Made by a program: the position numbers and the translations under genes
Assembly (NCBI GenBank): GCA_016793775.1
Contig: JAEULK010000011.1
Coordinates: 2,686-66,685, forward strand
DNA from: Sphingopyxis sp.
GTDB taxonomy: Bacteria; Pseudomonadota; Alphaproteobacteria; Sphingomonadales; Sphingomonadaceae
DNA: 64,000 nucleotides
Reading direction: 5' to 3'
Shown: positions 1-64,000 of the stretch, piece after piece
How the letters are laid out: each line of letters starts with the position of its first letter
Numbering within the stretch: position 1 is the first letter of the stretch
Notes under the pieces: generated by a model
What the model saw: only the letters and a program-made list of their open reading frames with translations
What the model was told of the DNA's origin: nothing
Database searches by the model: none

Positions 1-798
1 ATGCGGCAGCGTTTCGGCCTGTCTGGGATATACAACGCGACCTATCGACCGTTCTCGGTCGAACACGCGCCTCTTGGCTTCCTCAAGCGCGCGCGCGGGG
101 GCCTCGGTCCAGATGTGGGGTGCCTTCGCGTCGCCAATGGAGAAAAGCCAAAGGAAGGGAATGCAGGTCACTTCCATCGCGGGAAGCTTGCCAACGTTAG
201 TGACCTCGGCCCTCACATGAGCGCTGATAAAATCGCCATGGGTTTCACTATGCCTCAGTTCGTATCGATCAACATTTACGTTGTTTATCTTCACCCATGG
301 GCGCTGAGCCATGCGCGCAATATCGTTGGACTGAATAACGGCAAGCGCGTTTTTCTCAGCGATTCCCAGCGCATCCCCAGCCCCCTTGGCGGCCTCCTGA
401 GCGATTTCTACCGTTCTTTCAGTCGCCACGGCAGCGCGCTTCGCATACCAGGCGGCGGCAATGGCAGCGCCCATGGTGAAAGCGCCGAGGACGAGGCCGA
501 CGCCACCAAGCACGACTTGCCACCAAGACCAATGGGAACTGTCATAGGCAGCGTCAGCCGCTTTCCACTGGGCGCAAAGATCGGACTTGCGGTCATCGCG
601 GCCACGCTCGCAACCCTCATCTGGGCGCGGGGAAATTGGCTGTTCTGGGGCAGCAGGATCGGTGGGCGCGGCCTTGCTGGTTACGGCCTTGGCAGCTTGG
701 GGATTTTCGCTCTGAGCGCCGCCCTGTTTGCTTGGGCTAGCCCCTACTAAGGCTAGTCCCGCAACACCAATGAGGATGCACCTATAGCCTCTAAGCAT
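1..798 (-). CDS. Membrane-anchored hypothetical protein, 3'-truncated by the window edge (absent from the ORF track)
   Basis: Hand translation from ATG at 798 is open to base 1: MLRGYRCILIGVAGLALVGASP (signal-like)...DLCAQWKAADAA...WSWWQVVLGGVGLVLGAFTMGAAIAAAWYA (TM)...QRPWV...VTNVGKLPAMEV. The track's 1..750 + ORF is its antisense shadow. Confidence 0.75.
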   Translation of the reverse strand, partial: MLRGYRCILIGVAGLALVGASPSKQGGAQSENPQAAKAVTSKAAPTDPAAPEQPISPRPDEGCERGRDDRKSDLCAQWKAADAAYDSSHWSWWQVVLGGVGLVLGAFTMGAAIAAAWYAKRAAVATERTVEIAQEAAKGAGDALGIAEKNALAVIQSNDIARMAQRPWVKINNVNVDRYELRHSETHGDFISAHVRAEVTNVGKLPAMEVTCIPFLWLFSIGDAKAPHIWTEAPARALEEAKRRVFDRERSIGRVVYPRQAETLPH

Positions 799-992
799 TG
801 CAGCATGAACGCCGCTGAGAAGCCGCCCCGGCTGATCTTGTTGTTAAGGTTCCGCTCGTTCTCTGTGACGCCAACCGACGCCAGCTTTTCCGCAAGCTGC
901 GCATAGGTAACCCCCCGCCTTTTCAGCTCGCCTTTTAACAAGTTTTTGGCGCGAGTCTCATACTCAACGGTGGCAGGATCGGCCTTCGCCAT
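753..992 (-). CDS. DUF6471-like small HTH transcriptional regulator
   Basis: 79 aa, LLKGELKRRGVTYAQLAEKL...NLNNKISRGGFSAAF. XRE-like HTH, divergent from the transposase. Confidence 0.8.
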   Translation of the reverse strand: MAKADPATVEYETRAKNLLKGELKRRGVTYAQLAEKLASVGVTENERNLNNKISRGGFSAAFMLQCLEAIGASSLVLRD

Positions 993-1005
993 ATCAGCAT
1001 CCTTT

Positions 1006-1025
1006 TATCATCAAAAATGATGATA
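1006..1025. promoter_or_regulatory. Putative operator in the repressor/transposase divergent promoter
   Basis: Perfect inverted repeat TATCATCA-AAAA-TGATGATA, 13 bp from the HTH start; TTGACT at 1033-1038. Confidence 0.6.
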
Positions 1026-1085
1026 TAGACCCTTGACTTTGGTTATGTCTACCCTCATATCCGGTGCACAACATCACTGGATACG

Positions 1086-2060
1086 ATGACAATGACCACC
1101 AAAGGCCAACATTTCCTCCTCTCTGCCAAGGCTCGCACTCTGAGCCTCAAGGCTGTTTTCACCATGGGCGAAGAGGGCGCCTACAAGACGTTCTGCCAGA
1201 TGCGCTGGCCTGAGACGGACGGCGAGGCTGTGTGCCCGCGCTGCGGCTGTGTCGAAACCTACGACATTGCCACCCGCCGCAAGTTCAAGTGCGTTGCCTG
1301 TCACCACCAGTTCTCGGTCACCAGCGGCACGATCTTCGCCAGCCGCAAGCTGGGCTTCGTCGATCTTCTCGCCGCAATCGTCATCTTCGTGAACGGCGCC
1401 AAGGGCATTGCTGCCCTGCAACTGAGCCGCGATCTAGATTGCCAGTACAAGACCGCCTTCGTGCTTACCCACAAGCTGCGCGAAGCAATGGCGCGTGAGC
1501 AGATGGGTCGCCAGCTCGACGGCATTGTCGAAATCGACGGCGCCTATTTCGGCGGCTACGTGAAGCCGGAAAACCACAAGGACGACCGCAAGGACCGCCG
1601 TCTGGTCGCCAACCGTTCGGGCAAGCGCCAGTGCGTCGTCGTGATGCGCGAGCGCGGCGGTAAGTCGCTTCCCTTCGTCGTCGCCAACGAAGGCGACGCC
1701 GTTCCTTACGTCCGCGATCATGTCGCCAACCTTGCCGTTCTCCACGCCGACGAAGGCACCGGCTGGGATGCCCTCCACGCCGGTTGGATGACTGAGCGCG
1801 TCAATCACTCGGTCCAGTTCTTCGACAAGGGTGCATGCACCAATCAGGCCGAAAGCTATTTCAGCCGCCTTCGCCGGATGGAAGTCGGCACCCACCACCA
1901 TATCGCCGGTCCGTACATCGGCGCCTATGCCCGCGAAGCTTCATGGCGCGAAGATAACCGCCGCGTATCGAACGGCGATCAGGCTGCGATGGTAACGGCC
2001 GCGGCGATGGCCTCGCGCGTCAGCCGGGACTGGAAGGGCTACTGGCAGCGAACCAACTAA
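1086..2060 (+). CDS. IS1595-family DDE transposase with N-terminal Zn ribbon
   Basis: CPRCG...FKCVAC Zn ribbon, SVTSGTIF, EIDGAYFGG, ADE, NQAESYFSRLRR, YAREASWR; reading frame intact. Confidence 0.95.
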   Translation: MTMTTKGQHFLLSAKARTLSLKAVFTMGEEGAYKTFCQMRWPETDGEAVCPRCGCVETYDIATRRKFKCVACHHQFSVTSGTIFASRKLGFVDLLAAIVIFVNGAKGIAALQLSRDLDCQYKTAFVLTHKLREAMAREQMGRQLDGIVEIDGAYFGGYVKPENHKDDRKDRRLVANRSGKRQCVVVMRERGGKSLPFVVANEGDAVPYVRDHVANLAVLHADEGTGWDALHAGWMTERVNHSVQFFDKGACTNQAESYFSRLRRMEVGTHHHIAGPYIGAYAREASWREDNRRVSNGDQAAMVTAAAMASRVSRDWKGYWQRTN

Positions 2061-2455
2061 GAACAAGCGCCGAACACCATGGGAATCCGGGACACATAAA
2101 GCAGACCTTATATGCGCCTGTGCATAACGTGGTGTGCAAAATATGCTCTAAAATGCCCTCAGAGGGCACAGGAAGCGCGTTAACCAAGCGGAGTACTCCT
2201 CTTGGCATTTTTGCGATTGTCGCATCCACAGGGCTTTAAAACCGAAAATTTGGCACTCTCTTGCGACAAGTGCTTGCCTCTAAACCTGAACGGCCCTAAA
2301 CAGCAAAAGGCCCCGGACGGTGGAAACGTCCGAGGCCTCGAGAGCCCCGCGCTGGTGGCGGGGGATTTGCTATAGCGAGGGGGTTTTATACCCCGGGGAT
2401 AGCAAGGTCAACTGCCACCACGCGCATCAGAAGCGTTTTAATGGTGGAGTTCGAC

Positions 2456-2728
2456 ATGGCTACATACAACGTCACGATCTTGTGCGGCGCGTGCAAGTGC
2501 CCAGCGCAAACCGTCGCTAATCCGAAACCTCATGACAAGGTGACCTGTCCCAGGTGCAACCGAAGCGACCGTTTCGATAACGTCCATCGGACGGTGGGCG
2601 AGCATGTCCAATATGAGACTGCCCGCGCCCTCAATGAAAGCATGGCCCGCGCCACTCGCGGCAGCCGCTTCGTTAAGTTCAAGCCAAAGCACCTCCCCCA
2701 GCGGTCGTTCCGCTGGATTGCCGGCTAG
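2456..2728 (+). CDS. Small Zn-ribbon protein (90 aa)
   Basis: CGAC...CPRC pairs; GGTGGAG SD at 2443-2449 supports the ATG at 2456. Confidence 0.65.
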   Translation: MATYNVTILCGACKCPAQTVANPKPHDKVTCPRCNRSDRFDNVHRTVGEHVQYETARALNESMARATRGSRFVKFKPKHLPQRSFRWIAG

Positions 2729-2783
2729 AGCGATATTGAGTTTCTGAGTTTTCATTCGCCCAATCGGAAAGGGGGTGATTTCA

Positions 2784-2918
2784 TTGGCAAACAAGACCCA
2801 CGAACGTGGACGGGACGCTGGTAGCGGCCAGTTCATTCCCGTCCACGTCGCAGAACGTCGTCCTAAGACGACGGTGGTTGAGACCTATAAGGTCGGCAAG
2901 AAGGGACCGAAGAATTAA
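2784..2918 (+). CDS. 44-aa basic hypothetical protein (below the ORF-track cutoff)
   Basis: SD AAAGGGGGTGAT then TTG: MANKTHERGRDAGSGQFIPVHVAERRPKTTVVETYKVGKKGPKN, stop TAA, followed by a hairpin. Confidence 0.7.
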   Translation: MANKTHERGRDAGSGQFIPVHVAERRPKTTVVETYKVGKKGPKN

Positions 2919-2932
2919 TCGGTCCTAATATG

Positions 2933-2962
2933 GGTCGCCGGGGCTGCACGGTCCCGGCGACC
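2933..2962. terminator. Hairpin between convergent cargo units
   Basis: GGTCGCCGGG-N10-CCCGGCGACC, a 10-bp perfect stem; no clear U-tract. Confidence 0.55.
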
Positions 2963-2964
2963 AA

Positions 2965-3129
2965 TCAGGGACGAATGTTTGCGAGGCAATCCGCTGGCGG
3001 TTTTGATGCGGCCTTTTTGCGGTCCACGGACATCGACACGCCTTCGGCCTGACGATACTCGTATCGAGGCATCTTCAGATCAAAGACGACCTTAGGCCGT
3101 GCGTTCGCCCCGCTGCTCTTTTTAGACAT
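2965..3129 (-). CDS. 54-aa basic hypothetical protein coupled to the Ntn hydrolase
   Basis: GGAGG SD then ATG overlapping the last codons of the upstream gene; MSKKSSGANARPKVVFDLKMPRYEY. Confidence 0.5.
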   Translation of the reverse strand: MSKKSSGANARPKVVFDLKMPRYEYRQAEGVSMSVDRKKAASKPPADCLANIRP

Positions 3130-3970
3130 AATCTGCCTCCAAGGGGTTAAGCTTTCGATCAAAGTGATGCTTCCGTTTTATCCACTTAAAACCTTCGTGT
3201 TTCGTTACGACGCAAATGTCGGTTTCACCGCCGACGGTGTCAGCGCCGGGTAGGAAACGCACGTATGCCTTCGTTGTTTCAACCAAGAAATTTGCGAGCG
3301 CAATCGCGTCCTGTACAGGCATCGCGGGCGATATCAACGGGGCTCTGGTCCGACTTTCTATGTGGGTCAGCACCGCGTCTAAGTTTTCTGGCAACAATCC
3401 AATGTCTAAGAGCGCGTTCGGCAAAAATTGGCTGTAGCCGTTTACGATGCGGTTGATCGCTTCGGGTTGGCCGTCATAGAGGATATCAAATTCGTCCTTC
3501 CCCGCGAGGCATTCCGGCTCTGAGCACTCGCCATTCACGATCTGAATGCGCCATATTTCGCCGTGCATTTCCTTCGCGCAATTGCCCGCGATCCAGAACT
3601 GAAATTCGCTTTGCGGCTTGTCTTCCAGCTTCTGAAAATGCTCCTCAAAGAAGAACGTCCGCGCACGGTTGGCCACCTGTTCGATGGTGTAGTTTTTCGG
3701 GTCGATATGCCATTCGTCGTCTTCCGCGGTGAATCTCGCCCGAAGATCCTTGGCCAGCGTGCTAATGGAGATCGGACCGATGTTCCCCATGCCACACGTC
3801 ATCGCGGCAATTGGAAGACCCTTGCGCAGGTTGAACACCTTATTGCCGTGGGAATAGACATTGGCGATCAAGGGGCGGCCATCATCCAGCGAGGATTCAA
3901 TGAGTGATGACGCGCTATCGGCAGCAAACACGATACAGTCGTGTACTTTGACCGCGACGCAAACCGTCAT
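3122..3970 (-). CDS. Proteasome beta/HslV-like Ntn-hydrolase fold protein
   Basis: N-terminus M-TVCVAVKVHDCIVFAADS matches the Thr1...AAD pattern; GNKVF Lys; C-terminal DTVGGETDICVV; SD GAGGGGG. Confidence 0.7.
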   Translation of the reverse strand: MTVCVAVKVHDCIVFAADSASSLIESSLDDGRPLIANVYSHGNKVFNLRKGLPIAAMTCGMGNIGPISISTLAKDLRARFTAEDDEWHIDPKNYTIEQVANRARTFFFEEHFQKLEDKPQSEFQFWIAGNCAKEMHGEIWRIQIVNGECSEPECLAGKDEFDILYDGQPEAINRIVNGYSQFLPNALLDIGLLPENLDAVLTHIESRTRAPLISPAMPVQDAIALANFLVETTKAYVRFLPGADTVGGETDICVVTKHEGFKWIKRKHHFDRKLNPLEADYV

Positions 3971-4032
3971 AAATCCCCCTCACCGCCGATGAATCATAGT
4001 GTGCCGTTCATGTCAATCACTCGCGACGGCAA

Positions 4033-4467
4033 CTAACGTACCAGCTCCCATTCAAGATATTGACCGCCGCGAGTTTCAACGTTGCGAACCAATGATTGAT
4101 CGCGACGATCACGAAGGCACGTTGAGACGCGCTTGGTCATCAACCCGAGCAACTTGGGGGTCGCGGTCAATCCGCGCTGTACGATCATCTGAGCGGCAAT
4201 CTCACGCGACGTAAGCGGCTTGTTCGCAACGCGCATGATCGACAGGACGACGCGGGACATTTCGCCGCGCTTCGACCAGTCGTCGGGCGGGCGGACGAAC
4301 TTGGGGGCAATGGCGGGAATATCCAGATCGGGCGCGACCAGCTTTATCGCGGCGTCGAGCGTTTCCAGATCGCGCGCCATCTGAGCCAGCGCGTCCTGTG
4401 TCCGCGTCATCTCGCCCGCCAGTTCCGCGCGGCGCTTCACCAGCCCTGTCACCATGTAATCTGTCAT
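4033..4467 (-). CDS. Coiled-coil plus winged-helix hypothetical protein at the transposon end
   Basis: N-terminal heptads (LVKRRAELAGEM...LETLDAAIKL); C-terminal wHTH-like RVVLSIMR...PLTSREIA...LEWEL; starts 67 bp inside the terminus. Confidence 0.8.
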   Translation of the reverse strand: MTDYMVTGLVKRRAELAGEMTRTQDALAQMARDLETLDAAIKLVAPDLDIPAIAPKFVRPPDDWSKRGEMSRVVLSIMRVANKPLTSREIAAQMIVQRGLTATPKLLGLMTKRVSTCLRDRRDQSLVRNVETRGGQYLEWELVR

Positions 4468-4469
4468 GG

Positions 4470-4534
4470 TGCTACATTACGAAAAGTTCACTAGACAGGG
4501 CAGATGGTCGTTGGTGCGTTTGCTACATAATGCC
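4470..4534 (-). repeat. Transposon terminal sequence with subterminal repeat
   Basis: TGCTACATAA (4521-4530) and TGCTACATTA (4470-4479) are direct repeats 51 bp apart; terminus GGCATTATGTAGC on the - strand. Confidence 0.75.
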
Positions 4535-5260
4535 GAGCGCCTCGCCGGGATCGAGGTCGGGCAAGATGCCGGGCAGGCACGCCGCCATCAGCGACTTGCC
4601 CGCGCCGGGCGGGCCGACCATCAGCAGATTATGCCCGCCCGCCGCGGCGATTTCGAGCGCGCGCTTGGCGACCTCCTGCCCCTTGACCTGCGCGAGGTCG
4701 GCCATGCGGCGCGGCTCCTCGACCTCACCGGGGCGCGGCGGGGCGAGCAGTGCGCGGCCCTTGAAATGGTTGAGCAGCGAGAGGAGGTCGGGCGCCGCGA
4801 GCACCTCGACATTGCCCGCCCACGCCGCCTCAGGCCCCTGCGCGACGGGGCAGATCAGCCCGCGATCCTGGCTGCCCGCGTGAAGCGCCGCGAGCAGCAC
4901 CCCGGGCGAGGCGGCGACGCGGCCGTCGAGGCCGAGCTCGCCGACGACCACATAGGCGCCGATCGTTTCGGCATCGATGACGCCCATCGCGCCGAGCAGC
5001 GCCAGCGCGATGGGCAGGTCGTAGTGCGATCCCTCCTTGGGCAGGTCGGCGGGCGACAGGTTGACGGTGATGACCTTGGGCGGGAGCGACAGGCCGATCG
5101 CGGCGATCGCGGCGCGGACGCGCTCGCGGCTTTCGCCGACCGCCTTGTCGGGCAGGCCGACGACGACGAAGCGCGGCACGCCGGGGGTGATCTGGCACTG
5201 CACCTCGACCCCGCGCGCTTCGAGGCCGAGATAGGCGACGGTGGACACGATCGCGACCAT
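4535..5260 (-). pseudogene. comM: 5' half (242 codons) of comM/yifB Mg-chelatase-like AAA+ ATPase, interrupted
   Basis: GLPDKAVGESRERVRAA, VNLSPADLPKEGSHYDLPIA, VKGQEVAKRALEIAAAGGHNLLMVGPPGAGKS. After LDPGEAL it reads into the element (GIM-stop). Full ComM is about twice this length. Confidence 0.95.
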
Positions 5261-5409
5261 GGATATCCCCCAAAGCGGACCCCAAAACGGACGATGTGCC
5301 CGGTTTGTTCTCATGCCCTTTTAGGGCAAAGTCGCGCGAAGGCGAGTCTTTTCGGATGTTGGCGAAGGTGCCGCGCAGCGTGACGTTTGGGGCAAGCCCG
5401 ATTGTCGAT

Positions 5410-5438
5410 TTGACAACATACCGACTGGTCGGTATGGT
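5410..5438 (+). promoter_or_regulatory. Sigma70 promoter with TetR-type operator
   Basis: TTGACA-17 bp-TATGGT; perfect palindrome CATACCGAC-TG-GTCGGTATG (5417-5436) covers the spacer and the -10. Confidence 0.8.
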
Positions 5439-5445
5439 GATTCTT

Positions 5446-6114
5446 ATGACGACTCAGCCCCCTTGCCTTCCCTCCGCCGCGGGCGATGGCGCTGCGACGG
5501 GCAGCCGCACCCCGCGCGGCAGCGCGCGGGCGGCGTTGATCGCGGCGGCACACAGCACGGTGCGCAAGCAGGGCTATGCCGCGACGAGCGTCGACGAGAT
5601 TTGCGCCGCGGCGGGCGTCACCAAAGGCGCCTTTTTTCACCATTTTGCGTCGAAAGAGGCGCTCGCCGTCGCGGCCGCCGAGGGCTGGACCGAGCGCGCG
5701 CGGCCGATGTTCGAGCTGGCGCCGCACACCAGGCTGGACGACCCGCTCGACCGCTTGCTCGGCCATATCGATTTCCGGCTGGCGATGCTCGACGGCCCGA
5801 CCGAGGATTATACCTGCTTCGTCGGCACGATGGTGCAGGAGGCCTATTCGACCAACGACCGCATCCGCGCCGCGTGCGAGGCGAGCATCAACGCCTATTG
5901 CGAGGCGCTCGCCCCCGACATCCAGGCCGCCATGGATGTTTATGGCGCGCCCGAAGATGTCACCGCGATCGGACTCGCTCAGCATGTCCAGTCGGTGCTG
6001 CAGGGCGCCTTCGTCCTGGCGAAAACGACGAACGACCCGGCGATTGCGCGCGGCACCGTCACCCATCTGAAGCGTTATGTCCGGATGCTGTTCGGACGCG
6101 GAGGCGCGGCATGA
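5446..6114 (+). CDS. TetR/AcrR family regulator (NemR/LmrA-like)
   Basis: GYAATSVDEICAAAGVTKGAFFHHFASKEAL HTH; C-terminal CFVGTM, QGAFVLAK. Confidence 0.92.
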   Translation: MTTQPPCLPSAAGDGAATGSRTPRGSARAALIAAAHSTVRKQGYAATSVDEICAAAGVTKGAFFHHFASKEALAVAAAEGWTERARPMFELAPHTRLDDPLDRLLGHIDFRLAMLDGPTEDYTCFVGTMVQEAYSTNDRIRAACEASINAYCEALAPDIQAAMDVYGAPEDVTAIGLAQHVQSVLQGAFVLAKTTNDPAIARGTVTHLKRYVRMLFGRGGAA

Positions 6115-6184
6115 TGCGACAGGCAATTGCGGCCGCGTGCCGTCCCCGCCGACCGACGCCCCCCACCCCCGAAGGAGAGAGCAG

Positions 6185-6619
6185 ATGCCCCAGATGATTT
6201 TCGTGAACCTGCCGGTCACCGACCTTCCCAAGTCGAAAGCCTTTTACGAGGCGGTCGGCGCGGCCAACAACCCGGCCTTCACCGACGAGACCGCCGCGTG
6301 CATGGTGGTCGAGGAAGGATCGATCCACGTCATGCTGCTGACGCATGAAAAATGGGCGACCTTCACCTCGAAGGCGATCCCCGACGCCCACACGACCGCG
6401 CAGGTGCTGATCTGCGTGTCGGCCGACAGCCGCGAGGCGGTCGACGGCCAGGTCGACAAGGCGATCGCCGCGGGCGGCAAGGCCGACCCGACCCCGACGC
6501 AGGATCATGGCTTCATGTACGGCCGCAGCTTCGAGGATCCCGATGGCCATATCTGGGAAGTGATGTGGATGGACCCGGCCGCCATTCCGTTCGGCGCACC
6601 CGCCGAAGCCGAAGCCTGA
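6185..6619 (+). CDS. VOC/glyoxalase family protein
   Basis: MIFVNLPVTDLPKSKAFYEAVG...MYGRSFEDPDGHIWEVMWMD. Confidence 0.9.
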   Translation: MPQMIFVNLPVTDLPKSKAFYEAVGAANNPAFTDETAACMVVEEGSIHVMLLTHEKWATFTSKAIPDAHTTAQVLICVSADSREAVDGQVDKAIAAGGKADPTPTQDHGFMYGRSFEDPDGHIWEVMWMDPAAIPFGAPAEAEA

Positions 6620-6644
6620 CGCAGGATAGGAGAGGAGGAAGATC

Positions 6645-7061
6645 ATGGCCGACGCAGTCCCCTCCAAGGGTCAGACGATCGCCGGCCGCATCTTGGGCGG
6701 GCTGGTGATCCTCTTCCTCCTCTTCGACGCCGGCCTGAAGCTGATCGCGCCGCAAATCGCGATCATGCATAGCCCGTCCGGCCTCGGATGGCCGCTCGAC
6801 GGTCCGACAATGTATCTGCTCGGCCTCCTGCTGCTGATCCCGACGTTGCTCCATATCTGGCGGCCGACCGCGGTCCTCGGCGCGATCCTGATCACCGGCT
6901 ATCTCGGCGGCGCGATCGCGACGCACGTCCGGATCGGCAGCCCGTTGTTCAGCCACAGCCTGTTCGGGGTCTATCTGGGCCTGATGCTGTGGGGCGGGCT
7001 GTGGCTGCGCGACCCGCGCGTCCGCGCGCTGATCCCCTTTGCGAAAGGAGCCGCAGCATGA
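6645..7061 (+). CDS. DoxX-like membrane protein
   Basis: FLLFDAGLKL...LGAILITGYLGGAIATHVRIG. Confidence 0.85.
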   Translation: MADAVPSKGQTIAGRILGGLVILFLLFDAGLKLIAPQIAIMHSPSGLGWPLDGPTMYLLGLLLLIPTLLHIWRPTAVLGAILITGYLGGAIATHVRIGSPLFSHSLFGVYLGLMLWGGLWLRDPRVRALIPFAKGAAA

Positions 7062-7276
7062 GCTTCCAGGCCTATGTGGACAATGTCGCGGCCAAGACCG
7101 GCAAATCGCCCGAGGATCTGAAGGCGATCGCGATCGAAAAGGGACTCGCCGACGACGAGGGGCTGGCCCCCGGGGTCAAGGCCGGCACGATCATCGACTG
7201 GCTGAAGCAGGATTACGACCTCGGCCACGGCCACGCCATGTCGATCGTCGCCTATCTCAAAGGCAAACGGAGCTAG
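7058..7276 (+). CDS. DUF4287-like small protein
   Basis: MSFQAYVDNVAAKTGKSP...WLKQDYDLGHGHAMSIVAYLK; ATGA overlap with the DoxX stop. Confidence 0.85.
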   Translation: MSFQAYVDNVAAKTGKSPEDLKAIAIEKGLADDEGLAPGVKAGTIIDWLKQDYDLGHGHAMSIVAYLKGKRS

Positions 7277-7317
7277 ACTCCGTTTTCAACCAAACGACGC
7301 GATCAAAGGAGAGGATC

Positions 7318-7779
7318 ATGTCCATCGACTCCAGTGCCAGCATCGAGATCACCGCGCTCGACTGGGTCCCCGATTTCGCGCGCGCCTATGTCCGCGACAT
7401 TCGCCCGCGCTCGGCGTGCGAGGAGATCGGGCTCGATTATGCCGAGCATCTGATCAGCGCGATCAACCGCCCCGCCGACCATTTCCTGTTCCAGCCCTGG
7501 GGCCAGGTGCCCGTGCTGAAGGACGGCGGGATCCGCCTGTTCGAAAGCGGCGCGATCCTGCTCCACCTCGCCGAAAAGGACGCGCGCCTGATGCCGCGCA
7601 ACGCGCAGGCGCGCGCGCGAGCACGCTCGCCTGGCTGTTCGCCGCCTATAATAGCGTCGAGCCGATGTTTTTCGAGCTGGGCAATGTCGACCTCTTCTCG
7701 AAGGACGAGGAGTGGGCGAAATTGCGGCGGCCGAGCCTGATCGACGTCATCCACGGTCGGCTCGGACGCCTCGAGGACA
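7318..7779 (+). pseudogene. Glutathione S-transferase, frameshifted and 3'-truncated
   Basis: QPWGQVPVLKDGGIRLFESGAILLHLAEK, then a frame change in the GC run at 7609-7619, resuming STLAWLFAAYNSVEP. The usual C-terminal helices are missing. Confidence 0.8.
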
Positions 7780-8270
7780 ATGAACCGGTCACCATGTGCC
7801 TGTGGTTCGACAAGGATGCCGAAGCGGCGGCGAAATTCTATGCCGCGACCTTCCCGAACAGCGAGTTCCACGGCGCCGCGCAGTCCCCGAGCGACTATCC
7901 CGACGGCAAGGCGGGCGATGTGCTGACGGTGGAATTCACGGTGATGGGCATTCCCTTCATCGCGATCAACGGCGGGCCGGCGTTCAAGCAGGACGAGGCC
8001 TTTTCTATCGTCATCAACACCGACACGCAGGAAGAGACCGACCGTTACTGGAACGCGATCGTGGGTAACGGCGGGTCCGAGAGCATGTGCGGCTGGTGCA
8101 AGGACAAATGGGGGGTCAACTGGCAGATCAGCCCGCGCGTGCTGACCCGCGCGATGACCGACCCCGACCGCGCCGCGGCGAAGCGCGCGATGGACGCGAT
8201 GATGGGCATGAAGAAGATCGACATCGCCGCTATCGAGGCGGCGCTGAGGGGCGACACGGTTGACGCCTGA
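7780..8270 (+). CDS. PhnB-like VOC protein (3-demethylubiquinone-9 methyltransferase-like family); start region damaged
   Basis: MCLWFDKDAEAAAKFY...AFKQDEAFSI...CGWCKDKWGVNWQI...AMMGMKKIDIA. The ATG at 7780 with GAGGA is one base out of frame; the next in-frame ATG is 7794. Confidence 0.8.
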
Positions 8271-8709
8271 TCGTACGGTCCGCGCCTGGCTGCTCTGCGG
8301 CACGCTCGACATCGTCTATGCGGCGGTGTGGAGCGTGCTGGCGGGCGGCAGTGTCGGCGGCATGCTGCGCGGGGTGGCCAAGGGGCCGTTCGGCGACGGG
8401 GCGGGCGACTGGGGGATCGGCGGCGCGATCGCCGGGCTTGCAACGCATTATGCGATCATGGGCGCGATGGTCGCTTTCTGGTTCGGGGCGGTGCGCCGCG
8501 TGCCGGCCATCGCGAAGCAGCGCTGGTGGCTCAGCGGAACTCTTTATGGTTTCGGCCTTTATCTGGTGATGAACGCGATCGTGCTGCCGCTGCGCTTCGG
8601 CGCGCCCTTCCCGCCCCCCGACCTGGTCAAGGGCGTAGTGGCGCTGTTCCCGCACATATTTTTCATCGGCTGGCCGCTGGCCTGGCTGACCCGCAAGGAT
8701 GTTCGTTGA
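8260..8709 (+). CDS. Hypothetical 4-TM membrane protein
   Basis: TTG start overlapping the upstream stop; hydrophobic segments, GLATHYAIM. Confidence 0.75.
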   Translation: MTPDRTVRAWLLCGTLDIVYAAVWSVLAGGSVGGMLRGVAKGPFGDGAGDWGIGGAIAGLATHYAIMGAMVAFWFGAVRRVPAIAKQRWWLSGTLYGFGLYLVMNAIVLPLRFGAPFPPPDLVKGVVALFPHIFFIGWPLAWLTRKDVR

Positions 8710-9362
8710 TGCTGATCTTCTATGGCCACCCCTTTTCGAGCTACACATGGAAGGCGCTGATCGCGCTTCACGAAAAGGGCATCGATTTCGACTATCGCAA
8801 CGTCGATCCCGAATTTCCCGAACACGGCCCCGAACTCAAGGCGCATTGGCCGGTCGGGCAATTCCCGCTGATCGTCCACGACGGAGTGCCCTGGTTCGAA
8901 TCGTCGATCATCATCGAATATCTCGACCGGCTGGTACCCGAACCGCGGATGATCCCCGAGGATCCCGACGCGGCGCTGAAGGTCCGCTTCTTCGACCGCA
9001 TCTTCGACCATCATGTGATGGGACAGGGGCAGCATATCGTGAACGACGCGATCCGCGGTCCCGACGGCCATGTCCAATCGATCGTCGATGGCGCGAAGGC
9101 AAAGCTCGAGACGATCTACGCCTGGCTCGACAAGGAACTGGCGGGTGGCGGCTGGGCGACGCCCTATGGTTTCACGCTCGCCGATTGCGCCGCGGCGCCG
9201 GCGCTCTTCTACGCCGACTGGGTGCACCGGATCGACGAAAGATACGAGAATTTGCGCGGGTACCGCGCGCGATTGCTCGCCCACCCATCGGTGTCGCGGT
9301 GCATCGAGGACGCGCGACGCTATCGCCATTATTTCCCGCTGGGGGCGCCGGATCGGGATTGA
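8709..9362 (+). CDS. Glutathione S-transferase family protein
   Basis: YGHPFSSYTWKALIALHEKG, WPVGQFPL, ESSIIIEYLD, FTLADCAAAPALFYA. Confidence 0.92.
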   Translation: MLIFYGHPFSSYTWKALIALHEKGIDFDYRNVDPEFPEHGPELKAHWPVGQFPLIVHDGVPWFESSIIIEYLDRLVPEPRMIPEDPDAALKVRFFDRIFDHHVMGQGQHIVNDAIRGPDGHVQSIVDGAKAKLETIYAWLDKELAGGGWATPYGFTLADCAAAPALFYADWVHRIDERYENLRGYRARLLAHPSVSRCIEDARRYRHYFPLGAPDRD

Positions 9363-9469
9363 CCGGCGACGGGGCGCCGTCCCGAAACGGCACGGCGGGG
9401 CTCTGGTTAATGAACCGCTGACATTGCCGCTTTGCCTTTTGGCAAGCGCCCGCGCGCGAAAGCGGTGGC

Positions 9470-10276
9470 ATGATGTCGGCCGCCGCCCTGCTCCGCACCC
9501 TGATCGTCGCGTGCCTCGCGTCGGTGCTGGCGTTCGCGCCGGCGCACGCGCAGCAGGTCGTGACGACGACGGTGTCCTGGACCTACACGACGGGCGGCGA
9601 TGTCTTCGACGATGGCGACTTTGCCGACGAAGGCGATGTCATCGACGAGGATGCGGCGTTGCTCGACGACGAAGGGCTTGCCGCCGACGCGGGCGCCGAC
9701 GATTTTGGGCGCGCGACGCGGCGCTATGCGCCATCGGCACACCTCGCAACGCCCGGACGCGCGCAGGCCAAGTTCGGACCTTTTTCGGTGATCGACGCGA
9801 CCACGGTGCGCATGGCGGGCGATGTCGATAGCACGACGCCGCGCCAGTTCGCCGCGATGCTCGCCGCCTTTCCGACGCTGAAGCGGATCGAGATGGTCGA
9901 TTGCCCCGGCAGCCTCGACGAAGCCGCGAACCTTATCCTGGCCCGCGCGATCCGCCGGGCGGGCATGGAAACGGTGGTACCGCGCGGCGGGTCGGTACGC
10001 TCGGGCGCGGTCGAATTGTGGATGGCGGGGGTCAAGCGCAGCGCCGCCCCCGATGCCGAATTCGGCGTCCACAGCTGGGCCGACGAATATGGCCGCGAGG
10101 CGCGCGACTATCCCGCCAACGACCCGGTGCACGCCGAATATCTGGGCTATTATCATGAGATGGGGCTCGACGATGCGAAGGCGCGCGCCTTTTACGCGAT
10201 GACCAACGCGACGCCGTTCGACGATGTCACCTATCTGACGCGCGACGACATGGCGCGCTATGTGACGCTGAACTGA
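9470..10276 (+). CDS. Exported ClpP/crotonase-like fold protein with acidic linker
   Basis: Signal peptide AHA-Q; D-rich stretch; DCPGS...RSGAVELWMAG...FGVHSW. Confidence 0.6.
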   Translation: MMSAAALLRTLIVACLASVLAFAPAHAQQVVTTTVSWTYTTGGDVFDDGDFADEGDVIDEDAALLDDEGLAADAGADDFGRATRRYAPSAHLATPGRAQAKFGPFSVIDATTVRMAGDVDSTTPRQFAAMLAAFPTLKRIEMVDCPGSLDEAANLILARAIRRAGMETVVPRGGSVRSGAVELWMAGVKRSAAPDAEFGVHSWADEYGREARDYPANDPVHAEYLGYYHEMGLDDAKARAFYAMTNATPFDDVTYLTRDDMARYVTLN

Positions 10277-10319
10277 TTTAGCCTTGTAACACGGCTGGGC
10301 CTTCCCCACATCGGCCCGC

Positions 10320-10658
10320 ATGGCAAAGCGCAGCCTTTACCAGCGATTGCGGTCGACCGCGCAGGTGCGGCTGGCGCTGTTCGTGCTCGGGTGCCTGTTC
10401 ATGCTGCTTGCGCCGTTGCTCGGGCCGCTGCCCGGTCCGGGCTTCATCATCCTCTTTCCGCTCGGCCTGGCGCTCGCCTTGCAGAACAGCGCCTGGGCGA
10501 AGCGCATCTATGTGCGCTTCAAGCGGCGGCACCCCCGCTATGCCGGCTGGACCGACCGGCTGATGCGGCGGACGAGCGCGGCGCGAAAGCGCGAGCGCGA
10601 GGCGCTGGAGGCGAGCGTCAATGCGAAAGCCGCGGAACGGCGCCCAAATGACGATTGA
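10320..10658 (+). CDS. PGPGW-type small membrane protein
   Basis: LLGPLPGPGFIILFPLGLAL followed by a basic tail. Confidence 0.7.
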   Translation: MAKRSLYQRLRSTAQVRLALFVLGCLFMLLAPLLGPLPGPGFIILFPLGLALALQNSAWAKRIYVRFKRRHPRYAGWTDRLMRRTSAARKREREALEASVNAKAAERRPNDD

Positions 10659-10786
10659 TCGCTGAATGCGACCGGGGCCGATTGACTTTCGCCCGAATCC
10701 TGCTTATTCGCGCCCCCATCAGTGGCCGCCCACGTTTGGCGGCCCTTTTCTGTTAGAGCCTATTGAGCGAATTAGGGACAACCGCG

Positions 10787-10921
10787 ATGAAGCGTACCTT
10801 TCAACCGAGCAACCTCGTGCGCGCCCGTCGCCACGGTTTCCGCGCCCGCAAGGCAACGGTTGGCGGCCGCAAGGTTCTGGCCAATCGCCGCGCCCAGGGC
10901 CGCAAGAAGCTGTCGGCCTGA
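10787..10921 (+). CDS. rpmH: 50S ribosomal protein L34
   Basis: Hand translation [44 protein letters not shown]. Confidence 0.99.
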
Positions 10922-10947
10922 CCGCAGCCCGCGTGTCGGCTGGCCCG

Positions 10948-11313
10948 ATGCGCACGCTTAGCAAACGCAGCGAATTCCTGGCCGCCAACCGCGGCCTGCG
11001 CTTTCCCATGCCCGGGTTCGTTTTGCTTGTGCATCCGCGCGGCGACGCGGATGCCGGAATCGGCATCGGTTACACCGTCAGCAAGAAGGTCGGCAACGCC
11101 GTCACCCGCAACCGGATGAAGCGCCGGCTGCGCGCGCTGTGCCGTGCAGTGCTGCCCGTCGCGGGAATCGCCGGCGCCGACCATGTGCTGATCGGGCGCC
11201 CCGGCGGCAACGACATCGTCTTTGCCGAGCTTGGCGAGCAGCTGGCGGGCGCCCTTGCTCGCGCCGCGAAGAAGCTGGCGAAACAGGCCGCGGTGGAAGC
11301 GCCCGCCGCATGA
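10948..11313 (+). CDS. rnpA: Ribonuclease P protein component
   Basis: GYTVSKKVGNAVTRNRMKRRLR. Confidence 0.96.
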   Translation: MRTLSKRSEFLAANRGLRFPMPGFVLLVHPRGDADAGIGIGYTVSKKVGNAVTRNRMKRRLRALCRAVLPVAGIAGADHVLIGRPGGNDIVFAELGEQLAGALARAAKKLAKQAAVEAPAA

Positions 11314-11522
11314 TCGCCAAGCTGATGATCCTGATCGCGCGCGGCTGGCAGATGGGTCCGTCGCGCATCCTGCCCCCCACCTGTCGTTATGCCCCGTCAT
11401 GCAGCGCCTATGCGATCGAGGCGGTGCAGAAATATGGCGCGATCAAGGGTGGCTGGATCGCGACAAAGCGGCTATTGCGCTGCCATCCTTGGGGCGGCCA
11501 TGGCTACGACCCGGTTCCGTGA
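11310..11522 (+). CDS. yidD: Membrane protein insertion efficiency factor
   Basis: CRYAPSCSAYAIEA...RLLRCHPWGGHGYDPVP. Confidence 0.96.
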   Translation: MIAKLMILIARGWQMGPSRILPPTCRYAPSCSAYAIEAVQKYGAIKGGWIATKRLLRCHPWGGHGYDPVP

Positions 11523-11566
11523 CACCGCATTTCCCCGACATCAGACGATAAGAGAGACCGAAGAGC

Positions 11567-13321
11567 GTGGACGACAAGCGTAACTGGATCACGGCATTAT
11601 TGCTGTCGGCGGCCATCCTGCTGAGCTGGAGTTTCATCTCCAACCGCTTTTTCCCGACCCCGGACAAGCCCGATGTGACCAAGACGGTCGCGGGCACCAC
11701 GGCGGCGGCCGCGCCCGCCGCAGGCAGCGCCGAACCCGCGCTGCCCGGCCAACCCCCCGCGCCGGTCGCCGCCGCCCCCGAAACGACGACGCTGCGCCCG
11801 ATCGAAACGGTGCTTGCCGAGGGGCAGCGCGTGCGAATCGAAACGCCGAAGCTGGCGGGGTCGATCAACCTGGTCGGCGCACGCATCGACGACATCACGC
11901 TCACCAAATATCGCCAGACGATCCGGAAGGATTCGCCGCCGGTTCGCCTGTTCGCGCCCGCGGGCACCAAAGCCGCCTATTTCGCGAGCCCGGTGTGGTC
12001 GGGCCAGGGCGTCGCGGTGCCCGGCGCGACGACGGTCTGGACCGCAAGCGGTGCCAAGCTGACCCCGACGACCCCGGTGACGCTGAGCTGGGCGAATGGC
12101 GCGGGCCAGACGTTCCGCATCGTCTATAGCATCGACAACGACTATCTGATCACCGCCAAGCAGACCGTCGCCAACAGCGGCACTGCCCCGGTGCAGGTGC
12201 GCAGCGGCGCCTATATCGACCGCACCGGCAAGCCGACCGACCCGCACGAGCAGGACAGCTGGACGATCCATGTCGGTCCGACCGGCTATCTCGATGCCAA
12301 GTCGAACTTCACCAATTATGACGAGGTCGCGGAGGCATCGGGCGAGACCCTGTCTTATATGGCGGCGGGCTGGCTCGGCTTTACCGACAAATATTGGCTG
12401 GCCGCGGTCATCCCCGCGAGCGGGGAAAAAGTGTCGGCGGCGTTCAACGCGCTGCCGGGCGAGCGCTATCGCGCCGCCTTTGCCGGCAACCAGGTGCAGG
12501 TCGCGCCGGGCCGCCAGGTGACGACGACGAGCCGCATCTTCGCCGGCGCCAAGGAAGTCCGCACGCTGTCGGCCTATCAGAACGACCAGGGTATCACCCG
12601 CCTGTCGAACGCGATCGATTGGGGCTGGTTCGAATTTTTCGAGGTGCCGATCTTCAAACTGCTCGACTGGCTGTTCAAGCAGGTCGGCAATTTCGGCGTC
12701 GCGATCATGGCGCTGACCCTGATCATCCGCCTGCTGATGTTCCCGATCGCGCAGCGCCAGTTCCATTCGATGGCGCAGATGCGCATCGTCCAGCCGAAGA
12801 TGAAGGCGCTGCAGGAAAAATATAAGGACGACAAGCCGAAGCAGCAGCAGGAGCTGATGAAGCTCTACAAGGACGAGAAGATCAATCCGCTGGCCGGCTG
12901 TCTGCCGATCCTGATCCAGATCCCGATCTTCTATGCCTTGTACAAGGTGCTGATGCTGACGATCGAAATGCGGCACCAGCCGTTCATCCTGTGGATCAAG
13001 GATCTGTCGGCGCCCGATCCGTTGCACATACTGAACCTGTTCGGGCTGCTGCCCTTCACCCCGCCGTCGATCCTGGGGATCGGCGTGATGGCGGTGATCC
13101 TGGGCATCACCATGTGGTTGCAGTTCCGCCTGAACCCGCCGCCGGCCGACCCGGTGCAGGCGCAGGTGTTCAAGATCATGCCGTGGATGTTCATGTTCAT
13201 CATGGCGCCCTTCGCCGCGGGCCTGCTGCTCTACTGGATCACCAACAACTGCCTGTCGATCGCGCAGCAGCAGTGGATGTACCGCAAGTTCCCGGCGCTG
13301 AGGACGGCAGCGGCGAAGTGA
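11567..13321 (+). CDS. yidC: Membrane protein insertase YidC
   Basis: [45 protein letters not shown]. Confidence 0.98.
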
Positions 13322-13992
13322 GCGACGTTGGTTCTGGAATGGGCGAGCCTGCACCGGGCGCCGACCCCGAGCGCCCCGAACGCGCGCGCAAGCTGTTTTC
13401 GGGGCCGATCGCGTTCCTGAAATCCGCGCCGGCGCTGGAGCATCTGCCCGCGCCGGGCGCGCCCGAGATCGCGTTCGCGGGCCGGTCGAACGTCGGCAAA
13501 TCGTCGCTGCTCAACGCGCTGACCAACCGCAACAGCCTGGCGCGCACCTCGGTGACGCCGGGGCGGACGCAGGAGCTCAATTATTTCGACGTCGGATCGC
13601 CTTTGGTGTTCCGGCTGGTCGATATGCCGGGCTATGGTTTCGCCAAGGCGCCGAAGGATGTCGTCAAGAAGTGGCGTTTCCTGATCAACGATTATCTGCG
13701 CGGGCGGCAGGTGCTGAAGCGCACGCTGGTGCTGATCGACAGCCGCCACGGGATCAAGGACGTCGACCGCGACGTGCTCGAAATGCTCGACACCGCGGCG
13801 GTGAGTTACCGCATCGTGCTGACCAAGGCCGACAAGGTGAAGGCGACCGAACTGGCGAAAGTGTTGGCCGAGACCGAAGTCGAGGCGCGCAAGCATCCCG
13901 CCGCGCATCCCGAAGTGATCGTGACGAGCAGCGAAAAGGGCATGGGGATTGCGGAGCTGCGTACCGCGGTGCTGGAGGCGGTCGAGGTATAA
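13318..13992 (+). CDS. engB: Ribosome biogenesis GTPase YihA/YsxC
   Basis: [31 protein letters not shown]; GTG start overlaps the yidC stop. Confidence 0.96.
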
Positions 13993-13995
13993 TAT

Positions 13996-14095
13996 CTCCC
14001 CTCCTGCTTGCGGGAGGGGTCGGGGGAGGGCATGTACCGACCCGACCGTGGCCTTACAGGCCCTCCCCTAGCCCCTCCCGCAAGCGGGAGGGGAA
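13996..14095. repeat. Palindromic intergenic repeat, family A
   Basis: CCCCTCCTGCTTGCGGGAGGGG ... CCCTCCCCTAGCCCCTCCCGCAAGCGGGAGGGG; related copies at 30398 and 40179. Confidence 0.9.
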
Positions 14096-14107
14096 TCCGG
14101 AGATCGC

Positions 14108-14779
14108 ATGAAACTGTTTATCGGCAATAAGGCGTACTCGAGTTGGAGCCTGCGCGGCTGGCTGGCGGCCAAGCATAGCGGGCTGCCCTTCGAGGAGGTC
14201 ACCGTCCCGCTGTATGACGAGGATTGGTCGAACCGCCGCGAGGGCGACGAGTTCGCGCCGTCGGGGGGCAAGGTGCCGATATTGTGGGACGGCGAGGATA
14301 TCGTCGTCTGGGATAGCCTCGCGATCATCGACTATCTCAACGAAAAGACCGGCGGGACGCGCGGCTTTTGGCCCGAGGACATGGCGGCGCGCGCGATGGC
14401 GCGGTCGATGGCCGCCGAGATGCACAGCAGTTTCGCGGCGCTGCGCCGCAACCACAGCATGAACATCCGCCGCATCTATCCCGCCGCCGAACTGCTGCCC
14501 GAGGTGCAGGCCGATGTCGTGCGCATCCTGCAGATCTGGGCCGAGGCGCGCGCCCGTTTCGGCGGCGAGGGCGACTATCTGTTCGGCGACTGGTCGGCGG
14601 CGGACATCATGTTCGCGCCGGTGGTGACGCGCTTCGTCACCTATTCGATTCCCCTGCCGCGCTTTGCCGTCCCCTATTGCCAGAGGGTGATCAGCCATCC
14701 GTGCATGCAGGAATGGATCGGCGGCGCGCAGGCCGAGGATTGGGTGATCGAGAAATTCGAGGGGCCGACCGCCGACTGA
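14108..14779 (+). CDS. Glutathione S-transferase family protein
   Basis: GNKAYSSWSLRGWL, SGGKVPIL, WDSLAIIDYL, AEMHSSF, SAADIMFAPVVTRF. Confidence 0.93.
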   Translation: MKLFIGNKAYSSWSLRGWLAAKHSGLPFEEVTVPLYDEDWSNRREGDEFAPSGGKVPILWDGEDIVVWDSLAIIDYLNEKTGGTRGFWPEDMAARAMARSMAAEMHSSFAALRRNHSMNIRRIYPAAELLPEVQADVVRILQIWAEARARFGGEGDYLFGDWSAADIMFAPVVTRFVTYSIPLPRFAVPYCQRVISHPCMQEWIGGAQAEDWVIEKFEGPTAD

Positions 14780-14841
14780 GATGGCGCGGCGATGAACGGG
14801 GCGTTCAGCGCGCGATGGGACGGCGGCGCTAGAAGGACGGC

Positions 14842-15480
14842 ATGAAGAAGATTCTCCTCGCCTCCGCCCTTGCGCTCGGCGCGGCCGTGGTTGCCGCCGC
14901 GGCGGCGCCCGCATCCGACTGGGAAATCGGGCCGGTCATTCGCGGCAAGAATTATTCGGTCGGCATGCCGCCCGCGCCGCGGGCCGAGCGCGGCGGCTGG
15001 TCGTTCGACTTTCCCGTCGGCAGCAAGGCCGCGGGGCATGTCCATTATGTGACCTTTCGCCCCGAATCGCTGGCGGGCAAGTCGCGGATCGTGGTGCGCT
15101 ACCGCGTCGATGCGCGGGCGGGCACGCGCTTCGTGCCGCAGGCGAACCCCGATCGCGCGGGCACCGTCTCACTCTATCTCCAGCGGCGCGGCGACAACTG
15201 GAATGCACGCGGGAATTATCAATATTATCGCTGGTACGCCCCCGCCGCGACGGTACGCGAACTGGCGCCGGGCGTCGGCGAGATCAGCGTGGACCTCGAC
15301 GATCCGCAGTGGATTTCGGTGCTGGGTCGGCCCGCGGCGAACAGCCCCGAAGCGCTCGAAGACGCGCTGGCCGATGTCGAACGGGTCGGGCTGGTGTTCG
15401 GATCGTCGAACGCGCGCGGCCACGGCGTCTATGCGACCGCGCCGGCGAAATTCGTGCTGACGGGTTTTCGGATCGAGTAA
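14842..15480 (+). CDS. Secreted hypothetical protein (beta-rich, aromatic)
   Basis: Signal peptide; W/Y-rich; no family recognised. Confidence 0.75.
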   Translation: MKKILLASALALGAAVVAAAAAPASDWEIGPVIRGKNYSVGMPPAPRAERGGWSFDFPVGSKAAGHVHYVTFRPESLAGKSRIVVRYRVDARAGTRFVPQANPDRAGTVSLYLQRRGDNWNARGNYQYYRWYAPAATVRELAPGVGEISVDLDDPQWISVLGRPAANSPEALEDALADVERVGLVFGSSNARGHGVYATAPAKFVLTGFRIE

Positions 15481-15485
15481 TCCTT

Positions 15486-15581
15486 CGTCATTGCGAGCGA
15501 AGCGAAGCAATCTCCAGCCACCAGTCTCGCGCAAAGTCGGGGCTGGAGATTGCCGCGTCGCCTTCGGCTCCTCGCAATGAC
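15486..15581. repeat. Palindromic repeat, family D
   Basis: GTCATTGCGAG...GCAATCTCCAGCC / GGCTGGAGATTGC...CTCGCAATGAC nested inverted arms between convergent genes. Confidence 0.88.
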
Positions 15582-15586
15582 ACGGT

Positions 15587-16054
15587 TCAGGGAATCCGTT
15601 TGGCCGGATAGGGCGTGCCGTCCTTGTGGAAATAGCCGTCGGGCGTGAACAGCATGTCGATGTCCGAATAGCCGCCGCCGGTGTCATATTTCTTGCCGCC
15701 GCCGAGCGCGACGAGGATGCAGTCGACATCGCTCTCGTTGATCAGGTGATGGCCGTTGGTGCTGCCCTTGGGCCACACCGCGATATCGCCAGGGCGCATC
15801 GGATATCGTCCATCATCCTCGACGAGTATCGCCTCGCCCGCGATCAGGACCACCATCTCGTCCTCGCCGTCGTGCCAGTGGCGCTGCGACGACATCGCAC
15901 CGGGCTTGAGCGTGACATGCGTTGCGGCAAAATCGCTGAGACCCGTGACGGGGGCGAGGCGGCGGTACCAGCGCCCCTCTACCGCCGTATTATAGGGCGC
16001 GGGATAGCCGGTCGCGTTGGTTTGCGGGATGGCGTCGAGATCGAGCTTGGGCAT
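15587..16054 (-). CDS. Cupin domain protein
   Basis: LKPGAMSSQRHWHDGEDEMVV...GHHLINES. Confidence 0.9.
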   Translation of the reverse strand: MPKLDLDAIPQTNATGYPAPYNTAVEGRWYRRLAPVTGLSDFAATHVTLKPGAMSSQRHWHDGEDEMVVLIAGEAILVEDDGRYPMRPGDIAVWPKGSTNGHHLINESDVDCILVALGGGKKYDTGGGYSDIDMLFTPDGYFHKDGTPYPAKRIP

Positions 16055-16101
16055 GGCGCGGTCCTCTTGCGGCGCGTGTCGAGGCGCCGTCGTGTCGATT
16101 G

Positions 16102-16251
16102 TTTCGCACAAAGCCGCGAAGCCACAAAGGGGGATGCTCATGCATGATGGCAGGCCGGTCCCGCGAAGCGCTTTCAAATGATTGCCTGCGGCGGCAAGCC
16201 AACCGGGCGACCGGGCGCGGCCTCTTCGTGGCTTTGTGGCTTTGTGCGAAA
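16102..16251. repeat. Inverted-repeat element, family E
   Basis: TTTCGCACAAAGCCGCGAAGCCACAAAG ... CTTCGTGGCTTTGTGGCTTTGTGCGAAA. Confidence 0.85.
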
Positions 16252-16299
16252 TATTTCTCCATCTCGACTAAGCACCGCGCCAGAGCGTATGGCGCGACC

Positions 16300-17430
16300 A
16301 TGAGCACCGACCCCGTGGACCTCGCCAAGGCGCTGATCGCCGCCCCATCCGTCACCCCCGCTACGGGCGCGGTATTCGATGTGCTCGAGGCGGCGCTCAC
16401 CCCGCTCGGCTTCACCGTCGAGCGTTTCATCGACGGAATCGAGCCCGACGGGCCGGTCGAGAATCTGCTCGCGGTGCGCACCGGCAAGGGGCCGAGGCAT
16501 TTCGGTTTCGCGGGGCATCTCGACGTCGTGCCGCCGGGGGTGGGCTGGACGGGCGATGCCTTTGCCCCCGAGGTCCGCGGCGAGCTGCTTTATGGCCGCG
16601 GGGCGGTCGACATGAAGGGGTCGATCGCGGCCTTCGTCGCGGCGGCGGCGGCGACCCCCGTCGAGGCGGGAACGATCAGCCTGATCATCACCGGCGACGA
16701 GGAAGGCCCGGCAATTTTCGGCACCCGCGCGCTGATGGAGCATATGGCGGGGCGCGGGGTACAGCCCGACATGATCGTCGTCGGCGAGCCCACGTCGGTC
16801 AACAAGCTGGGCGACATGGTGAAGATCGGGCGGCGCGGGTCGGTCAATATCTGGATCGACGTGCCGGGGACGCAGGGGCATGTCGCTTACCCGCACCTTG
16901 CCGACAATCCGATCCCCAAGCTGGTCCGGATCATGGCGGCGATCGACGCGGTGGTGCTGGACACCGGCAACGACTGGTTCCAGCCGTCGAACATCGAATT
17001 CACCGACATCGAGGTCGGCAATGGCGCGACCAACGTCATCCCGGCGTCGGCGCGCGCGCGATTGTCGATCCGTTTCAACGACCAGCACAAGGGCGCCGAA
17101 CTGGTCGCGATGATCGAGCGGATCGCGCATGGCGTCGAGCCCGCCGCCAAGGTGCTGGGCAAGATATCGGGCGAAGCCTTCCTGACCCCGCCGGGCGATT
17201 TGTCAGGGCTGGTCGCCGAGGCGATCCATGCCGAGACCGATATCATGCCCGAAATGTCGACGACGGGCGGCACGTCCGACGCGCGCTTCCTGCACGCCTT
17301 GTGCCCGGTGGTCGAATTCGGGCTGACCAATGCGACGATGCACAAGCTCGACGAGGCGGTCGCGGTTGCGGATGTGCACAAGCTGGCGGCGATCTATCGC
17401 GGGATATTGGTGCGGGCGCTGGCGGGCTGA
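16300..17430 (+). CDS. dapE: Succinyl-diaminopimelate desuccinylase
   Basis: FAGHLDVVPPG, GRGAVDMKG, GDEEG, VGEPT, GGTSDARF, HKLDE. Confidence 0.95.
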   Translation: MSTDPVDLAKALIAAPSVTPATGAVFDVLEAALTPLGFTVERFIDGIEPDGPVENLLAVRTGKGPRHFGFAGHLDVVPPGVGWTGDAFAPEVRGELLYGRGAVDMKGSIAAFVAAAAATPVEAGTISLIITGDEEGPAIFGTRALMEHMAGRGVQPDMIVVGEPTSVNKLGDMVKIGRRGSVNIWIDVPGTQGHVAYPHLADNPIPKLVRIMAAIDAVVLDTGNDWFQPSNIEFTDIEVGNGATNVIPASARARLSIRFNDQHKGAELVAMIERIAHGVEPAAKVLGKISGEAFLTPPGDLSGLVAEAIHAETDIMPEMSTTGGTSDARFLHALCPVVEFGLTNATMHKLDEAVAVADVHKLAAIYRGILVRALAG

Positions 17431-17432
17431 GA

Positions 17433-17659
17433 TTTTTCGCGCGAAGACGCGAAGACGCCAAGAAAAGGAAAAAGATGGACTCGCACAAAGGCACGAAGGC
17501 ACAAAGGGGTGCCGTGCCGGAAGGCTGGCGCGTCGCCGCAGGCGAATAGGATAATGCGCTGCGCGCAATCCTGAAGCGCCGCCGCCGGTCTCTTCCCTCT
17601 TTGTGCCTTCGTGCCTTCGTGCGAGACATTTTTGCGCGTCTTCGCGTCTTTGCGCGAAA
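17433..17659. repeat. Nested pair of family-E-like inverted-repeat elements
   Basis: Outer arms TTCGCGCGAAGACGCGAAGACG / CGTCTTCGCGTCTTTGCGCGAAA; inner arms TCGCACAAAGGCACGAAGGCACAAAG / CTTTGTGCCTTCGTGCCTTCGTGCGA. Confidence 0.85.
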
Positions 17660-17661
17660 CC

Positions 17662-18246
17662 CTATTCCTCGCGCCCCCGACGCAAGATCACATAGACCGC
17701 CCCTGCCCCGCCATGGCTGATATGCGCGGGGCGGAGCGCGACGATGTGGTCGGCATAGGGCGAATAGGCGAGCCAGTCGGGGAGCGAGGCGCGGATCGCG
17801 CCGCGCGGACGGGGGTCGCCGTGCATCGTCGGGAGCCGGTCGGCGCCGGGGCGGAGGCGGCCCGCGACGACAAGCAGCACGCGCGCGCCGCGGATCAGCG
17901 CGCGATGGATGCTCTCGTCGAGCAAGGCCTGCGCCGAGGCCAGCGTGTGACCATGAAGATCGATGCTCATGTCGGGGCGGACGAGCCCCTTGCGTAGGCG
18001 GCGGTCCCAATGGCCGTCGAGCGTCGCATTGCCGTGCGTGCGGCGCGGCGGCGGCAGCGGTGACGGCGCCAAGGACGGACGCGCGGCGGCGGGAGGCGCG
18101 GCGAGGCGCGGCTGCGGCCTGGGCGGTTTGATCGTCGGCGGCGCGGCAATGGGCGCGAGCGGGGCGGGCGCCCTGGCGAGCGGCTTTACCGTCGCCGCGA
18201 CCCTTTTCCAGAGCGCGGCTTCGTCGGGATCGAGGCGCCGCGGCAT
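17662..18246 (-). CDS. Smr/MutS2 domain protein
   Basis: IDLHGHTLASA...VLLVVAG...HGGAGAVYVILRR. Confidence 0.9.
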   Translation of the reverse strand: MPRRLDPDEAALWKRVAATVKPLARAPAPLAPIAAPPTIKPPRPQPRLAAPPAAARPSLAPSPLPPPRRTHGNATLDGHWDRRLRKGLVRPDMSIDLHGHTLASAQALLDESIHRALIRGARVLLVVAGRLRPGADRLPTMHGDPRPRGAIRASLPDWLAYSPYADHIVALRPAHISHGGAGAVYVILRRGREE

Positions 18247-18253
18247 CGCGCGA

Positions 18254-19588
18254 TCAGCGGATGAGCCGCGCGATGCTGGTGCGCGGCAGCAGCAGCAGCG
18301 CCGAGCCGCGCCCCGCCATGCCGCCGGCGATCGCGCGCGCGTCGTTGCCCGCGCCCCAGAAGCTGTCGAAGCGGTTGGCGCCGCGGATCGCGCCGCCGGT
18401 GTCCTGCGCGATCCACAGCCCATTGGGTTCGGCGCGGTCGAGCGACAGGAATACGGGGGCGCCCAAGGGCACATATTTGGGATCGGCGGCGACGCTGGCG
18501 CGGCTGGTGACGGGCACACCCAGAGCGCCGAGCGGGCCGGGGCCGGTGATCTCGCGGAAAAAGACCCAGCTGGGATTCTCGTTCATCACCGCGGCGCCGC
18601 GCACCGGGTCGGCGCGCAGATAATCGAGGATGCCCTGCATCGAGGTCTGGCCGGCTTTGAGTTCGCCGCGGTCGGCGAGCAATTTGCCGATGCCGACATA
18701 GTCGCGGCCGTTCTGCGTATCGTAACCGATACGCATCACCTCGCCGTCGGGCAGGCGCAGGCGGCCCGAGCCCTGGATCTGGAGGAAGAAGAATTCGGCG
18801 GCGTCGGCGGCCCAGGCGATTTCGAGTCCGCGCCCTTCGAGCGCGCCGCGTTCGATCGTGGCGCGGTCATAATAGCGCACCAGATTGCTGCCCTCGACGC
18901 GGCCGCGGATCTTCTTGCCCTTCAGCTCGTCGGAAAATTGGCCGAGGTCGACATCGACGAGATCGGCGGGCCGGCGGTAGACGGGGACGTCGTAACCCGC
19001 GCGCTTGGTCCGCGATCCGGCGATTTCGGGTTCATAATAGCCGGTGACGAAGGCGGTGCCCGCGCCGACCTGCACCGTGCCGAAATAGCGGGTGAAGAAG
19101 GCGGCGGCATCGCTGTCGCGCCAGTTTTTCGCGGCGGTGCAGCTGTCGGCCCAGTCGGCATTCTGGGTCAGGCCGCTGGTGTCGGCGCGGCGGGTGACCG
19201 AGGGGCAGCTGAGCCGGAAGGCGGCGAGCGCGGCGCTCGCCTGCGACGCCGAAACGCCGAGGTCGGCGAATTCGGGACCCGCGACGACCCCGGCTTCGGC
19301 GGCGGTCGTCGCGCTCGCGGGCACCGCCGGCGCGGCGAGCACCGGATTGGGGGTCGCGGGAATCGGCTTCGCCGCGACCGAGCCGCTTTCGGAGGGGCGC
19401 GGGGTATAGGGGCGCGTCGAACCCGAGGGGGTCGGCGTCGGGGCGGGGGTCTGCGCAGGGGTCGGGCGCGGCGCGGTTTCGACGCGGCCGCCACCTGCAT
19501 CGGGAATCACCGACGAACAGGCCGACAGCGCGGGCGTGAGGGCAAAGAGGGCGAATCCCAGCGCCCGGGTGGAGACGGGGCCGGGCAT
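18254..19588 (-). CDS. mltA: Membrane-bound lytic murein transglycosylase A
   Basis: Lipobox LSAC; FVTGYYEP, FFLQIQGSG, AQDTGGAIRG, DSFWG. Confidence 0.95.
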   Translation of the reverse strand: MPGPVSTRALGFALFALTPALSACSSVIPDAGGGRVETAPRPTPAQTPAPTPTPSGSTRPYTPRPSESGSVAAKPIPATPNPVLAAPAVPASATTAAEAGVVAGPEFADLGVSASQASAALAAFRLSCPSVTRRADTSGLTQNADWADSCTAAKNWRDSDAAAFFTRYFGTVQVGAGTAFVTGYYEPEIAGSRTKRAGYDVPVYRRPADLVDVDLGQFSDELKGKKIRGRVEGSNLVRYYDRATIERGALEGRGLEIAWAADAAEFFFLQIQGSGRLRLPDGEVMRIGYDTQNGRDYVGIGKLLADRGELKAGQTSMQGILDYLRADPVRGAAVMNENPSWVFFREITGPGPLGALGVPVTSRASVAADPKYVPLGAPVFLSLDRAEPNGLWIAQDTGGAIRGANRFDSFWGAGNDARAIAGGMAGRGSALLLLPRTSIARLIR

Positions 19589-19593
19589 CGGGA

Positions 19594-20256
19594 TCAGGCG
19601 ACGTCGGCTTCGTCGAGCAGCCAGTTGGGATCGTTGCTGCCGATCGCGCGGCGGAAGGTCCACAGATCGTTGGTCTCGCGCGCGTCGATCATCGACCCCG
19701 CGATCATATTGCCCTCGCCGTCGCGGGTGATCGCGCTGATGTCGGCACGGTAGCGCACGGTGATCCGCGCTTCGCCGCCCGCCAGTTCGACGTCGGTGAT
19801 CTTCGAAGAATCGATGCGAACGAGGCGGTTGTCGAGCCGTTCGCCGCGCGCTTCGCGCGCCGCGATCGCTTCGACGAAGCCGTCATAGCTGTCCTGATCG
19901 CAGAGATCGCGCAGCGTGTCGCGATCGCCCGCCCAGAAGGCTTCGAGGATCATCCGGTACGCGGCCTCCGCCCCTTCCATGAAGCGACCGGCGTCGAAGC
20001 TGCGATCGGTCGCGAGCAGGGCGCGCAGGCCCGCTTCGGCGCCGGATTCGTAAACGAGGCCCGAGGTATCGGCGGCCCCGCCCTGCGGCGCCGGAGCTTC
20101 GTCGTCGAGGCGGACCGGTGCGGGGGCGGCGCGATCGTCGCGGCGCGGTAGCACGGGTTCCTGTTCATGCCCCGTGCGCTTGCCGAGCACCGAATAGAGC
20201 CGCATGCCGAGGAAGGCGGCGATCATGGCGAGCAGGACGATCGAAATGGCTGTCAC
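19594..20256 (-). CDS. Tim44/TimA family protein
   Basis: N-terminal TM, VLGKRTGHE, F..GA..AY..I, WTF...NWLL. Confidence 0.9.
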   Translation of the reverse strand: MTAISIVLLAMIAAFLGMRLYSVLGKRTGHEQEPVLPRRDDRAAPAPVRLDDEAPAPQGGAADTSGLVYESGAEAGLRALLATDRSFDAGRFMEGAEAAYRMILEAFWAGDRDTLRDLCDQDSYDGFVEAIAAREARGERLDNRLVRIDSSKITDVELAGGEARITVRYRADISAITRDGEGNMIAGSMIDARETNDLWTFRRAIGSNDPNWLLDEADVA

Positions 20257-20520
20257 GGGCTGAAGTCCAATATGGTTCTTGTGAATAGTTCGGACCGATA
20301 CATAGGCTATCGGCGGCCATGTTTCAAATCACCATGGCCGCAGCCAGCGGGCAGGTCAACGCTGGCGCAACGCGGGATCGGCCGATCGGGTTGCCGGATA
20401 CGGCCATTGTGCCGCCCGTCCGCCGCTGCTAAGCGCCGCCGCAACCGCTCGCGGAGGTCCGGTCGTCCGATCGCGACGCCGCGGGAGACTTTATCAGACG
20501 ACAGGGAAAGCAAGACCGAC

Positions 20521-21033
20521 ATGGCCGACGAAACGACGCCCGAATTCACCCCCGAAACGCTGCCCAACGGCGAAGACAACAGCCCGGCGATCGGCCTGAT
20601 CTCGCAATATGTGAAGGATTTGTCGTTCGAAAACCCGAACGCGCCGGCCATCTATCAGGTCCAGGACGCGCCGCAGATCGACGTGCAGTTCAACATCGGC
20701 GCCGACCAGGTCGGCGACGGCCTGTTTGAAGTCGCGCTGAAGGTCGACATCACCTCGAAGGCGGGCGAGCTGACCGCGTTCGTCGTCGAGCTGAAATATG
20801 CCGGCCTGTTCGGGGTGCGCAATGTGCCCGACGACCAGTTGCAGCCTTTCTTCCTGGCCGAAGCGCCGCGCATCCTGTTCCCCTTCGCGCGCCGCATCGT
20901 CGCCGACGTCGTGCGCGACGGCGGTTTCCCGCCGCTGCTGCTCGAGCCGATCGATTTCATGGGCCTGTTCCAGCAGCAGCTGCAGGCGCGCGACGCCGAG
21001 CAGGCGGGCGACGTCCTGGTCGGCCAGGCCTGA
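20521..21033 (+). CDS. secB: Protein-export chaperone SecB
   Basis: QYVKDLSFENPNAP...LFPFARRIV...GGFPPLLLEPIDF. Confidence 0.97.
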   Translation: MADETTPEFTPETLPNGEDNSPAIGLISQYVKDLSFENPNAPAIYQVQDAPQIDVQFNIGADQVGDGLFEVALKVDITSKAGELTAFVVELKYAGLFGVRNVPDDQLQPFFLAEAPRILFPFARRIVADVVRDGGFPPLLLEPIDFMGLFQQQLQARDAEQAGDVLVGQA

Positions 21034-21060
21034 TCGACATAATGGGGGCGGGCTGACGGG

Positions 21061-22665
21061 GTGAGCAGCCTGGTCAAGAGCGTCGGGACGATCGGCGGTC
21101 TGACGATGGTCAGCCGCCTGTTCGGTTTCGCGCGCGACATGCTGCTGGCCCGCGTGCTCGGCGCGGGGCTGGCGGCCGACGCCTTCCAGCTCGCCTTCAC
21201 CCTGCCCAACACCTTTCGCCGGCTGTTCGCCGAGGGCGCCTTTTCGGTCGCCTTCGTGCCGATGTACAGCCGCGCGCTGCATGGCGCCGACGACCTTGGG
21301 GGCGGCGAGGAAGCCGCCGCGAAATTCGCCGACGATGTGCTCGGCATCTTCCTGTGGGTGCTGCTGGTCTTCTCCGCCATCGCGATGATCGCGATGCCCG
21401 GCATCGTGTGGATCCTCGCGCGCGAATATCAAGCGGTGCCGGGCAAGTTCGAGCTCGCGGTGTTTTTGAGCCGCATCACCTTTCCCTATCTGGGGCTGGT
21501 CAGTCTGGTCGCGATGCTGTCGGGGCTGCTCAATGCGCGCTCGCGCTTCGCGCCGGGCGCGGCGGCGCCGGTGCTGCTCAACATCGTGCTGATCACCGGC
21601 ATATTGATCGGCGCCGAAATACGCGGCGACCATGGCGACGACCGCATCGTCGCGCTGGCGCTGGCGATCTCGGTCGCGGCGGCGGGGGTGGTGCAGCTTG
21701 CCTATCTATGGTGGTCGGTGCGGCGCGCGGGGCTGAAGCTGCACATCCGCCTGCCCAAGGTCACGCCCGAGGTGAAGAAGCTGGGCCTGCTGATCCTGCC
21801 CGCGACCTTCGGCGCCGGGATTTACCAGATCAGCCAGTTCGTCGACACCTTCTTCGCCACGAGCCTGCCGCAGGGGTCGCTGACCCTGCTCAAGCTCGCC
21901 GACCGGCTGAACCAGCTGCCGCTCGGTATCGTCGGCATCGCGCTCGGCACCGCGATCCTGCCGATGCTGGCGCGCCATATCCACAGCGACGACGGCGCCG
22001 AGGCGCAAAGGTTGCAGGCCAATGCGTTCGAGATCGCGACCCTGCTGACGCTGCCCGCCGCCGCCGCGCTGGCGATCTGCGCGCCCGCCTTTACCGCCGC
22101 CTTTTTCGTCGGGGGCAAGTTTACCGCCGCCGACGGGGCGCTGATGGCGCAGATCGTCGTCGCGCTGGTCGCGGGCCTGCCCGCCTACGTCATCGTGAAA
22201 ATCCTGAATCCCGGCTTTTTCGCGCGCGAGGATACGCGCACCCCGGTGTGGACCGCGCTTGCCTCGCTGATCGTCAATGTGGCGATCAACCTCTATGTCG
22301 TCGAACGCTATGGCATCGTCGGTCTGGCCGGGGCGACCGCGGTGTCGGCCTCGATCAACTGCCTCTTGCTCTATATCATCCTGCACCGGCGCGGCTGGTT
22401 CCATTTCACCGCCAAGCTGGGCGGACGCATCCTGCGCCAGATCGTCGCGGTCGCCGCGATGGCGGGGATGCTGTGGTGGCTGATGCCGCAGATGGCGGCC
22501 TATTATGCGGGATCGGTGATCGAGCGGATCGCCTCGCTCGGCGCACTGTGCGCGGCCGGCGGCGCGGTGTTCTTCGCCGCCGCTTTCCTCGTCGGTGCGC
22601 TTGACAAGGATCTGATCGCCATGCTGACGCGGCGGCGCGCCAAACCGGCGCCAACAGAGGAATAG
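21061..22665 (+). CDS. murJ: Lipid II flippase MurJ
   Basis: SRLFGFARD, LPNTFRRLFAEGAFSVAFVP, YQISQFVD, ADRLNQLPLG. Confidence 0.97.
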   Translation: MSSLVKSVGTIGGLTMVSRLFGFARDMLLARVLGAGLAADAFQLAFTLPNTFRRLFAEGAFSVAFVPMYSRALHGADDLGGGEEAAAKFADDVLGIFLWVLLVFSAIAMIAMPGIVWILAREYQAVPGKFELAVFLSRITFPYLGLVSLVAMLSGLLNARSRFAPGAAAPVLLNIVLITGILIGAEIRGDHGDDRIVALALAISVAAAGVVQLAYLWWSVRRAGLKLHIRLPKVTPEVKKLGLLILPATFGAGIYQISQFVDTFFATSLPQGSLTLLKLADRLNQLPLGIVGIALGTAILPMLARHIHSDDGAEAQRLQANAFEIATLLTLPAAAALAICAPAFTAAFFVGGKFTAADGALMAQIVVALVAGLPAYVIVKILNPGFFAREDTRTPVWTALASLIVNVAINLYVVERYGIVGLAGATAVSASINCLLLYIILHRRGWFHFTAKLGGRILRQIVAVAAMAGMLWWLMPQMAAYYAGSVIERIASLGALCAAGGAVFFAAAFLVGALDKDLIAMLTRRRAKPAPTEE

Positions 22666-22668
22666 ATC

Positions 22669-23667
22669 ATGCGGACCTTGTCGGGCATCCAGCCCACCGG
22701 AAATTTGCACCTGGGCAATTATCTGGGTGCGATCCGCAACTGGGTGCGCATGCAGGACGAGATGGAGGGCGAGAAGCTCTATTTCCTCGCCGACCTGCAC
22801 GCGATCACCGTCTATAACGACCCCGCCGAGCTGACCGCGAACACGCGCGAGATGGCGGCGGCGCTGATGGCGGCGGGGATCGACCCCGCCCGCTCGATCC
22901 TGTTCAACCAGGCGCGCGTGCCCGCGCATGCCGAACTCGCCTGGCTCTTGTTCTGCACCGCGCGGATCGGCTGGCTGAACCGGATGACCCAGTTCAAGGA
23001 AAAGTCGGGCAAGAACCGCGAGGGCGCGAGCGTCGGCCTCTATGCCTATCCCGTGCTGCAGGCGGCCGACGTGCTGCTGTACCAGACGACGCATGTTCCC
23101 GTCGGCGACGACCAGAAACAGCATCTCGAGCTGGCGCGCGATATCGCGACCAAGTTCAACCTCGACACCGGGACCGAGACCTTCGCTTTGCCGGAACCGA
23201 CGATCCCGCCGGCGGCGGCGCGGATCATGAGCCTGCGCGACGGGTCGGCAAAAATGTCGAAATCGGACCCGAGCGATGCGAGCCGGATCAACCTGATCGA
23301 CGATGCCGACACGATCATGGCCAAGATCCGCAAGGCGAAGACCGACGCCGAACCGCTGCCGTCCGAGGCGGCGGGGCTGGAAGGGCGGGCCGAGGCGAAG
23401 AATTTGGTGTCGATCTATGCCGCGATGGCCGACGAGAGCGTCGATGCGGTGCTGGCGCGCTTTGGCGGACAGGGTTTCGGCGCGTTCAAGCCCGCGCTCG
23501 GCGAGTTGCTGGTCGAGACGCTGACCCCCATCGCGACGCGGCTGAATGCGCTCAAGGCCGACACCGCGGCGATCGACGCTGCGCTCGAGGATGGCGCCGC
23601 GCGCGCCAAGGCACTGGCGCAGCCGACGCTCGACGCCGCTTATGCCGCGCTGGGGCTGTGCCGCTGA
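22669..23667 (+). CDS. trpS: Tryptophan--tRNA ligase
   Basis: [31 protein letters not shown]. Confidence 0.98.
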
Positions 23668-23729
23668 AAGTCGATGGGCCGAGCGGCGAATCGGCTTGCG
23701 CACCTGTGGGGGTGCGATATGCTCGCCCC

Positions 23730-24605
23730 ATGCGGGGGCTGTGGGGGATATTGGTCGCGCTGAGCGCATTGCTGCCGGGGGCGACTCCGGCGCGCGCGGG
23801 CGACCGCGTCCAGGACGCCTATTATTATGCCCGCGGCTGCGAGGACGGCCGCGCCGATGCCTGTTCGAGCCTGGGCTGGATGTTCGAGAATGGCGACGGC
23901 GTCAGCCGCGATTATGGGCAATCGGCGCGGCTCTATGCGCGCGGCTGCGAACTGGCCGACACCTATAGCTGCTATAATCTCGCCAATCTCTACCTCGACG
24001 GGCGCGGGGTGAAGCGCAGCCCGTCGGCGTTCATGATGATGCAGCGCCAGGCATGCGAAAAGGGTCTGGCCGACGGATGCACCAGCTATGGCTATGCGCT
24101 GGCCGAGGGTGTCGGGGTGAGCGTCGACGAGGTGGCGGCGGCCAAATATTTCACCATCGCCTGCAACAGGAAGAATGCGGTCGGATGCCGCAACCTCGGC
24201 ATGCTCGCCTATAACGGACGCGGTCGACCGGTCGATTATGCCGCGGCGTGGAAATATTGGCGGCTCGGCTGCGCGGGCAACAATGCCGACGCGTGCAACG
24301 ACATGGGGGTCGCCTATGAGCGCGGCCATGGCGTCGCGGCGAGCCGGACGCTGGCGCTGCAGATGTACGACAAGGCCTGCAATATGGGCGACAGCCTGGC
24401 GTGCGGCAACGCCCGCAGCCTGCGCGCGCCGCCGGTGACCTATTCGGGGGGTTATGATTCGGGCTATCGCGGCAGCGGGCCCGAGCCCGTCGATCTGCGC
24501 GATTATGAGCGCCCGCCGACGCCGAGCCCGCCGCTGCCGCCACCGATACCGGTGACGCCGATCGGCGGCTGGAACGGGCTGTACGGATGCGGACCCGCAT
24601 GTTGA
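23730..24605 (+). CDS. Secreted cysteine-rich Sel1-like repeat protein with Pro-rich tail
   Basis: Signal peptide; about six 36-aa repeats with C-x7-C and G.GV..D; PTPSPPLPPPIP tail. Confidence 0.88.
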   Translation: MRGLWGILVALSALLPGATPARAGDRVQDAYYYARGCEDGRADACSSLGWMFENGDGVSRDYGQSARLYARGCELADTYSCYNLANLYLDGRGVKRSPSAFMMMQRQACEKGLADGCTSYGYALAEGVGVSVDEVAAAKYFTIACNRKNAVGCRNLGMLAYNGRGRPVDYAAAWKYWRLGCAGNNADACNDMGVAYERGHGVAASRTLALQMYDKACNMGDSLACGNARSLRAPPVTYSGGYDSGYRGSGPEPVDLRDYERPPTPSPPLPPPIPVTPIGGWNGLYGCGPAC

Positions 24606-24622
24606 TGCCAAGGGGGACCAGG

Positions 24623-25312
24623 ATGAAGCGGTGGATGATGGCGGCGATACCGGTCGCGGCGCTGGCGGCGATGGTGCCGGGCGGCGGCGCCGCGGCGGCC
24701 GAATGCAAGGGCGTCAAGCTGCCCGACGGATCGACCGAGCAATATTGCAAGGATCCCGCCGGCAAATGGGTGCCCGCCGCCTCTCTGTCCCGCGCGTTGC
24801 TGCCCGCCAAGGCCGAGGCGCAATATGATGGGACCTATGTGCTGACCGTGTCGAAACCGCAGCGCCGCAAATCGAAGATCACGCTGGGCGATCTGATCGC
24901 CAGCGCCGCGGAAAAGGGCGATCGGTATGAGGGCGCGATGACGATGAAGCTGGTCATCAACGGCGCCTCGGTGACCGGGCAGGTGTCGGGCACCGGCGGC
25001 ATCAGCACGCTGCGCGTGTCGGGGCTGGTCCAGAACGGCCGCTGCCGCCTGATCGACGACCGCAACATGTTCGTTTACGAAGGCGCGTGCAACGCCGAGG
25101 GGTTCAGCGGCACGGTGAACAGCACGTCGAACAGCCGGACGGTGCAGAAGGCCGACTTCGCCCTGACCCTATCGAGCCTGGTCGATGTCGTCGCGCGCGA
25201 CGCGCAGGCGCAGCAGGCGGGCGCCGAGCTGGCGGCGAAGCGCGCGCAGCTGAAGGCACAGTGCGACGCCGGCAAGATCACCGCCTGCGTCGAGATGGAC
25301 CAATTGCGCTGA
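24623..25312 (+). CDS. Secreted hypothetical protein
   Basis: Signal peptide; Cys pairs; C-terminal QCDAGKITAC. Confidence 0.78.
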   Translation: MKRWMMAAIPVAALAAMVPGGGAAAAECKGVKLPDGSTEQYCKDPAGKWVPAASLSRALLPAKAEAQYDGTYVLTVSKPQRRKSKITLGDLIASAAEKGDRYEGAMTMKLVINGASVTGQVSGTGGISTLRVSGLVQNGRCRLIDDRNMFVYEGACNAEGFSGTVNSTSNSRTVQKADFALTLSSLVDVVARDAQAQQAGAELAAKRAQLKAQCDAGKITACVEMDQLR

Positions 25313-25480
25313 AGCGGCGAACCCCTGTTCGGTCCGCGTTATTCTTGTTTTTCCGGGCCGCGCCCCCATATCGGGACATGGAACCGCCGTGCGATGAAGC
25401 GAGTTCAACCAAGGTTAAGTCGCTTTGGCATAGTCATGTTATAAAGAGCGGCCTTTGCGTGCACGACTCACGGAGCCAAG

Positions 25481-26179
25481 ATGATGATGAACAAGACCTC
25501 TATTCGCCGGTTGAGCCTCGCAGCACTGACCGCCGCGACGCTGGCGATCACCGGCTGCGCCACCCCCTTCAAGGCCGATGTGGCGCGCTTCCAGACCCAG
25601 CTGCCCGCGCCGCAGGGCCAGAGCTTCGTCGTCGAGGCGGGCAATCCGCAGCTCGCCGGCGGGATCGAGTTCGGCCAATATGCGAGCCTGGTCGCGGGCG
25701 AGCTGACGCGCTTCGGCTATCGCCCCGCGGCGCCGGGCGAACGCGCCGACATGGTCGTGCGCATGGCCTATGACGTCGACAAAGGCCGCGAGCGCGTGCG
25801 CAGCACCGGTTTCGGCGACCCCTGGTACGGCGGCTATTATGGCCGCGGTTTCCATGGCCCGCCGGTGATCGTGCGCGGCCACGGCGGTCGCCGCTTCGTC
25901 TATGGCTATCGCGATCCCTTCCTTTGGGGCGGCTTCGGCCCGGGCTTCGGCGGCTATAACGATGTCCAGAGCTTCACCGTCTATACCAGCGGCCTCGACC
26001 TGCAAATCAGCCGCGCTTCGGACGGCTACCGCCTGTTCGAAGGCCGCGCCGAGGCGCAGTCGCGCGACAACAATCTCCAGGCGATCGTCCCGAACCTGGT
26101 CGAGGCGATGTTCACCGGCTTTCCGGGCAATTCGGGCGAAAAGGTGCGGATCACCTTGGCGCCGCCCGAAAAGAGCTGA
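25481..26179 (+). CDS. DUF4136-like lipoprotein
   Basis: Lipobox ITGC; G/Y-rich middle; LFEGRAE...LVEAMFTGFPG. Confidence 0.8.
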   Translation: MMMNKTSIRRLSLAALTAATLAITGCATPFKADVARFQTQLPAPQGQSFVVEAGNPQLAGGIEFGQYASLVAGELTRFGYRPAAPGERADMVVRMAYDVDKGRERVRSTGFGDPWYGGYYGRGFHGPPVIVRGHGGRRFVYGYRDPFLWGGFGPGFGGYNDVQSFTVYTSGLDLQISRASDGYRLFEGRAEAQSRDNNLQAIVPNLVEAMFTGFPGNSGEKVRITLAPPEKS

Positions 26180-26200
26180 GCGCGCTGTCATCCGCCTGAC

Positions 26201-26237
26201 AAAAGGCCCGCTTTCCGAGAGGACTGCGGGCCTTTTT
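26201..26237. terminator. Bidirectional intrinsic terminator
   Basis: AAAAGGCCCGC...GCGGGCCTTTTT between convergent genes. Confidence 0.85.
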
Positions 26238-26244
26238 CATATCG

Positions 26245-26319
26245 GTCGCCCCCGCGAAGGCGGGGCCGCAAGCCATCTGGCGCTAAGCCGACAGCAGCCC
26301 CCGCCTTCGCGGGAACGAC
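26245..26319. repeat. Palindromic repeat, family B
   Basis: GTCGCCCCCGCGAAGGCGGGG ... CCCCCGCCTTCGCGGGAACGAC; related copies at 35585 and 63231. Confidence 0.88.
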
Positions 26320-26375
26320 GGTGTATAAGTCAGTGGACAAGTCCTGGGACAACCCCGGCAGAAGCCTGTGGATCA
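26320..26375 (-). promoter_or_regulatory. Cluster of DnaA-box-like 9-mers at the dnaA 3' end
   Basis: - strand: TGATCCACA (26367-75), TTGTCCCAG (26344-52), TTGTCCACT (26332-40), TTATACACC (26320-28). Confidence 0.55.
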
Positions 26376-27734
26376 GCTGTTCAGGCTGCGCCGGATCGCG
26401 GCGATTTCGGCGTCGAGTTCGCTGTCGCTGACGCGCAATGCCTCGACCGTGCGCACCGCGTGAATCACCGTCGAGTGATCGCGCCCGCCGAAGCGGCGCC
26501 CGATTTCGGGATAGGAGCGCGGCGTGAGTTCCTTCGCCAGATACATGGCGACCTGGCGCGGGCGCGCGATCGCGCGGACGCGGCGCTTGGACGCCATTTC
26601 CGATTTGTCGAGGCGATAATGGGCGCAGACCGCGCGCTGGATCTCGTCGATCGTGATGCGCGGGCGCGCGCTGCGGACATTTTCCGCCAGCCGGTCCTCG
26701 GCGAGCGCGAGGTCGAGCCGCGCGCCGGTGAGCGCCGCATAGGCGAGCAATTTGTTGAGCGCGCCTTCGAGTTCGCGGATGTTGCGGGTGAAATGCTTGA
26801 CCAGATAAGCGACGACGTCGTCCGGCACCTCGACCATCGGCATCGCGGCGAGCCGCTGACGGATGATGCGTTCGCGCAAATCGTCCTCGGGCGCCTCGAT
26901 ATCGGCGACGAGGCCGCCCGACAGCCGCGACAGCAGCCGCGCCTCGACCCCGTCGAGCATCGCCGGCGGGCGGTCGGCGGTGACCACCAGCCGCTTGCCC
27001 GCTGTCATCAGGTCGTCGATCGTGTGGAGCAATTCCTCCTGCGTCGAATTCTTGCCGATCACGAATTGCAGATCGTCGAGCAGCAGCAGGTCGGCGGCGC
27101 GCAGCCGCGCCTTGAACGCCATCATGTCGCCACCGCGCATCGCGCCGACGAATTCGAGCATGAACTTTTCGGCCGACATCAGGATGATGGTGGCGGTCGG
27201 GTGCGCTGCGGCATGGTCCTGCGCGATCGCCTGGAGCAGGTGCGTCTTGCCCTGGCCGGTGCCCGAGCAGAGGTAGAGCGGGTTGAACTGCGGCGCTTCG
27301 ATCATCGCCATACGGCGCGCGGCGTTGGCGGCGAGGATGTTGCTGCGCGCGACGACGAAGCGGTCGAACGACTGGCGCGGGTCGAAGCCGAGCAGCGCGG
27401 GGTTCGCGGCGGGCGCCGGCGGCGTCTCGAAAGCGGGCAGCGGCGGCTGCGCGAGGATCGCGGCGCGCTCGGCGCCCGCGCTGGCGCCGCGCACGCTGAC
27501 GCTGCGCACGGCGGGCAGATGCTGGCGCCAGGCGAGCTCGAGCCGGTCGCCGAAGCGTTCGTTGATCCAGTTGGCCGAGAAGCGGCTCGCGGCCTCGAGG
27601 GTGACGACGCCCGACAGGCTGCAATAGTCGGCGAAGCGCACCGGCTTCAGCCAATGGTCGAAGGTGCGCGCGCCGAGGTCGCGGCGGAGCCCTTCGGCCA
27701 CGCGCGGCCACAGCGTCGCGGCATCGCCGCTCAT
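26373..27734 (-). CDS. dnaA: Chromosomal replication initiator DnaA
   Basis: FNPLYL.SGTGQGKTHLL, LLLDDLQF, NIRELEGAL, RPRQVAMYL, FGGRDHSTVIHA; start may be slightly further upstream. Confidence 0.98.
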   Translation of the reverse strand: MSGDAATLWPRVAEGLRRDLGARTFDHWLKPVRFADYCSLSGVVTLEAASRFSANWINERFGDRLELAWRQHLPAVRSVSVRGASAGAERAAILAQPPLPAFETPPAPAANPALLGFDPRQSFDRFVVARSNILAANAARRMAMIEAPQFNPLYLCSGTGQGKTHLLQAIAQDHAAAHPTATIILMSAEKFMLEFVGAMRGGDMMAFKARLRAADLLLLDDLQFVIGKNSTQEELLHTIDDLMTAGKRLVVTADRPPAMLDGVEARLLSRLSGGLVADIEAPEDDLRERIIRQRLAAMPMVEVPDDVVAYLVKHFTRNIRELEGALNKLLAYAALTGARLDLALAEDRLAENVRSARPRITIDEIQRAVCAHYRLDKSEMASKRRVRAIARPRQVAMYLAKELTPRSYPEIGRRFGGRDHSTVIHAVRTVEALRVSDSELDAEIAAIRRSLNS

Positions 27735-28199
27735 CGCCGTTTCTCCGCCACGCTGGCCATAGCTCTCCCCGCTTGAAATCACGCCTGTCCCCCGCCTTGC
27801 TCGGTCATCGGTATGCCCCCCGGCATCGCCGCTGCCGCACAGCATCCCTCGCGCCCCGGTCGCAGGACGCAGCTTCCCGTTCCGCGCAAGCAGCGAAGGA
27901 CGGCGAATCATGTGATGTGGCGGCCAGCGGCGAAGGCCGATGACACCCCTGTCTAGGCAGGCGAGCGCGAGTCTATCAAGAGCGGCCCGTGTAAAAATAT
28001 TGAAATAAAAATCTTGACTCGCCAAGCATGCCGGATTCGCGCGAAATGGCATATTTTTCGTTATTTTTCAGCCATTTAATTGTGACAACCATGTCGGCAA
28101 GCAACGAATCGCGGTAAATCCGCGACTTACCGCGTTGCAACACTATTGCCATGGCGCTGTCACAAAAGCGGTCGCAAAGCGGCGTCCCGAAACGGGCAC

Positions 28200-28239
28200 A
28201 AAAAAGGACCCGCGGGCGGTGCGCCGACGGGTCCTTTTT
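28200..28239. terminator. Intrinsic terminator of rpsT
   Basis: AAAAAAGGACCCG...CGGGTCCTTTTT. Confidence 0.85.
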
Positions 28240-28274
28240 GCGTCTGACCGGCCAAAGGCCGAATCGACCGGCGA

Positions 28275-28538
28275 TCAGGCGATCGCGTTGACGCTCTTGG
28301 TCAGGCGCGAATATTTGCGCGCGACGGTATTCTTGTGGAGCACGCCCTTGGCGACACCGCGGGCCATTTCGGGCTGCGCGGCCTTCAGCGCGGCGGCGGC
28401 GGCATCCTTGTCACCGGCGGCGACGGCATTCTCGACCTTCTTGACCAGCGTGCGAATGCGCGAGACGCGATTCTTGTTCACGACGGTGCGCGCGGTGTTG
28501 CGGCGGATGCGCTTTTTTGCCTGGGGCGTGTTGGCCAT
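28275..28538 (-). CDS. rpsT: 30S ribosomal protein S20
   Basis: [12 protein letters not shown]...[16 protein letters not shown]. Confidence 0.98.
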
Positions 28539-28736
28539 AAATTCCTCGGTTTTTCAAACGGTCAAAGTCGGTCGGAGCACAGCGTCACCGGAGCAGCCGA
28601 ATCGCGCGCAATGTGCGAATCAATGTCCGGATACGGCCGGTTCCGGAACACCGGACCCTGCTCGAAGGGTGCGCCCATAGCCAGCAAGGCCGCTTTGGTC
28701 AATGGGTTTGCGGCACATCTGCCGCATTATGCCGCA

Positions 28737-29549
28737 TCAACGCTGGCATTTGGGGCAATAGAAAGTCGAGCGGCCCGACTGGACGATGCGGGCGATCGGG
28801 CCGCCGCATTCGCACGCCTCGCCCTCGCGACCATAGACGCGCCAGTCCTTGGCGAAATAGCCGAGGTCGCCCTCGGGGCTCAGGAAATCGCGCAGGGTCG
28901 AACCGCCCGCAGCGATCGCGGCGGTGAGTACAGCCTTGATCGCGGGCACGAGCAGCGCGAGTTTCGCCTTCGACACGTCGGCGGCGGGCTTGGCGGGATG
29001 GATACGCGCCATGTTGAGCGCCTCGCACACATAGATGTTGCCGAGCCCCGCGACCACGGTCTGGTCGAGCAGCATCGCCTTGATCGGGGCGCGGCGACCG
29101 GCGAGCGCTTTGGCCAGATAGGCGGCGTCGAAAGCGTCCGACAAGGGTTCGGGGCCGAGCGTCACAAAGGCGGGGAAGGCGGTGAGCGGATCGCCCGCGA
29201 CGAGATCGACCGAGCCGAAGCGACGCGGGTCGTGCAGGAAGAGGCGGTGCCCCGATCCGGTTTCGAGCAGCAGATGGTCGTGTTTGCCCGCCTCGCCGCC
29301 CTCGGTCCGCCAACGCCCCGACATGCCGAGGTGGAAGATCATATGATCGTCGCGGTCGGTCGAGACGATGCCATATTTGGCACGCCGCGACAGGGCGATG
29401 ACCGTCGCGCCGGTCAGCCGCTGCGCGAGATCGGCGGGAAAGGCGCGGCGCAGGTCGGGGCGGAAGGTGATGACCGAGGTCAGGCGCTGCCCTTCGAGGA
29501 AGGGCGCGAGGCCGCGGACGGTGGTTTCGACTTCGGGTAACTCTGGCAT
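28737..29549 (-). CDS. mutM: Formamidopyrimidine-DNA glycosylase
   Basis: MPELPEVET, HLGMSG, DPRRFG, GLGNIY, C-terminal Zn finger. Confidence 0.98.
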   Translation of the reverse strand: MPELPEVETTVRGLAPFLEGQRLTSVITFRPDLRRAFPADLAQRLTGATVIALSRRAKYGIVSTDRDDHMIFHLGMSGRWRTEGGEAGKHDHLLLETGSGHRLFLHDPRRFGSVDLVAGDPLTAFPAFVTLGPEPLSDAFDAAYLAKALAGRRAPIKAMLLDQTVVAGLGNIYVCEALNMARIHPAKPAADVSKAKLALLVPAIKAVLTAAIAAGGSTLRDFLSPEGDLGYFAKDWRVYGREGEACECGGPIARIVQSGRSTFYCPKCQR

Positions 29550-29643
29550 CAGGCTTCAGCCGCTACGCGCCATTTGCGCGGGCGGCAAGGCCCCGCTAAA
29601 GGCCGGTCAGACTTCGGCATCTCCCCCGCAAAGGCGCGACCCC

Positions 29644-30381
29644 ATGACCACCCCCGACACCGTCAGCTTCGGCTATGAGCAGGTCCCCGCGGGCGACAAG
29701 ACCGCGATGGTCGGCGAGGTGTTCAGCCGCGTCGCGCGCAAATATGACATCATGAACGATGCGATGTCGGGGGGCCTGCACCGGCTGTGGAAGGACCGCT
29801 TCGTGCGCCGCGTCAAGCCGCGCGCCGGCGAGGCGATCCTCGACATGGCGGGCGGCACCGGCGACATCGCGTTCCGCATGGAAAAGTCGGGCGCGAGCAT
29901 CACCGTCGCCGACATCAACCCCGACATGCTGGGCGTCGGCGTCGAGCGGGCGGCGGAGCGCGGTATCGACACCTTGGTATGGTCCGAACAGAATGCCGAG
30001 AAGCTCAGCTTCCCCGGCCAGTTTTTCGACGCCTATACGATCGCCTTCGGCATCCGCAACGTCACCGATATCCCGGCGGCGCTGAAAGAAGCGCATCGCG
30101 TGCTGCGCTATGGCGGGCGTTTCTTCTGCCTCGAATTTTCGACCAACGAATGGCCGGGCTTCGCCCAGGCCTATGACGCTTATTCGCACCACCTCGTCCC
30201 CAAGCTCGGCAAGCTGATCGCCGACGACGAGGACAGCTATCGCTATCTGATCGAATCGATCCGCCGCTTTCCGCCGATGCCCGAATTCGCGAAGATGATC
30301 GGCGCGGCGGGCTTCACCGCGGTGAAGGTCGAGCCGATCATGGGCGGGCTGGTCGCGATCCACAGCGGGTGGAAGGCGTGA
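29644..30381 (+). CDS. ubiE: Ubiquinone/menaquinone C-methyltransferase
   Basis: VARKYDIMNDAMSGGLHRLWK, LDMAGGTGDIA, AFGIRNVT. Confidence 0.96.
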   Translation: MTTPDTVSFGYEQVPAGDKTAMVGEVFSRVARKYDIMNDAMSGGLHRLWKDRFVRRVKPRAGEAILDMAGGTGDIAFRMEKSGASITVADINPDMLGVGVERAAERGIDTLVWSEQNAEKLSFPGQFFDAYTIAFGIRNVTDIPAALKEAHRVLRYGGRFFCLEFSTNEWPGFAQAYDAYSHHLVPKLGKLIADDEDSYRYLIESIRRFPPMPEFAKMIGAAGFTAVKVEPIMGGLVAIHSGWKA

Positions 30382-30397
30382 GCGAAAGGCATTTCTA

Positions 30398-30533
30398 CCC
30401 CCTCCCGCAAGCGGGAGGGGCAGCGAGACTTACGAACTTGTTCGTTAGTCGCAGCGGGGTGGGCAAGCCCGCAGCGTCGGATGCTCGCCGCGCTCGCGCC
30501 CACCCCCAACCCCTCCCGCCTGCGGGAGGGGAG
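30398..30533. repeat. Palindromic repeat, family A (longer variant)
   Basis: CCCCTCCCGCAAGCGGGAGGGG ... CCCCTCCCGCCTGCGGGAGGGG with an internal hairpin. Confidence 0.88.
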
Positions 30534-30538
30534 ACAGA

Positions 30539-32083
30539 ATGACCCGTCCGATCGTCCATATTGCCCGCCTGCTGAAATGGGGCCGCATTCTCGCGCGCCA
30601 CGGGGCGCTGCGCGGGATCGAGAGAGCACCTCAGACGCCGATCATCGTCAAAAGGCTGTGCCGCATCGCGCGCTTCGGGACCTCGCAGCCGGTCGTGCCC
30701 GACTATGCCGCGGCCTTTCAGGCGATCGGCCCCGCGGCGGTGAAGCTGGGCCAGACGCTCGCGACGCGCCCCGACCTGGTCGGCGAGGAGGCGGCGCGCA
30801 ACCTGCTGACCTTGCAGGACGCGCTGGCACCGGTAGCATTCGAGCGCATCCGCCAAGAAATCGAGTTCACCTTCGAGGTGCCGCTGGAAACGCTGTACAG
30901 CGACTTCGATCCTGTTCCGGTCGGATCGGCGTCGATCGCGCAGGTCCACCGCGCGGTGACGACCGACGGGCGCACCGTAGCGGTCAAAGTCCGCCGCCCC
31001 GGCATCGACAAGCAATTCGCGCGCGACATCGACACCTATGAATGGGCGGCGGCGCATCTCGAAGCCTTTGGCGGCGAGGCGACGCGGTTGCGCCCGCGCG
31101 AGGTGATCGCCAATTTCCGCCGCTGGACCTTGCGCGAACTGGATTTGCGGCGCGAGGCGGCGTCGGCATCGGAGCTGGCCGATGCGATGGCGGCGGTGCC
31201 GCATTATGAGGTGCCCGCGATCGATTGGGACCGCACTGCCAGCCGCGTGATGACGATGAGCTGGATCGACGGGATCAAGATCTCGCACCGCGACAGACTG
31301 GTCGCCGCGGGGCACGACATGGAGGCTTTGTCGGCGAACCTCGTCAACGCCTTCCTGCGCCAGGCGATCGCCGAGGGTTTCTTCCACGCCGACATGCACC
31401 AGGGCAATTTGTTCGTGAAGGCCGACGGCACGATCGCCGCCGTGGACTTTGGCATCATGGGGCGGATCAACCGGCAGGCGCGCTACTGGCTCGCCGAGAT
31501 CCTCTATGGCCTGACCACGGGCAATTACCGCCGCGTTGCCGAAATCCATTTCGAGGCGCAATATGTGCCCGACTATCACAATGTCGAGGAATTCGCGACG
31601 GCGCTGCGCGCGGTGGGCGAGCCGATGCGCGGCAAACCGGTGAGCGAACTCAGCGTCGGCCAGATGCTCGACGGGCTGTTCGCGATCACGCGCGATTTCG
31701 ACATGCAGACCCAGCCGCATCTTTTGCTGTTGCAAAAGACGATGGTGATGGTCGAGGGCGTCGCGACGATGCTGAATCCCAGGATCAACATGTGGGACGT
31801 GTCGGGGCCGTTCGTCAGCGAATGGATCCGCGACGAGCTTGGACCCGAGGCGGCGCTCGCCGACGGCCTGCGCCAGCAGGGCAAGACGTTGGCGTTGATC
31901 CCCGACATCATCCGGCGGTTGGACGAGCAATTGCCGAAGAAGGGCGCCGCGCCGCCGGCGCCGCCGCTGCCGGAGATTTCACTGATTATCGGCAATGGCG
32001 CGCGATCGATGTGGTGGCGATATGCGCTGACGGCACTGGTGGGCGCGGCCGCTGGCGCAGCGGCGCTGAACTGGCTTGCTTGA
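30539..32083 (+). CDS. ubiB: UbiB atypical kinase (ubiquinone biosynthesis)
   Basis: VKLGQTLATRPD, ASIAQVH, VAVKVRRP, FHADMHQGN, DFGIMG. Confidence 0.96.
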   Translation: MTRPIVHIARLLKWGRILARHGALRGIERAPQTPIIVKRLCRIARFGTSQPVVPDYAAAFQAIGPAAVKLGQTLATRPDLVGEEAARNLLTLQDALAPVAFERIRQEIEFTFEVPLETLYSDFDPVPVGSASIAQVHRAVTTDGRTVAVKVRRPGIDKQFARDIDTYEWAAAHLEAFGGEATRLRPREVIANFRRWTLRELDLRREAASASELADAMAAVPHYEVPAIDWDRTASRVMTMSWIDGIKISHRDRLVAAGHDMEALSANLVNAFLRQAIAEGFFHADMHQGNLFVKADGTIAAVDFGIMGRINRQARYWLAEILYGLTTGNYRRVAEIHFEAQYVPDYHNVEEFATALRAVGEPMRGKPVSELSVGQMLDGLFAITRDFDMQTQPHLLLLQKTMVMVEGVATMLNPRINMWDVSGPFVSEWIRDELGPEAALADGLRQQGKTLALIPDIIRRLDEQLPKKGAAPPAPPLPEISLIIGNGARSMWWRYALTALVGAAAGAAALNWLA

Positions 32084-32096
32084 ACCGACTCTCTAA

Positions 32097-32115
32097 TGCG
32101 CATAATATATGCGCA
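32097..32115. promoter_or_regulatory. Putative CcdA operator
   Basis: TGCGCATA-ATA-TATGCGCA inverted repeat just before the SD AGGAG. Confidence 0.65.
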
Positions 32116-32127
32116 AGGAGAATGGCG

Positions 32128-32373
32128 ATGAACCGTCCGGCGCGATTCGAGGGACCCAAGAAGCCGACCAATGTGTCGCTCAGTGCCGAACTGGTCGAAG
32201 AGGCAAAGCGCCTCGGCATCAACGTCAGCGAAGCGTGCCAGTCGGGGCTAGCGGCCGAGGTCAAGAAGGCGCGCGAGGCGGCGTGGAGGGAAGAGAATCG
32301 GGCCGCGATCGAAAGCTGGAACGATTATACGCGCAGGAACGGGCTGCCGCTTGCCAAATACCGGCGGTTCTGA
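32128..32373 (+). CDS. ccdA: CcdA-family antitoxin
   Basis: KKPTNVSL...AKRLGINVSEAC...WREENRAAIESWN...NGLPLAKYRRF. Confidence 0.92.
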   Translation: MNRPARFEGPKKPTNVSLSAELVEEAKRLGINVSEACQSGLAAEVKKAREAAWREENRAAIESWNDYTRRNGLPLAKYRRF

Positions 32374-32669
32374 TGGCGCAGTTCGACGTGCATGAAGGTC
32401 GGGTCGGCAAGGAGCTTTTGCTCGATTGCCAGAGCGACCTGCTCGATCATTTCGACACGCGCCTGGTCGTTCCGCTGGTTCCGACCCAGACGGCGCAGAC
32501 CTTGCCACGATTGCACCCGACTTTCGAGATTGCAGGCACACCGCATATCATGGCAACCCAACTCGCCTCGGCGGTCGGCGTCGAGGAACTCGGCCCGACG
32601 GTGGCTTCGCTTGCCGATCGGCGCTATGATATATTGAACGCGCTCGACATACTGATCACGGGGTTTTGA
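32373..32669 (+). CDS. ccdB: CcdB-family toxin
   Basis: MAQFDV...LLDCQSDLLDHFDTRLVVPL...RLHPTF...ALDILITGF; TGATG coupling to the antitoxin. Confidence 0.9.
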   Translation: MAQFDVHEGRVGKELLLDCQSDLLDHFDTRLVVPLVPTQTAQTLPRLHPTFEIAGTPHIMATQLASAVGVEELGPTVASLADRRYDILNALDILITGF

Positions 32670-32673
32670 GACC

Positions 32674-33930
32674 ATGACCAAGCCCCGCATCCTCCTTATC
32701 ATCGGCGGCGGGATTGCCGCGTACAAGAGCATCGAGCTCGTCCGGCTGCTGCGCAAGGCGGGCTATGTTGTGCGCTGCGTCATCACGCGCGCGGGCGAGC
32801 AGTTCGTGACGCCGCTGACGCTCGCGGCGCTGAGCGAGAACAAGGTCTATACCAGCCTCTTCGACCTCAAGGACGAGGTCGAGATGGGGCATATCCAGCT
32901 GAGCCGCGAGGCCGACCTGGTCGTCGTCGCGCCGGCCACCGCCGACCTGATGGCGAAAATGGCGAACGGGATCGCCGACGATCTGGCGACCACCTTGCTG
33001 CTTGCGACCGACAAGCCGGTGCTCGCGGCGCCCGCGATGAATGTGCGCATGTGGCTGCACGCCGCGACGCGGCGCAATGTCGCGACCTTGCGCGGCGACG
33101 GCGTGACCGTGATGGCGCCCGACGAGGGCGAGATGGCGTGCGGCGAATATGGGCCGGGGCGGCTGCCCGAGCCGGCCGCGATCTTCGATGCGATCAAGGA
33201 TGCGCTCGCCAAGGCGCCCGCGCCATCGCTCCTGGTCGGCCAGCCCGACTTTGCGCCCGCCAACCACCGCCCGATGCACGGGCGCCGCATCCTCATCACC
33301 GCGGGGCCGACGCACGAGCCCATCGACCCGGTGCGCTATATCGCCAACCGCTCGAGCGGGAAGCAGGGCTTTGCGATCGCCGCCGCCGCCGCCGAGGCCG
33401 GCGCCGAGGTGCTGCTGATTGCCGGCCCCGTGCCGCTGCCGACCCCGCCCGGGGTAATTCGCGTCGACGTGGAAACCGCGCGCGAGATGGCGGCCGAGGT
33501 CGCGGCGGGCCTGCCCGTCGATGCCGCGATCATGGTCGCCGCGGTCGCCGACTGGCGCGCCGCCGACACATCGGCGCAGAAGATCAAGAAGGATGGCAGC
33601 GGCCAAGTGCCGCCGCTCGCGCTCGCCGAAAATCCCGACATCCTCGTCGGCGTCGCGAAAAGTGTGCAGCGCCCGCCGCTGCTGATCGGCTTTGCCGCCG
33701 AGACCAATGATGTGCTCGCGCATGCGCGGGCGAAGCTGGCGCGCAAGGGGTGCGACTGGATCGTCGCCAACGATGTCGCCGCCGACCCGATGGGGGGCGA
33801 GACGAATCGGGTACATATCGTTAGCAAAGACGGCGTAGACAGCTGGGATCGGCTGCCCAAACAGGCCGTCGCCCGCAAATTGATGGAAAAGATCGCCGAT
33901 GAGCTCGATGCGCGTGTCCCCCCAGAATAG
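32674..33930 (+). CDS. coaBC: Bifunctional PPC decarboxylase/synthetase
   Basis: [52 protein letters not shown]. Confidence 0.98.
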
Positions 33931-34477
33931 TCCGGCAAGTCCGATTGAAATCCGGATCCAGCGCCTGCCCAATGGCGGCGGCCTGCCGCTGCCCGCCTAT
34001 GCGTCGGACGGTGCGGCGGGGATGGATGTGGTCGCGGCCGAATCGCTGACGATCCGCCCCGGCACGCGCCACGCGGTCGCGACGGGCTTCGCGATGGCGA
34101 TCCCGCCGGGTTACGAGGTGCAGGTGCGCCCACGCTCCGGCCTCGCGCTCAAGCATGGCATCACCTGCCTCAACACGCCGGGCACGATCGACAGCGACTA
34201 TCGCGGCGAGGTGAAGGTGATCCTCGCCAACCTCGGCGACGACAATTTCGAGATCAAGCGCGGCGACCGCATCGCGCAGCTGGTGCCCGCGCCGGTGCAG
34301 CGCGCGAGCTTTGCCGAGGTCGAGACGCTGGACGACACCGCGCGCGGAGCGGGCGGCTTCGGCTCGACCGGGGTGACGAGCGCAAGCGGCGACGGTGAGG
34401 ACGAGCCGGTCGACGACAATGTCCCCGACAATGTCGGCTCGCTGTCCGGGATCAAGCTGCGGCGGCCGGGGGAGTAA
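33899..34477 (+). CDS. dut: dUTP diphosphatase with acidic C-terminal extension (start uncertain, possibly GTG at 33914)
   Basis: [38 protein letters not shown]. Confidence 0.96.
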
Positions 34478-35227
34478 TTGCTCTTAGACGCGGAACTCGA
34501 CCGCTATGCCCGCCAGATCGTCCTGCCGCAGTTCGGCGGCGCGGGGCAGGCCAGGCTGAAGGCGGCGCATGTCGCGGTGATCGGCGCGGGCGGGATCGGC
34601 TGTCCGGCGATCACCTATCTGGCGGCGGCGGGCGTGGGCCGGCTGACGATCGTGGATCACGACCATGTCGAATTGTCGAATTTGCAGCGCCAGCCCTTGT
34701 TTACCGATGCCGATATCGGCGCGGCCAAGGCCGAGGTCGCGGCGGCGGCGACGCGGCGGATCAATCCGCATGTCGAAGCGGTGCCGGTGGTGCAGCGGAT
34801 CGACGGCGGCAATGCGGCGACGGTGCTGGCGGGCGCGAGCCTGATCCTCGACGGGTGCGACAATTTCGATACGCGGCTCGCGGTCAATGCTGCTGCGGTG
34901 GCGCTGCACATCCCTTTGCTCTCCGCCGCGATCGGGGCGTTCGAGGGGCAGGTCGCACTGTATGAGGGGTGGCGCGCCGATGCCCCCTGCTACCAGTGCC
35001 TCGTCGGCGCCGATCCCGACCGCGAGGGGATCAATTGCGCCGAGACCGGGGTGATGGGCGCGCTGGCCGGCATGGTCGGGACGATGGCGGCGCTGGAAGC
35101 CGTGCGCGCGCTGACCGGCTGGGGATCGGGCCTGACGGGGCGGCTGGCGATCATCGACATGCTCGACCGGCGCTGGCGCGAGGTCGGCATTGCCAAGGAC
35201 CCGGGGTGCCCGACATGCCAAGCCTGA
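34478..35227 (+). CDS. MoeB/ThiF family adenylyltransferase
   Basis: RYARQIVL, GAGGIG, DHDHVELSNLQRQ, DGCDNFDTR, CYQC...CPTC. Confidence 0.92.
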   Translation: MLLDAELDRYARQIVLPQFGGAGQARLKAAHVAVIGAGGIGCPAITYLAAAGVGRLTIVDHDHVELSNLQRQPLFTDADIGAAKAEVAAAATRRINPHVEAVPVVQRIDGGNAATVLAGASLILDGCDNFDTRLAVNAAAVALHIPLLSAAIGAFEGQVALYEGWRADAPCYQCLVGADPDREGINCAETGVMGALAGMVGTMAALEAVRALTGWGSGLTGRLAIIDMLDRRWREVGIAKDPGCPTCQA

Positions 35228-35580
35228 ACATCATCGTCGCGGGCGCCGACGGGCAACGGCTCTATGGCGCGATCGAAACCGCGATGGCGGCGGCGGCGCT
35301 GGGATCGACGGCGCGGATATTCCTGCAGGGCGAGGCGGTCGGCTTGCTCCGCGAGCCCGTGTCGGCCGCGGGCGACATGGCGCGCAAGGCGGCGGGGCTG
35401 CCCGAACTCGCCTGGATGATCGGCGAAGCGGCGGCGATGGAGGTCGGCCTGTTCGTGTGCCAGACGGGCATGGCGCTGGTCGGGCTGACCGCGGCGGACA
35501 TGGCGCCGCAGGTGCGGTCGGCGGGGTTGGTCAGTTTCCTGCGCGACGTCGGCGATGAGGATCGGTTGGTGGTCTATTGA
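35215..35580 (+). CDS. DsrE/DsrF-like small protein
   Basis: AAALG...IFLQGEAV...LFVCQTGM; overlaps the MoeB stop. Confidence 0.7.
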   Translation: MPSLNIIVAGADGQRLYGAIETAMAAAALGSTARIFLQGEAVGLLREPVSAAGDMARKAAGLPELAWMIGEAAAMEVGLFVCQTGMALVGLTAADMAPQVRSAGLVSFLRDVGDEDRLVVY

Positions 35581-35584
35581 CCAT

Positions 35585-35674
35585 CGCCGCCCCCGCGAAG
35601 GCGGGGGCCGCCGCCCGTTTACGCAGCGGCAAAGAACAAGGCCGCCAACGGCCCCCGCCTTCGCGGGGGCGGCG
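35585..35674. repeat. Palindromic repeat, family B
   Basis: CGCCGCCCCCGCGAAGGCGGGGGCC ... GGCCCCCGCCTTCGCGGGGGCGGCG. Confidence 0.9.
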
Positions 35675-35679
35675 GGGAC

Positions 35680-36405
35680 TCACGGATTCTCGCAGACCTT
35701 GATATCTTCGGGCTTGGGCTGTTTGCCCTGGGGCACGAAGCGCGCGAGGTAGCCGCCGGCGTGCTGCTTGTCGTCGTAGGACAGCAATTTATACCCCACC
35801 GCCTGGAACTCGCAGACGAGCAGGCGGAACGGCGTGCCATGGTCGGCGATCGGGCGGTCACCATCGACGACGAGCACCTGCCCGCCCTTGCGCAGCGCCG
35901 GACGCAGCCGCCACAGGAAGGCGTAAGGCTCGCCGATCTCGTGATACATATGGACCATGAAGACGCGGTCGAAGCTGGCGGCGGGAAGCCGCGGATCGTC
36001 GACCGCGCCGAGTTTCACCGAGACATTGTCGAGCCGTTCGCGCGTGACGCGGTCGGCGAGGCGCTCGATCACCTCGGGCATGATGTCCTGCGCGAGCACG
36101 CGCCCGCCGGCGCCGACGCGCTGCGCGAGGCGGACGGTATAATAGCCGTCGCCCGCGCCGATATCGGCGACGGTCATGCCCGGGCGGACGTCGGCGGAGT
36201 CCATGACATCCTCGGCCTCGTTCAGCCGGTCGCGCGCTTCCTCGGTCGACCATTTGGTCGAGACGGTCGGCGCGACGGGGCGGTCGGCGGGCGGGAAGTC
36301 GCGCGCGGTTTCGGCGCGGTCGCCCTCGCCGCTCCACGGCGCGTCGCAGCCCGACAGCAGCGGCAGAGCCGCCAACGCAAGGAGGATCGCCGCGCGGGTC
36401 ATCAA
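35680..36405 (-). CDS. Class I SAM-dependent methyltransferase, lipoprotein signal
   Basis: LSGC lipobox; VADIGAGDGYY; MYHEI. Confidence 0.88.
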   Translation of the reverse strand: MMTRAAILLALAALPLLSGCDAPWSGEGDRAETARDFPPADRPVAPTVSTKWSTEEARDRLNEAEDVMDSADVRPGMTVADIGAGDGYYTVRLAQRVGAGGRVLAQDIMPEVIERLADRVTRERLDNVSVKLGAVDDPRLPAASFDRVFMVHMYHEIGEPYAFLWRLRPALRKGGQVLVVDGDRPIADHGTPFRLLVCEFQAVGYKLLSYDDKQHAGGYLARFVPQGKQPKPEDIKVCENP

Positions 36406-37529
36406 TCGATATCCTCGACCTCGACCTTTTCGCCGGTCACCTTCTGCGACAGCGCGGCGGCCATGAAGGGATCGAGCGCGCCGTCGAGCACGTCGCCGGG
36501 GGCGGTCGAGGTGACGCCGGTGCGCAGGTCCTTCACCAGCTGATAGGGCTGGAGGACGTACGACCGGATCTGGTGGCCCCAGCCGATTTCGGTCTTGGCC
36601 TGATATTCGCCCGATGCCGCGGCCTCGCGCTTCTGGAGCTCGGCCTCGTACATGCGCGCCTTCAGCATGCCCATCGCGGTGGCGCGGTTCTTGTGCTGCG
36701 AGCGGTCGTTCTGCGACGCGACGACGATGCCTGTCGGGATGTGCGTGATGCGCACCGCCGAATCGGTGGTGTTGACGTGCTGGCCGCCCGCGCCCGAGGC
36801 GCGATAGGTGTCGATCTTGAGGTCGCCTTCGTTGATCTCGATATCGATATTATCGTCGATCACCGGATAGACCCAGACGCTGGAGAAGCTGGTGTGGCGG
36901 CGCGCCGAACTGTCGTAAGGCGAGATGCGGACGAGGCGGTGGACGCCGCTTTCGGTCTTTGAATAGCCATAGGCATTCTCGCCCTTCACGAGCATCGTCG
37001 CCGATTTGATGCCCGCCTGCTCGCCCGCCTGATATTCGACCAGCTCGACCTTGAAGCCGCGCTTTTCGGCCCAGCGGCTGTACATGCGCTGGAGCATTTC
37101 GGCCCAGTCCTGGCTCTCGGTGCCGCCGGCGCCGGCATGAACCTCGATATAGGCGTCGTTCGCGTCGGCCTCGCCCGCGAGCAGGGCTTTGATCTTGTCT
37201 TCCTCGGCGCGCGCGGCGAGCGCCGCGAGGCTGGCCACCGCTTCGTCGCCCAGCGCGGTGTCGCCTTCCATGTCGGCGAGTTCGATCAGTTCGGCGGTGT
37301 CGGCGCATTCCTGCTCGATCGCGCGCGTCGCGGTGATCGCCTCGTCGAGGCGGCGACGCTCGCGCATCACCTCCTGTGCCGCCTTGGCGTTGTTCCACAG
37401 GGTCGGATCCTCGACCTTGGCATTGAGTTCGTCGAGACGCCGCACCGCGCGGTCCCAGTCTAGGAAGCGGCGCAGCAGCGCCAGCGCGGCGCCAATCTTG
37501 TCGATATGATCCTGCGCTTCGGCGCGCAT
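36402..37529 (-). CDS. prfB: Peptide chain release factor 2 (no internal frameshift)
   Basis: GAGGTESQDW, GVHRLVRISPY (SPF-like), ASGAGGQHVN, WGHQIRSYV. Confidence 0.98.
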   Translation of the reverse strand: MRAEAQDHIDKIGAALALLRRFLDWDRAVRRLDELNAKVEDPTLWNNAKAAQEVMRERRRLDEAITATRAIEQECADTAELIELADMEGDTALGDEAVASLAALAARAEEDKIKALLAGEADANDAYIEVHAGAGGTESQDWAEMLQRMYSRWAEKRGFKVELVEYQAGEQAGIKSATMLVKGENAYGYSKTESGVHRLVRISPYDSSARRHTSFSSVWVYPVIDDNIDIEINEGDLKIDTYRASGAGGQHVNTTDSAVRITHIPTGIVVASQNDRSQHKNRATAMGMLKARMYEAELQKREAAASGEYQAKTEIGWGHQIRSYVLQPYQLVKDLRTGVTSTAPGDVLDGALDPFMAAALSQKVTGEKVEVEDID

Positions 37530-37602
37530 GGTCTTGCTCCTGAAAATATGCTGGTCATGCCCTTACGGCCTGGGACGCCGAAGGGGAAGAAGGCGCGGCG
37601 CG

Positions 37603-40116
37603 TCAGATGATGCCGCCGCGATCCTCCAGGAAGTCGTTGTCGCTGCGCCCGCCCTTGCCCTGTTGCACCGGCGCGTCCTGGCGCTTGGCGGCCTTGGCGG
37701 GTTTGATTTCCTCCTCGCGGATCGTCCGCCGGGGTTCGCTCTCGGGCTTGAACGCTTCCCAGATGATCGAAGCCTTGGGATCGGTGCCCGGCCAGCTGCC
37801 ATAAACGCGGCGGCCCGACTGGCGGTCGATGCGCACCATACGGATGCCCCTGGGGGCGCTGAACGGGATCGGCTGGCGATCGTCGAGCGCGACGAGCGCG
37901 AAATCCTTGAAGATCGGTGCCGCGAGGCTGCCGCCCTGGGCATAGCCGCCCATGTTCCGCGGCTGGTCGTACCCGATATAAACGCCCGCGATGACGTCCG
38001 GCGAACCGCCGACGAACCAGACGTCCTTGGGCCCCGAGGTGGTGCCGGTCTTGCCGAACAGGGGCACGCCCAGATCGCGCAGCCGCACCGCGGTGCCGCG
38101 CTGGACGACGCCTTCGAGCATATGGACGACCTGATAGGCGGTGAGCGGGTCCATCAGCTGCTTGCCGGTCTTGGCGAAGCGCGGCATCGGGCGCCCGTCC
38201 CAATCCTTCTTGTTGCAGCCCTCGCACGCTTTCCACTTCACCGGGAAGATCACCTTGCCGCGGCGGTCCTGGACATAGTCGATGACGCGCGGCTTGAGCT
38301 CGCGGCCATGATTGGCGAGCATGGCGTAGGCGTTGGTGATCTTTTCGACCGTGGTCGATCCGGCGCCGAGCGCGGTCGAGAGATAGGGTTCATGCTCGCC
38401 GATGCCCATGGTGCGGATGGTGTCGACGATCGGTTCCATGCCGACCTGGCTCGCGGTGCGCACCGTCATCAGGTTGCGCGACTGTTCGAGGCCCCAGCGC
38501 ATCGTATGTTCGCCCGACCCGCCGCCGCCGCCGAAGTTGCGGAAACATTTATTGCCGAAACGCGCGCCCTGATAGACGCAGAAGCTGCCGTCCACGATCA
38601 TCGTCGCGGGGGTCATGCCATTGTCAAGCGCGGTCGCATAGACGAAGGGCTTGATCGTCGAGCCCGGCTGGCGTTCGGCCTGGGTCGCGCGGTTGAAGGG
38701 CGACAGCTTGACGTCGAAACCGCCCTGCATCGCATAGATGCGTCCCGAATGCGGGCTTTCGACGATCATGCCGCCCGACACCTCGGGAATGTTGCGCAGC
38801 GCATAGACGCCGCCGCTGCCCTTGACTGCGATCAGGTCGCCGGGGCGCATCGCCGAGAAAGCGCTGCCGCCGGTCTTGCGATAGCCCAGCGTCGCGGACC
38901 CCGCGGGCAGCGAGCCGGTGGTGCCGTCGGCGAAACCGATGCGCGCCGCGGCGGCGCTTTTCGACAGCACCGCGGCGACGCGCCAGCCGTCGTAATCGAT
39001 GCCGATGAAGCTCGAGGCGAGGCGGCTCTGCCACTGGTCGTCGGCCTCGATCGTCGCGATCGGCCCCGACCAGCCCTTGCCCGCATCGTAGCGGATCAGG
39101 CCCTTGCGCAGCGCGCTGGTCGTCGCCCCCTGCATCTTGCCGTCATAGGCGGTGCGCACCCACAGACCGCCGGCATAGACGCTGTGCGGTCCGTCCTCGG
39201 CGGTTTCGCCGAACTCGGCCATCAGCTGGCGCCGCACCTCTTCCATATAATAGCCGCCGACCTGCGCGATCGCGCGGTTGCCGGTTTCGGACAGGCCGAG
39301 TGGCATCGCGCGCGCGGCGTCGCGCTGCGCGGCGGTGATCCATTCGTTGCGGTACATTTCCCCGAGCACGAAATTGCGCCGTGCCAGCCCTTCGGCGGCG
39401 AAACGCGACCGGCCGTATTTTTCGGGCGCCTTGGGCAGGATGGCGAGAAATGCCATTTCGTGGAGCGCAAGCTGATCGACATCCTTGTCGAAATAGGCGC
39501 GCGCCGCGGCCTGGATCCCGAAGCTGCGGCGGCCGAGCGGAATCTCGTTGAGATAGAGTTCGAGAATCTGTTCCTTGGTCAGCGCCGCCTCGATGCGGCG
39601 GGCGAGGATCAGCTCGCGAATCTTGCGGCGATAGCTGAGCTCGTTGGTCAGCAGCAGGTTCTTGGCCACCTGCTGGGTGATCGTCGAGGCGCCGACCGGG
39701 CGCCCGCTGTTCGTCATATTGGTGACGATCGCGGTCGCGATGCCCGGATAGTCGATGCCGCCATGGCTGAAGAAGGTGCGGTCCTCGGCGGCGAGGAAGG
39801 CGCGGACGAGCAATTGCGGATATTCGCTATATTCGAGCTGGACGCGGCGTTCGCGCGCATAGCTGTGCACCGGCTTGCCCTCGGCATCGCGGACCATCGT
39901 CGGCAGCGGCGGTTCGTAATCGCGCAATTGTTCGACCGAGGGCAGATCGCGCGCGAAAATCAGCCAGATCAGGAAGAGGCCGAGCAGCGCTGTGAGGACG
40001 AGATAGCCGAGCCAGCGGAACCAGCGGCGCGTCCACATGGTACGGAACCAGCCGAAAACGGCATTGCTGTCGCGGCGCAGGCGCAGGCGGAAATCGGGCG
40101 GGCTGTCGGCGACCAT
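37603..40116 (-). CDS. mrcA: Class A penicillin-binding protein 1A
   Basis: AAEDRTFF, GASTITQQVAKN, RK..E; transpeptidase motifs STIK, SRN, KTGT. Confidence 0.95.
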   Translation of the reverse strand: MVADSPPDFRLRLRRDSNAVFGWFRTMWTRRWFRWLGYLVLTALLGLFLIWLIFARDLPSVEQLRDYEPPLPTMVRDAEGKPVHSYARERRVQLEYSEYPQLLVRAFLAAEDRTFFSHGGIDYPGIATAIVTNMTNSGRPVGASTITQQVAKNLLLTNELSYRRKIRELILARRIEAALTKEQILELYLNEIPLGRRSFGIQAAARAYFDKDVDQLALHEMAFLAILPKAPEKYGRSRFAAEGLARRNFVLGEMYRNEWITAAQRDAARAMPLGLSETGNRAIAQVGGYYMEEVRRQLMAEFGETAEDGPHSVYAGGLWVRTAYDGKMQGATTSALRKGLIRYDAGKGWSGPIATIEADDQWQSRLASSFIGIDYDGWRVAAVLSKSAAAARIGFADGTTGSLPAGSATLGYRKTGGSAFSAMRPGDLIAVKGSGGVYALRNIPEVSGGMIVESPHSGRIYAMQGGFDVKLSPFNRATQAERQPGSTIKPFVYATALDNGMTPATMIVDGSFCVYQGARFGNKCFRNFGGGGGSGEHTMRWGLEQSRNLMTVRTASQVGMEPIVDTIRTMGIGEHEPYLSTALGAGSTTVEKITNAYAMLANHGRELKPRVIDYVQDRRGKVIFPVKWKACEGCNKKDWDGRPMPRFAKTGKQLMDPLTAYQVVHMLEGVVQRGTAVRLRDLGVPLFGKTGTTSGPKDVWFVGGSPDVIAGVYIGYDQPRNMGGYAQGGSLAAPIFKDFALVALDDRQPIPFSAPRGIRMVRIDRQSGRRVYGSWPGTDPKASIIWEAFKPESEPRRTIREEEIKPAKAAKRQDAPVQQGKGGRSDNDFLEDRGGII

Positions 40117-40178
40117 CGTGATGAGCCTCTAAAGCGTGTCCCGGCGAAAGGGAAGTATGGTTGCGGTGGCGTGCGAGA

Positions 40179-40277
40179 CTCCCCTCCCGCTGGCGGGAGG
40201 GGTCGGGGGAGGGACTGTTTGTTAGGCCCTAGTCTCGACAGGCCCTCCCCTAGCCCCTCCCGCCAGCGGGAGGGAGA
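40179..40277. repeat. Palindromic repeat, family A
   Basis: Shares GGGGTCGGGGGAGGG and ACAGGCCCTCCCCTAGCCCCTCCCGC with the 13996 copy. Confidence 0.9.
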
Positions 40278-41414
40278 CTACCGCGCCCGGCCGCGCGCGC
40301 TGACCGGCCAGATCGCGACCAGAGTCTCGCCCTCGACGACATGATAATGGTCATAGAGGTTCACCGTCGGGTCGCAGTGCGGGACCGTGAGCGTGACCGG
40401 ATCGCCGGGAGCGAGCGCGTTACCGATGCCCGGCGCGATCAGCGCGGCATGTTCGTCGCCCATGAAAGCGAAGAAGGCGGTCTCCGGCGCGCCCCGCCGC
40501 ACGACCGCGACGCCGCCGTCGGTCGAGAGCGACTTGATGCCGGCATCGATGGTGACGAGGCCGCTGTGGTTGGCGCTGACGACGCGGGTATCGACGCCGA
40601 GCGATGTCTCGAACGGGATGGAGCCGTCGCCGGTCAGGTCGCAGTCGCCATATTGCTTGTCCATGAAGACATAGCTGCCGGCCTGCAGTTCGGTGAAGAT
40701 ACCGAGGTCGAGGTCGATGCGGTGGGTGCCGGTGCCCGACCCGGTGACGATTTCGGGCTTGTGGCCGGCTTCGGTGAGCGCGGCGATGACGCTCTGCAGA
40801 TAGGCGGTACGCTCCTCGATCACGGCGCGGCGCTCGGCAAAGCTTTCGATATGCTGTTGCGAGCCGCAATAATATTGCACGCCGCGATAGTGGAGGTTCG
40901 GAAGGGCGGCGATCGTCTCGGCCAGCGCCACCGCCGCTTCGGGCGAGGCGACGCCGGTACGGGCGATGCCGGGATCGATGTCGATGATGACATCGAGGCT
41001 GGTTTCGAGCGTCGCGGCGATTCGCGTGGCGACCGCCGGGTGATCGACGACCGCCATCAGGCCTTCGGCGCTGTTCGCCAATGCAGCGAGCCGTTCGATC
41101 GCCTGCGGTGCGGCGACAGGCGAGGTGATCAGGATGCCGGTGACGCCGCCACCCGCCAGCACCTCGGCCTCGCCGATCTTGGCGCAGCAGACGCCGGCGG
41201 CGCCCGCGGCGAGCTGGCGCTTGGCGATATCGACGCTTTTGTGGGTCTTGGCGTGCGGGCGAAGGCCAACGCCGCGCGCCGCGACCAGCTCCGCCATCGC
41301 GGCGATATTGCGGTCGAGCGCGTCCGCATCGAGGACGAGAACCGGGGTATTGAGGTCGGCGCGGCTGCCTTGCTGCCCGATCAAATGGCGGTGCAGCGTC
41401 GGATCGTCGGTCAT
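40278..41414 (-). CDS. DSD1/D-threonine aldolase-like fold-III PLP enzyme
   Basis: TPVLVLD, RPHAKTHKS, GSGTGT, ELQAGSYVFMD, EH, HCDPTVNL. Confidence 0.9.
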   Translation of the reverse strand: MTDDPTLHRHLIGQQGSRADLNTPVLVLDADALDRNIAAMAELVAARGVGLRPHAKTHKSVDIAKRQLAAGAAGVCCAKIGEAEVLAGGGVTGILITSPVAAPQAIERLAALANSAEGLMAVVDHPAVATRIAATLETSLDVIIDIDPGIARTGVASPEAAVALAETIAALPNLHYRGVQYYCGSQQHIESFAERRAVIEERTAYLQSVIAALTEAGHKPEIVTGSGTGTHRIDLDLGIFTELQAGSYVFMDKQYGDCDLTGDGSIPFETSLGVDTRVVSANHSGLVTIDAGIKSLSTDGGVAVVRRGAPETAFFAFMGDEHAALIAPGIGNALAPGDPVTLTVPHCDPTVNLYDHYHVVEGETLVAIWPVSARGRAR

Positions 41415-42664
41415 GCGAAAAGGTCTTCCAGATGCGGGTTGAGGAATTTGCCGCCCGGATCGGCGGCGCGGCGGACGGCGCGATAGCGCTCGGCCATCGG
41501 GTAGAGGCTGTCAACGTCGGCACGGGTCAGCGTGTGGCGCTTGGCCCAATGCGGCCGGCCGCCCGCGCTGCGGAAAATCGCCTCGGCATCGGCGAACAGG
41601 CCGACCCACGGCATCTTGGCATATTGGTGCATCGAGATCGCCGCGACCGGCCCCGCGTTCATCGGGCTCATCCAGATGTCGTCGGCGGCGACGGTGCGAT
41701 ATTCGAAGGGGAAGGTGACGGGCAGGCGTTTTTTTCGGATCCAGCCGACGACCTCGGCCAGCGCATCGATCCCTGCCGCGCGCGGCAATTCATATTCCAT
41801 CTCCTCGAAGCGGATGGTGCGATCCGACGGGAAGATTGTGTGGGCGGGGCCGCGGCGGTGGCCGTTGAAGCCGGTCTTCATCATGCCGCGCTGGAGCCAG
41901 GGGGTGAGGAACGGCAGGCGCGCCGCGCTGTCGAGCACGCGGCGAAAGGCGGTTTCCTCCATGTCGGTGGTGGTCGGCGGCGGGTCGCAGGGATCGCAAA
42001 GGTCGAGCGTTTTCAGGATCACATGATCGGCGTGAGGGAAGAACCAATATTCGATATGCCTGTGCTGCGCGGCGAGATCGTCATAGCTTTCGCGCACCTC
42101 ATCCCAGCGGCGTTTTTCGATGCGTTCGGACAGGTGGAAGGCGGGTACCACCGCCGCTTCGATTTCGGTCGCGATGCCGAACATGCCGAGCGACACGCGC
42201 TGCGCTTGATACAGATCGGGATGGGCGTCGGCGTCGCACCATCGCGCCTCGCCGTCGGCGCCGACCAGGCGAAACCCGCGTGCCATCGTCGCGAGGCTGC
42301 CGAGGTCGACCCCGGTGCCATGGGTACCCGTCGCCATCGCGCCCGCGAGCGACTGTGGGTTGACGTCGCCTTGATTGGCGAGCGCCAGCCCTTCGTCCCA
42401 CAGCGCGGCGGTCAGCCGCTTGATGCTCCAGCCCGCGGGGATGCGGGCGGTGGCGCGATCGGGTGCGATGGCGATCTGGCCCGGCAGATCCTCGAGGCCG
42501 AGAATCAGTTCGTGCGATTCGCACAGCGGCATGAAGCTGTGCCCGGCGCCCGTGGCGCGCACCTTTCGGGCTTTGCGGACGAGGCTCGCGAGTTCGTCCT
42601 CGCTTTGCGGGCGGGTGACGGCGACGGGCGCAGCGACGCTGCCCGACCAGTTGCTCCAAGACAT
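41411..42664 (-). CDS. D-arabinono-1,4-lactone oxidase-like FAD oxidoreductase
   Basis: WSNW, GAGHSF, GAMATGTHG, FEEMEY, GGRPHWAK. Confidence 0.9.
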   Translation of the reverse strand: MSWSNWSGSVAAPVAVTRPQSEDELASLVRKARKVRATGAGHSFMPLCESHELILGLEDLPGQIAIAPDRATARIPAGWSIKRLTAALWDEGLALANQGDVNPQSLAGAMATGTHGTGVDLGSLATMARGFRLVGADGEARWCDADAHPDLYQAQRVSLGMFGIATEIEAAVVPAFHLSERIEKRRWDEVRESYDDLAAQHRHIEYWFFPHADHVILKTLDLCDPCDPPPTTTDMEETAFRRVLDSAARLPFLTPWLQRGMMKTGFNGHRRGPAHTIFPSDRTIRFEEMEYELPRAAGIDALAEVVGWIRKKRLPVTFPFEYRTVAADDIWMSPMNAGPVAAISMHQYAKMPWVGLFADAEAIFRSAGGRPHWAKRHTLTRADVDSLYPMAERYRAVRRAADPGGKFLNPHLEDLFA

Positions 42665-42676
42665 GCCGCTCTCCCT

Positions 42677-42750
42677 CGTCATCCCGGACTTGATCCGGGA
42701 TCCGCCTTTTCCTTCAAGAAGGCAGGCCCCGGGTCAAGCCCGGGGTGACG
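42677..42750. repeat. Palindromic repeat, family C
   Basis: CGTCATCCCGGACTTGATCCGGGATCC ... CCCCGGGTCAAGCCCGGGGTGACG. Confidence 0.88.
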
Positions 42751-42769
42751 AGGGTGGATCCACGCAGGG

Positions 42770-44032
42770 TCAGTTCGATGCGATCTGGCGCGCGAAATGG
42801 ATCTGCACCGCGTCGCGGACGCCGCGCGCGAGCTTTTTCTGCCCCGCCGCCGAGGCGAGGAATTCGGAATCGCTTTCGTTCGAGATGAAGCCGGTTTCGA
42901 ACAGGACCGACGGCGTATCAGGCGCCTTCAGCACCACGAAGGAGGCGAAGCGGTGCGCGGTGGTGCGGAACTTGACGTCGTCGGCCGCCTCGCGCTGGAG
43001 CAGCCGGGCGAAGTCGGAGGCGACATTCATCGTTTCGCGCTGGGTCAGGTCGAGCAGGATCGAAGACACCTCGCTGCTGTGCGCGCCGAGATCCACGCCG
43101 TTGATGATGTTGGCCTTGTTCTCGCGCGCCGCGAGCCGGGCGGCTTCGCGGTCGGAGGCGACTTCGGAGAGGGTGTAGATCGACGCGCCGCTCGCCTGCT
43201 GATTCTCGGCGGCGTCGGCGTGGACCGAAATGAACAGGTCGGCCTTCAGCCGGCGCGCGATGCCATAGCGTTCCTCGAGCACCAGATAGCGGTCGTCGCC
43301 GCGCGTCAGCGCGACGCGGACGCGCCCCGAGGCGATCAGGTCGTCGCGAATCGCGCGCGCGATGCCCAGCGTGATGTCTTTTTCGCGCTTGCCGCTGTGC
43401 GGGCTGATCGCGCCCGGATCATGCCCGCCATGCCCGGCGTCGATGACGACGAGCGGAAGGCGCGCATTGTTCGGCCCCTCGATGCGCGGCAGCGAGACCG
43501 CGGGCTTGGGTTTGCCGATCGGCACCGTCACAGAATAGCGTTTTTCGGGCGGTTTGGCGCGGAATTCGGCGGGCGGTTGCAGCTGGAGCCGGGGGCCACG
43601 CGAGGCGCGCTGGAATTCGTCGGCCGACACCGGATGGAGCTTGAACGACAGGCTGCGCCCGTCGGCGGCGAAATGGGCGTTGGACACGAGCGCCGGCTGG
43701 TCGAGGTCGAGCACGACGCGCGCGGTCCCCGGCCCCTGCTGGCCCTGGCGCACCGCGCGGACGAGCCCGGCGCCCCGCGGCGAATGGCCGGCGTCGGCGC
43801 CCGCAATATCGAGTGCGATCCGGTCGGGACCCGCGAGCAGCAGGGTCGAGGCACCCGCGACAAAATCGTCGAACCGCACCGTCACATCGCCACCCTCGAT
43901 CTCGATCGCGCCGATATTGCCCGCGAGCACGGCGGGTCCGGCCATCAGCCACGAGAGGAAGAGCGAAGCGAGAAGCACGGAACGATTATGCCGTCGGGCG
44001 GGACGGTTGGTCCAGTCTTTATCCGAAAACAT
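42770..44032 (-). CDS. amiC: N-acetylmuramoyl-L-alanine amidase (AMIN plus Amidase_3); start uncertain
   Basis: VVIDAGHGGHDPGA, EK, FISVHAD, VLKAPDTPSVLFETGFISN. Confidence 0.93.
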   Translation of the reverse strand: MFSDKDWTNRPARRHNRSVLLASLFLSWLMAGPAVLAGNIGAIEIEGGDVTVRFDDFVAGASTLLLAGPDRIALDIAGADAGHSPRGAGLVRAVRQGQQGPGTARVVLDLDQPALVSNAHFAADGRSLSFKLHPVSADEFQRASRGPRLQLQPPAEFRAKPPEKRYSVTVPIGKPKPAVSLPRIEGPNNARLPLVVIDAGHGGHDPGAISPHSGKREKDITLGIARAIRDDLIASGRVRVALTRGDDRYLVLEERYGIARRLKADLFISVHADAAENQQASGASIYTLSEVASDREAARLAARENKANIINGVDLGAHSSEVSSILLDLTQRETMNVASDFARLLQREAADDVKFRTTAHRFASFVVLKAPDTPSVLFETGFISNESDSEFLASAAGQKKLARGVRDAVQIHFARQIASN

Positions 44033-44656
44033 CCAAGGCCACCTGCGGGTCATCACGATGAACCGGTCATTAGGGATGGCGCGTCAAGTCGCGGTGAAAG
44101 GTCAGGGTTAACCGGCAGTTCAGCATGATGCGGCGAACGGCACCCCTTGCCGCCGTCATCGTCATACCCATATTTTTCCGGTGCTTGCTGTTGCCGTTCG
44201 ATGACGCCGATGCTAGCACCCGCAACGCTGACGGTGTCATTGCCTGACCCGTCGGGCCTTATGCGGGGAACGCGCCCAACCGGCACCGGAATGACGGACC
44301 GAACGGCAGCTCTCCCCCGGTGCCCGACAATCCAGGCCTGGCAACCTGCCGTCGGCCCACCCGGATGCCCGGGCAGCGAAGGAAGATCAGCCGCTGGTCG
44401 ATTCGCGCTGGCCGGTCATCCCGCTAAACAGGTTGATGCCGCATGAGGCTTGCCATGCCCTCTTCTCTCCGCGACGCAGGCGCTTTCGCGCGCGCTGTCG
44501 GCCGGGCGGAAGACCGCATGCGCGTCCAGGACAGGACGCAGGCTCCCCGCGGCAATAACGTCTTTTTTCGTTTGAACCCTATCGACCGCAGCCATCCCGA
44601 CCGGATGTCCGCGGCCTTTTTTGTTGGCGCGCCACGGCGTGCCTGGAGTGATAATA

Positions 44657-47293
44657 ATGACCACGCGCATGTTGATCGACGCGCGGCACCGGGAAGAAAC
44701 CCGTGTCGCCGTCACCCAGGGAAACCGCATCGAGGAGTTTGATTTCGAGTCCGCCGAGCACAAGCAGCTCAAGGGCAATATCTATCTGGCCAAGGTGACC
44801 CGCGTCGAACCGTCGTTGCAGGCGGCGTTCGTCGAATATGGCGGCAATCGCCACGGTTTCCTGGCGTTCAGCGAAATCCACCCCGACTATTACCAGATTC
44901 CGAAGGAAGATCGCGAAGCGCTGCTTCGCGAGGAGGCCGAGCATGCCGCCGAAGCGGCGATGCGCGCCGAAGAGGATCTCGACGAGCTGGAAGGCGATAT
45001 CGCCGAGGTCGAGCGTCCCGACGAGGACGAGAATGGCGACGTCCCCGCCCCCGAAACCGTCGGCGAAGAGCAGGACGGCGACGACGGCGATGAGGATAAT
45101 GGCGATGCCGAGGGCGAGACCGAAGAGGGCGGCGAAGAATCGAAGGACGGCCGCGGCGATCGCAAGGGCCGTGGGCGTGGCCGCGACGGCCGCAACGGCA
45201 AGGGCGGCCGGGGCCGCGGGCGCCGCCGCGATGAGGACGAGGACGGCGAGAGCCGCATGTCGCTGCGCCGCCGTTACAAGATTCAGGACGTCATCCGCCG
45301 CCGCCAGGTGATGCTGGTGCAGGTCGTCAAGGAAGAACGCGGCAACAAGGGCGCCGCCCTCACCACCTATCTGAGCCTCGCCGGCCGCTATTGCGTGCTG
45401 ATGCCCAACACGATGCACGGCGGCGGCATCAGCCGCAAGATTTCGAACGGCGCCGACCGCCGCAAACTCAAAGCCATGGTCGACGAGCTCAACCTGCCGC
45501 CGACGATGGGCTGCATCGTCCGCACCGCGGGCATGAGCCGCACCAAGGTCGAGATCAAGCGCGACTTCGATTATCTGGCGCGCGTCTGGGATGAGATTCG
45601 CGAAAAGACCCTGGGGTCGAGCGCCCCGGCGCTGATCCATTCGGACAGCGACCTGGTCAAGCGCGCGATCCGCGATATCTATCACAAGGATATCGAGGAA
45701 GTGATCGTCGAGGGCGAGGAGGGCTATAAGGCCGCCAAGCAGTTCATGAAGCTGCTGATGCCGAGCCACGCCAAGCGCGTCCAGCAATATGCCGACCCGG
45801 TCTCGCTGTATCAGCGTTACGGCGTCGAGGACCAGCTCGCCGGGATGCTCAATCCGGTCGTCCAGCTGAAATCGGGCGGTTATCTGGTGATCAACCCGAC
45901 CGAGGCCTTGGTGTCGATCGACATCAACTCGGGCCGGTCGACGCGCGAGCATAATATCGAGCAGACCGCGCTCAGCACCAACCTCGAGGCCGCGCACGAG
46001 ATCGCCCGCCAGCTGCGCCTGCGCGACATGGCCGGACTGATCGTGATCGACTTCATCGACATGGATCATGGCTCGAACGTCCGCAAGGTCGAGCGCGCGA
46101 TGAAAGACGCGCTGAAGAACGACCGTGCGCGCATCCAGATCGGCCGCATCTCGGGCTTCGGCCTGATGGAGATGAGCCGCCAGCGGCTGCGCACCGGCGT
46201 GCTCGAAGCCTCGACGCGCCCCTGCCCGCATTGCGAAGGCACCGGGCTGGTCCGCACCGCATCGTCGGCGGGCCTTTCCGCGCTGCGCATGATCGAAGAG
46301 GAAGCCGCACGCGGCAAGGGCAGCAAGATCATCCTGCGCGCGAGCCAGGAAGCGACCTTCTACCTGCTCAACGAAAAGCGCCGCGAACTGCGCGAGATCG
46401 AGGAACTGTACGGCGTCAGTGTCGAAATCCTGCCCGACGGCGAGACCGAAGGCGCGCGCATGGCGATCGAGGTCGGCGGTCCGCCGCCGGTCGCGCGCCG
46501 CAGCTTCGCCCCGATCGCGCCGATCGAGGATGACGACGACGAGGATTATTTCGAAGAAGAGGAAGAAAAGGCCGAAGCCGAGGTCGAGAAGGCCGAGCGC
46601 CCGGCGCGCCGCGAACGCGAAGAGGGCGAGGGCGACACCGATGGGGATGGCCGCAAGCGCCGCCGCCGCCGCCGCCGCGGCCGCCGCGGTCGCCGCGACG
46701 AGGACGGCAACGAGATCGCCGAGGGCGGCGAAGGCGAAGCGCCCGAGGGCGACGATTCCGAAACCGGCGCCGGCGAGAACGACAATGAGCCGGTGACGGC
46801 CGAAGCCGACGCCGAAGCCGCCGAAGTCGAGGCCGAAGCGGGCGCCAAGCCACGCCGCCGTCGTGGCGGTCGTGGCCGCAAGCCGCGCGATGAAGGCGCC
46901 GAGGGCGCGGAAGCCGAGGCTGTCGAAGCCGAAGCCCCCGTCGCGGTCGAAATCGCCGCCGAGCCGGTGATCGAGGAAGCGCCCGCCGCAGAGGAAAAGC
47001 CGAAGCGCAAGCCGCGCCGGACCAAGGCGCAGATCGCCGCCGAAGAGGCCGCGGCCGCCGAGGCACCGGTCGAAAGCGTCATCGAAGCCGAACCCGAGGC
47101 CGAACCCGCCAAGCCCGCGCCCAAAAAGCGCGCGCCGCGCAAGACCAAGGCCGCAGCCGCGGCGGCGGCCGACGAGGCAGCCACGGCATCCACCGAGGCC
47201 ACCGCAAAGGAAGGCGAACCGGCCATGGCCGGCGACGAGACCAGCGATGGCGAACCGCGCCGCGGCTGGTGGCAGCGCACCTTTGGCAATTGA
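44657..47293 (+). CDS. rne: Ribonuclease E
   Basis: KGNIYLAKVTRVEPSLQAAFVEYG, acidic S1 insert, IDINSG, IDFIDM, CPHC, R/E-rich disordered tail ending RRGWWQR. Confidence 0.98.
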   Translation: MTTRMLIDARHREETRVAVTQGNRIEEFDFESAEHKQLKGNIYLAKVTRVEPSLQAAFVEYGGNRHGFLAFSEIHPDYYQIPKEDREALLREEAEHAAEAAMRAEEDLDELEGDIAEVERPDEDENGDVPAPETVGEEQDGDDGDEDNGDAEGETEEGGEESKDGRGDRKGRGRGRDGRNGKGGRGRGRRRDEDEDGESRMSLRRRYKIQDVIRRRQVMLVQVVKEERGNKGAALTTYLSLAGRYCVLMPNTMHGGGISRKISNGADRRKLKAMVDELNLPPTMGCIVRTAGMSRTKVEIKRDFDYLARVWDEIREKTLGSSAPALIHSDSDLVKRAIRDIYHKDIEEVIVEGEEGYKAAKQFMKLLMPSHAKRVQQYADPVSLYQRYGVEDQLAGMLNPVVQLKSGGYLVINPTEALVSIDINSGRSTREHNIEQTALSTNLEAAHEIARQLRLRDMAGLIVIDFIDMDHGSNVRKVERAMKDALKNDRARIQIGRISGFGLMEMSRQRLRTGVLEASTRPCPHCEGTGLVRTASSAGLSALRMIEEEAARGKGSKIILRASQEATFYLLNEKRRELREIEELYGVSVEILPDGETEGARMAIEVGGPPPVARRSFAPIAPIEDDDDEDYFEEEEEKAEAEVEKAERPARREREEGEGDTDGDGRKRRRRRRRGRRGRRDEDGNEIAEGGEGEAPEGDDSETGAGENDNEPVTAEADAEAAEVEAEAGAKPRRRRGGRGRKPRDEGAEGAEAEAVEAEAPVAVEIAAEPVIEEAPAAEEKPKRKPRRTKAQIAAEEAAAAEAPVESVIEAEPEAEPAKPAPKKRAPRKTKAAAAAAADEAATASTEATAKEGEPAMAGDETSDGEPRRGWWQRTFGN

Positions 47294-47417
47294 TCGGCGG
47301 CCACGCTGCGACTGATCGCATCGTGGCCCCTGCGGCCTTGCCACCGAGCGTCCCGAACCCCACAAGGCCATCATGGCTTCAGTTGAGGTTCAGGCGCTCG
47401 GCGCAAGGACGCACCCG

Positions 47418-48821
47418 ATGAGTTTTTCCCTGCCGCCGTCCGCACATCGGGCCGAAGCGTGGCGTTCGCTGGGGCGGCTGCTGCTGACCTTCGTCGTCCT
47501 GCTCGCGGTCGCCGTCCGCCCGGCCGCAGCGCAGTCGATCCTGCGCGATGCCGAGACCGAAGCCCTGTTCCAGGACATGATGGACCCGCTGCTCGTCGCC
47601 GCCGGGCTCCAGCCCGGACAGGTGCGCGTCCATCTGCTCGGCGACCGCAGCGTCAACGCCTTTGTCGCGGGCAGCCAGGACATCTATGTCTTCAGTGGGC
47701 TGATCGAGGCCGCCGACAGCGCCGAAGAGGTGCAGGGCGTGCTCGCGCACGAACTGGGCCATGTCATGGGCGGCCATGCGATCCGCGTCAACGATGGCGC
47801 CAAGGCGGCGACCGGCATCTCCCTGCTCAGCCTGCTCTTGGGCGCCGCGGCGATCGCCGCGGGCGGCGGCGAAGCGGGTATGGGCATCATGATGGCGGGG
47901 CAGCAGGCCGCGCTCGGAAAATTCCTGGCGTTCAGCCGCGTGCAGGAATCGACCGCCGATGCGGCGGGCGCGCAATATCTGTCGAAGGCGGGGATCAGCG
48001 GCCGCGGCAGCCTGGCCTTTTTCAAGAAGCTCCAGAATCTGGAGTTCCGTTATGGCGTCAAGCAGGACGACGATCAGGCCTATGGCCGCACCCACCCGAT
48101 GTCGGGCGACCGCATCCAGGCGCTGCGCGAGGTTTATGTGATCGATCCGGCCTGGGAAAAAACCGCCGATGCCGCGATCGAAGCGCGCTTTCAGCGTATC
48201 AAGGCCAAGCTGTCGGGCTATATCGCCGAACCCGAACGCACGCTGCGCAAATATCCCGAAAGCAATAGCAGCATCCCTGCGCGCTATGCCCGCGCCTATG
48301 CCTGGCACAAGAGCGCCTATCCCGAAAAGGCGCTGACCGAGGTCGAAGGGCTGCTCAAGACCAATCCCGACGATCCCTATTTCCTCGAACTCGAAGGCCA
48401 GGTGCTGCTCGAATCGGGGCGGCCTAAGGAAGCGATCCCGGCGCTGCGCAAGGCGGTGAACGGATCGCGGTCGCAGCCGCTGATCGCCGCGACGCTGGGC
48501 CATGCGCTGATCGCGACCGAAGACCCTGCCAATTTCCCAGAGGCCGAGGAGGTGCTGAAGACCGCGGTCGCGCTCGACAACCAGAATCCGTTCGCGTGGT
48601 ATCAGCTCGGTATCGTCTATGCGAACAAGGGCGACCAGGCGCGCGCCGCGCTCGCCTCGGCGGAACGCTATAGCCTGGAGGGTGGACAGGCGGGGCTCGC
48701 GCTGCGTAACGCCGACATGGCGATGCAGGGCCTGCGCGAAGGGTCCCCCGACTGGATTCGTGCACAGGATATTTCGCTGGTCGCGCGCGCCGAGGTGGAA
48801 CGCGAGCGGAAACGGCGCTAG
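47418..48821 (+). CDS. M48 metalloprotease with TPRs (BepA/YfgC-like)
   Basis: VNAFV, VLAHELGH, FSRVQESTAD, RTHP. Confidence 0.92.
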   Translation: MSFSLPPSAHRAEAWRSLGRLLLTFVVLLAVAVRPAAAQSILRDAETEALFQDMMDPLLVAAGLQPGQVRVHLLGDRSVNAFVAGSQDIYVFSGLIEAADSAEEVQGVLAHELGHVMGGHAIRVNDGAKAATGISLLSLLLGAAAIAAGGGEAGMGIMMAGQQAALGKFLAFSRVQESTADAAGAQYLSKAGISGRGSLAFFKKLQNLEFRYGVKQDDDQAYGRTHPMSGDRIQALREVYVIDPAWEKTADAAIEARFQRIKAKLSGYIAEPERTLRKYPESNSSIPARYARAYAWHKSAYPEKALTEVEGLLKTNPDDPYFLELEGQVLLESGRPKEAIPALRKAVNGSRSQPLIAATLGHALIATEDPANFPEAEEVLKTAVALDNQNPFAWYQLGIVYANKGDQARAALASAERYSLEGGQAGLALRNADMAMQGLREGSPDWIRAQDISLVARAEVERERKRR

Positions 48822-48888
48822 ATTCGCCAAATTGACTGGGATACGAAGTGGGGAACGCATCGAACCGATCGATGCGCAAGGGCAACAA

Positions 48889-50526
48889 GTGACGGATAAA
48901 AAAGACGATTATTACCAGCCATGGCTGCGCGACCCAGCACCGACATCGGTGCCCGCCGAAGCGGACACGCGCCCGGCGCAGACCAGCACGCCCGACGACG
49001 GCGGCCTTGCCAAGCCGCGCGCGGTGCCGCCGGTCGGGCTCGACGTGTCGCGCTATCCCGCCGAGGAGCGCATCCCCGCCAAGCCGATCGTCGACAGCGA
49101 GCGACTGAAGGCCGGCGCGAGCGGGCTGTGGCGGGCGATCCGCGATGGCAGCAGCGCCTTTGCCGAGTGGACGATCCGCGTCGGTGAACGCGCCGACATT
49201 CCCGCGCGCGTCGAGGCGATGGAAATCCCGCGCCGCTCGCGCGAACTGGCCGGGCGCGCAGCCAATGCCACCGCGCGCGCCGCGAAAGCCGCCGGACGCG
49301 GGACCGCGCGCGGCAGCGCCGCCGCTGCGGAAGCCAGCGCGAGGGCGTGGGACAAGATGGCGCTCGGCGAAAAGGTCGGCAAATTGTCGAGCGACGCGCA
49401 GCGCGGGCTGGGCGAGGTCGCGGGCAAGGCCGGCGACGCGCTGGGCCAGGCGGCGAAGGCCGGTAAGGACAGCCTGGGCGAGGCAGCGACCAAGCTGCGC
49501 CCGGCGCCGCGCGAAGAGGCCGCGCCGCCCCCTTCGGGGCTCGAACAATTGCTCGCGCGCGAGGCCCGCGAAGAGGCAGAGGGGACAACGAGTGCGGCGC
49601 CAGCAAAGCCCGCCGCGCCCGACCTGCCGCTCTTTGCGAGCGAACCCGGCCTCGACCTCGCCGCGCCCAAGGCGGTCCCGGCGAAGACGACCAGGGCGGC
49701 CTCCGCCACCCCGCCCCCGTCGGTTTCGGCACCCGCCCCCGACGAGCGCATGCCGCACCGTCCGACCCCGCCGCGCACTGGCGCGGGCGGCAGCGGATTC
49801 GCCCTGCCCGCGCCCGGCTGGCTGGTCACGCTCGGCGCTGTGTTCCTGCTCGGTGCCGCCTTCTGGCTCGGCGGACGCTTCGGCGGCGGCCTGTCGAAGA
49901 GTGAGGTCGAGACCGTCGTCGCGGACTATATCGCCGCGAACCCCGAAATCATCCCCGCGGCGTTCGAGGCGCAGCGCGGCCGCGAAATGGCGAAAGCGAT
50001 CGACGCGATCCGCCCGGCGCTCGAAAAACCCTATGCCGGGGCTTGGGCGGGCAATGCCGACGGCGATGTGACGCTGACGGTGTTCACCGATTATGCCTGT
50101 GGCTATTGCCGCGCCAGCCTGCCCGATCTCGACCGGCTGATCCGCAGCGACCGGCGCGTGAAAGTGGTGTTCCGCGAACTGCCGATCATCTCGCCGCAAA
50201 GCCGCGACGCCGCGATCATGGCGCTCGCCGCCGCGCGGCAGGGCAAATATGACGCCTTCCACCATGCGATGTTCGCCGCCCCCTCGCTCGACCGGGGCGC
50301 AATCGCCGCGGCGGCCGAAAAGGCCGGTGTGGTCACCGACGGCAGCGCCGATGCGACCGCCAACGAAGCACTGTTCCAGCGCGAGATCGACAGCAACCTG
50401 GCGATCGCCAGCCAGTTGCAGCTGAACGCCACCCCGACCTGGGTCATCGGCGACCAGTTGCTGCAGGGGCAGATCGGCTACGACGGCCTGCGCACCGCGG
50501 TCGCCAAGGCGCGGGCGAAGGGTTGA
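48889..50526 (+). CDS. DsbA-family thioredoxin with long N-terminal low-complexity extension
   Basis: FTDYACGYC, ELPII, ATPT (cis-Pro); TM segment preceded by more than 300 A/P-rich residues; GTG start inferred. Confidence 0.85.
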   Translation: MTDKKDDYYQPWLRDPAPTSVPAEADTRPAQTSTPDDGGLAKPRAVPPVGLDVSRYPAEERIPAKPIVDSERLKAGASGLWRAIRDGSSAFAEWTIRVGERADIPARVEAMEIPRRSRELAGRAANATARAAKAAGRGTARGSAAAAEASARAWDKMALGEKVGKLSSDAQRGLGEVAGKAGDALGQAAKAGKDSLGEAATKLRPAPREEAAPPPSGLEQLLAREAREEAEGTTSAAPAKPAAPDLPLFASEPGLDLAAPKAVPAKTTRAASATPPPSVSAPAPDERMPHRPTPPRTGAGGSGFALPAPGWLVTLGAVFLLGAAFWLGGRFGGGLSKSEVETVVADYIAANPEIIPAAFEAQRGREMAKAIDAIRPALEKPYAGAWAGNADGDVTLTVFTDYACGYCRASLPDLDRLIRSDRRVKVVFRELPIISPQSRDAAIMALAAARQGKYDAFHHAMFAAPSLDRGAIAAAAEKAGVVTDGSADATANEALFQREIDSNLAIASQLQLNATPTWVIGDQLLQGQIGYDGLRTAVAKARAKG

Positions 50527-52352
50527 GCGGCGCGGGCATGGCGACGGTTACCCATGACGAAGCGCTCGCCAATGCCCGCCGCCTGCTGAGCGAACAGCCC
50601 GGCGCGGCGCTGGCGCAGGCGCTGGCGATCCTCGAGGCCGTGCCGACCTCAGCCGACGCGCACCGGCTCGCGGCGCATGCGTTGCGCGTGCTCGGACGCG
50701 AGGAGGAAGCACAGGCGGCGTCGCTCGAGGCCGTCGCGGCGACGATCCACGACGAGGCGATGATCGACGCCGCGCTCGCGCTCGCCGAAAACCGCCTATC
50801 CGACGCCGAGGGTGCGCTGCGCGCGCGGTTGAAGGCCGACGCGACCGACGTCGCGGCGATCCGCATGCTCGCCGAGGTCGCGGGGCGGATCGGGCGTTAC
50901 GCCGACGCCGAAAAATTGCTGCACCGGGCGCTCGAACTGGCGCCGGGATTCGGCGCGGCACGCGCCAATCTGGCGACCGTTCAATATAAGCAGAACCGCT
51001 TCGCCGACGCCGTGGCGACATTGAGCGACGTACTCGGCGAGGATCCCGACAATCCGGCGCATGCCAATCTGAAGGCCGCGGCGCTCGGGCGGATCGGCGG
51101 GTATGACGAGGCGCTGAGCCTTTATGCCGAATTGACGCGGCGTTTCCCCGACCATGGCAAATTGTGGATGAGTTATGGCCATATGCTGAAGACCGTTGGA
51201 CGGCAAGATGACGGCATCGCCGCCTATCGCCACGCGCTGGCCAGCGAGCCGGGGCTCGGCGAGGTGTGGTGGAGCCTTGCGAACCTCAAGACGATCCGTT
51301 TCGGCGCCGACGACCGCGCCGCGATGGAGGCGGCGCTGGACGCGATCGGCGCCGCCGATGCAGCGCGCGACGACGACCGACTGCACCTGCATTTTGCGCT
51401 CGGCAAGGCGTATGACGACGCCGGCGAGGCCGAAGCGGCGTTCCGCCATTATGCCGCGGGCAACAGGATCCGTGCCGGCCAGCTCGGTTATGAGGCGAGC
51501 GACACGACCGCGCTGGTCGATGCGACGATCGCGACCTGCACCGCCGATTTTTTCGCGGCGCGCGCCGGCAGCGGCGATCCCAGCCCCGACCCGATCTTCA
51601 TCCTCGGGATGCCACGCGCCGGATCGACGCTGGTCGAACAAATCCTGGCGAGTCACTCCGCTATCGAAGGCACGATGGAATTACCCGACATTCCGGCGCT
51701 CGCACTCGGACTCGGGCGCGCCGCGAAAGAGGACGGGCGGCGCTGGGTCGAGGCGCTCGCCGGGCAGCCGCGCGAAAAGCTTGCCGAACTCGGGGCTAAA
51801 TTCCTTCACGACACCGCGGTGCAGCGCAAGACGGACAAGCCCTTCTATATCGACAAGCTGCCGAACAACTGGCTCTATCTGCCGCTGATCCGGCTGATCC
51901 TGCCCAATGCCAGGATCATCGACGCGCGGCGCCATCCGCTCGACTGCGGCTTTTCCAATTTTCGCCAGCATTATGCCAAGGGACAGGCGTTCAGCTATGG
52001 CTTGGCGGACATGGGCGCCTATTACCGCGATTATGTGCGGCTGATGGCGCATATCGACGCGGTCCAGCCGGGCGCCGTGCACCGCGTGATCCACGAAAGG
52101 CTGCTCGACGATCCCGAGGGCGAGGTGCGCGCGCTGCTGGCCTTTCTGGGCCAGCCGTTCGAGGCGGCGTGCATGGATTTTCATCGCAACGCCCGCGCGG
52201 TGCGCACCGCGTCGAGCGAGCAGGTGCGCCGCCCGATCAACCGCGAGGGGGTCGACCAGTGGCGGCCCTATGACGCCTGGCTCGGCCCGCTGAAGGAGGC
52301 GCTCGGTCCGGTGCTGGACGCCTATCCGGCAGCCCCGCCGCGGTTCGGATAA
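50523..52352 (+). CDS. TPR-repeat sulfotransferase
   Basis: N-terminal TPRs; IFILGMPRAGSTLVEQILASHS (5'-PSB loop), DKLPNN, RHPLDCGFS (3'-PB), TASSEQVR. Confidence 0.92.
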   Translation: MSGAGMATVTHDEALANARRLLSEQPGAALAQALAILEAVPTSADAHRLAAHALRVLGREEEAQAASLEAVAATIHDEAMIDAALALAENRLSDAEGALRARLKADATDVAAIRMLAEVAGRIGRYADAEKLLHRALELAPGFGAARANLATVQYKQNRFADAVATLSDVLGEDPDNPAHANLKAAALGRIGGYDEALSLYAELTRRFPDHGKLWMSYGHMLKTVGRQDDGIAAYRHALASEPGLGEVWWSLANLKTIRFGADDRAAMEAALDAIGAADAARDDDRLHLHFALGKAYDDAGEAEAAFRHYAAGNRIRAGQLGYEASDTTALVDATIATCTADFFAARAGSGDPSPDPIFILGMPRAGSTLVEQILASHSAIEGTMELPDIPALALGLGRAAKEDGRRWVEALAGQPREKLAELGAKFLHDTAVQRKTDKPFYIDKLPNNWLYLPLIRLILPNARIIDARRHPLDCGFSNFRQHYAKGQAFSYGLADMGAYYRDYVRLMAHIDAVQPGAVHRVIHERLLDDPEGEVRALLAFLGQPFEAACMDFHRNARAVRTASSEQVRRPINREGVDQWRPYDAWLGPLKEALGPVLDAYPAAPPRFG

Positions 52353-52493
52353 GGGTTTCAGGACAAAACGTTGCCTTTGGGCAACAGGGCGCGACATTTT
52401 CGACCAACAGTCGGCCCGCGTGGCCAACAAGGCTTGCGCTTGCGCTGCACCGCGTCATTCTCCGTCACATAGCTGTCATTTGTGGGGGGTCAC

Positions 52494-54881
52494 ATGCGTA
52501 ACGTTCATACCGTATTGGCACGCGCCAGCGGTGCTTTGCTGGCAACAACGATCCTGTGCACGTCGGGAACGGCGCTGGCGCAGGAAGCGAGCGACACCAA
52601 CGACGACAACGACATCGTCGTCACCGCGTCGAAGCGCGAGGAAAATCTGCAGGATGTGCCGCTGGCGATCACGGCGATCGGCAACGAGCGGCTGAACGAA
52701 CTGCAAGTCAAGGAATTCCAGGACGTCGTCAAATTCCTGCCGTCGGTGACGATCCAGACGCTCGCCCCCGGTTTCAGCCAGGTCTATTTCCGCGGCGTCG
52801 CGAGCGGCGAAAATGCCAACCACTCGGCGTCGCTGCCGACTGTCGGCACCTATCTGGACGAAATGCCGATCACGACGATCCAGGGCGCGCTCGACATCCA
52901 CGCTTACGACTTCGCCCGCGTCGAAGCGCTCGCGGGGCCGCAGGGCACGCTTTATGGCGCCAGCTCGATGGCGGGCACGATCAAGCTGATCACCAACAAG
53001 CCCGACACCAGCGGCACCTATGGCTCGGCGGGGCTGGAGCTCAACAGCGTGTCGCGCGGCGGCATCGGCGGCGTCGCCGAAGGCTTTGTCAACGCTCCGC
53101 TGGGCGAGAGAGCGGCGCTGCGCCTCGTCGCCTGGTACCGCCGCGACGCGGGCTATATCGACAATATCGCGGGCAGCCGCACCTATCCGTCGAGCGGCAT
53201 AACCCAGAACAACAGCGCGCTGGTCGAAAAGGACTATAACGACGTCGATACCTATGGCGCTCGCCTCGCGCTCGGCATCGACCTCAACGACGACTGGACG
53301 ATCCGCCCTACCCTCATGGGCCAGATCCAGAAAGCGAACGGCAGCTTTGCGCAGGAACGCTCGGCGGCGGTTACCCGCTCGCTCCAGACCGTCCAGTACA
53401 ACCCCGAGGGCAGCAAGGACAAATGGCTCCAGGCGGCGATGACCATCGAGGGCAAGATCGGCAATTGGGACCTGACGCTGACCGGCGGCCATCTGCGGCG
53501 CAAGACGACCACCGAAAGCGACTATTCGGATTACGCCTATTTCTACGACGCGCTCTACGGGTCGGGCGCCTTTCTGTACGACAATGCGAACAATCTGGTT
53601 TCGCCGAACCAATATATCCAGGGCATCGACCGCTATAAGCGGACCTTCGGCGAAGCGCGTATCGCCTCGCCGGCCGACGCCCGCATCCGCTTTATCGGCG
53701 GGCTTTTCTATCAGCGCCAGGCGCATAATATCGAACAGAATTACATCATCGACAATATCGCCGACGTCATCACGGTCACCGGCACCGACAGCAATATCTG
53801 GCTGACCAAGCAGCTGCGCGTCGATCGCGATTATGCGGCGTTCGGTGAAATCAGCCTCGACATCACCGACCAGCTGACGCTGACCGGCGGCGGGCGCGTC
53901 TATAAGTTCGACAACAGCCTGGTCGGCTTTTTCGGCTATTCCGCCGGCTATTCGAGCCGCACCGGCGAGGCGGCCTGTTTCGGGCCGGCGATCGTGACAG
54001 GATCGCCCTGTACCAACCTCGACAAAAGGACAAACGACACCGGCTTCATCCACAAGCTCAACCTCAACTACAAGATCAACGACGATGTCATGCTCTATGG
54101 CACCTGGTCGCGCGGTTTCCGCCCCGGCGGCATCAACAGGCGCGGCACGCTGCCGCCCTATAGCCCCGACACGCTCGACAATTACGAGTTCGGCTGGAAG
54201 ACCAGTTTTGGCCCGCTGCGCTTCAACGGCGCGGTCTATCAGGAGGATTGGAAGAATATCCAGCTGTCCTTCCTGGGCGAGAACGGCCTGACCGAGATCC
54301 GCAGCGCCGGCATCGCGCGTATTCGCGGTTTCGAGGTCGACCTGGGCTATCGCGCCGGCGGCTTCTCGCTCAACCTTGGCGGCAGCTATAACGACGCGAC
54401 GATCCGCCGCGATTTCTGTGCGATCGCCAATCCGCAGTTCGACTGCACGATCAACCCGCCGAGCCAGACCAATGCCCTGCTCGCCCCCGCGGGCACGCGC
54501 CTCCCGGTCACCGCGAAGTTCAAGGGCAATGCCGTCGCGCGCTATGAATTCCCGATCAGCGGGATGGACGGCCATGTCCAGTTCGCGGTCAACCATATCG
54601 GCAAGCGGCGGTCGGACCTGCGTATCGTCGAGAACGACATCGTCGGCAATTTCGGCGGTTATACCACTGCCGATTTCAGCATGGGGGTGAAGGGCGAAGG
54701 CTGGAGCGCCGAGCTGTTCGCAACCAATTTGTTCGACAGTCGCGGCGTCATCAACAGCGCGGTGCAATGCGGCGAGAGGATCTGCGGCGATGCCGGCGGC
54801 GGCACCGCCAACGGCGGCGTCTTTTACGATAATGTCATCCGGCCGCGCCTGATCGGGATCAAGGTCAGCAAGGATTTCTGA
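52494..54881 (+). CDS. TonB-dependent receptor
   Basis: Signal peptide; IVVTASKREENLQDVP, RVEALAGPQGTLYGASSMAG, C-terminal F. Confidence 0.96.
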   Translation: MRNVHTVLARASGALLATTILCTSGTALAQEASDTNDDNDIVVTASKREENLQDVPLAITAIGNERLNELQVKEFQDVVKFLPSVTIQTLAPGFSQVYFRGVASGENANHSASLPTVGTYLDEMPITTIQGALDIHAYDFARVEALAGPQGTLYGASSMAGTIKLITNKPDTSGTYGSAGLELNSVSRGGIGGVAEGFVNAPLGERAALRLVAWYRRDAGYIDNIAGSRTYPSSGITQNNSALVEKDYNDVDTYGARLALGIDLNDDWTIRPTLMGQIQKANGSFAQERSAAVTRSLQTVQYNPEGSKDKWLQAAMTIEGKIGNWDLTLTGGHLRRKTTTESDYSDYAYFYDALYGSGAFLYDNANNLVSPNQYIQGIDRYKRTFGEARIASPADARIRFIGGLFYQRQAHNIEQNYIIDNIADVITVTGTDSNIWLTKQLRVDRDYAAFGEISLDITDQLTLTGGGRVYKFDNSLVGFFGYSAGYSSRTGEAACFGPAIVTGSPCTNLDKRTNDTGFIHKLNLNYKINDDVMLYGTWSRGFRPGGINRRGTLPPYSPDTLDNYEFGWKTSFGPLRFNGAVYQEDWKNIQLSFLGENGLTEIRSAGIARIRGFEVDLGYRAGGFSLNLGGSYNDATIRRDFCAIANPQFDCTINPPSQTNALLAPAGTRLPVTAKFKGNAVARYEFPISGMDGHVQFAVNHIGKRRSDLRIVENDIVGNFGGYTTADFSMGVKGEGWSAELFATNLFDSRGVINSAVQCGERICGDAGGGTANGGVFYDNVIRPRLIGIKVSKDF

Positions 54882-54885
54882 TCGG

Positions 54886-56214
54886 GTGACCGACGTCAGC
54901 ACCAACCACGAAAGGCCGGGCCAAAAGCTCGGCCTTTTGATGTGCGTCGCGCTGGGCATGGGCAATATGATCGGGTCGGGGGTGTTCCTGCTGCCGCGAT
55001 CGCTCGCGCCGCTCGGGTGGAACGCGGTCATCGGGTGGGGATTGTCGATCGCCGGTACCCTCTGCCTCGCGGTCGCGCTTGCGCGGCTTGCCAAAAAGCT
55101 GCCCGGCGGCAGTGCGACCTATACCTATGCGGCGACCGCCTTTGGTCCGGGCGTCGGGTTCCTCGTCGCGTGGAGTTACTGGATCAGTTGCTGGACCGTT
55201 GTCTCGACGCTGGCCGTCGCGGCGATCAGCAATTTTTCGATTCTCGCGCCCTCCCTGGCCGGCGGCGGCCACACCGCGGCGCTGATCGCGATCAGCTTCA
55301 TCTGGCTCTTCACCCTGGTGAACCTGATGGGCGTGCGCCGCGCCGGCCGCGCGCAATTGGTCACGCTGGGCCTCAAGTTGATCCCCATACTCGGCGCGGT
55401 AGTCGTCGCATTGTGGTTGTACGGCACCGGCGACGCCCCGACCCCGACGATGGCGCAGACCAAACCCGTCAGCCTCCATAACATCGGCAATGCGGCGACG
55501 CTGACCCTCTTCGCGCTGCTCGGCTTTGAAAGCAGCTGCGTTGTCGGCAACCGCGTGCACGACCCCGAACGCACCATCCCGCGCGCAACGATAATCGCCG
55601 CTGCCGCGACAGGGCTGCTTTATCTTCTCTCATGTACGACGGTCACCTTGCTGCTCCCGCTCGAAACTCTCGAAGCATCGAACTCCCCCTATGCGACTTT
55701 TTTCGGCACGCTCGTCAGCCCATCGGCGGGACAGGCGGTGGCGCTGTTCGCGGCGATCGCGGCGCTCGGCGCGCTCAACGGCTTTGTCCTGTTGCAGGGG
55801 GAAATTCCGCGCGATCTTGCGCATCGGGGACTTTTGCCGCCCATTTTCGCGCGCGATAACCGTTTCGCTGTACCCTGGTTCACCCAGATCTTGTCGAGCG
55901 CCCTTGCCAGCATCGTCGTCTACGCCAATTATTCGCGCGGCCTCGCCAAATTGTTCGAGTTCATGGTGCTGGTGACGACCTCCACCGCGATCATCTTTTA
56001 TATCGTCAGCGCGCTTGCCGCTTTGAAGCTCGAGCATGACGGCACGATCAAGGCGTCACCCGCCTTCGTGACGGTGACGATCCTTGGTTTTCTTTACAGC
56101 TGCTGGGCGTTTTACGGCGCCGAGCTGGAGCCCGGGCTTTGGAGCATCGGCCTGACCGCCGCCGGACTGCCGATCTACCTCGCGATGCGTCGCGCCAGAC
56201 CCGCCATCGCCTGA
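54886..56214 (+). CDS. APC-family amino acid/polyamine permease
   Basis: KLGL...GNMIGSGVFLLP, GFES, PERTIPRA; about 12 TM segments. Confidence 0.93.
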   Translation: MTDVSTNHERPGQKLGLLMCVALGMGNMIGSGVFLLPRSLAPLGWNAVIGWGLSIAGTLCLAVALARLAKKLPGGSATYTYAATAFGPGVGFLVAWSYWISCWTVVSTLAVAAISNFSILAPSLAGGGHTAALIAISFIWLFTLVNLMGVRRAGRAQLVTLGLKLIPILGAVVVALWLYGTGDAPTPTMAQTKPVSLHNIGNAATLTLFALLGFESSCVVGNRVHDPERTIPRATIIAAAATGLLYLLSCTTVTLLLPLETLEASNSPYATFFGTLVSPSAGQAVALFAAIAALGALNGFVLLQGEIPRDLAHRGLLPPIFARDNRFAVPWFTQILSSALASIVVYANYSRGLAKLFEFMVLVTTSTAIIFYIVSALAALKLEHDGTIKASPAFVTVTILGFLYSCWAFYGAELEPGLWSIGLTAAGLPIYLAMRRARPAIA

Positions 56215-56258
56215 TACTTGCCCCAATGGGCAAAAGCGCCTATCGGCCTGTTCCCGTT

Positions 56259-56280
56259 GGCCCGGAACCGGGCCTTTTTG
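56259..56280 (+). terminator. Intrinsic terminator after the permease
   Basis: GGCCCGG-AA-CCGGGCC-TTTTT. Confidence 0.8.
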
Positions 56281-56460
56281 GAGACGTGACGTGTCGGACC
56301 GCCGAATAATTCAGGGTTTGAATCTCTGCGGCATCCGCCCGCTGTCGTAGCGCGTTTTTCCCGACGCGGTGCGCTTCGGGCGCTGCCGCAATTTCTCCAA
56401 CCCGCCCATCATACTTCTGCCGCCGGGCGCCGTGCGTCCGCCGGCCGCAGGCAGGACTTT

Positions 56461-58452
56461 ATGTTGTACGACAGCCATTGGGCGCGTGCGCTGGCGCGCG
56501 CCATCGCCACGGATCATCCGGGCAAGAGCAAGACCGGGCGAGCCCTGCTCGCCTGGGTCCGCGCGCGCGCCGCCGCGCTCGGGCTGGACGAGAAGAATAT
56601 CTCGCGCGCCGCGCTGCTGGGGGACCCCGTGGTTCCGTCCGCGGACGCGCGCGAGGACGAGAGCCTGGTGCAGGCCAGCCGGCTGGCCGACGCGCTCGAG
56701 TTGCCCGGCACCGAACGCGCGTTGCTGCTGCTCGCGACGGCGCTCGATCGCGCCCCGCTGACCCGTAGTCTGGAACAGCTGATCGGGACCGAAAAGCTCG
56801 ACATGGAGACGCTGGCGGGCGCGGTCGCCGGGATCGCGCCGCACGCGCTGCGCCGCGCCGAGGTGGTGCGGCTCGACCTCGTGGGACGCTGGACCGACAA
56901 GAGCGGCGCGGTCGAACTCGGCCTGTGCTGGGCCTTCGAGCGGCTGCTCGACGCACCGCCTGGGCGCCACGACAGTCTGCTCGACGGGCTGCTGGGGGCG
57001 CGGCAGGTCGCGCGGCACGGCCTCGACGATTTCCCGGCCTACCGTAGCGAGGCCGAGTTGGCGACGCGGCTGCTGCGCGGGGCGATCGATCGCGGGGCGC
57101 GCGGAATCAACATCCTGATCCACGGGCCGCCGGGCACGGGCAAGACCGAGCTGGCGCGCAGCCTGGCCGCCGCGGTCGGCGAACCGCTGCACGGGGTTGG
57201 CGAGGCCGACAGCGACGGCGACGAACCGGCGCGGCACGACCGCGTCGCGGCGCTGAAGCTCGCGCTGCGCACGCTCGAAAAGCGCGGGCGCGCGCTGCTG
57301 CTGTTCGACGAAATGGAGGATCTGCTCGGCAACACGCAGGTCGAACAGGATGGCCGGGTGCGCCAGCGCGCCGGCTCGAAGCTGTTCGTCAACCGCCTGC
57401 TCGAAGAGAATGTCGTGCCGGTGATCTGGACGTCGAACGCCGTTGCCGACGTCGATCCCGCAATCCTGCGGCGCTTCAGCCTGTCGATCCGCATGGACTT
57501 CCCCGGCTCCGCGCACAGCCCCGCGATGCTCGAACGGGTGAGCGCCGAGGAGAGCGTCGCGGTCGATCCGGCGCTGCAGGCGCTGGCGGCGACCGCGCCC
57601 GAGGCCGCGTCGCTGTTCCGCGTCGCGGCGCGCGCCGCCGCGCTGGCGGGCGACGCCGCGAGCGCCAGCCGCTTCGCGGGGTCGGTGTTGGGCACGCTGC
57701 ACGGCCGCGAGGTCGCGCCGCGACCGCCGCGTGCGTTCGACGAGACGCTGCTGACCGCCGACACCGACCTGCCTGCGCTGTTCGCGAGCCTGGCGCGCGT
57801 CGACGCGCCCGCCGATGTCTCGCTGCTGCTCACCGGCGAGCCTGGGACGGGCAAGACCGAGGCGGTACAGGCGCTGGCGCGGCGGCTGGGCCGGCCGCTG
57901 CATATCAAGCGGGCGTCGGACCTGATGTCGAAATGGGTCGGCGAGACCGAGAAGGCGATCGTACGCGCCTTTGCCGACGCCAGGCGGCAGGGCGCGATGC
58001 TGTTCTTCGACGAGGTCGATTCGCTGCTCGCCGACCGGCAGGGCGCGTCGCAGAGCTGGGAGGTCAGCCAGGTCAACGAACTGTTGACCTGGATGGAGGA
58101 TCATCCTTTGCCCTTCGCCGCAGCGACCAACCATGTCGCGAAGCTCGACCCCGCGTCGGCGAGGCGCTTCGTGTTCAAGGTCGAGATGCGGGCGCTCGAT
58201 GCCGAACGCGCGCGGCGGGCGTTCGTCCATTTCTTCGGCCGCGAGGCGCCGGCGACGCTCGACCGGATCGGCGCGCTGACGCTCGGCGACTTTGCGGTCG
58301 TCGCGCGGCAGATGCGCTTTGTCGGAGGGATCGACGATCGGGCGTTGATCGATCGGCTGCGGCGCGAGCGCGCGGCGCGCCCGGCGCTGCCGCAGCCGAT
58401 CGGTTTCGGGTCAGACGCGCCACTTCGGCGCGAAGAAACCCCGGTCGCGTAA
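56461..58452 (+). CDS. Tandem (double) AAA+ ATPase
   Basis: GPPGTGKT / LLLFDE and GEPGTGKT / MLFFDE; SKWVGE pore loop; AATN. Confidence 0.9.
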   Translation: MLYDSHWARALARAIATDHPGKSKTGRALLAWVRARAAALGLDEKNISRAALLGDPVVPSADAREDESLVQASRLADALELPGTERALLLLATALDRAPLTRSLEQLIGTEKLDMETLAGAVAGIAPHALRRAEVVRLDLVGRWTDKSGAVELGLCWAFERLLDAPPGRHDSLLDGLLGARQVARHGLDDFPAYRSEAELATRLLRGAIDRGARGINILIHGPPGTGKTELARSLAAAVGEPLHGVGEADSDGDEPARHDRVAALKLALRTLEKRGRALLLFDEMEDLLGNTQVEQDGRVRQRAGSKLFVNRLLEENVVPVIWTSNAVADVDPAILRRFSLSIRMDFPGSAHSPAMLERVSAEESVAVDPALQALAATAPEAASLFRVAARAAALAGDAASASRFAGSVLGTLHGREVAPRPPRAFDETLLTADTDLPALFASLARVDAPADVSLLLTGEPGTGKTEAVQALARRLGRPLHIKRASDLMSKWVGETEKAIVRAFADARRQGAMLFFDEVDSLLADRQGASQSWEVSQVNELLTWMEDHPLPFAAATNHVAKLDPASARRFVFKVEMRALDAERARRAFVHFFGREAPATLDRIGALTLGDFAVVARQMRFVGGIDDRALIDRLRRERAARPALPQPIGFGSDAPLRREETPVA

Positions 58453-60018
58453 CACCACCTCGGCGGCGTTGTGCCCCGGCGCGCCGGTGACGCCGCCGCC
58501 GGGGTGGGCGCCCGCGCCGCACATATAGAGGTTCTTCACCGGCCCGCGATAACCGCCATTGCCGAGCACGGGGCGCGCGGCCCAGAGCTGGTCGAGCGTC
58601 ATATTGCCGTGCATGATGTCGCCGTCGATCAGGCCGAACTTGCGTTCGAGGCCCTTGGGCGACAGGCGCGTCTGGCCGACGATGCTGGCGCGAAAGCCGG
58701 GGGCATGTTGCTCGACGGTATCGATGATCGCGTCGGCGGCGGCGCCTTCCTCCTCGTCCCAGTCCCGACCGTCCGGCAGCTCGGGCGCGAATTGCTGGCA
58801 GAAGAGGCTGGCGACGTGGCTACCGGGAGGGGCGAGGCTGGCGTCGACGGTCGAGGGGATGAGCATCTCGACGATCGGCTTCTTCGACCAGCCATATTGT
58901 TTCGCGTCGAGGAAGGCGCGGTCCATATAATCGAGTGTCGGCGCGAGGATGATGCCCGACTGGTGATGCTCGCCGGGTTCGGGGAGACAGGTGAATTTGG
59001 GGAGTTCGCTGAGCGCGACGTTCATGCGGAAGGTGCCGCTGCCGGCCTTGAAGCCGCGGATACGGCGCTGGAAATCGCCCGGCAGATCGGAGGCGTCCAT
59101 CAGCCGTTCGTAGAGCAGTTTCGGCCCGACATTAGCGATGACGCGCGCGGCGGCGATCTCCTCGCCGCCGACGAGCTTCACCCCAACCGTCTTGTCGCCG
59201 TCGACGAGCACCTTCTCTACCGGGCTTTCGAGGCTGATCTCGACGCCGAGGTCGCGGCAGACCTTGGCCATGATCTCGGTGATCTTGCCCATGCCGCCGA
59301 CGCTGTGGCCCCAGGCGCCCTTCTTGCCGTTCACTTCGCCGAAGACGTGGTGGAGCAGCACATAGGCGCTGCCCGGGGTGTCGGGGCTCGCATAATTGCC
59401 GACGACGGCGTCGAAGCCGAAGGCGGCCTTGACCGCCTCACTCTCGAACCAAGCGTCCAGCATCGTGCGCGCGGACTTGGTGAACAGGTCCAGCACGTCG
59501 CGCTGCTGTTCGAGGCTGAGCCCCGCAAAGCGCCGCCCCTGCCGCGCGCCGTCGATCAGGGTGCGGAAGCCTTCGCCCACATTGGGCGGCACGCGCAGCG
59601 CGAGGTCGCGGAGCAGTTCGGCGACATTTTCGAGCGCATCATAATATTGGGGCAGCACGTCGGCGTCGTGGTTGCTGAACTTACGGAACTCAGCCTGGGT
59701 GCGTTCGAGCCCGCCACCCAGCTTCAAATAGCCGCCATCCTCCTGCGGCAGGAAGTTGCTGATCGGCCGCTCGATGACGCGATAGCCATGATCGGCGAGC
59801 TTCATGTCGGCGATCACCTTGGGCTGGAGCAGGCTGACCGTGTAGCTGGCGACCGAATTGCGGAAACCCGGTGCGAATTCCTCGGTCACTGCGGCACCGC
59901 CGACGACGTCGCGCGCCTCGACGATGCGCACCTTGAGCCCCGCCCTCGCGAGATAGAAGGCGCAAACGAGGCCATTGTGGCCGGCGCCGATAATCAGGGC
60001 GTCATAAGCTTTGGTCAT
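58411..60018 (-). CDS. Phytoene-desaturase-like FAD-dependent oxidoreductase
   Basis: IIGAGHNGL, EARDVVGGAA, LYMCGAGAHPGGGVTGAPG. Confidence 0.9.
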   Translation of the reverse strand: MTKAYDALIIGAGHNGLVCAFYLARAGLKVRIVEARDVVGGAAVTEEFAPGFRNSVASYTVSLLQPKVIADMKLADHGYRVIERPISNFLPQEDGGYLKLGGGLERTQAEFRKFSNHDADVLPQYYDALENVAELLRDLALRVPPNVGEGFRTLIDGARQGRRFAGLSLEQQRDVLDLFTKSARTMLDAWFESEAVKAAFGFDAVVGNYASPDTPGSAYVLLHHVFGEVNGKKGAWGHSVGGMGKITEIMAKVCRDLGVEISLESPVEKVLVDGDKTVGVKLVGGEEIAAARVIANVGPKLLYERLMDASDLPGDFQRRIRGFKAGSGTFRMNVALSELPKFTCLPEPGEHHQSGIILAPTLDYMDRAFLDAKQYGWSKKPIVEMLIPSTVDASLAPPGSHVASLFCQQFAPELPDGRDWDEEEGAAADAIIDTVEQHAPGFRASIVGQTRLSPKGLERKFGLIDGDIMHGNMTLDQLWAARPVLGNGGYRGPVKNLYMCGAGAHPGGGVTGAPGHNAAEVVLRDRGFFAPKWRV

Positions 60019-61181
60019 TTTCGGCTCCATCCCGCACGCGGGGCTTGTTCGAGGCGGGATTCGGGAATCAGGTCGCGCATGCGCGAACAGAAATGCTTGA
60101 GGCAGACTTCCTTGTCGCTGAGCGGGCCCATGGTGAAGGTCTTGGACTGCATACCCGCCTGCACGCGCGTGATCAGTTCGGTATCCTCGGCGTTGACCTG
60201 GCGGTTGATGCGCCAGTTCAAATAACGCGCGGCCTTCATCTCGCGGCGCTCATCGGGAAGCACATAGGAAATTTCGCGGATCAGGCACGTCGTCGGCCCG
60301 GTCGGCAGCCATTGCATGAAATCGACCTGGTCGGGATAGATGTCGAACGCGACATTGGGCCAGAGCTTGAAATAGAGCCAGTGGCGCTGGCGGTCTTCGG
60401 GCAGGTGCGGGACCGGCGGCAGCAGCCGCTGATACATGCGTTCGGACCAATTGGCCGAGGGCCGGTCGATCAGATCGCCCCACATGCGATCGACATCATC
60501 CTCCGCCTCGACGCCATAGCTTTTGCCGAACAGGCGCGTGAGGCCGGGGTGCGCGACGGGGATGTGGAGGCCATCGGAATAATTGTCGCCGACATTCTTC
60601 CAGTTCACCTCGCGCGGGCGCAGCGTGACGCGGCCGAGAGCGCCGAGGCCCTCGAAGCGGTACGGCTCCACTATCGCCTCATATGGCGCCATCATCGACG
60701 CCACCGTAGGTCCGCCGTCATCCTCGAGCCGGACGAACCAGAAGCCACGCCATTGTTCGAGGCCGACCGGGACGAGCCCCGCCTTGCCCTTATCGAGCGT
60801 GGGGTAGCTCATACTGTCGGGCACGCCGGTGAGGCGTCCGTCGAGGTCGTAGGTCCAGGCGTGATAGGGGCAGACGAGTTTCTTGGCGCAGCCCGCCGCG
60901 CCGTCGACGAGGCGCGAGCCGCGGTGGCGGCAGACGTTGGTGAAGGCGCGCACGACGCGGTCGGCACCGCGCACGACGAGGACGCTCTCGCCGCAATAAT
61001 CGATGCTGTGCCAGTCGCCGGAGTTCGGGATGTCGCTGTCGTGGCAGACGACCTGCCAGCTCGGGCGGAAGATGCGCGCAATTTCGGCGGCGTGGAAGTC
61101 GGGGTCGCTGTAGGTCCAGGCGGGCAGCGACCAGCCGTCGAGCGGGTCGATGTTGGTGAAAGTGTCGCGCAGCGTTGCCAT
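60015..61181 (-). CDS. Rieske non-heme iron oxygenase alpha subunit
   Basis: NVCRHRG...CPYHAW Rieske motif; NWK...DGLHIPVAH iron site; ED. Confidence 0.93.
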   Translation of the reverse strand: MATLRDTFTNIDPLDGWSLPAWTYSDPDFHAAEIARIFRPSWQVVCHDSDIPNSGDWHSIDYCGESVLVVRGADRVVRAFTNVCRHRGSRLVDGAAGCAKKLVCPYHAWTYDLDGRLTGVPDSMSYPTLDKGKAGLVPVGLEQWRGFWFVRLEDDGGPTVASMMAPYEAIVEPYRFEGLGALGRVTLRPREVNWKNVGDNYSDGLHIPVAHPGLTRLFGKSYGVEAEDDVDRMWGDLIDRPSANWSERMYQRLLPPVPHLPEDRQRHWLYFKLWPNVAFDIYPDQVDFMQWLPTGPTTCLIREISYVLPDERREMKAARYLNWRINRQVNAEDTELITRVQAGMQSKTFTMGPLSDKEVCLKHFCSRMRDLIPESRLEQAPRAGWSRK

Positions 61182-61190
61182 GAGTCGATC

Positions 61191-61214
61191 CTTGTTGTAC
61201 AGACGTATAACAAG
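61191..61214. promoter_or_regulatory. Putative TetR operator filling a 33-bp divergent gap
   Basis: CTTGTTGTAC-AGAC-GTATAACAAG (9 of 10 arm positions match). Confidence 0.75.
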
Positions 61215-61808
61215 ATGCAGCCCGCTCGCCAAGCCTTTACGCGCGAAAGCGCCGATGCCCGGAGGGCCGACCTGATCGAGGCGACCGCCGCGGTGCTCGC
61301 CGAAGCTGGCCTGGTCGGCACCAATGTGCGCGCGATCTGCGCGCGGGCCGGGGTGTCACCCGGCCTTTTGCGCCATTATTTCGGCGGCATCGACGATCTG
61401 GTCGCCGCCACCTACCAGGCGACGAGCGACCGGATGGACGCGATCTTCGCCGCCGCGGTCGAGCGCGCGGGGCCCGACCCGCGCGCCCGGCTGAACGCCT
61501 ATCTGACCGCGAGCTTTCGCCCGCCGGTGACCGATCCCGAGCTGCTCGGCGCCTGGACCGCCTTTTGGGCCTTGGCCAGAAGCGACGCGCGCATGACGTG
61601 CATCCACGCGGAAAGCTATGCCGGTTACCGCGCGCGGCTGGCCGACCTGCTCGCAGCGTGCGGGGCGCAGGACGCCGGGCGGCTGGCGATCATACTGACC
61701 GCGATGGTCGACGGGCTGTGGCTCGAACTATCGCTCGACGCCGACAGCTTCGGCGCCGCGGCGGCGACGGCGATGATCGAACAGGCGGTGGCGGCGCTGC
61801 TGCCCTGA
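61215..61808 (+). CDS. TetR family regulator with BetI-type C-terminus
   Basis: RRADLIEA...GVSPGLLRHYF; WTAFW; MVDGLWL. Confidence 0.9.
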   Translation: MQPARQAFTRESADARRADLIEATAAVLAEAGLVGTNVRAICARAGVSPGLLRHYFGGIDDLVAATYQATSDRMDAIFAAAVERAGPDPRARLNAYLTASFRPPVTDPELLGAWTAFWALARSDARMTCIHAESYAGYRARLADLLAACGAQDAGRLAIILTAMVDGLWLELSLDADSFGAAAATAMIEQAVAALLP

Positions 61809-61811
61809 CCC

Positions 61812-63185
61812 TCATTTCGACAGGTCGCGCAGCAAGCTGTCCCAATGCGCGAGCGCGGGGGCGATGGCGGCGACGGGGACACGCTCGTTCAGGCCGTGCG
61901 CGAAGCTGTCGCTCGCCTTGCTGAACAGCCCGGCGACGCCGTAGCTCGGCACGCCCTGGATGCGGAAATGATAGCTGTCGGTCGCGCCCGCGCTCATCGA
62001 CGGGATGATCGGCAGGCCGGGGGCGCGGGCGTGGACCGCCTTGGTTACCGCCGCCATGACGTCGGGGCGCAGCGGCGAGGCGTCGCTGGCGCTGGCGTCG
62101 GGATCGGGGTTCACCTTGACCGCGGGGTCGGCGATCACCTTTTCGAGTTCGGCGCGCACGGTCTCGACCGGCACGCCGGGGAAGATGCGGCAGTTGATGT
62201 TCGCGGTCGCGCGCTGGGGCAGCGCATTTTCGGCGTGGCCGCCCTTGACCAGCGTGGGCACACAGGTGGTACCGATCTGGCCGATATATTCGGGGTCGGC
62301 GCGGATCGCGGCGATCGCCTTGGCATCGGTCGGATCGGCGGCAAAGGCTTTCAGCGCCGCGCCGATCCCGCCGCCGACCTGGTCGGCGACGATCGGCATG
62401 CCGACCTTGGTCAGCTCGTTCTGCCGCGGCGTGAAACGATAGGCGCCGACCTTCGCCAGCGCGTTCGACAGTTGCACGATGGCATTGGTATCCGACGGGC
62501 GCGAGCTGTGGCCGCCGGGATTGGTGACCTCGAGCGCGAAGTCGGCATAGGTCTTCTCGCCGGCCTGCAGCCCATAATATTTGGGCTTGCCGTCCTCGCC
62601 GATCAGGCCGCCGCCGCCGTCGCCGTTGAGCGCGAATTCGGCGCCCTTATATTTGGCGGCGAGCGCGCGCGTCGTCGTCATCGAGGTTTCCTCGTCGCCC
62701 GAGAGCAGCAGGATGATCGTGCGTTTGGGCTTGAACCCGTCCTTCTTGAGCTGTGCCATGGTGGCGACCATCATCGCGACGTCGAACTTGTTGTCGTCCG
62801 ACCCGCGGCCGAAGATATAGCCATCTTCCTCGACCGGCACGAAGGGATCGCGGGTCCAGTCCTTCGCATCGGCCTCGACCACGTCCATATGGCCGAGCAG
62901 CACGATCGGCTTGCCCGTGCCCGTGCCGTGCAGCGTCGCGGCGAAGGTCGCGGTTTCGCCCATCGGGGTGATCTCGATATCGGCGTCGGCATAACCCGCC
63001 GCCTTGAGGATGCCGGCAAAATAAGCGGCGAGTTCGGGCACCTTGCCGCGCCCCATGACGGTCGGGATCGCGACGCTGTCCATCAATATCTTCTTCGCCG
63101 TGTCGGCATCGGCGGGCTTGGCGTGGACGGGCGCGGCGGCAACGAGGGCGGCGGCGAGGGCGAGGGGGGCGGTAAGGTTTCGCAT
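61812..63185 (-). CDS. Exported M20-family metallopeptidase
   Basis: Signal peptide; GHMDVV, GRGSDDNK, GDEE, HGLNE. Confidence 0.92.
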   Translation of the reverse strand: MRNLTAPLALAAALVAAAPVHAKPADADTAKKILMDSVAIPTVMGRGKVPELAAYFAGILKAAGYADADIEITPMGETATFAATLHGTGTGKPIVLLGHMDVVEADAKDWTRDPFVPVEEDGYIFGRGSDDNKFDVAMMVATMAQLKKDGFKPKRTIILLLSGDEETSMTTTRALAAKYKGAEFALNGDGGGGLIGEDGKPKYYGLQAGEKTYADFALEVTNPGGHSSRPSDTNAIVQLSNALAKVGAYRFTPRQNELTKVGMPIVADQVGGGIGAALKAFAADPTDAKAIAAIRADPEYIGQIGTTCVPTLVKGGHAENALPQRATANINCRIFPGVPVETVRAELEKVIADPAVKVNPDPDASASDASPLRPDVMAAVTKAVHARAPGLPIIPSMSAGATDSYHFRIQGVPSYGVAGLFSKASDSFAHGLNERVPVAAIAPALAHWDSLLRDLSK

Positions 63186-63230
63186 GGCAACGGGTTATGG
63201 CGCGTTGATTGCGCGCGGCAAGTGTCATTT

Positions 63231-63321
63231 CGTCGCCCCCGCACAGGCGGGGGCCGCAGTCGGTCTGTCTCTGTCGCCGATGCATAATCCGATGGCGGCC
63301 CCCGCCTTCGCGGGGGCGACG
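63231..63321. repeat. Palindromic repeat, family B
   Basis: CGTCGCCCCCGCACAGGCGGGGGCC ... GGCCCCCGCCTTCGCGGGGGCGACG. Confidence 0.9.
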
Positions 63322-63322
63322 A

Positions 63323-63979
63323 CTACGACGCCTTTTTGGCCTTCAGCGCCGGGGTCTTCGGCTTGAACCGGCACAAATCGTCGACCGGGCAGCGCCAGCA
63401 CTCCGGGGTGCGCGCCTTGCAGATGTAGCGGCCGTGGAGGATCAGCCAGTGGTGGGCGCCGACGCGAAACGGCTGCGGGGTTTCCTTGTCGAGCTTTTTT
63501 TCGACCGCGAGCACGGTCTTGCCGGGGGCGAGGCCGGTGCGGTTGCCGACGCGGAAGATATGGGTGTCGACCGCGAAAGTCTCTGCCCCGAAGGCGCAAT
63601 TCATCACGACATTGGCGGTCTTGCGCCCGACGCCGGGCAGCTCGACGAGGGTGTCGCGGTCGGCGGGCACGTCGCCGCCGAAGTCGCGGACGAGGATTTC
63701 GCTGAGCGCGATGACATTCTTCGCCTTGGCATTGAACAGCCCGATGGTCTTGATGTGCTGCTTGAGGCCCGCTTCGCCGAGATCGACCATTTGCTGCGGG
63801 GTCTTCACCTCCTGGAACAGCAGCCGCGTCGCCTTGTTCACGCCGACGTCGGTCGCCTGCGCCGAGAGTAGGACCGCGACGAGCAACTGGTAGGTGTTGC
63901 CATAGCGCAGCTCGGTCTCCGGGCTGGGGTTCAGTTCGGCGAGGCGGCGGTAGAATTCAAAGATATCGGCCTTCTTCAT
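63323..63979 (-). CDS. nth: Endonuclease III
   Basis: LLSAQATD, LPGVGRKTAN, VDTH, C-x6-C-x2-C-x5-C. Confidence 0.98.
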   Translation of the reverse strand: MKKADIFEFYRRLAELNPSPETELRYGNTYQLLVAVLLSAQATDVGVNKATRLLFQEVKTPQQMVDLGEAGLKQHIKTIGLFNAKAKNVIALSEILVRDFGGDVPADRDTLVELPGVGRKTANVVMNCAFGAETFAVDTHIFRVGNRTGLAPGKTVLAVEKKLDKETPQPFRVGAHHWLILHGRYICKARTPECWRCPVDDLCRFKPKTPALKAKKAS

Positions 63980-64000
63980 TTCGGCGCGGGCGGCTTTCCG

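What the first reader, a model, noticed from the sequence alone, without database searches (positions are those of the whole stretch)
50523..61808. Uncharacterised uptake/catabolism cluster: TPR-sulfotransferase, TonB receptor, APC permease, FAD oxidoreductase, Rieske oxygenase, BetI-like TetR
Seen: the sulfotransferase has intact PAPS motifs and no signal peptide, and sits next to an outer-membrane receptor and an amine/amino-acid permease. On the other side are a coupled Rieske/FAD pair divergent from a BetI-type regulator; no Rieske reductase is in the window. Known: BetI-type regulators and related Rieske enzymes handle quaternary amines. Inference: import and breakdown of an N-methylated or sulfated amine, with the sulfotransferase either removing sulfate (PAP to PAPS), tagging the substrate, or modifying a protein held by its TPRs. 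I know no described pathway for this combination.
Basis: partly seen in the sequence, partly recalled or inferred. Interest (0 to 1): 0.6.

Follow-up and report, generated by a model that had tools for sequence, protein, structure and literature searches.

The report
Receptor-sulfotransferase pair with amine demethylation genes
A Sphingopyxis gene cluster joins an outer-membrane receptor and its constant partner, a cytoplasmic enzyme resembling animal protein-tyrosine sulfotransferases, to genes that probably import and demethylate a positively charged amine; the grouping is conserved in many bacteria but nobody has tested what it does.

Summary
The genes are real and sit at the stated coordinates.

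- The sulfotransferase (ST) is followed by the TonB receptor in 41 of 44 fully flanked loci across Alpha- and Gammaproteobacteria.
- ST and receptor orthologues occur in exactly the same 25 of 81 Sphingomonadaceae genomes.
- dsbA adjacency is found only in Sphingopyxis.
- An APC permease, a Rieske oxygenase, a flavoprotein, a TetR and peptidases join the pair in about two thirds of loci, in shuffled orders.
- Co-regulation is not shown. The TetR operator (61192-61213) is the only such site in the genome.

The ST domain is closest to tyrosylprotein sulfotransferases, which argues for a protein or peptide target rather than sulfate removal. The flavoprotein belongs to the family UniRef names PYROXD2.

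Best reading (about 0.5): TonB-powered uptake and oxidative N-demethylation of a cationic methylated amine or amino acid. The ST may modify the receptor (about 0.3, untested). I found no publication on this. The scan has noted the receptor-ST pair before in at least 114 other genomes.

The parts
50523..52352 (+). Cytoplasmic TPR + tyrosylprotein-sulfotransferase-like PAPS sulfotransferase (609 aa from the TTG start; the ATG at 50538 is more likely)
   Evidence: Pfam Sulfotransfer_3 at 6e-44 plus TPR families. AlphaFold model with pLDDT 91. For the catalytic domain, the best Foldseek hits are TPST1/2 and tick TPST, with target-normalised TM 0.59-0.72. R365, K445, S564 and E382/E386 align with the TPST catalytic residues.
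52370..52385 (.). Perfect palindrome GTTGCCTTTGGGCAAC in the gap between the ST and receptor genes; candidate operator of an unknown regulator
   Evidence: Seen. It is the only perfect site of this form in the genome. TTGC-N6-GCAA with at most 1 mismatch occurs in 20 of 67 ST-receptor gaps, against 3.9 +/- 2.1 in shuffles.
52494..54881 (+). TonB-dependent receptor (795 aa) with a Sec signal peptide, a TonB box (DIVVTA) and a conserved aromatic/acidic motif DYSDYAYFYD at residues 343-352
   Evidence: Pfam Plug plus TonB_dep_Rec_b-barrel. Model with pLDDT 87: a 22-strand barrel, with the motif at the start of extracellular loop 4. The motif is invariant in the alignment. It is found in 1 of 50 receptor-like ORFs in this genome.
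54886..56214 (+). APC-superfamily permease (442 aa), nearest the basic amino acid/polyamine antiporter subfamily; starts 4 nt after the receptor stop
   Evidence: Pfam AA_permease_2 at 1e-50. TIGR00905 scores 241 bits and AdiC 231 bits, both below their cut-offs.
56259..56281 (+). Terminator-like hairpin with a T-run that ends the ST-receptor-permease transcription unit
   Evidence: GGCCCGGAACCGGGCC followed by TTTTTGG.
56461..58452 (+). Double-AAA ATPase (663 aa). A lineage-specific insertion, not part of the conserved cluster
   Evidence: Pfam AAA in two stretches. Present only in this genome and in S. microcysteis. Absent from a Sphingopyxis MAG whose ST is 82% identical and from all other loci. 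Partial IetA/IteA-like match, 118 bits.
58411..60030 (-). Phytoene-desaturase-family (PYROXD2-like) FAD flavoprotein (539 aa), translationally coupled to the Rieske gene
   Evidence: Pfam Amino_oxidase. CrtO-like at 249 bits and crtI_fam at 121 bits, both below cut-off. Sphingomonad proteins 83-84% identical to it carry the UniRef name PYROXD2. The nearest Atlas cluster includes chordate members.
60015..61181 (-). Rieske non-haem-iron oxygenase alpha subunit (388 aa), with no beta subunit or reductase nearby
   Evidence: Pfam Rieske plus Ring_hydroxyl_A. Nearest solved structures are CntA (1e-34) and Stc2 (3e-29). GbcA model scores 144 bits against a cut-off of 670.
61192..61213 (.). 22-bp palindromic operator TTGTTGTACAGACGTATAACAA, which fills the 33-bp gap between the divergent Rieske and TetR genes
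   Evidence: Conserved in 9 genera. It is the only site of at least 14 bits in the whole genome. It lies at the same place in all loci that carry the TetR.
61215..61808 (+). TetR-family regulator with a BetI-type C-terminal domain (197 aa)
   Evidence: Pfam TetR_N plus TetR_C_6 at 1e-22. The BetI equivalog scores 107.6 bits, below its cut-offs of 118 and 201.
61812..63185 (-). Periplasmic M20 metallopeptidase (457 aa, with a signal peptide); a facultative member of the cluster
   Evidence: NF006596 scores 611 bits, above its cut-off. Found within 10 kb of ST in 12 of 44 full loci. In one relative an operator-like site precedes it (L013:2147, 22 bits).

Best explanation
This is a conserved composite locus with two layers.

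Layer 1 is an invariant two-gene module. A cytoplasmic enzyme with a long TPR arm fused to a tyrosylprotein-sulfotransferase-like PAPS domain is encoded directly before a TonB-dependent receptor. The receptor's extracellular loop 4 begins with a conserved aromatic/acidic motif, DY(S/T)DYxxxYD.

Layer 2 is a facultative set of genes for a cationic N-methylated amine or amino acid.
- An APC permease of the basic amino acid/polyamine type. A sister clade has a BCCT transporter instead.
- A Rieske mono-oxygenase related to the quaternary-amine demethylases CntA, Stc2 and GbcA.
- A flavoprotein coupled to the Rieske gene. Here it is PYROXD2-like. In Xanthomonadales it is an OYE/FadH-type enzyme.
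- A BetI-like TetR repressor that binds one 22-bp palindrome.
- Periplasmic peptidases.

Proposed mechanism (inferred):
1. The receptor captures and imports a scarce cationic methylated compound, or a short peptide carrying it.
2. Periplasmic M20 or Xaa-Pro-type peptidases release it.
3. The APC permease carries it across the inner membrane.
4. The Rieske enzyme hydroxylates an N-methyl group, which leaves as formaldehyde.
5. The flavoprotein removes further methyl groups, or feeds electrons to the Rieske enzyme.
6. The TetR derepresses the operon when the ligand is present.

The sulfotransferase most likely sulfates tyrosine in a protein or peptide. The unfolded receptor precursor is the leading candidate, but this is unproven.
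For: Shown:
- Gene identities.
- ST-receptor adjacency in 67 of 80 loci, and in 41 of 44 loci with at least 8 kb on each side, across two proteobacterial classes.
- ST and receptor orthologues are present in exactly the same 25 of 81 family genomes.
- The Rieske orthologue is present in 21 of those 25 and in 2 of the other 56.
- Accessory genes are kept despite changes in order and orientation.
- The sister ST clade has the order receptor-ST-BCCT.
- Xanthomonadales loci carry a second Rieske type, with the Glu bridge seen in CntA and Stc2, plus an OYE/FadH flavoprotein and APC, divergent from ST-receptor.
- The ST fold and catalytic residues are TPST-like.
- A paralogous TPR-ST in the same genome also follows a TonB receptor and precedes an Asp/Asn beta-hydroxylase.
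- The receptor motif lies at the start of extracellular loop 4.
- The TetR operator is conserved and unique in the genome.
- A terminator follows the APC gene.
- UniRef names close homologues of the flavoprotein PYROXD2. The human PYROXD2 locus is associated with N2-acetyl,N6,N6-dimethyllysine (PMC13352909).
Against: - No substrate has been identified.
- Every family-specific NCBIfam cut-off (GbcA, BetI, AdiC/TIGR00905, CrtI/CrtO) is missed.
- The window's Rieske enzyme has the canonical Asp, not the Glu that CntA and Stc2 show at the bridging position.
- No reductase partner was found.
- The flavoprotein orthologue occurs alone, with no conserved neighbours, in about 16 other alphaproteobacterial families. 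Its link to this pathway is therefore lineage-specific.
- 15 of 44 loci have ST-receptor and none of the accessory genes.
- No TetR operator lies before ST, the receptor or APC.
- For receptor sulfation: other ST-linked receptors (the sister clade and the paralogous locus on contig C88) lack an acidic tyrosine cluster. An unlinked receptor paralogue carries the same motif variant as some linked ones.
Confidence: 0.5

Rival explanations
1. The sulfotransferase acts on the imported compound, not on a protein. For example, it could O-sulfate the phenol of an imported aromatic amine or tyrosine-containing peptide (hordenine- or candicine-like N-methyl tyramines, or N-methyl-tyrosine) in the cytoplasm. 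That could serve as a pathway step, a way to trap the compound, or detoxification.
For: ST co-occurs with the catabolic genes. The PF13469 fold also includes small-molecule enzymes: the CurM and OLS sulfotransferase domains are among the hits. The APC family includes tyrosine/tyramine antiporters, though the match is weak at 73 bits.
Against: A 340-residue TPR arm is typical of enzymes that act on proteins, such as OGT and SPY, which were the top whole-chain hits. In a third of loci ST is paired with the receptor and nothing else, with no inner-membrane transporter. The paralogous ST sits beside a protein-type Asp/Asn hydroxylase.
Confidence: 0.2
2. ST-receptor is a metal or chelate uptake pair analogous to CciT-CciO, PiuA-PiuC and Fiu-YbiX, in which an outer-membrane transporter needs a cytoplasmic enzyme. 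On this reading the amine genes are only frequent neighbours.
For: The receptor's nearest structures are siderophore receptors (FyuA, Fiu, FoxA). CciT function strictly requires the cytoplasmic dioxygenase CciO (PMC12004947), which shows that such partnerships exist.
Against: No iron-related genes are co-conserved. The accessory set is consistently amine- or peptide-related: APC, BCCT, Rieske demethylase types, aminotransferase and peptidases. Rieske and ST-receptor co-occur in 21 of 25 genomes.
Confidence: 0.1
3. The Rieske-flavoprotein-TetR operon acts on a hydrophobic or aromatic compound, by ring or side-chain hydroxylation plus desaturation, and has nothing to do with N-demethylation.
For: The flavoprotein's best named models are carotenoid enzymes (CrtO, CrtI). 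The Rieske enzyme keeps the canonical Asp bridge of ring-hydroxylating oxygenases and also matches HcaE and AntA models.
Against: There is no beta subunit, ferredoxin or aromatic-pathway gene nearby. The neighbours are an amine permease and peptidases. The regulator's ligand domain is BetI-type. Xanthomonadales replace the pair with a CntA/Stc2-type Rieske enzyme plus an OYE flavoprotein.
Confidence: 0.1
4. The genes are unrelated neighbours: envelope genes, a receptor, a permease and a separate catabolic operon, with no shared function.
For: There are at least three transcription units, a terminator after APC, an inserted ATPase gene, and a TetR regulon confined to its own divergent promoter.
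Against: The genes stay linked in two proteobacterial classes despite rearrangement, and they co-occur in the same genomes.
Confidence: 0.07

Closest known systems
Tyrosylprotein sulfotransferases (human TPST1/2, tick TPST; bacterial RaxST of Xanthomonas oryzae)
   Same: The PAPS-binding fold is the same. The 5'-PSB motif (PRAGST against PRSGTT), the catalytic Arg, Lys and Ser, and the STDQV-type C-terminal motif (SSEQVRRPIN against STDQVIKPVN) are all conserved. These enzymes are the best structural matches for the catalytic domain.
   Different: It is fused to about 340 residues of TPR repeats, giving an overall architecture like OGT or SPY. It is cytoplasmic and always encoded next to a TonB-dependent receptor. 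No RaxX-like precursor peptide or RaxABC-type exporter lies nearby. The acceptor is unknown. The RaxST comparison rests on my recollection and was not tested here.
Glycine betaine, stachydrine and carnitine oxidative demethylation (GbcAB then DgcAB then SoxBDAG; Stc2/3/4 and StcD; CntAB)
   Same: An alpha-only Rieske mono-oxygenase of the same branch is paired with a flavoprotein and controlled by a BetI-type TetR, next to an amine or betaine transporter. The logic of a Rieske step for quaternary N followed by a flavoprotein step for tertiary or secondary N would carry over (the pathway logic is from established knowledge).
   Different: There is no FNR-type reductase. The flavoprotein is PYROXD2/CrtI-type, not DgcA- or Sox-type. 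The Rieske enzyme has an Asp bridge, not Glu. It scores far below the GbcA cut-off (144 against 670 bits). An outer-membrane TonB receptor and periplasmic peptidases are part of the neighbourhood.
CciT-CciO of Caulobacter crescentus (with PiuA-PiuC and Fiu-YbiX)
   Same: It is an operonic, widely co-conserved pair of a TonB-dependent transporter and a cytoplasmic enzyme. The transporter's function requires the enzyme, by an unknown mechanism (PMC12004947).
   Different: The partner there is an Fe(II)/2OG dioxygenase and the system serves iron acquisition under Fur control. Here the partner is a TPR-sulfotransferase and the context is amine or peptide catabolism.
Animal PYROXD2
   Same: It belongs to the same CrtI-like flavoprotein family according to UniRef naming of 83-84% identical Sphingomonad proteins and a shared Atlas cluster. 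Human variants associate with N6,N6-dimethyl-lysine derivatives and trimethylamine, which matches the demethylation context here.
   Different: The reaction of PYROXD2 is unknown. I made no direct alignment to the human protein. The bacterial gene is coupled to a Rieske oxygenase only in Sphingomonadaceae and a few other groups.

Membership tests
Tyrosylprotein-sulfotransferase-like PAPS sulfotransferases (Pfam PF13469) | Pfam Sulfotransfer_3 match above the gathering score | tested here: met
   151 bits against a cut-off of 27
Tyrosylprotein-sulfotransferase-like PAPS sulfotransferases (Pfam PF13469) | 5'-phosphosulfate-binding loop and 3'-phosphate-binding residues conserved | tested here: met
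   P364, R365, G367, S368 and T369, plus R469 and R470, are invariant in 49 sequences
Tyrosylprotein-sulfotransferase-like PAPS sulfotransferases (Pfam PF13469) | TPST catalytic residues (Arg, Glu, Lys, Ser) present at aligned positions | tested here: inconclusive
   R365, K445 and S564 align to the TPST1 residues. The Glu could be E382 or E386, because the alignment has a gap there
Tyrosylprotein-sulfotransferase-like PAPS sulfotransferases (Pfam PF13469) | Fold closest to solved TPSTs | tested here: met
   Target-normalised TM: 5wri 0.72, 3ap3 0.64, 8w5z 0.59. All rank above other sulfotransferases except OLS-ST, which is comparable at 0.57
Tyrosylprotein-sulfotransferase-like PAPS sulfotransferases (Pfam PF13469) | Transfers sulfate to peptidyl tyrosine | not testable with these tools
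   Needs an enzyme assay or mass spectrometry
TonB-dependent transporters | Signal peptide, TonB box, plug domain and 22-strand barrel | tested here: met
   Pfam Plug plus barrel. The model shows a plug and 22 strands. The signal peptide ends in ALAQ and the TonB box is DIVVTA
CntA/GbcA/Stc2-type quaternary-amine Rieske mono-oxygenases | Rieske CxH...CxxH cluster ligands and the two His ligands of the mononuclear iron site | tested here: met
   CRHRG...CPYHAW and DGLHIPVAH are aligned to CntA
CntA/GbcA/Stc2-type quaternary-amine Rieske mono-oxygenases | Glu, instead of Asp, three residues before the first iron-binding His | tested here: not met
   The window has DNYSDGLH. CntA has DNYMECYH and Stc2 has ENNRECYH. 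Asp is present in 18 of 19 orthologues. The second Rieske type found in other loci has Glu
CntA/GbcA/Stc2-type quaternary-amine Rieske mono-oxygenases | Reaches the NCBIfam GbcA equivalog cut-off | tested here: not met
   144 bits against 670
CntA/GbcA/Stc2-type quaternary-amine Rieske mono-oxygenases | Adjacent FNR-type reductase (GbcB or CntB) | tested here: not met
   No PF00175 match anywhere in the genome, which is 96% complete
CrtI / phytoene desaturase family (including PYROXD2) | FAD-binding Amino_oxidase fold | tested here: met
   PF01593 at 70 bits against a cut-off of 19.8. CrtI structure 4dgk matches at 3e-20 over the full length
CrtI / phytoene desaturase family (including PYROXD2) | Reaches the carotenoid-enzyme equivalog cut-offs (CrtO, crtI_fam) | tested here: not met
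   249 bits against 1000, and 121 bits against 238. No carotenoid genes lie nearby
CrtI / phytoene desaturase family (including PYROXD2) | Orthology to animal PYROXD2 | tested here: inconclusive
   Supported only by the UniRef name on 83-84% identical proteins and an Atlas cluster with chordate members. No direct alignment was made
BetI-type TetR repressors | TetR_N HTH domain plus TetR_C_6 ligand domain | tested here: met
   41 and 81 bits, both above cut-off
BetI-type TetR repressors | Reaches the BetI equivalog cut-off and sits with betA, betB and betT | tested here: not met
   107.6 bits against cut-offs of 201 and 118. No bet genes lie nearby
APA (basic amino acid/polyamine antiporter) subfamily of APC | Reaches the TIGR00905 or AdiC/PotE/CadB cut-offs | tested here: not met
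   241 bits against 409, and 231 bits against 574. It is a member of the APC superfamily only (Pfam)

The most novel reading that the evidence does not exclude
The TPR-sulfotransferase sulfates tyrosines of the TonB-dependent receptor precursor in the cytoplasm before Sec export. The target would be the invariant DYSDYAYFYD stretch that opens extracellular loop 4, and the result would be a sulfotyrosine-lined binding site for a cationic methylated ligand. This would be the first post-translational sulfation of a bacterial outer-membrane protein. It would also be a general mechanism behind hundreds of receptor/TPR-sulfotransferase gene pairs.
Probability: 0.25. Interest if true: 0.9.

Novelty: new variant of a known kind. 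Interest (0 to 1): 0.62.

Why it matters
Three open questions become testable in one culturable group of bacteria.

1. What do the widespread gene pairs of a TonB receptor and a TPR-sulfotransferase do? I found no paper on them. The partner enzyme looks like the animal enzymes that sulfate secreted proteins.
2. What reaction does the PYROXD2-type flavoprotein catalyse? Human genetics ties PYROXD2 to dimethyl-lysine derivatives and trimethylamine. Here its bacterial relative is translationally coupled to a demethylase-type Rieske oxygenase under a ligand-responsive repressor.
3. How do oligotrophic Sphingomonads, Caulobacters and Xanthomonads scavenge cationic methylated nitrogen compounds across the outer membrane?

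The unique 22-bp operator gives a simple reporter or EMSA handle for finding the substrate.

Tried and rejected
- **Riboswitch or other known RNA before the receptor:** none found at E up to 1.
- **TetR operator before ST, the receptor, APC or M20 in this genome:** none of at least 10 bits. A single regulon is therefore not supported.
- **Genomic context of the flavoprotein outside Sphingomonadaceae:** 20 loci from other alphaproteobacterial families share no neighbour at all, so they give no clue to the substrate.
- **Using the DYxDY receptor motif as a marker of ST linkage:**
  - It is unique among 50 receptor-like ORFs in this genome.
  - The sister-clade receptor and the receptors next to the paralogous ST lack any acidic tyrosine cluster.
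  - An unlinked paralogue (L144) has the same DYSYYTVAYD variant as several linked ones.
  - The motif therefore tracks orthology and does not prove sulfation.
- **Further co-conserved families in 80 loci:** only a class-III aminotransferase (6 loci), an S9 peptidase (5) and an SDR (5).
- **Structural neighbours of the receptor:** generic siderophore-type receptors, which do not reveal the ligand.
- **Literature searches** for TPR-sulfotransferase with TonB receptors: nothing relevant.
- **My initial reading** that these were unrelated units: abandoned after the neighbourhood and co-occurrence results.

Full report
**Anatomy**

The window comes from a Sphingopyxis genome. The sulfotransferase (ST) is 83% identical to that of S. 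microcysteis. ORF listing and Pfam/NCBIfam scans give this gene order:

| Gene | Coordinates | Strand |
|---|---|---|
| rne | 44621-47293 | + |
| M48/BepA-like TPR protease | 47373-48821 | + |
| DsbA-domain protein | ends at 50526 | + |
| TPR-sulfotransferase (ST) | 50523-52352 | + |
| TonB-dependent receptor | 52494-54881 | + |
| APC permease | 54886-56214 | + |
| double-AAA ATPase | 56461-58452 | + |
| CrtI/PYROXD2-like flavoprotein | 58411-60030 | - |
| Rieske oxygenase | 60015-61181 | - |
| TetR with BetI-type ligand domain | 61215-61808 | + |
| periplasmic M20 peptidase | 61812-63185 | - |
| nth | 63323-63979 | - |

It overlooked the AAA ATPase.
- The receptor and permease genes are 4 nt apart, and a clean hairpin with a T-run follows the permease (56259-56281). 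ST-receptor-APC therefore looks like one transcription unit.
- The Rieske and flavoprotein genes overlap by 16 nt.
- The divergent Rieske and TetR starts are 33 bp apart.

**Is it a cluster?**

I fetched neighbourhoods of ST homologues from 40 places in 81 genomes of the same family. I also fetched the 80 best relatives in a collection with one genome per species.

- ST is followed on the same strand by the orthologous receptor in 67 of 80 loci. Where at least 8 kb is available on each side, the figure is 41 of 44.
- These loci span Sphingomonadales, Caulobacterales, Parvularculaceae, Steroidobacteraceae and Xanthomonadales.
- In the 81-genome family sample, receptor orthologues occur in 25 genomes. 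These are exactly the 25 with the orthologous ST.
- dsbA and M48 accompany ST only in Sphingopyxis.
- The AAA ATPase is present only here and in S. microcysteis. It is absent from another Sphingopyxis whose ST is 82% identical. It is a recent insertion with a partial IetA-like match.

**The facultative layer**

Genes within 10 kb of ST, counted in the 44 fully flanked loci:

| Gene | Loci (of 44) |
|---|---|
| APC permease | 20 |
| Rieske oxygenase, either type | 20 |
| flavoprotein orthologue | 13 |
| M20 peptidase | 12 |
| amidohydrolase | 11 |
| TetR | 9 |
| OYE/FadH-type flavoprotein | 3 |
| none of these | 15 |

- The amidohydrolase reaches the NCBIfam Xaa-Pro dipeptidase cut-off.
- A class-III aminotransferase and an S9 peptidase recur in 5-6 of all 80 loci.
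- Order and orientation vary: the accessory genes lie upstream, downstream or divergent. Conservation despite this variation argues for a functional link rather than frozen synteny.
- The Rieske orthologue is present in 21 of the 25 family genomes with ST-receptor, and in 2 of the 56 without it. Related genomes are not independent, so I give no P-value.
- A sister ST clade (43-48% identical) has the order receptor-ST-BCCT, where BCCT is a betaine/choline/carnitine-type transporter.
- Xanthomonadales loci have a second Rieske type plus APC plus an OYE/FadH flavoprotein, divergent from ST-receptor.

**Regulation**

- The Rieske/TetR gap holds a 22-bp palindrome, TTGTTaTACannnGTATAACAA, which is conserved in nine genera.
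- A position-weight scan finds only this one site in the whole genome. No site lies before ST, the receptor, APC or M20.
- In two relatives, extra sites precede the Xaa-Pro dipeptidase-type gene (L005) and the M20 gene (L013).
- The TetR therefore controls the Rieske-flavoprotein operon and itself. Co-regulation with the uptake genes is not shown.
- A different palindrome, GTTGCCTTTGGGCAAC (52370-52385), lies between ST and the receptor. TTGC-N6-GCAA with at most one mismatch occurs in 20 of 67 such gaps, against 3.9 +/- 2.1 in shuffles. The regulator that binds it is unknown.

**The sulfotransferase**

- A 49-sequence alignment shows invariant PAPS-binding motifs.
- The AlphaFold model (pLDDT 91) shows about 17 TPR-type helices followed by the catalytic domain.
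- With Foldseek, the whole chain resembles OGT and SPY, which are TPR enzymes that modify proteins. The catalytic domain is closest to tyrosylprotein sulfotransferases (target-normalised TM 0.59-0.72). The OLS and CurM sulfotransferase domains come next.
- The sequence alignment to TPST1 matches R365, K445 and S564 and the SSEQVRRPIN motif to the TPST catalytic residues. The catalytic Glu is either E382 or E386.
- The protein has no signal peptide.
- A paralogous TPR-ST elsewhere in this genome also follows a TonB receptor, and it precedes an Asp/Asn beta-hydroxylase and another receptor.
- This pattern favours a protein or peptide acceptor. Nothing supports a reverse reaction that removes sulfate.

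**The receptor**

- The model (pLDDT 87) is a standard plug plus 22-strand barrel.
- An invariant aromatic/acidic stretch, DYSDYAYFYD (residues 343-352), ends strand 7 and forms a helix at the start of extracellular loop 4.
- It is the only such motif among 50 receptor-like ORFs in this genome.
- An aromatic and acidic surface suits a cationic or quaternary-ammonium ligand. This is an inference from known betaine- and methyl-lysine-binding sites.
- It also resembles TPST acceptor sites. However, the other ST-linked receptors lack an acidic tyrosine cluster. An unlinked paralogue carries the same DYSYYTVAYD variant as several linked ones.
- Receptor sulfation therefore remains a hypothesis. I put it at about 0.25-0.3.

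**The catabolic pair**

- The Rieske enzyme's nearest solved relatives are carnitine mono-oxygenase CntA (1e-34) and stachydrine demethylase Stc2 (3e-29). Its best NCBIfam model is GbcA, but far below the cut-off.
- It carries Asp where CntA and Stc2 have Glu before the first iron-binding His. The second Rieske type found in other loci has Glu.
- No FNR-type reductase domain is found anywhere in the genome.
- The flavoprotein is a CrtI-family enzyme and no carotenoid genes are near it.
- Sphingomonad proteins 83-84% identical to the flavoprotein carry the UniRef name PYROXD2. The closest Atlas cluster includes chordate members.
- Human PYROXD2 variants associate with N2-acetyl,N6,N6-dimethyl-lysine, and the gene is linked to trimethylamine metabolism (PMC13352909).
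- Outside Sphingomonadaceae the flavoprotein orthologue (up to 75% identity) stands alone, with no conserved neighbours. The Rieske orthologue is rare there.
- By analogy with GbcAB followed by DgcAB (established knowledge), the Rieske enzyme would remove a methyl group from a quaternary or tertiary nitrogen, and the flavoprotein would handle the next step. Alternatively, the flavoprotein could be the missing electron donor.

**Verdict**

Co-conservation holds and the N-methyl-amine theme is plausible. Co-regulation is not shown, sulfate removal is unsupported, and protein modification is the best-supported role for ST.
- No publication on the receptor/TPR-ST pair turned up.
- The closest published precedent for a receptor that depends on a cytoplasmic enzyme is CciT-CciO (PMC12004947).
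- Earlier notes of this scan report the same pair in at least 114 other genomes. They also report the Rieske-flavoprotein-TetR unit and a PYROXD2-linked demethylation locus in other Sphingomonads. I used these notes as leads and re-tested what I could.

Noticed in passing
window 56461-58452 (+): A 663-aa protein with two AAA+ domains is inserted between the permease terminator and the flavoprotein gene. Its 3' end overlaps the convergent flavoprotein gene by 42 bp. It is present only here and in S. microcysteis. One domain has a partial match to the anti-phage ATPase IetA/IteA (118 bits), but no IetS-like partner was seen.
   Followed up: partly
window 52370-52385: A perfect palindrome, GTTGCCTTTGGGCAAC, lies between the sulfotransferase and receptor genes. 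The TTGC-N6-GCAA form recurs at the same place in Sphingomonad relatives: 20 of 67 gaps against about 4 expected. The regulator is unknown.
   Followed up: partly
G000 contig C88, locus L143:5723-17882: A second module in the same genome has this order: 1046-aa TonB receptor, paralogous TPR-sulfotransferase (28% identical), a small gene, an Asp/Asn beta-hydroxylase-family protein, and a 1025-aa TonB receptor. It is another receptor-linked set of enzymes that resemble protein-modifying enzymes.
   Followed up: partly
whole genome G000 (contigs C34, C86): No PF00175 (FNR-type reductase) domain was found in a 96%-complete genome that has at least five Rieske oxygenase genes. Four of those genes lie within a few kb of TonB-receptor ORFs: three on C34 (8005, 23215, 33969) and one on C86 (6865).
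   Followed up: no
L144 (G029:C3:310000-328000): A receptor paralogue (41% identical) is not next to any sulfotransferase. About 5 kb away lie a Rieske gene (29% to the second Rieske type) and a PYROXD2-like gene (39%). The link between receptor and demethylase genes therefore persists without the sulfotransferase.
   Followed up: partly
window 47373-50526 (+): A BepA-like M48/TPR protease and a DsbA-domain protein lie directly upstream of the sulfotransferase, only in Sphingopyxis. The open frame that holds the DsbA domain runs for 635 aa (48619-50526). Its first 400 or so residues match no Pfam family and GC there reaches 75%, so the true start, or an extra gene, is unresolved.
   Followed up: no
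L011:11390-12283 (G070): An IS element (rve integrase) is inserted between the receptor and the APC permease in one relative. This is another sign that this junction tolerates insertions.
   Followed up: no
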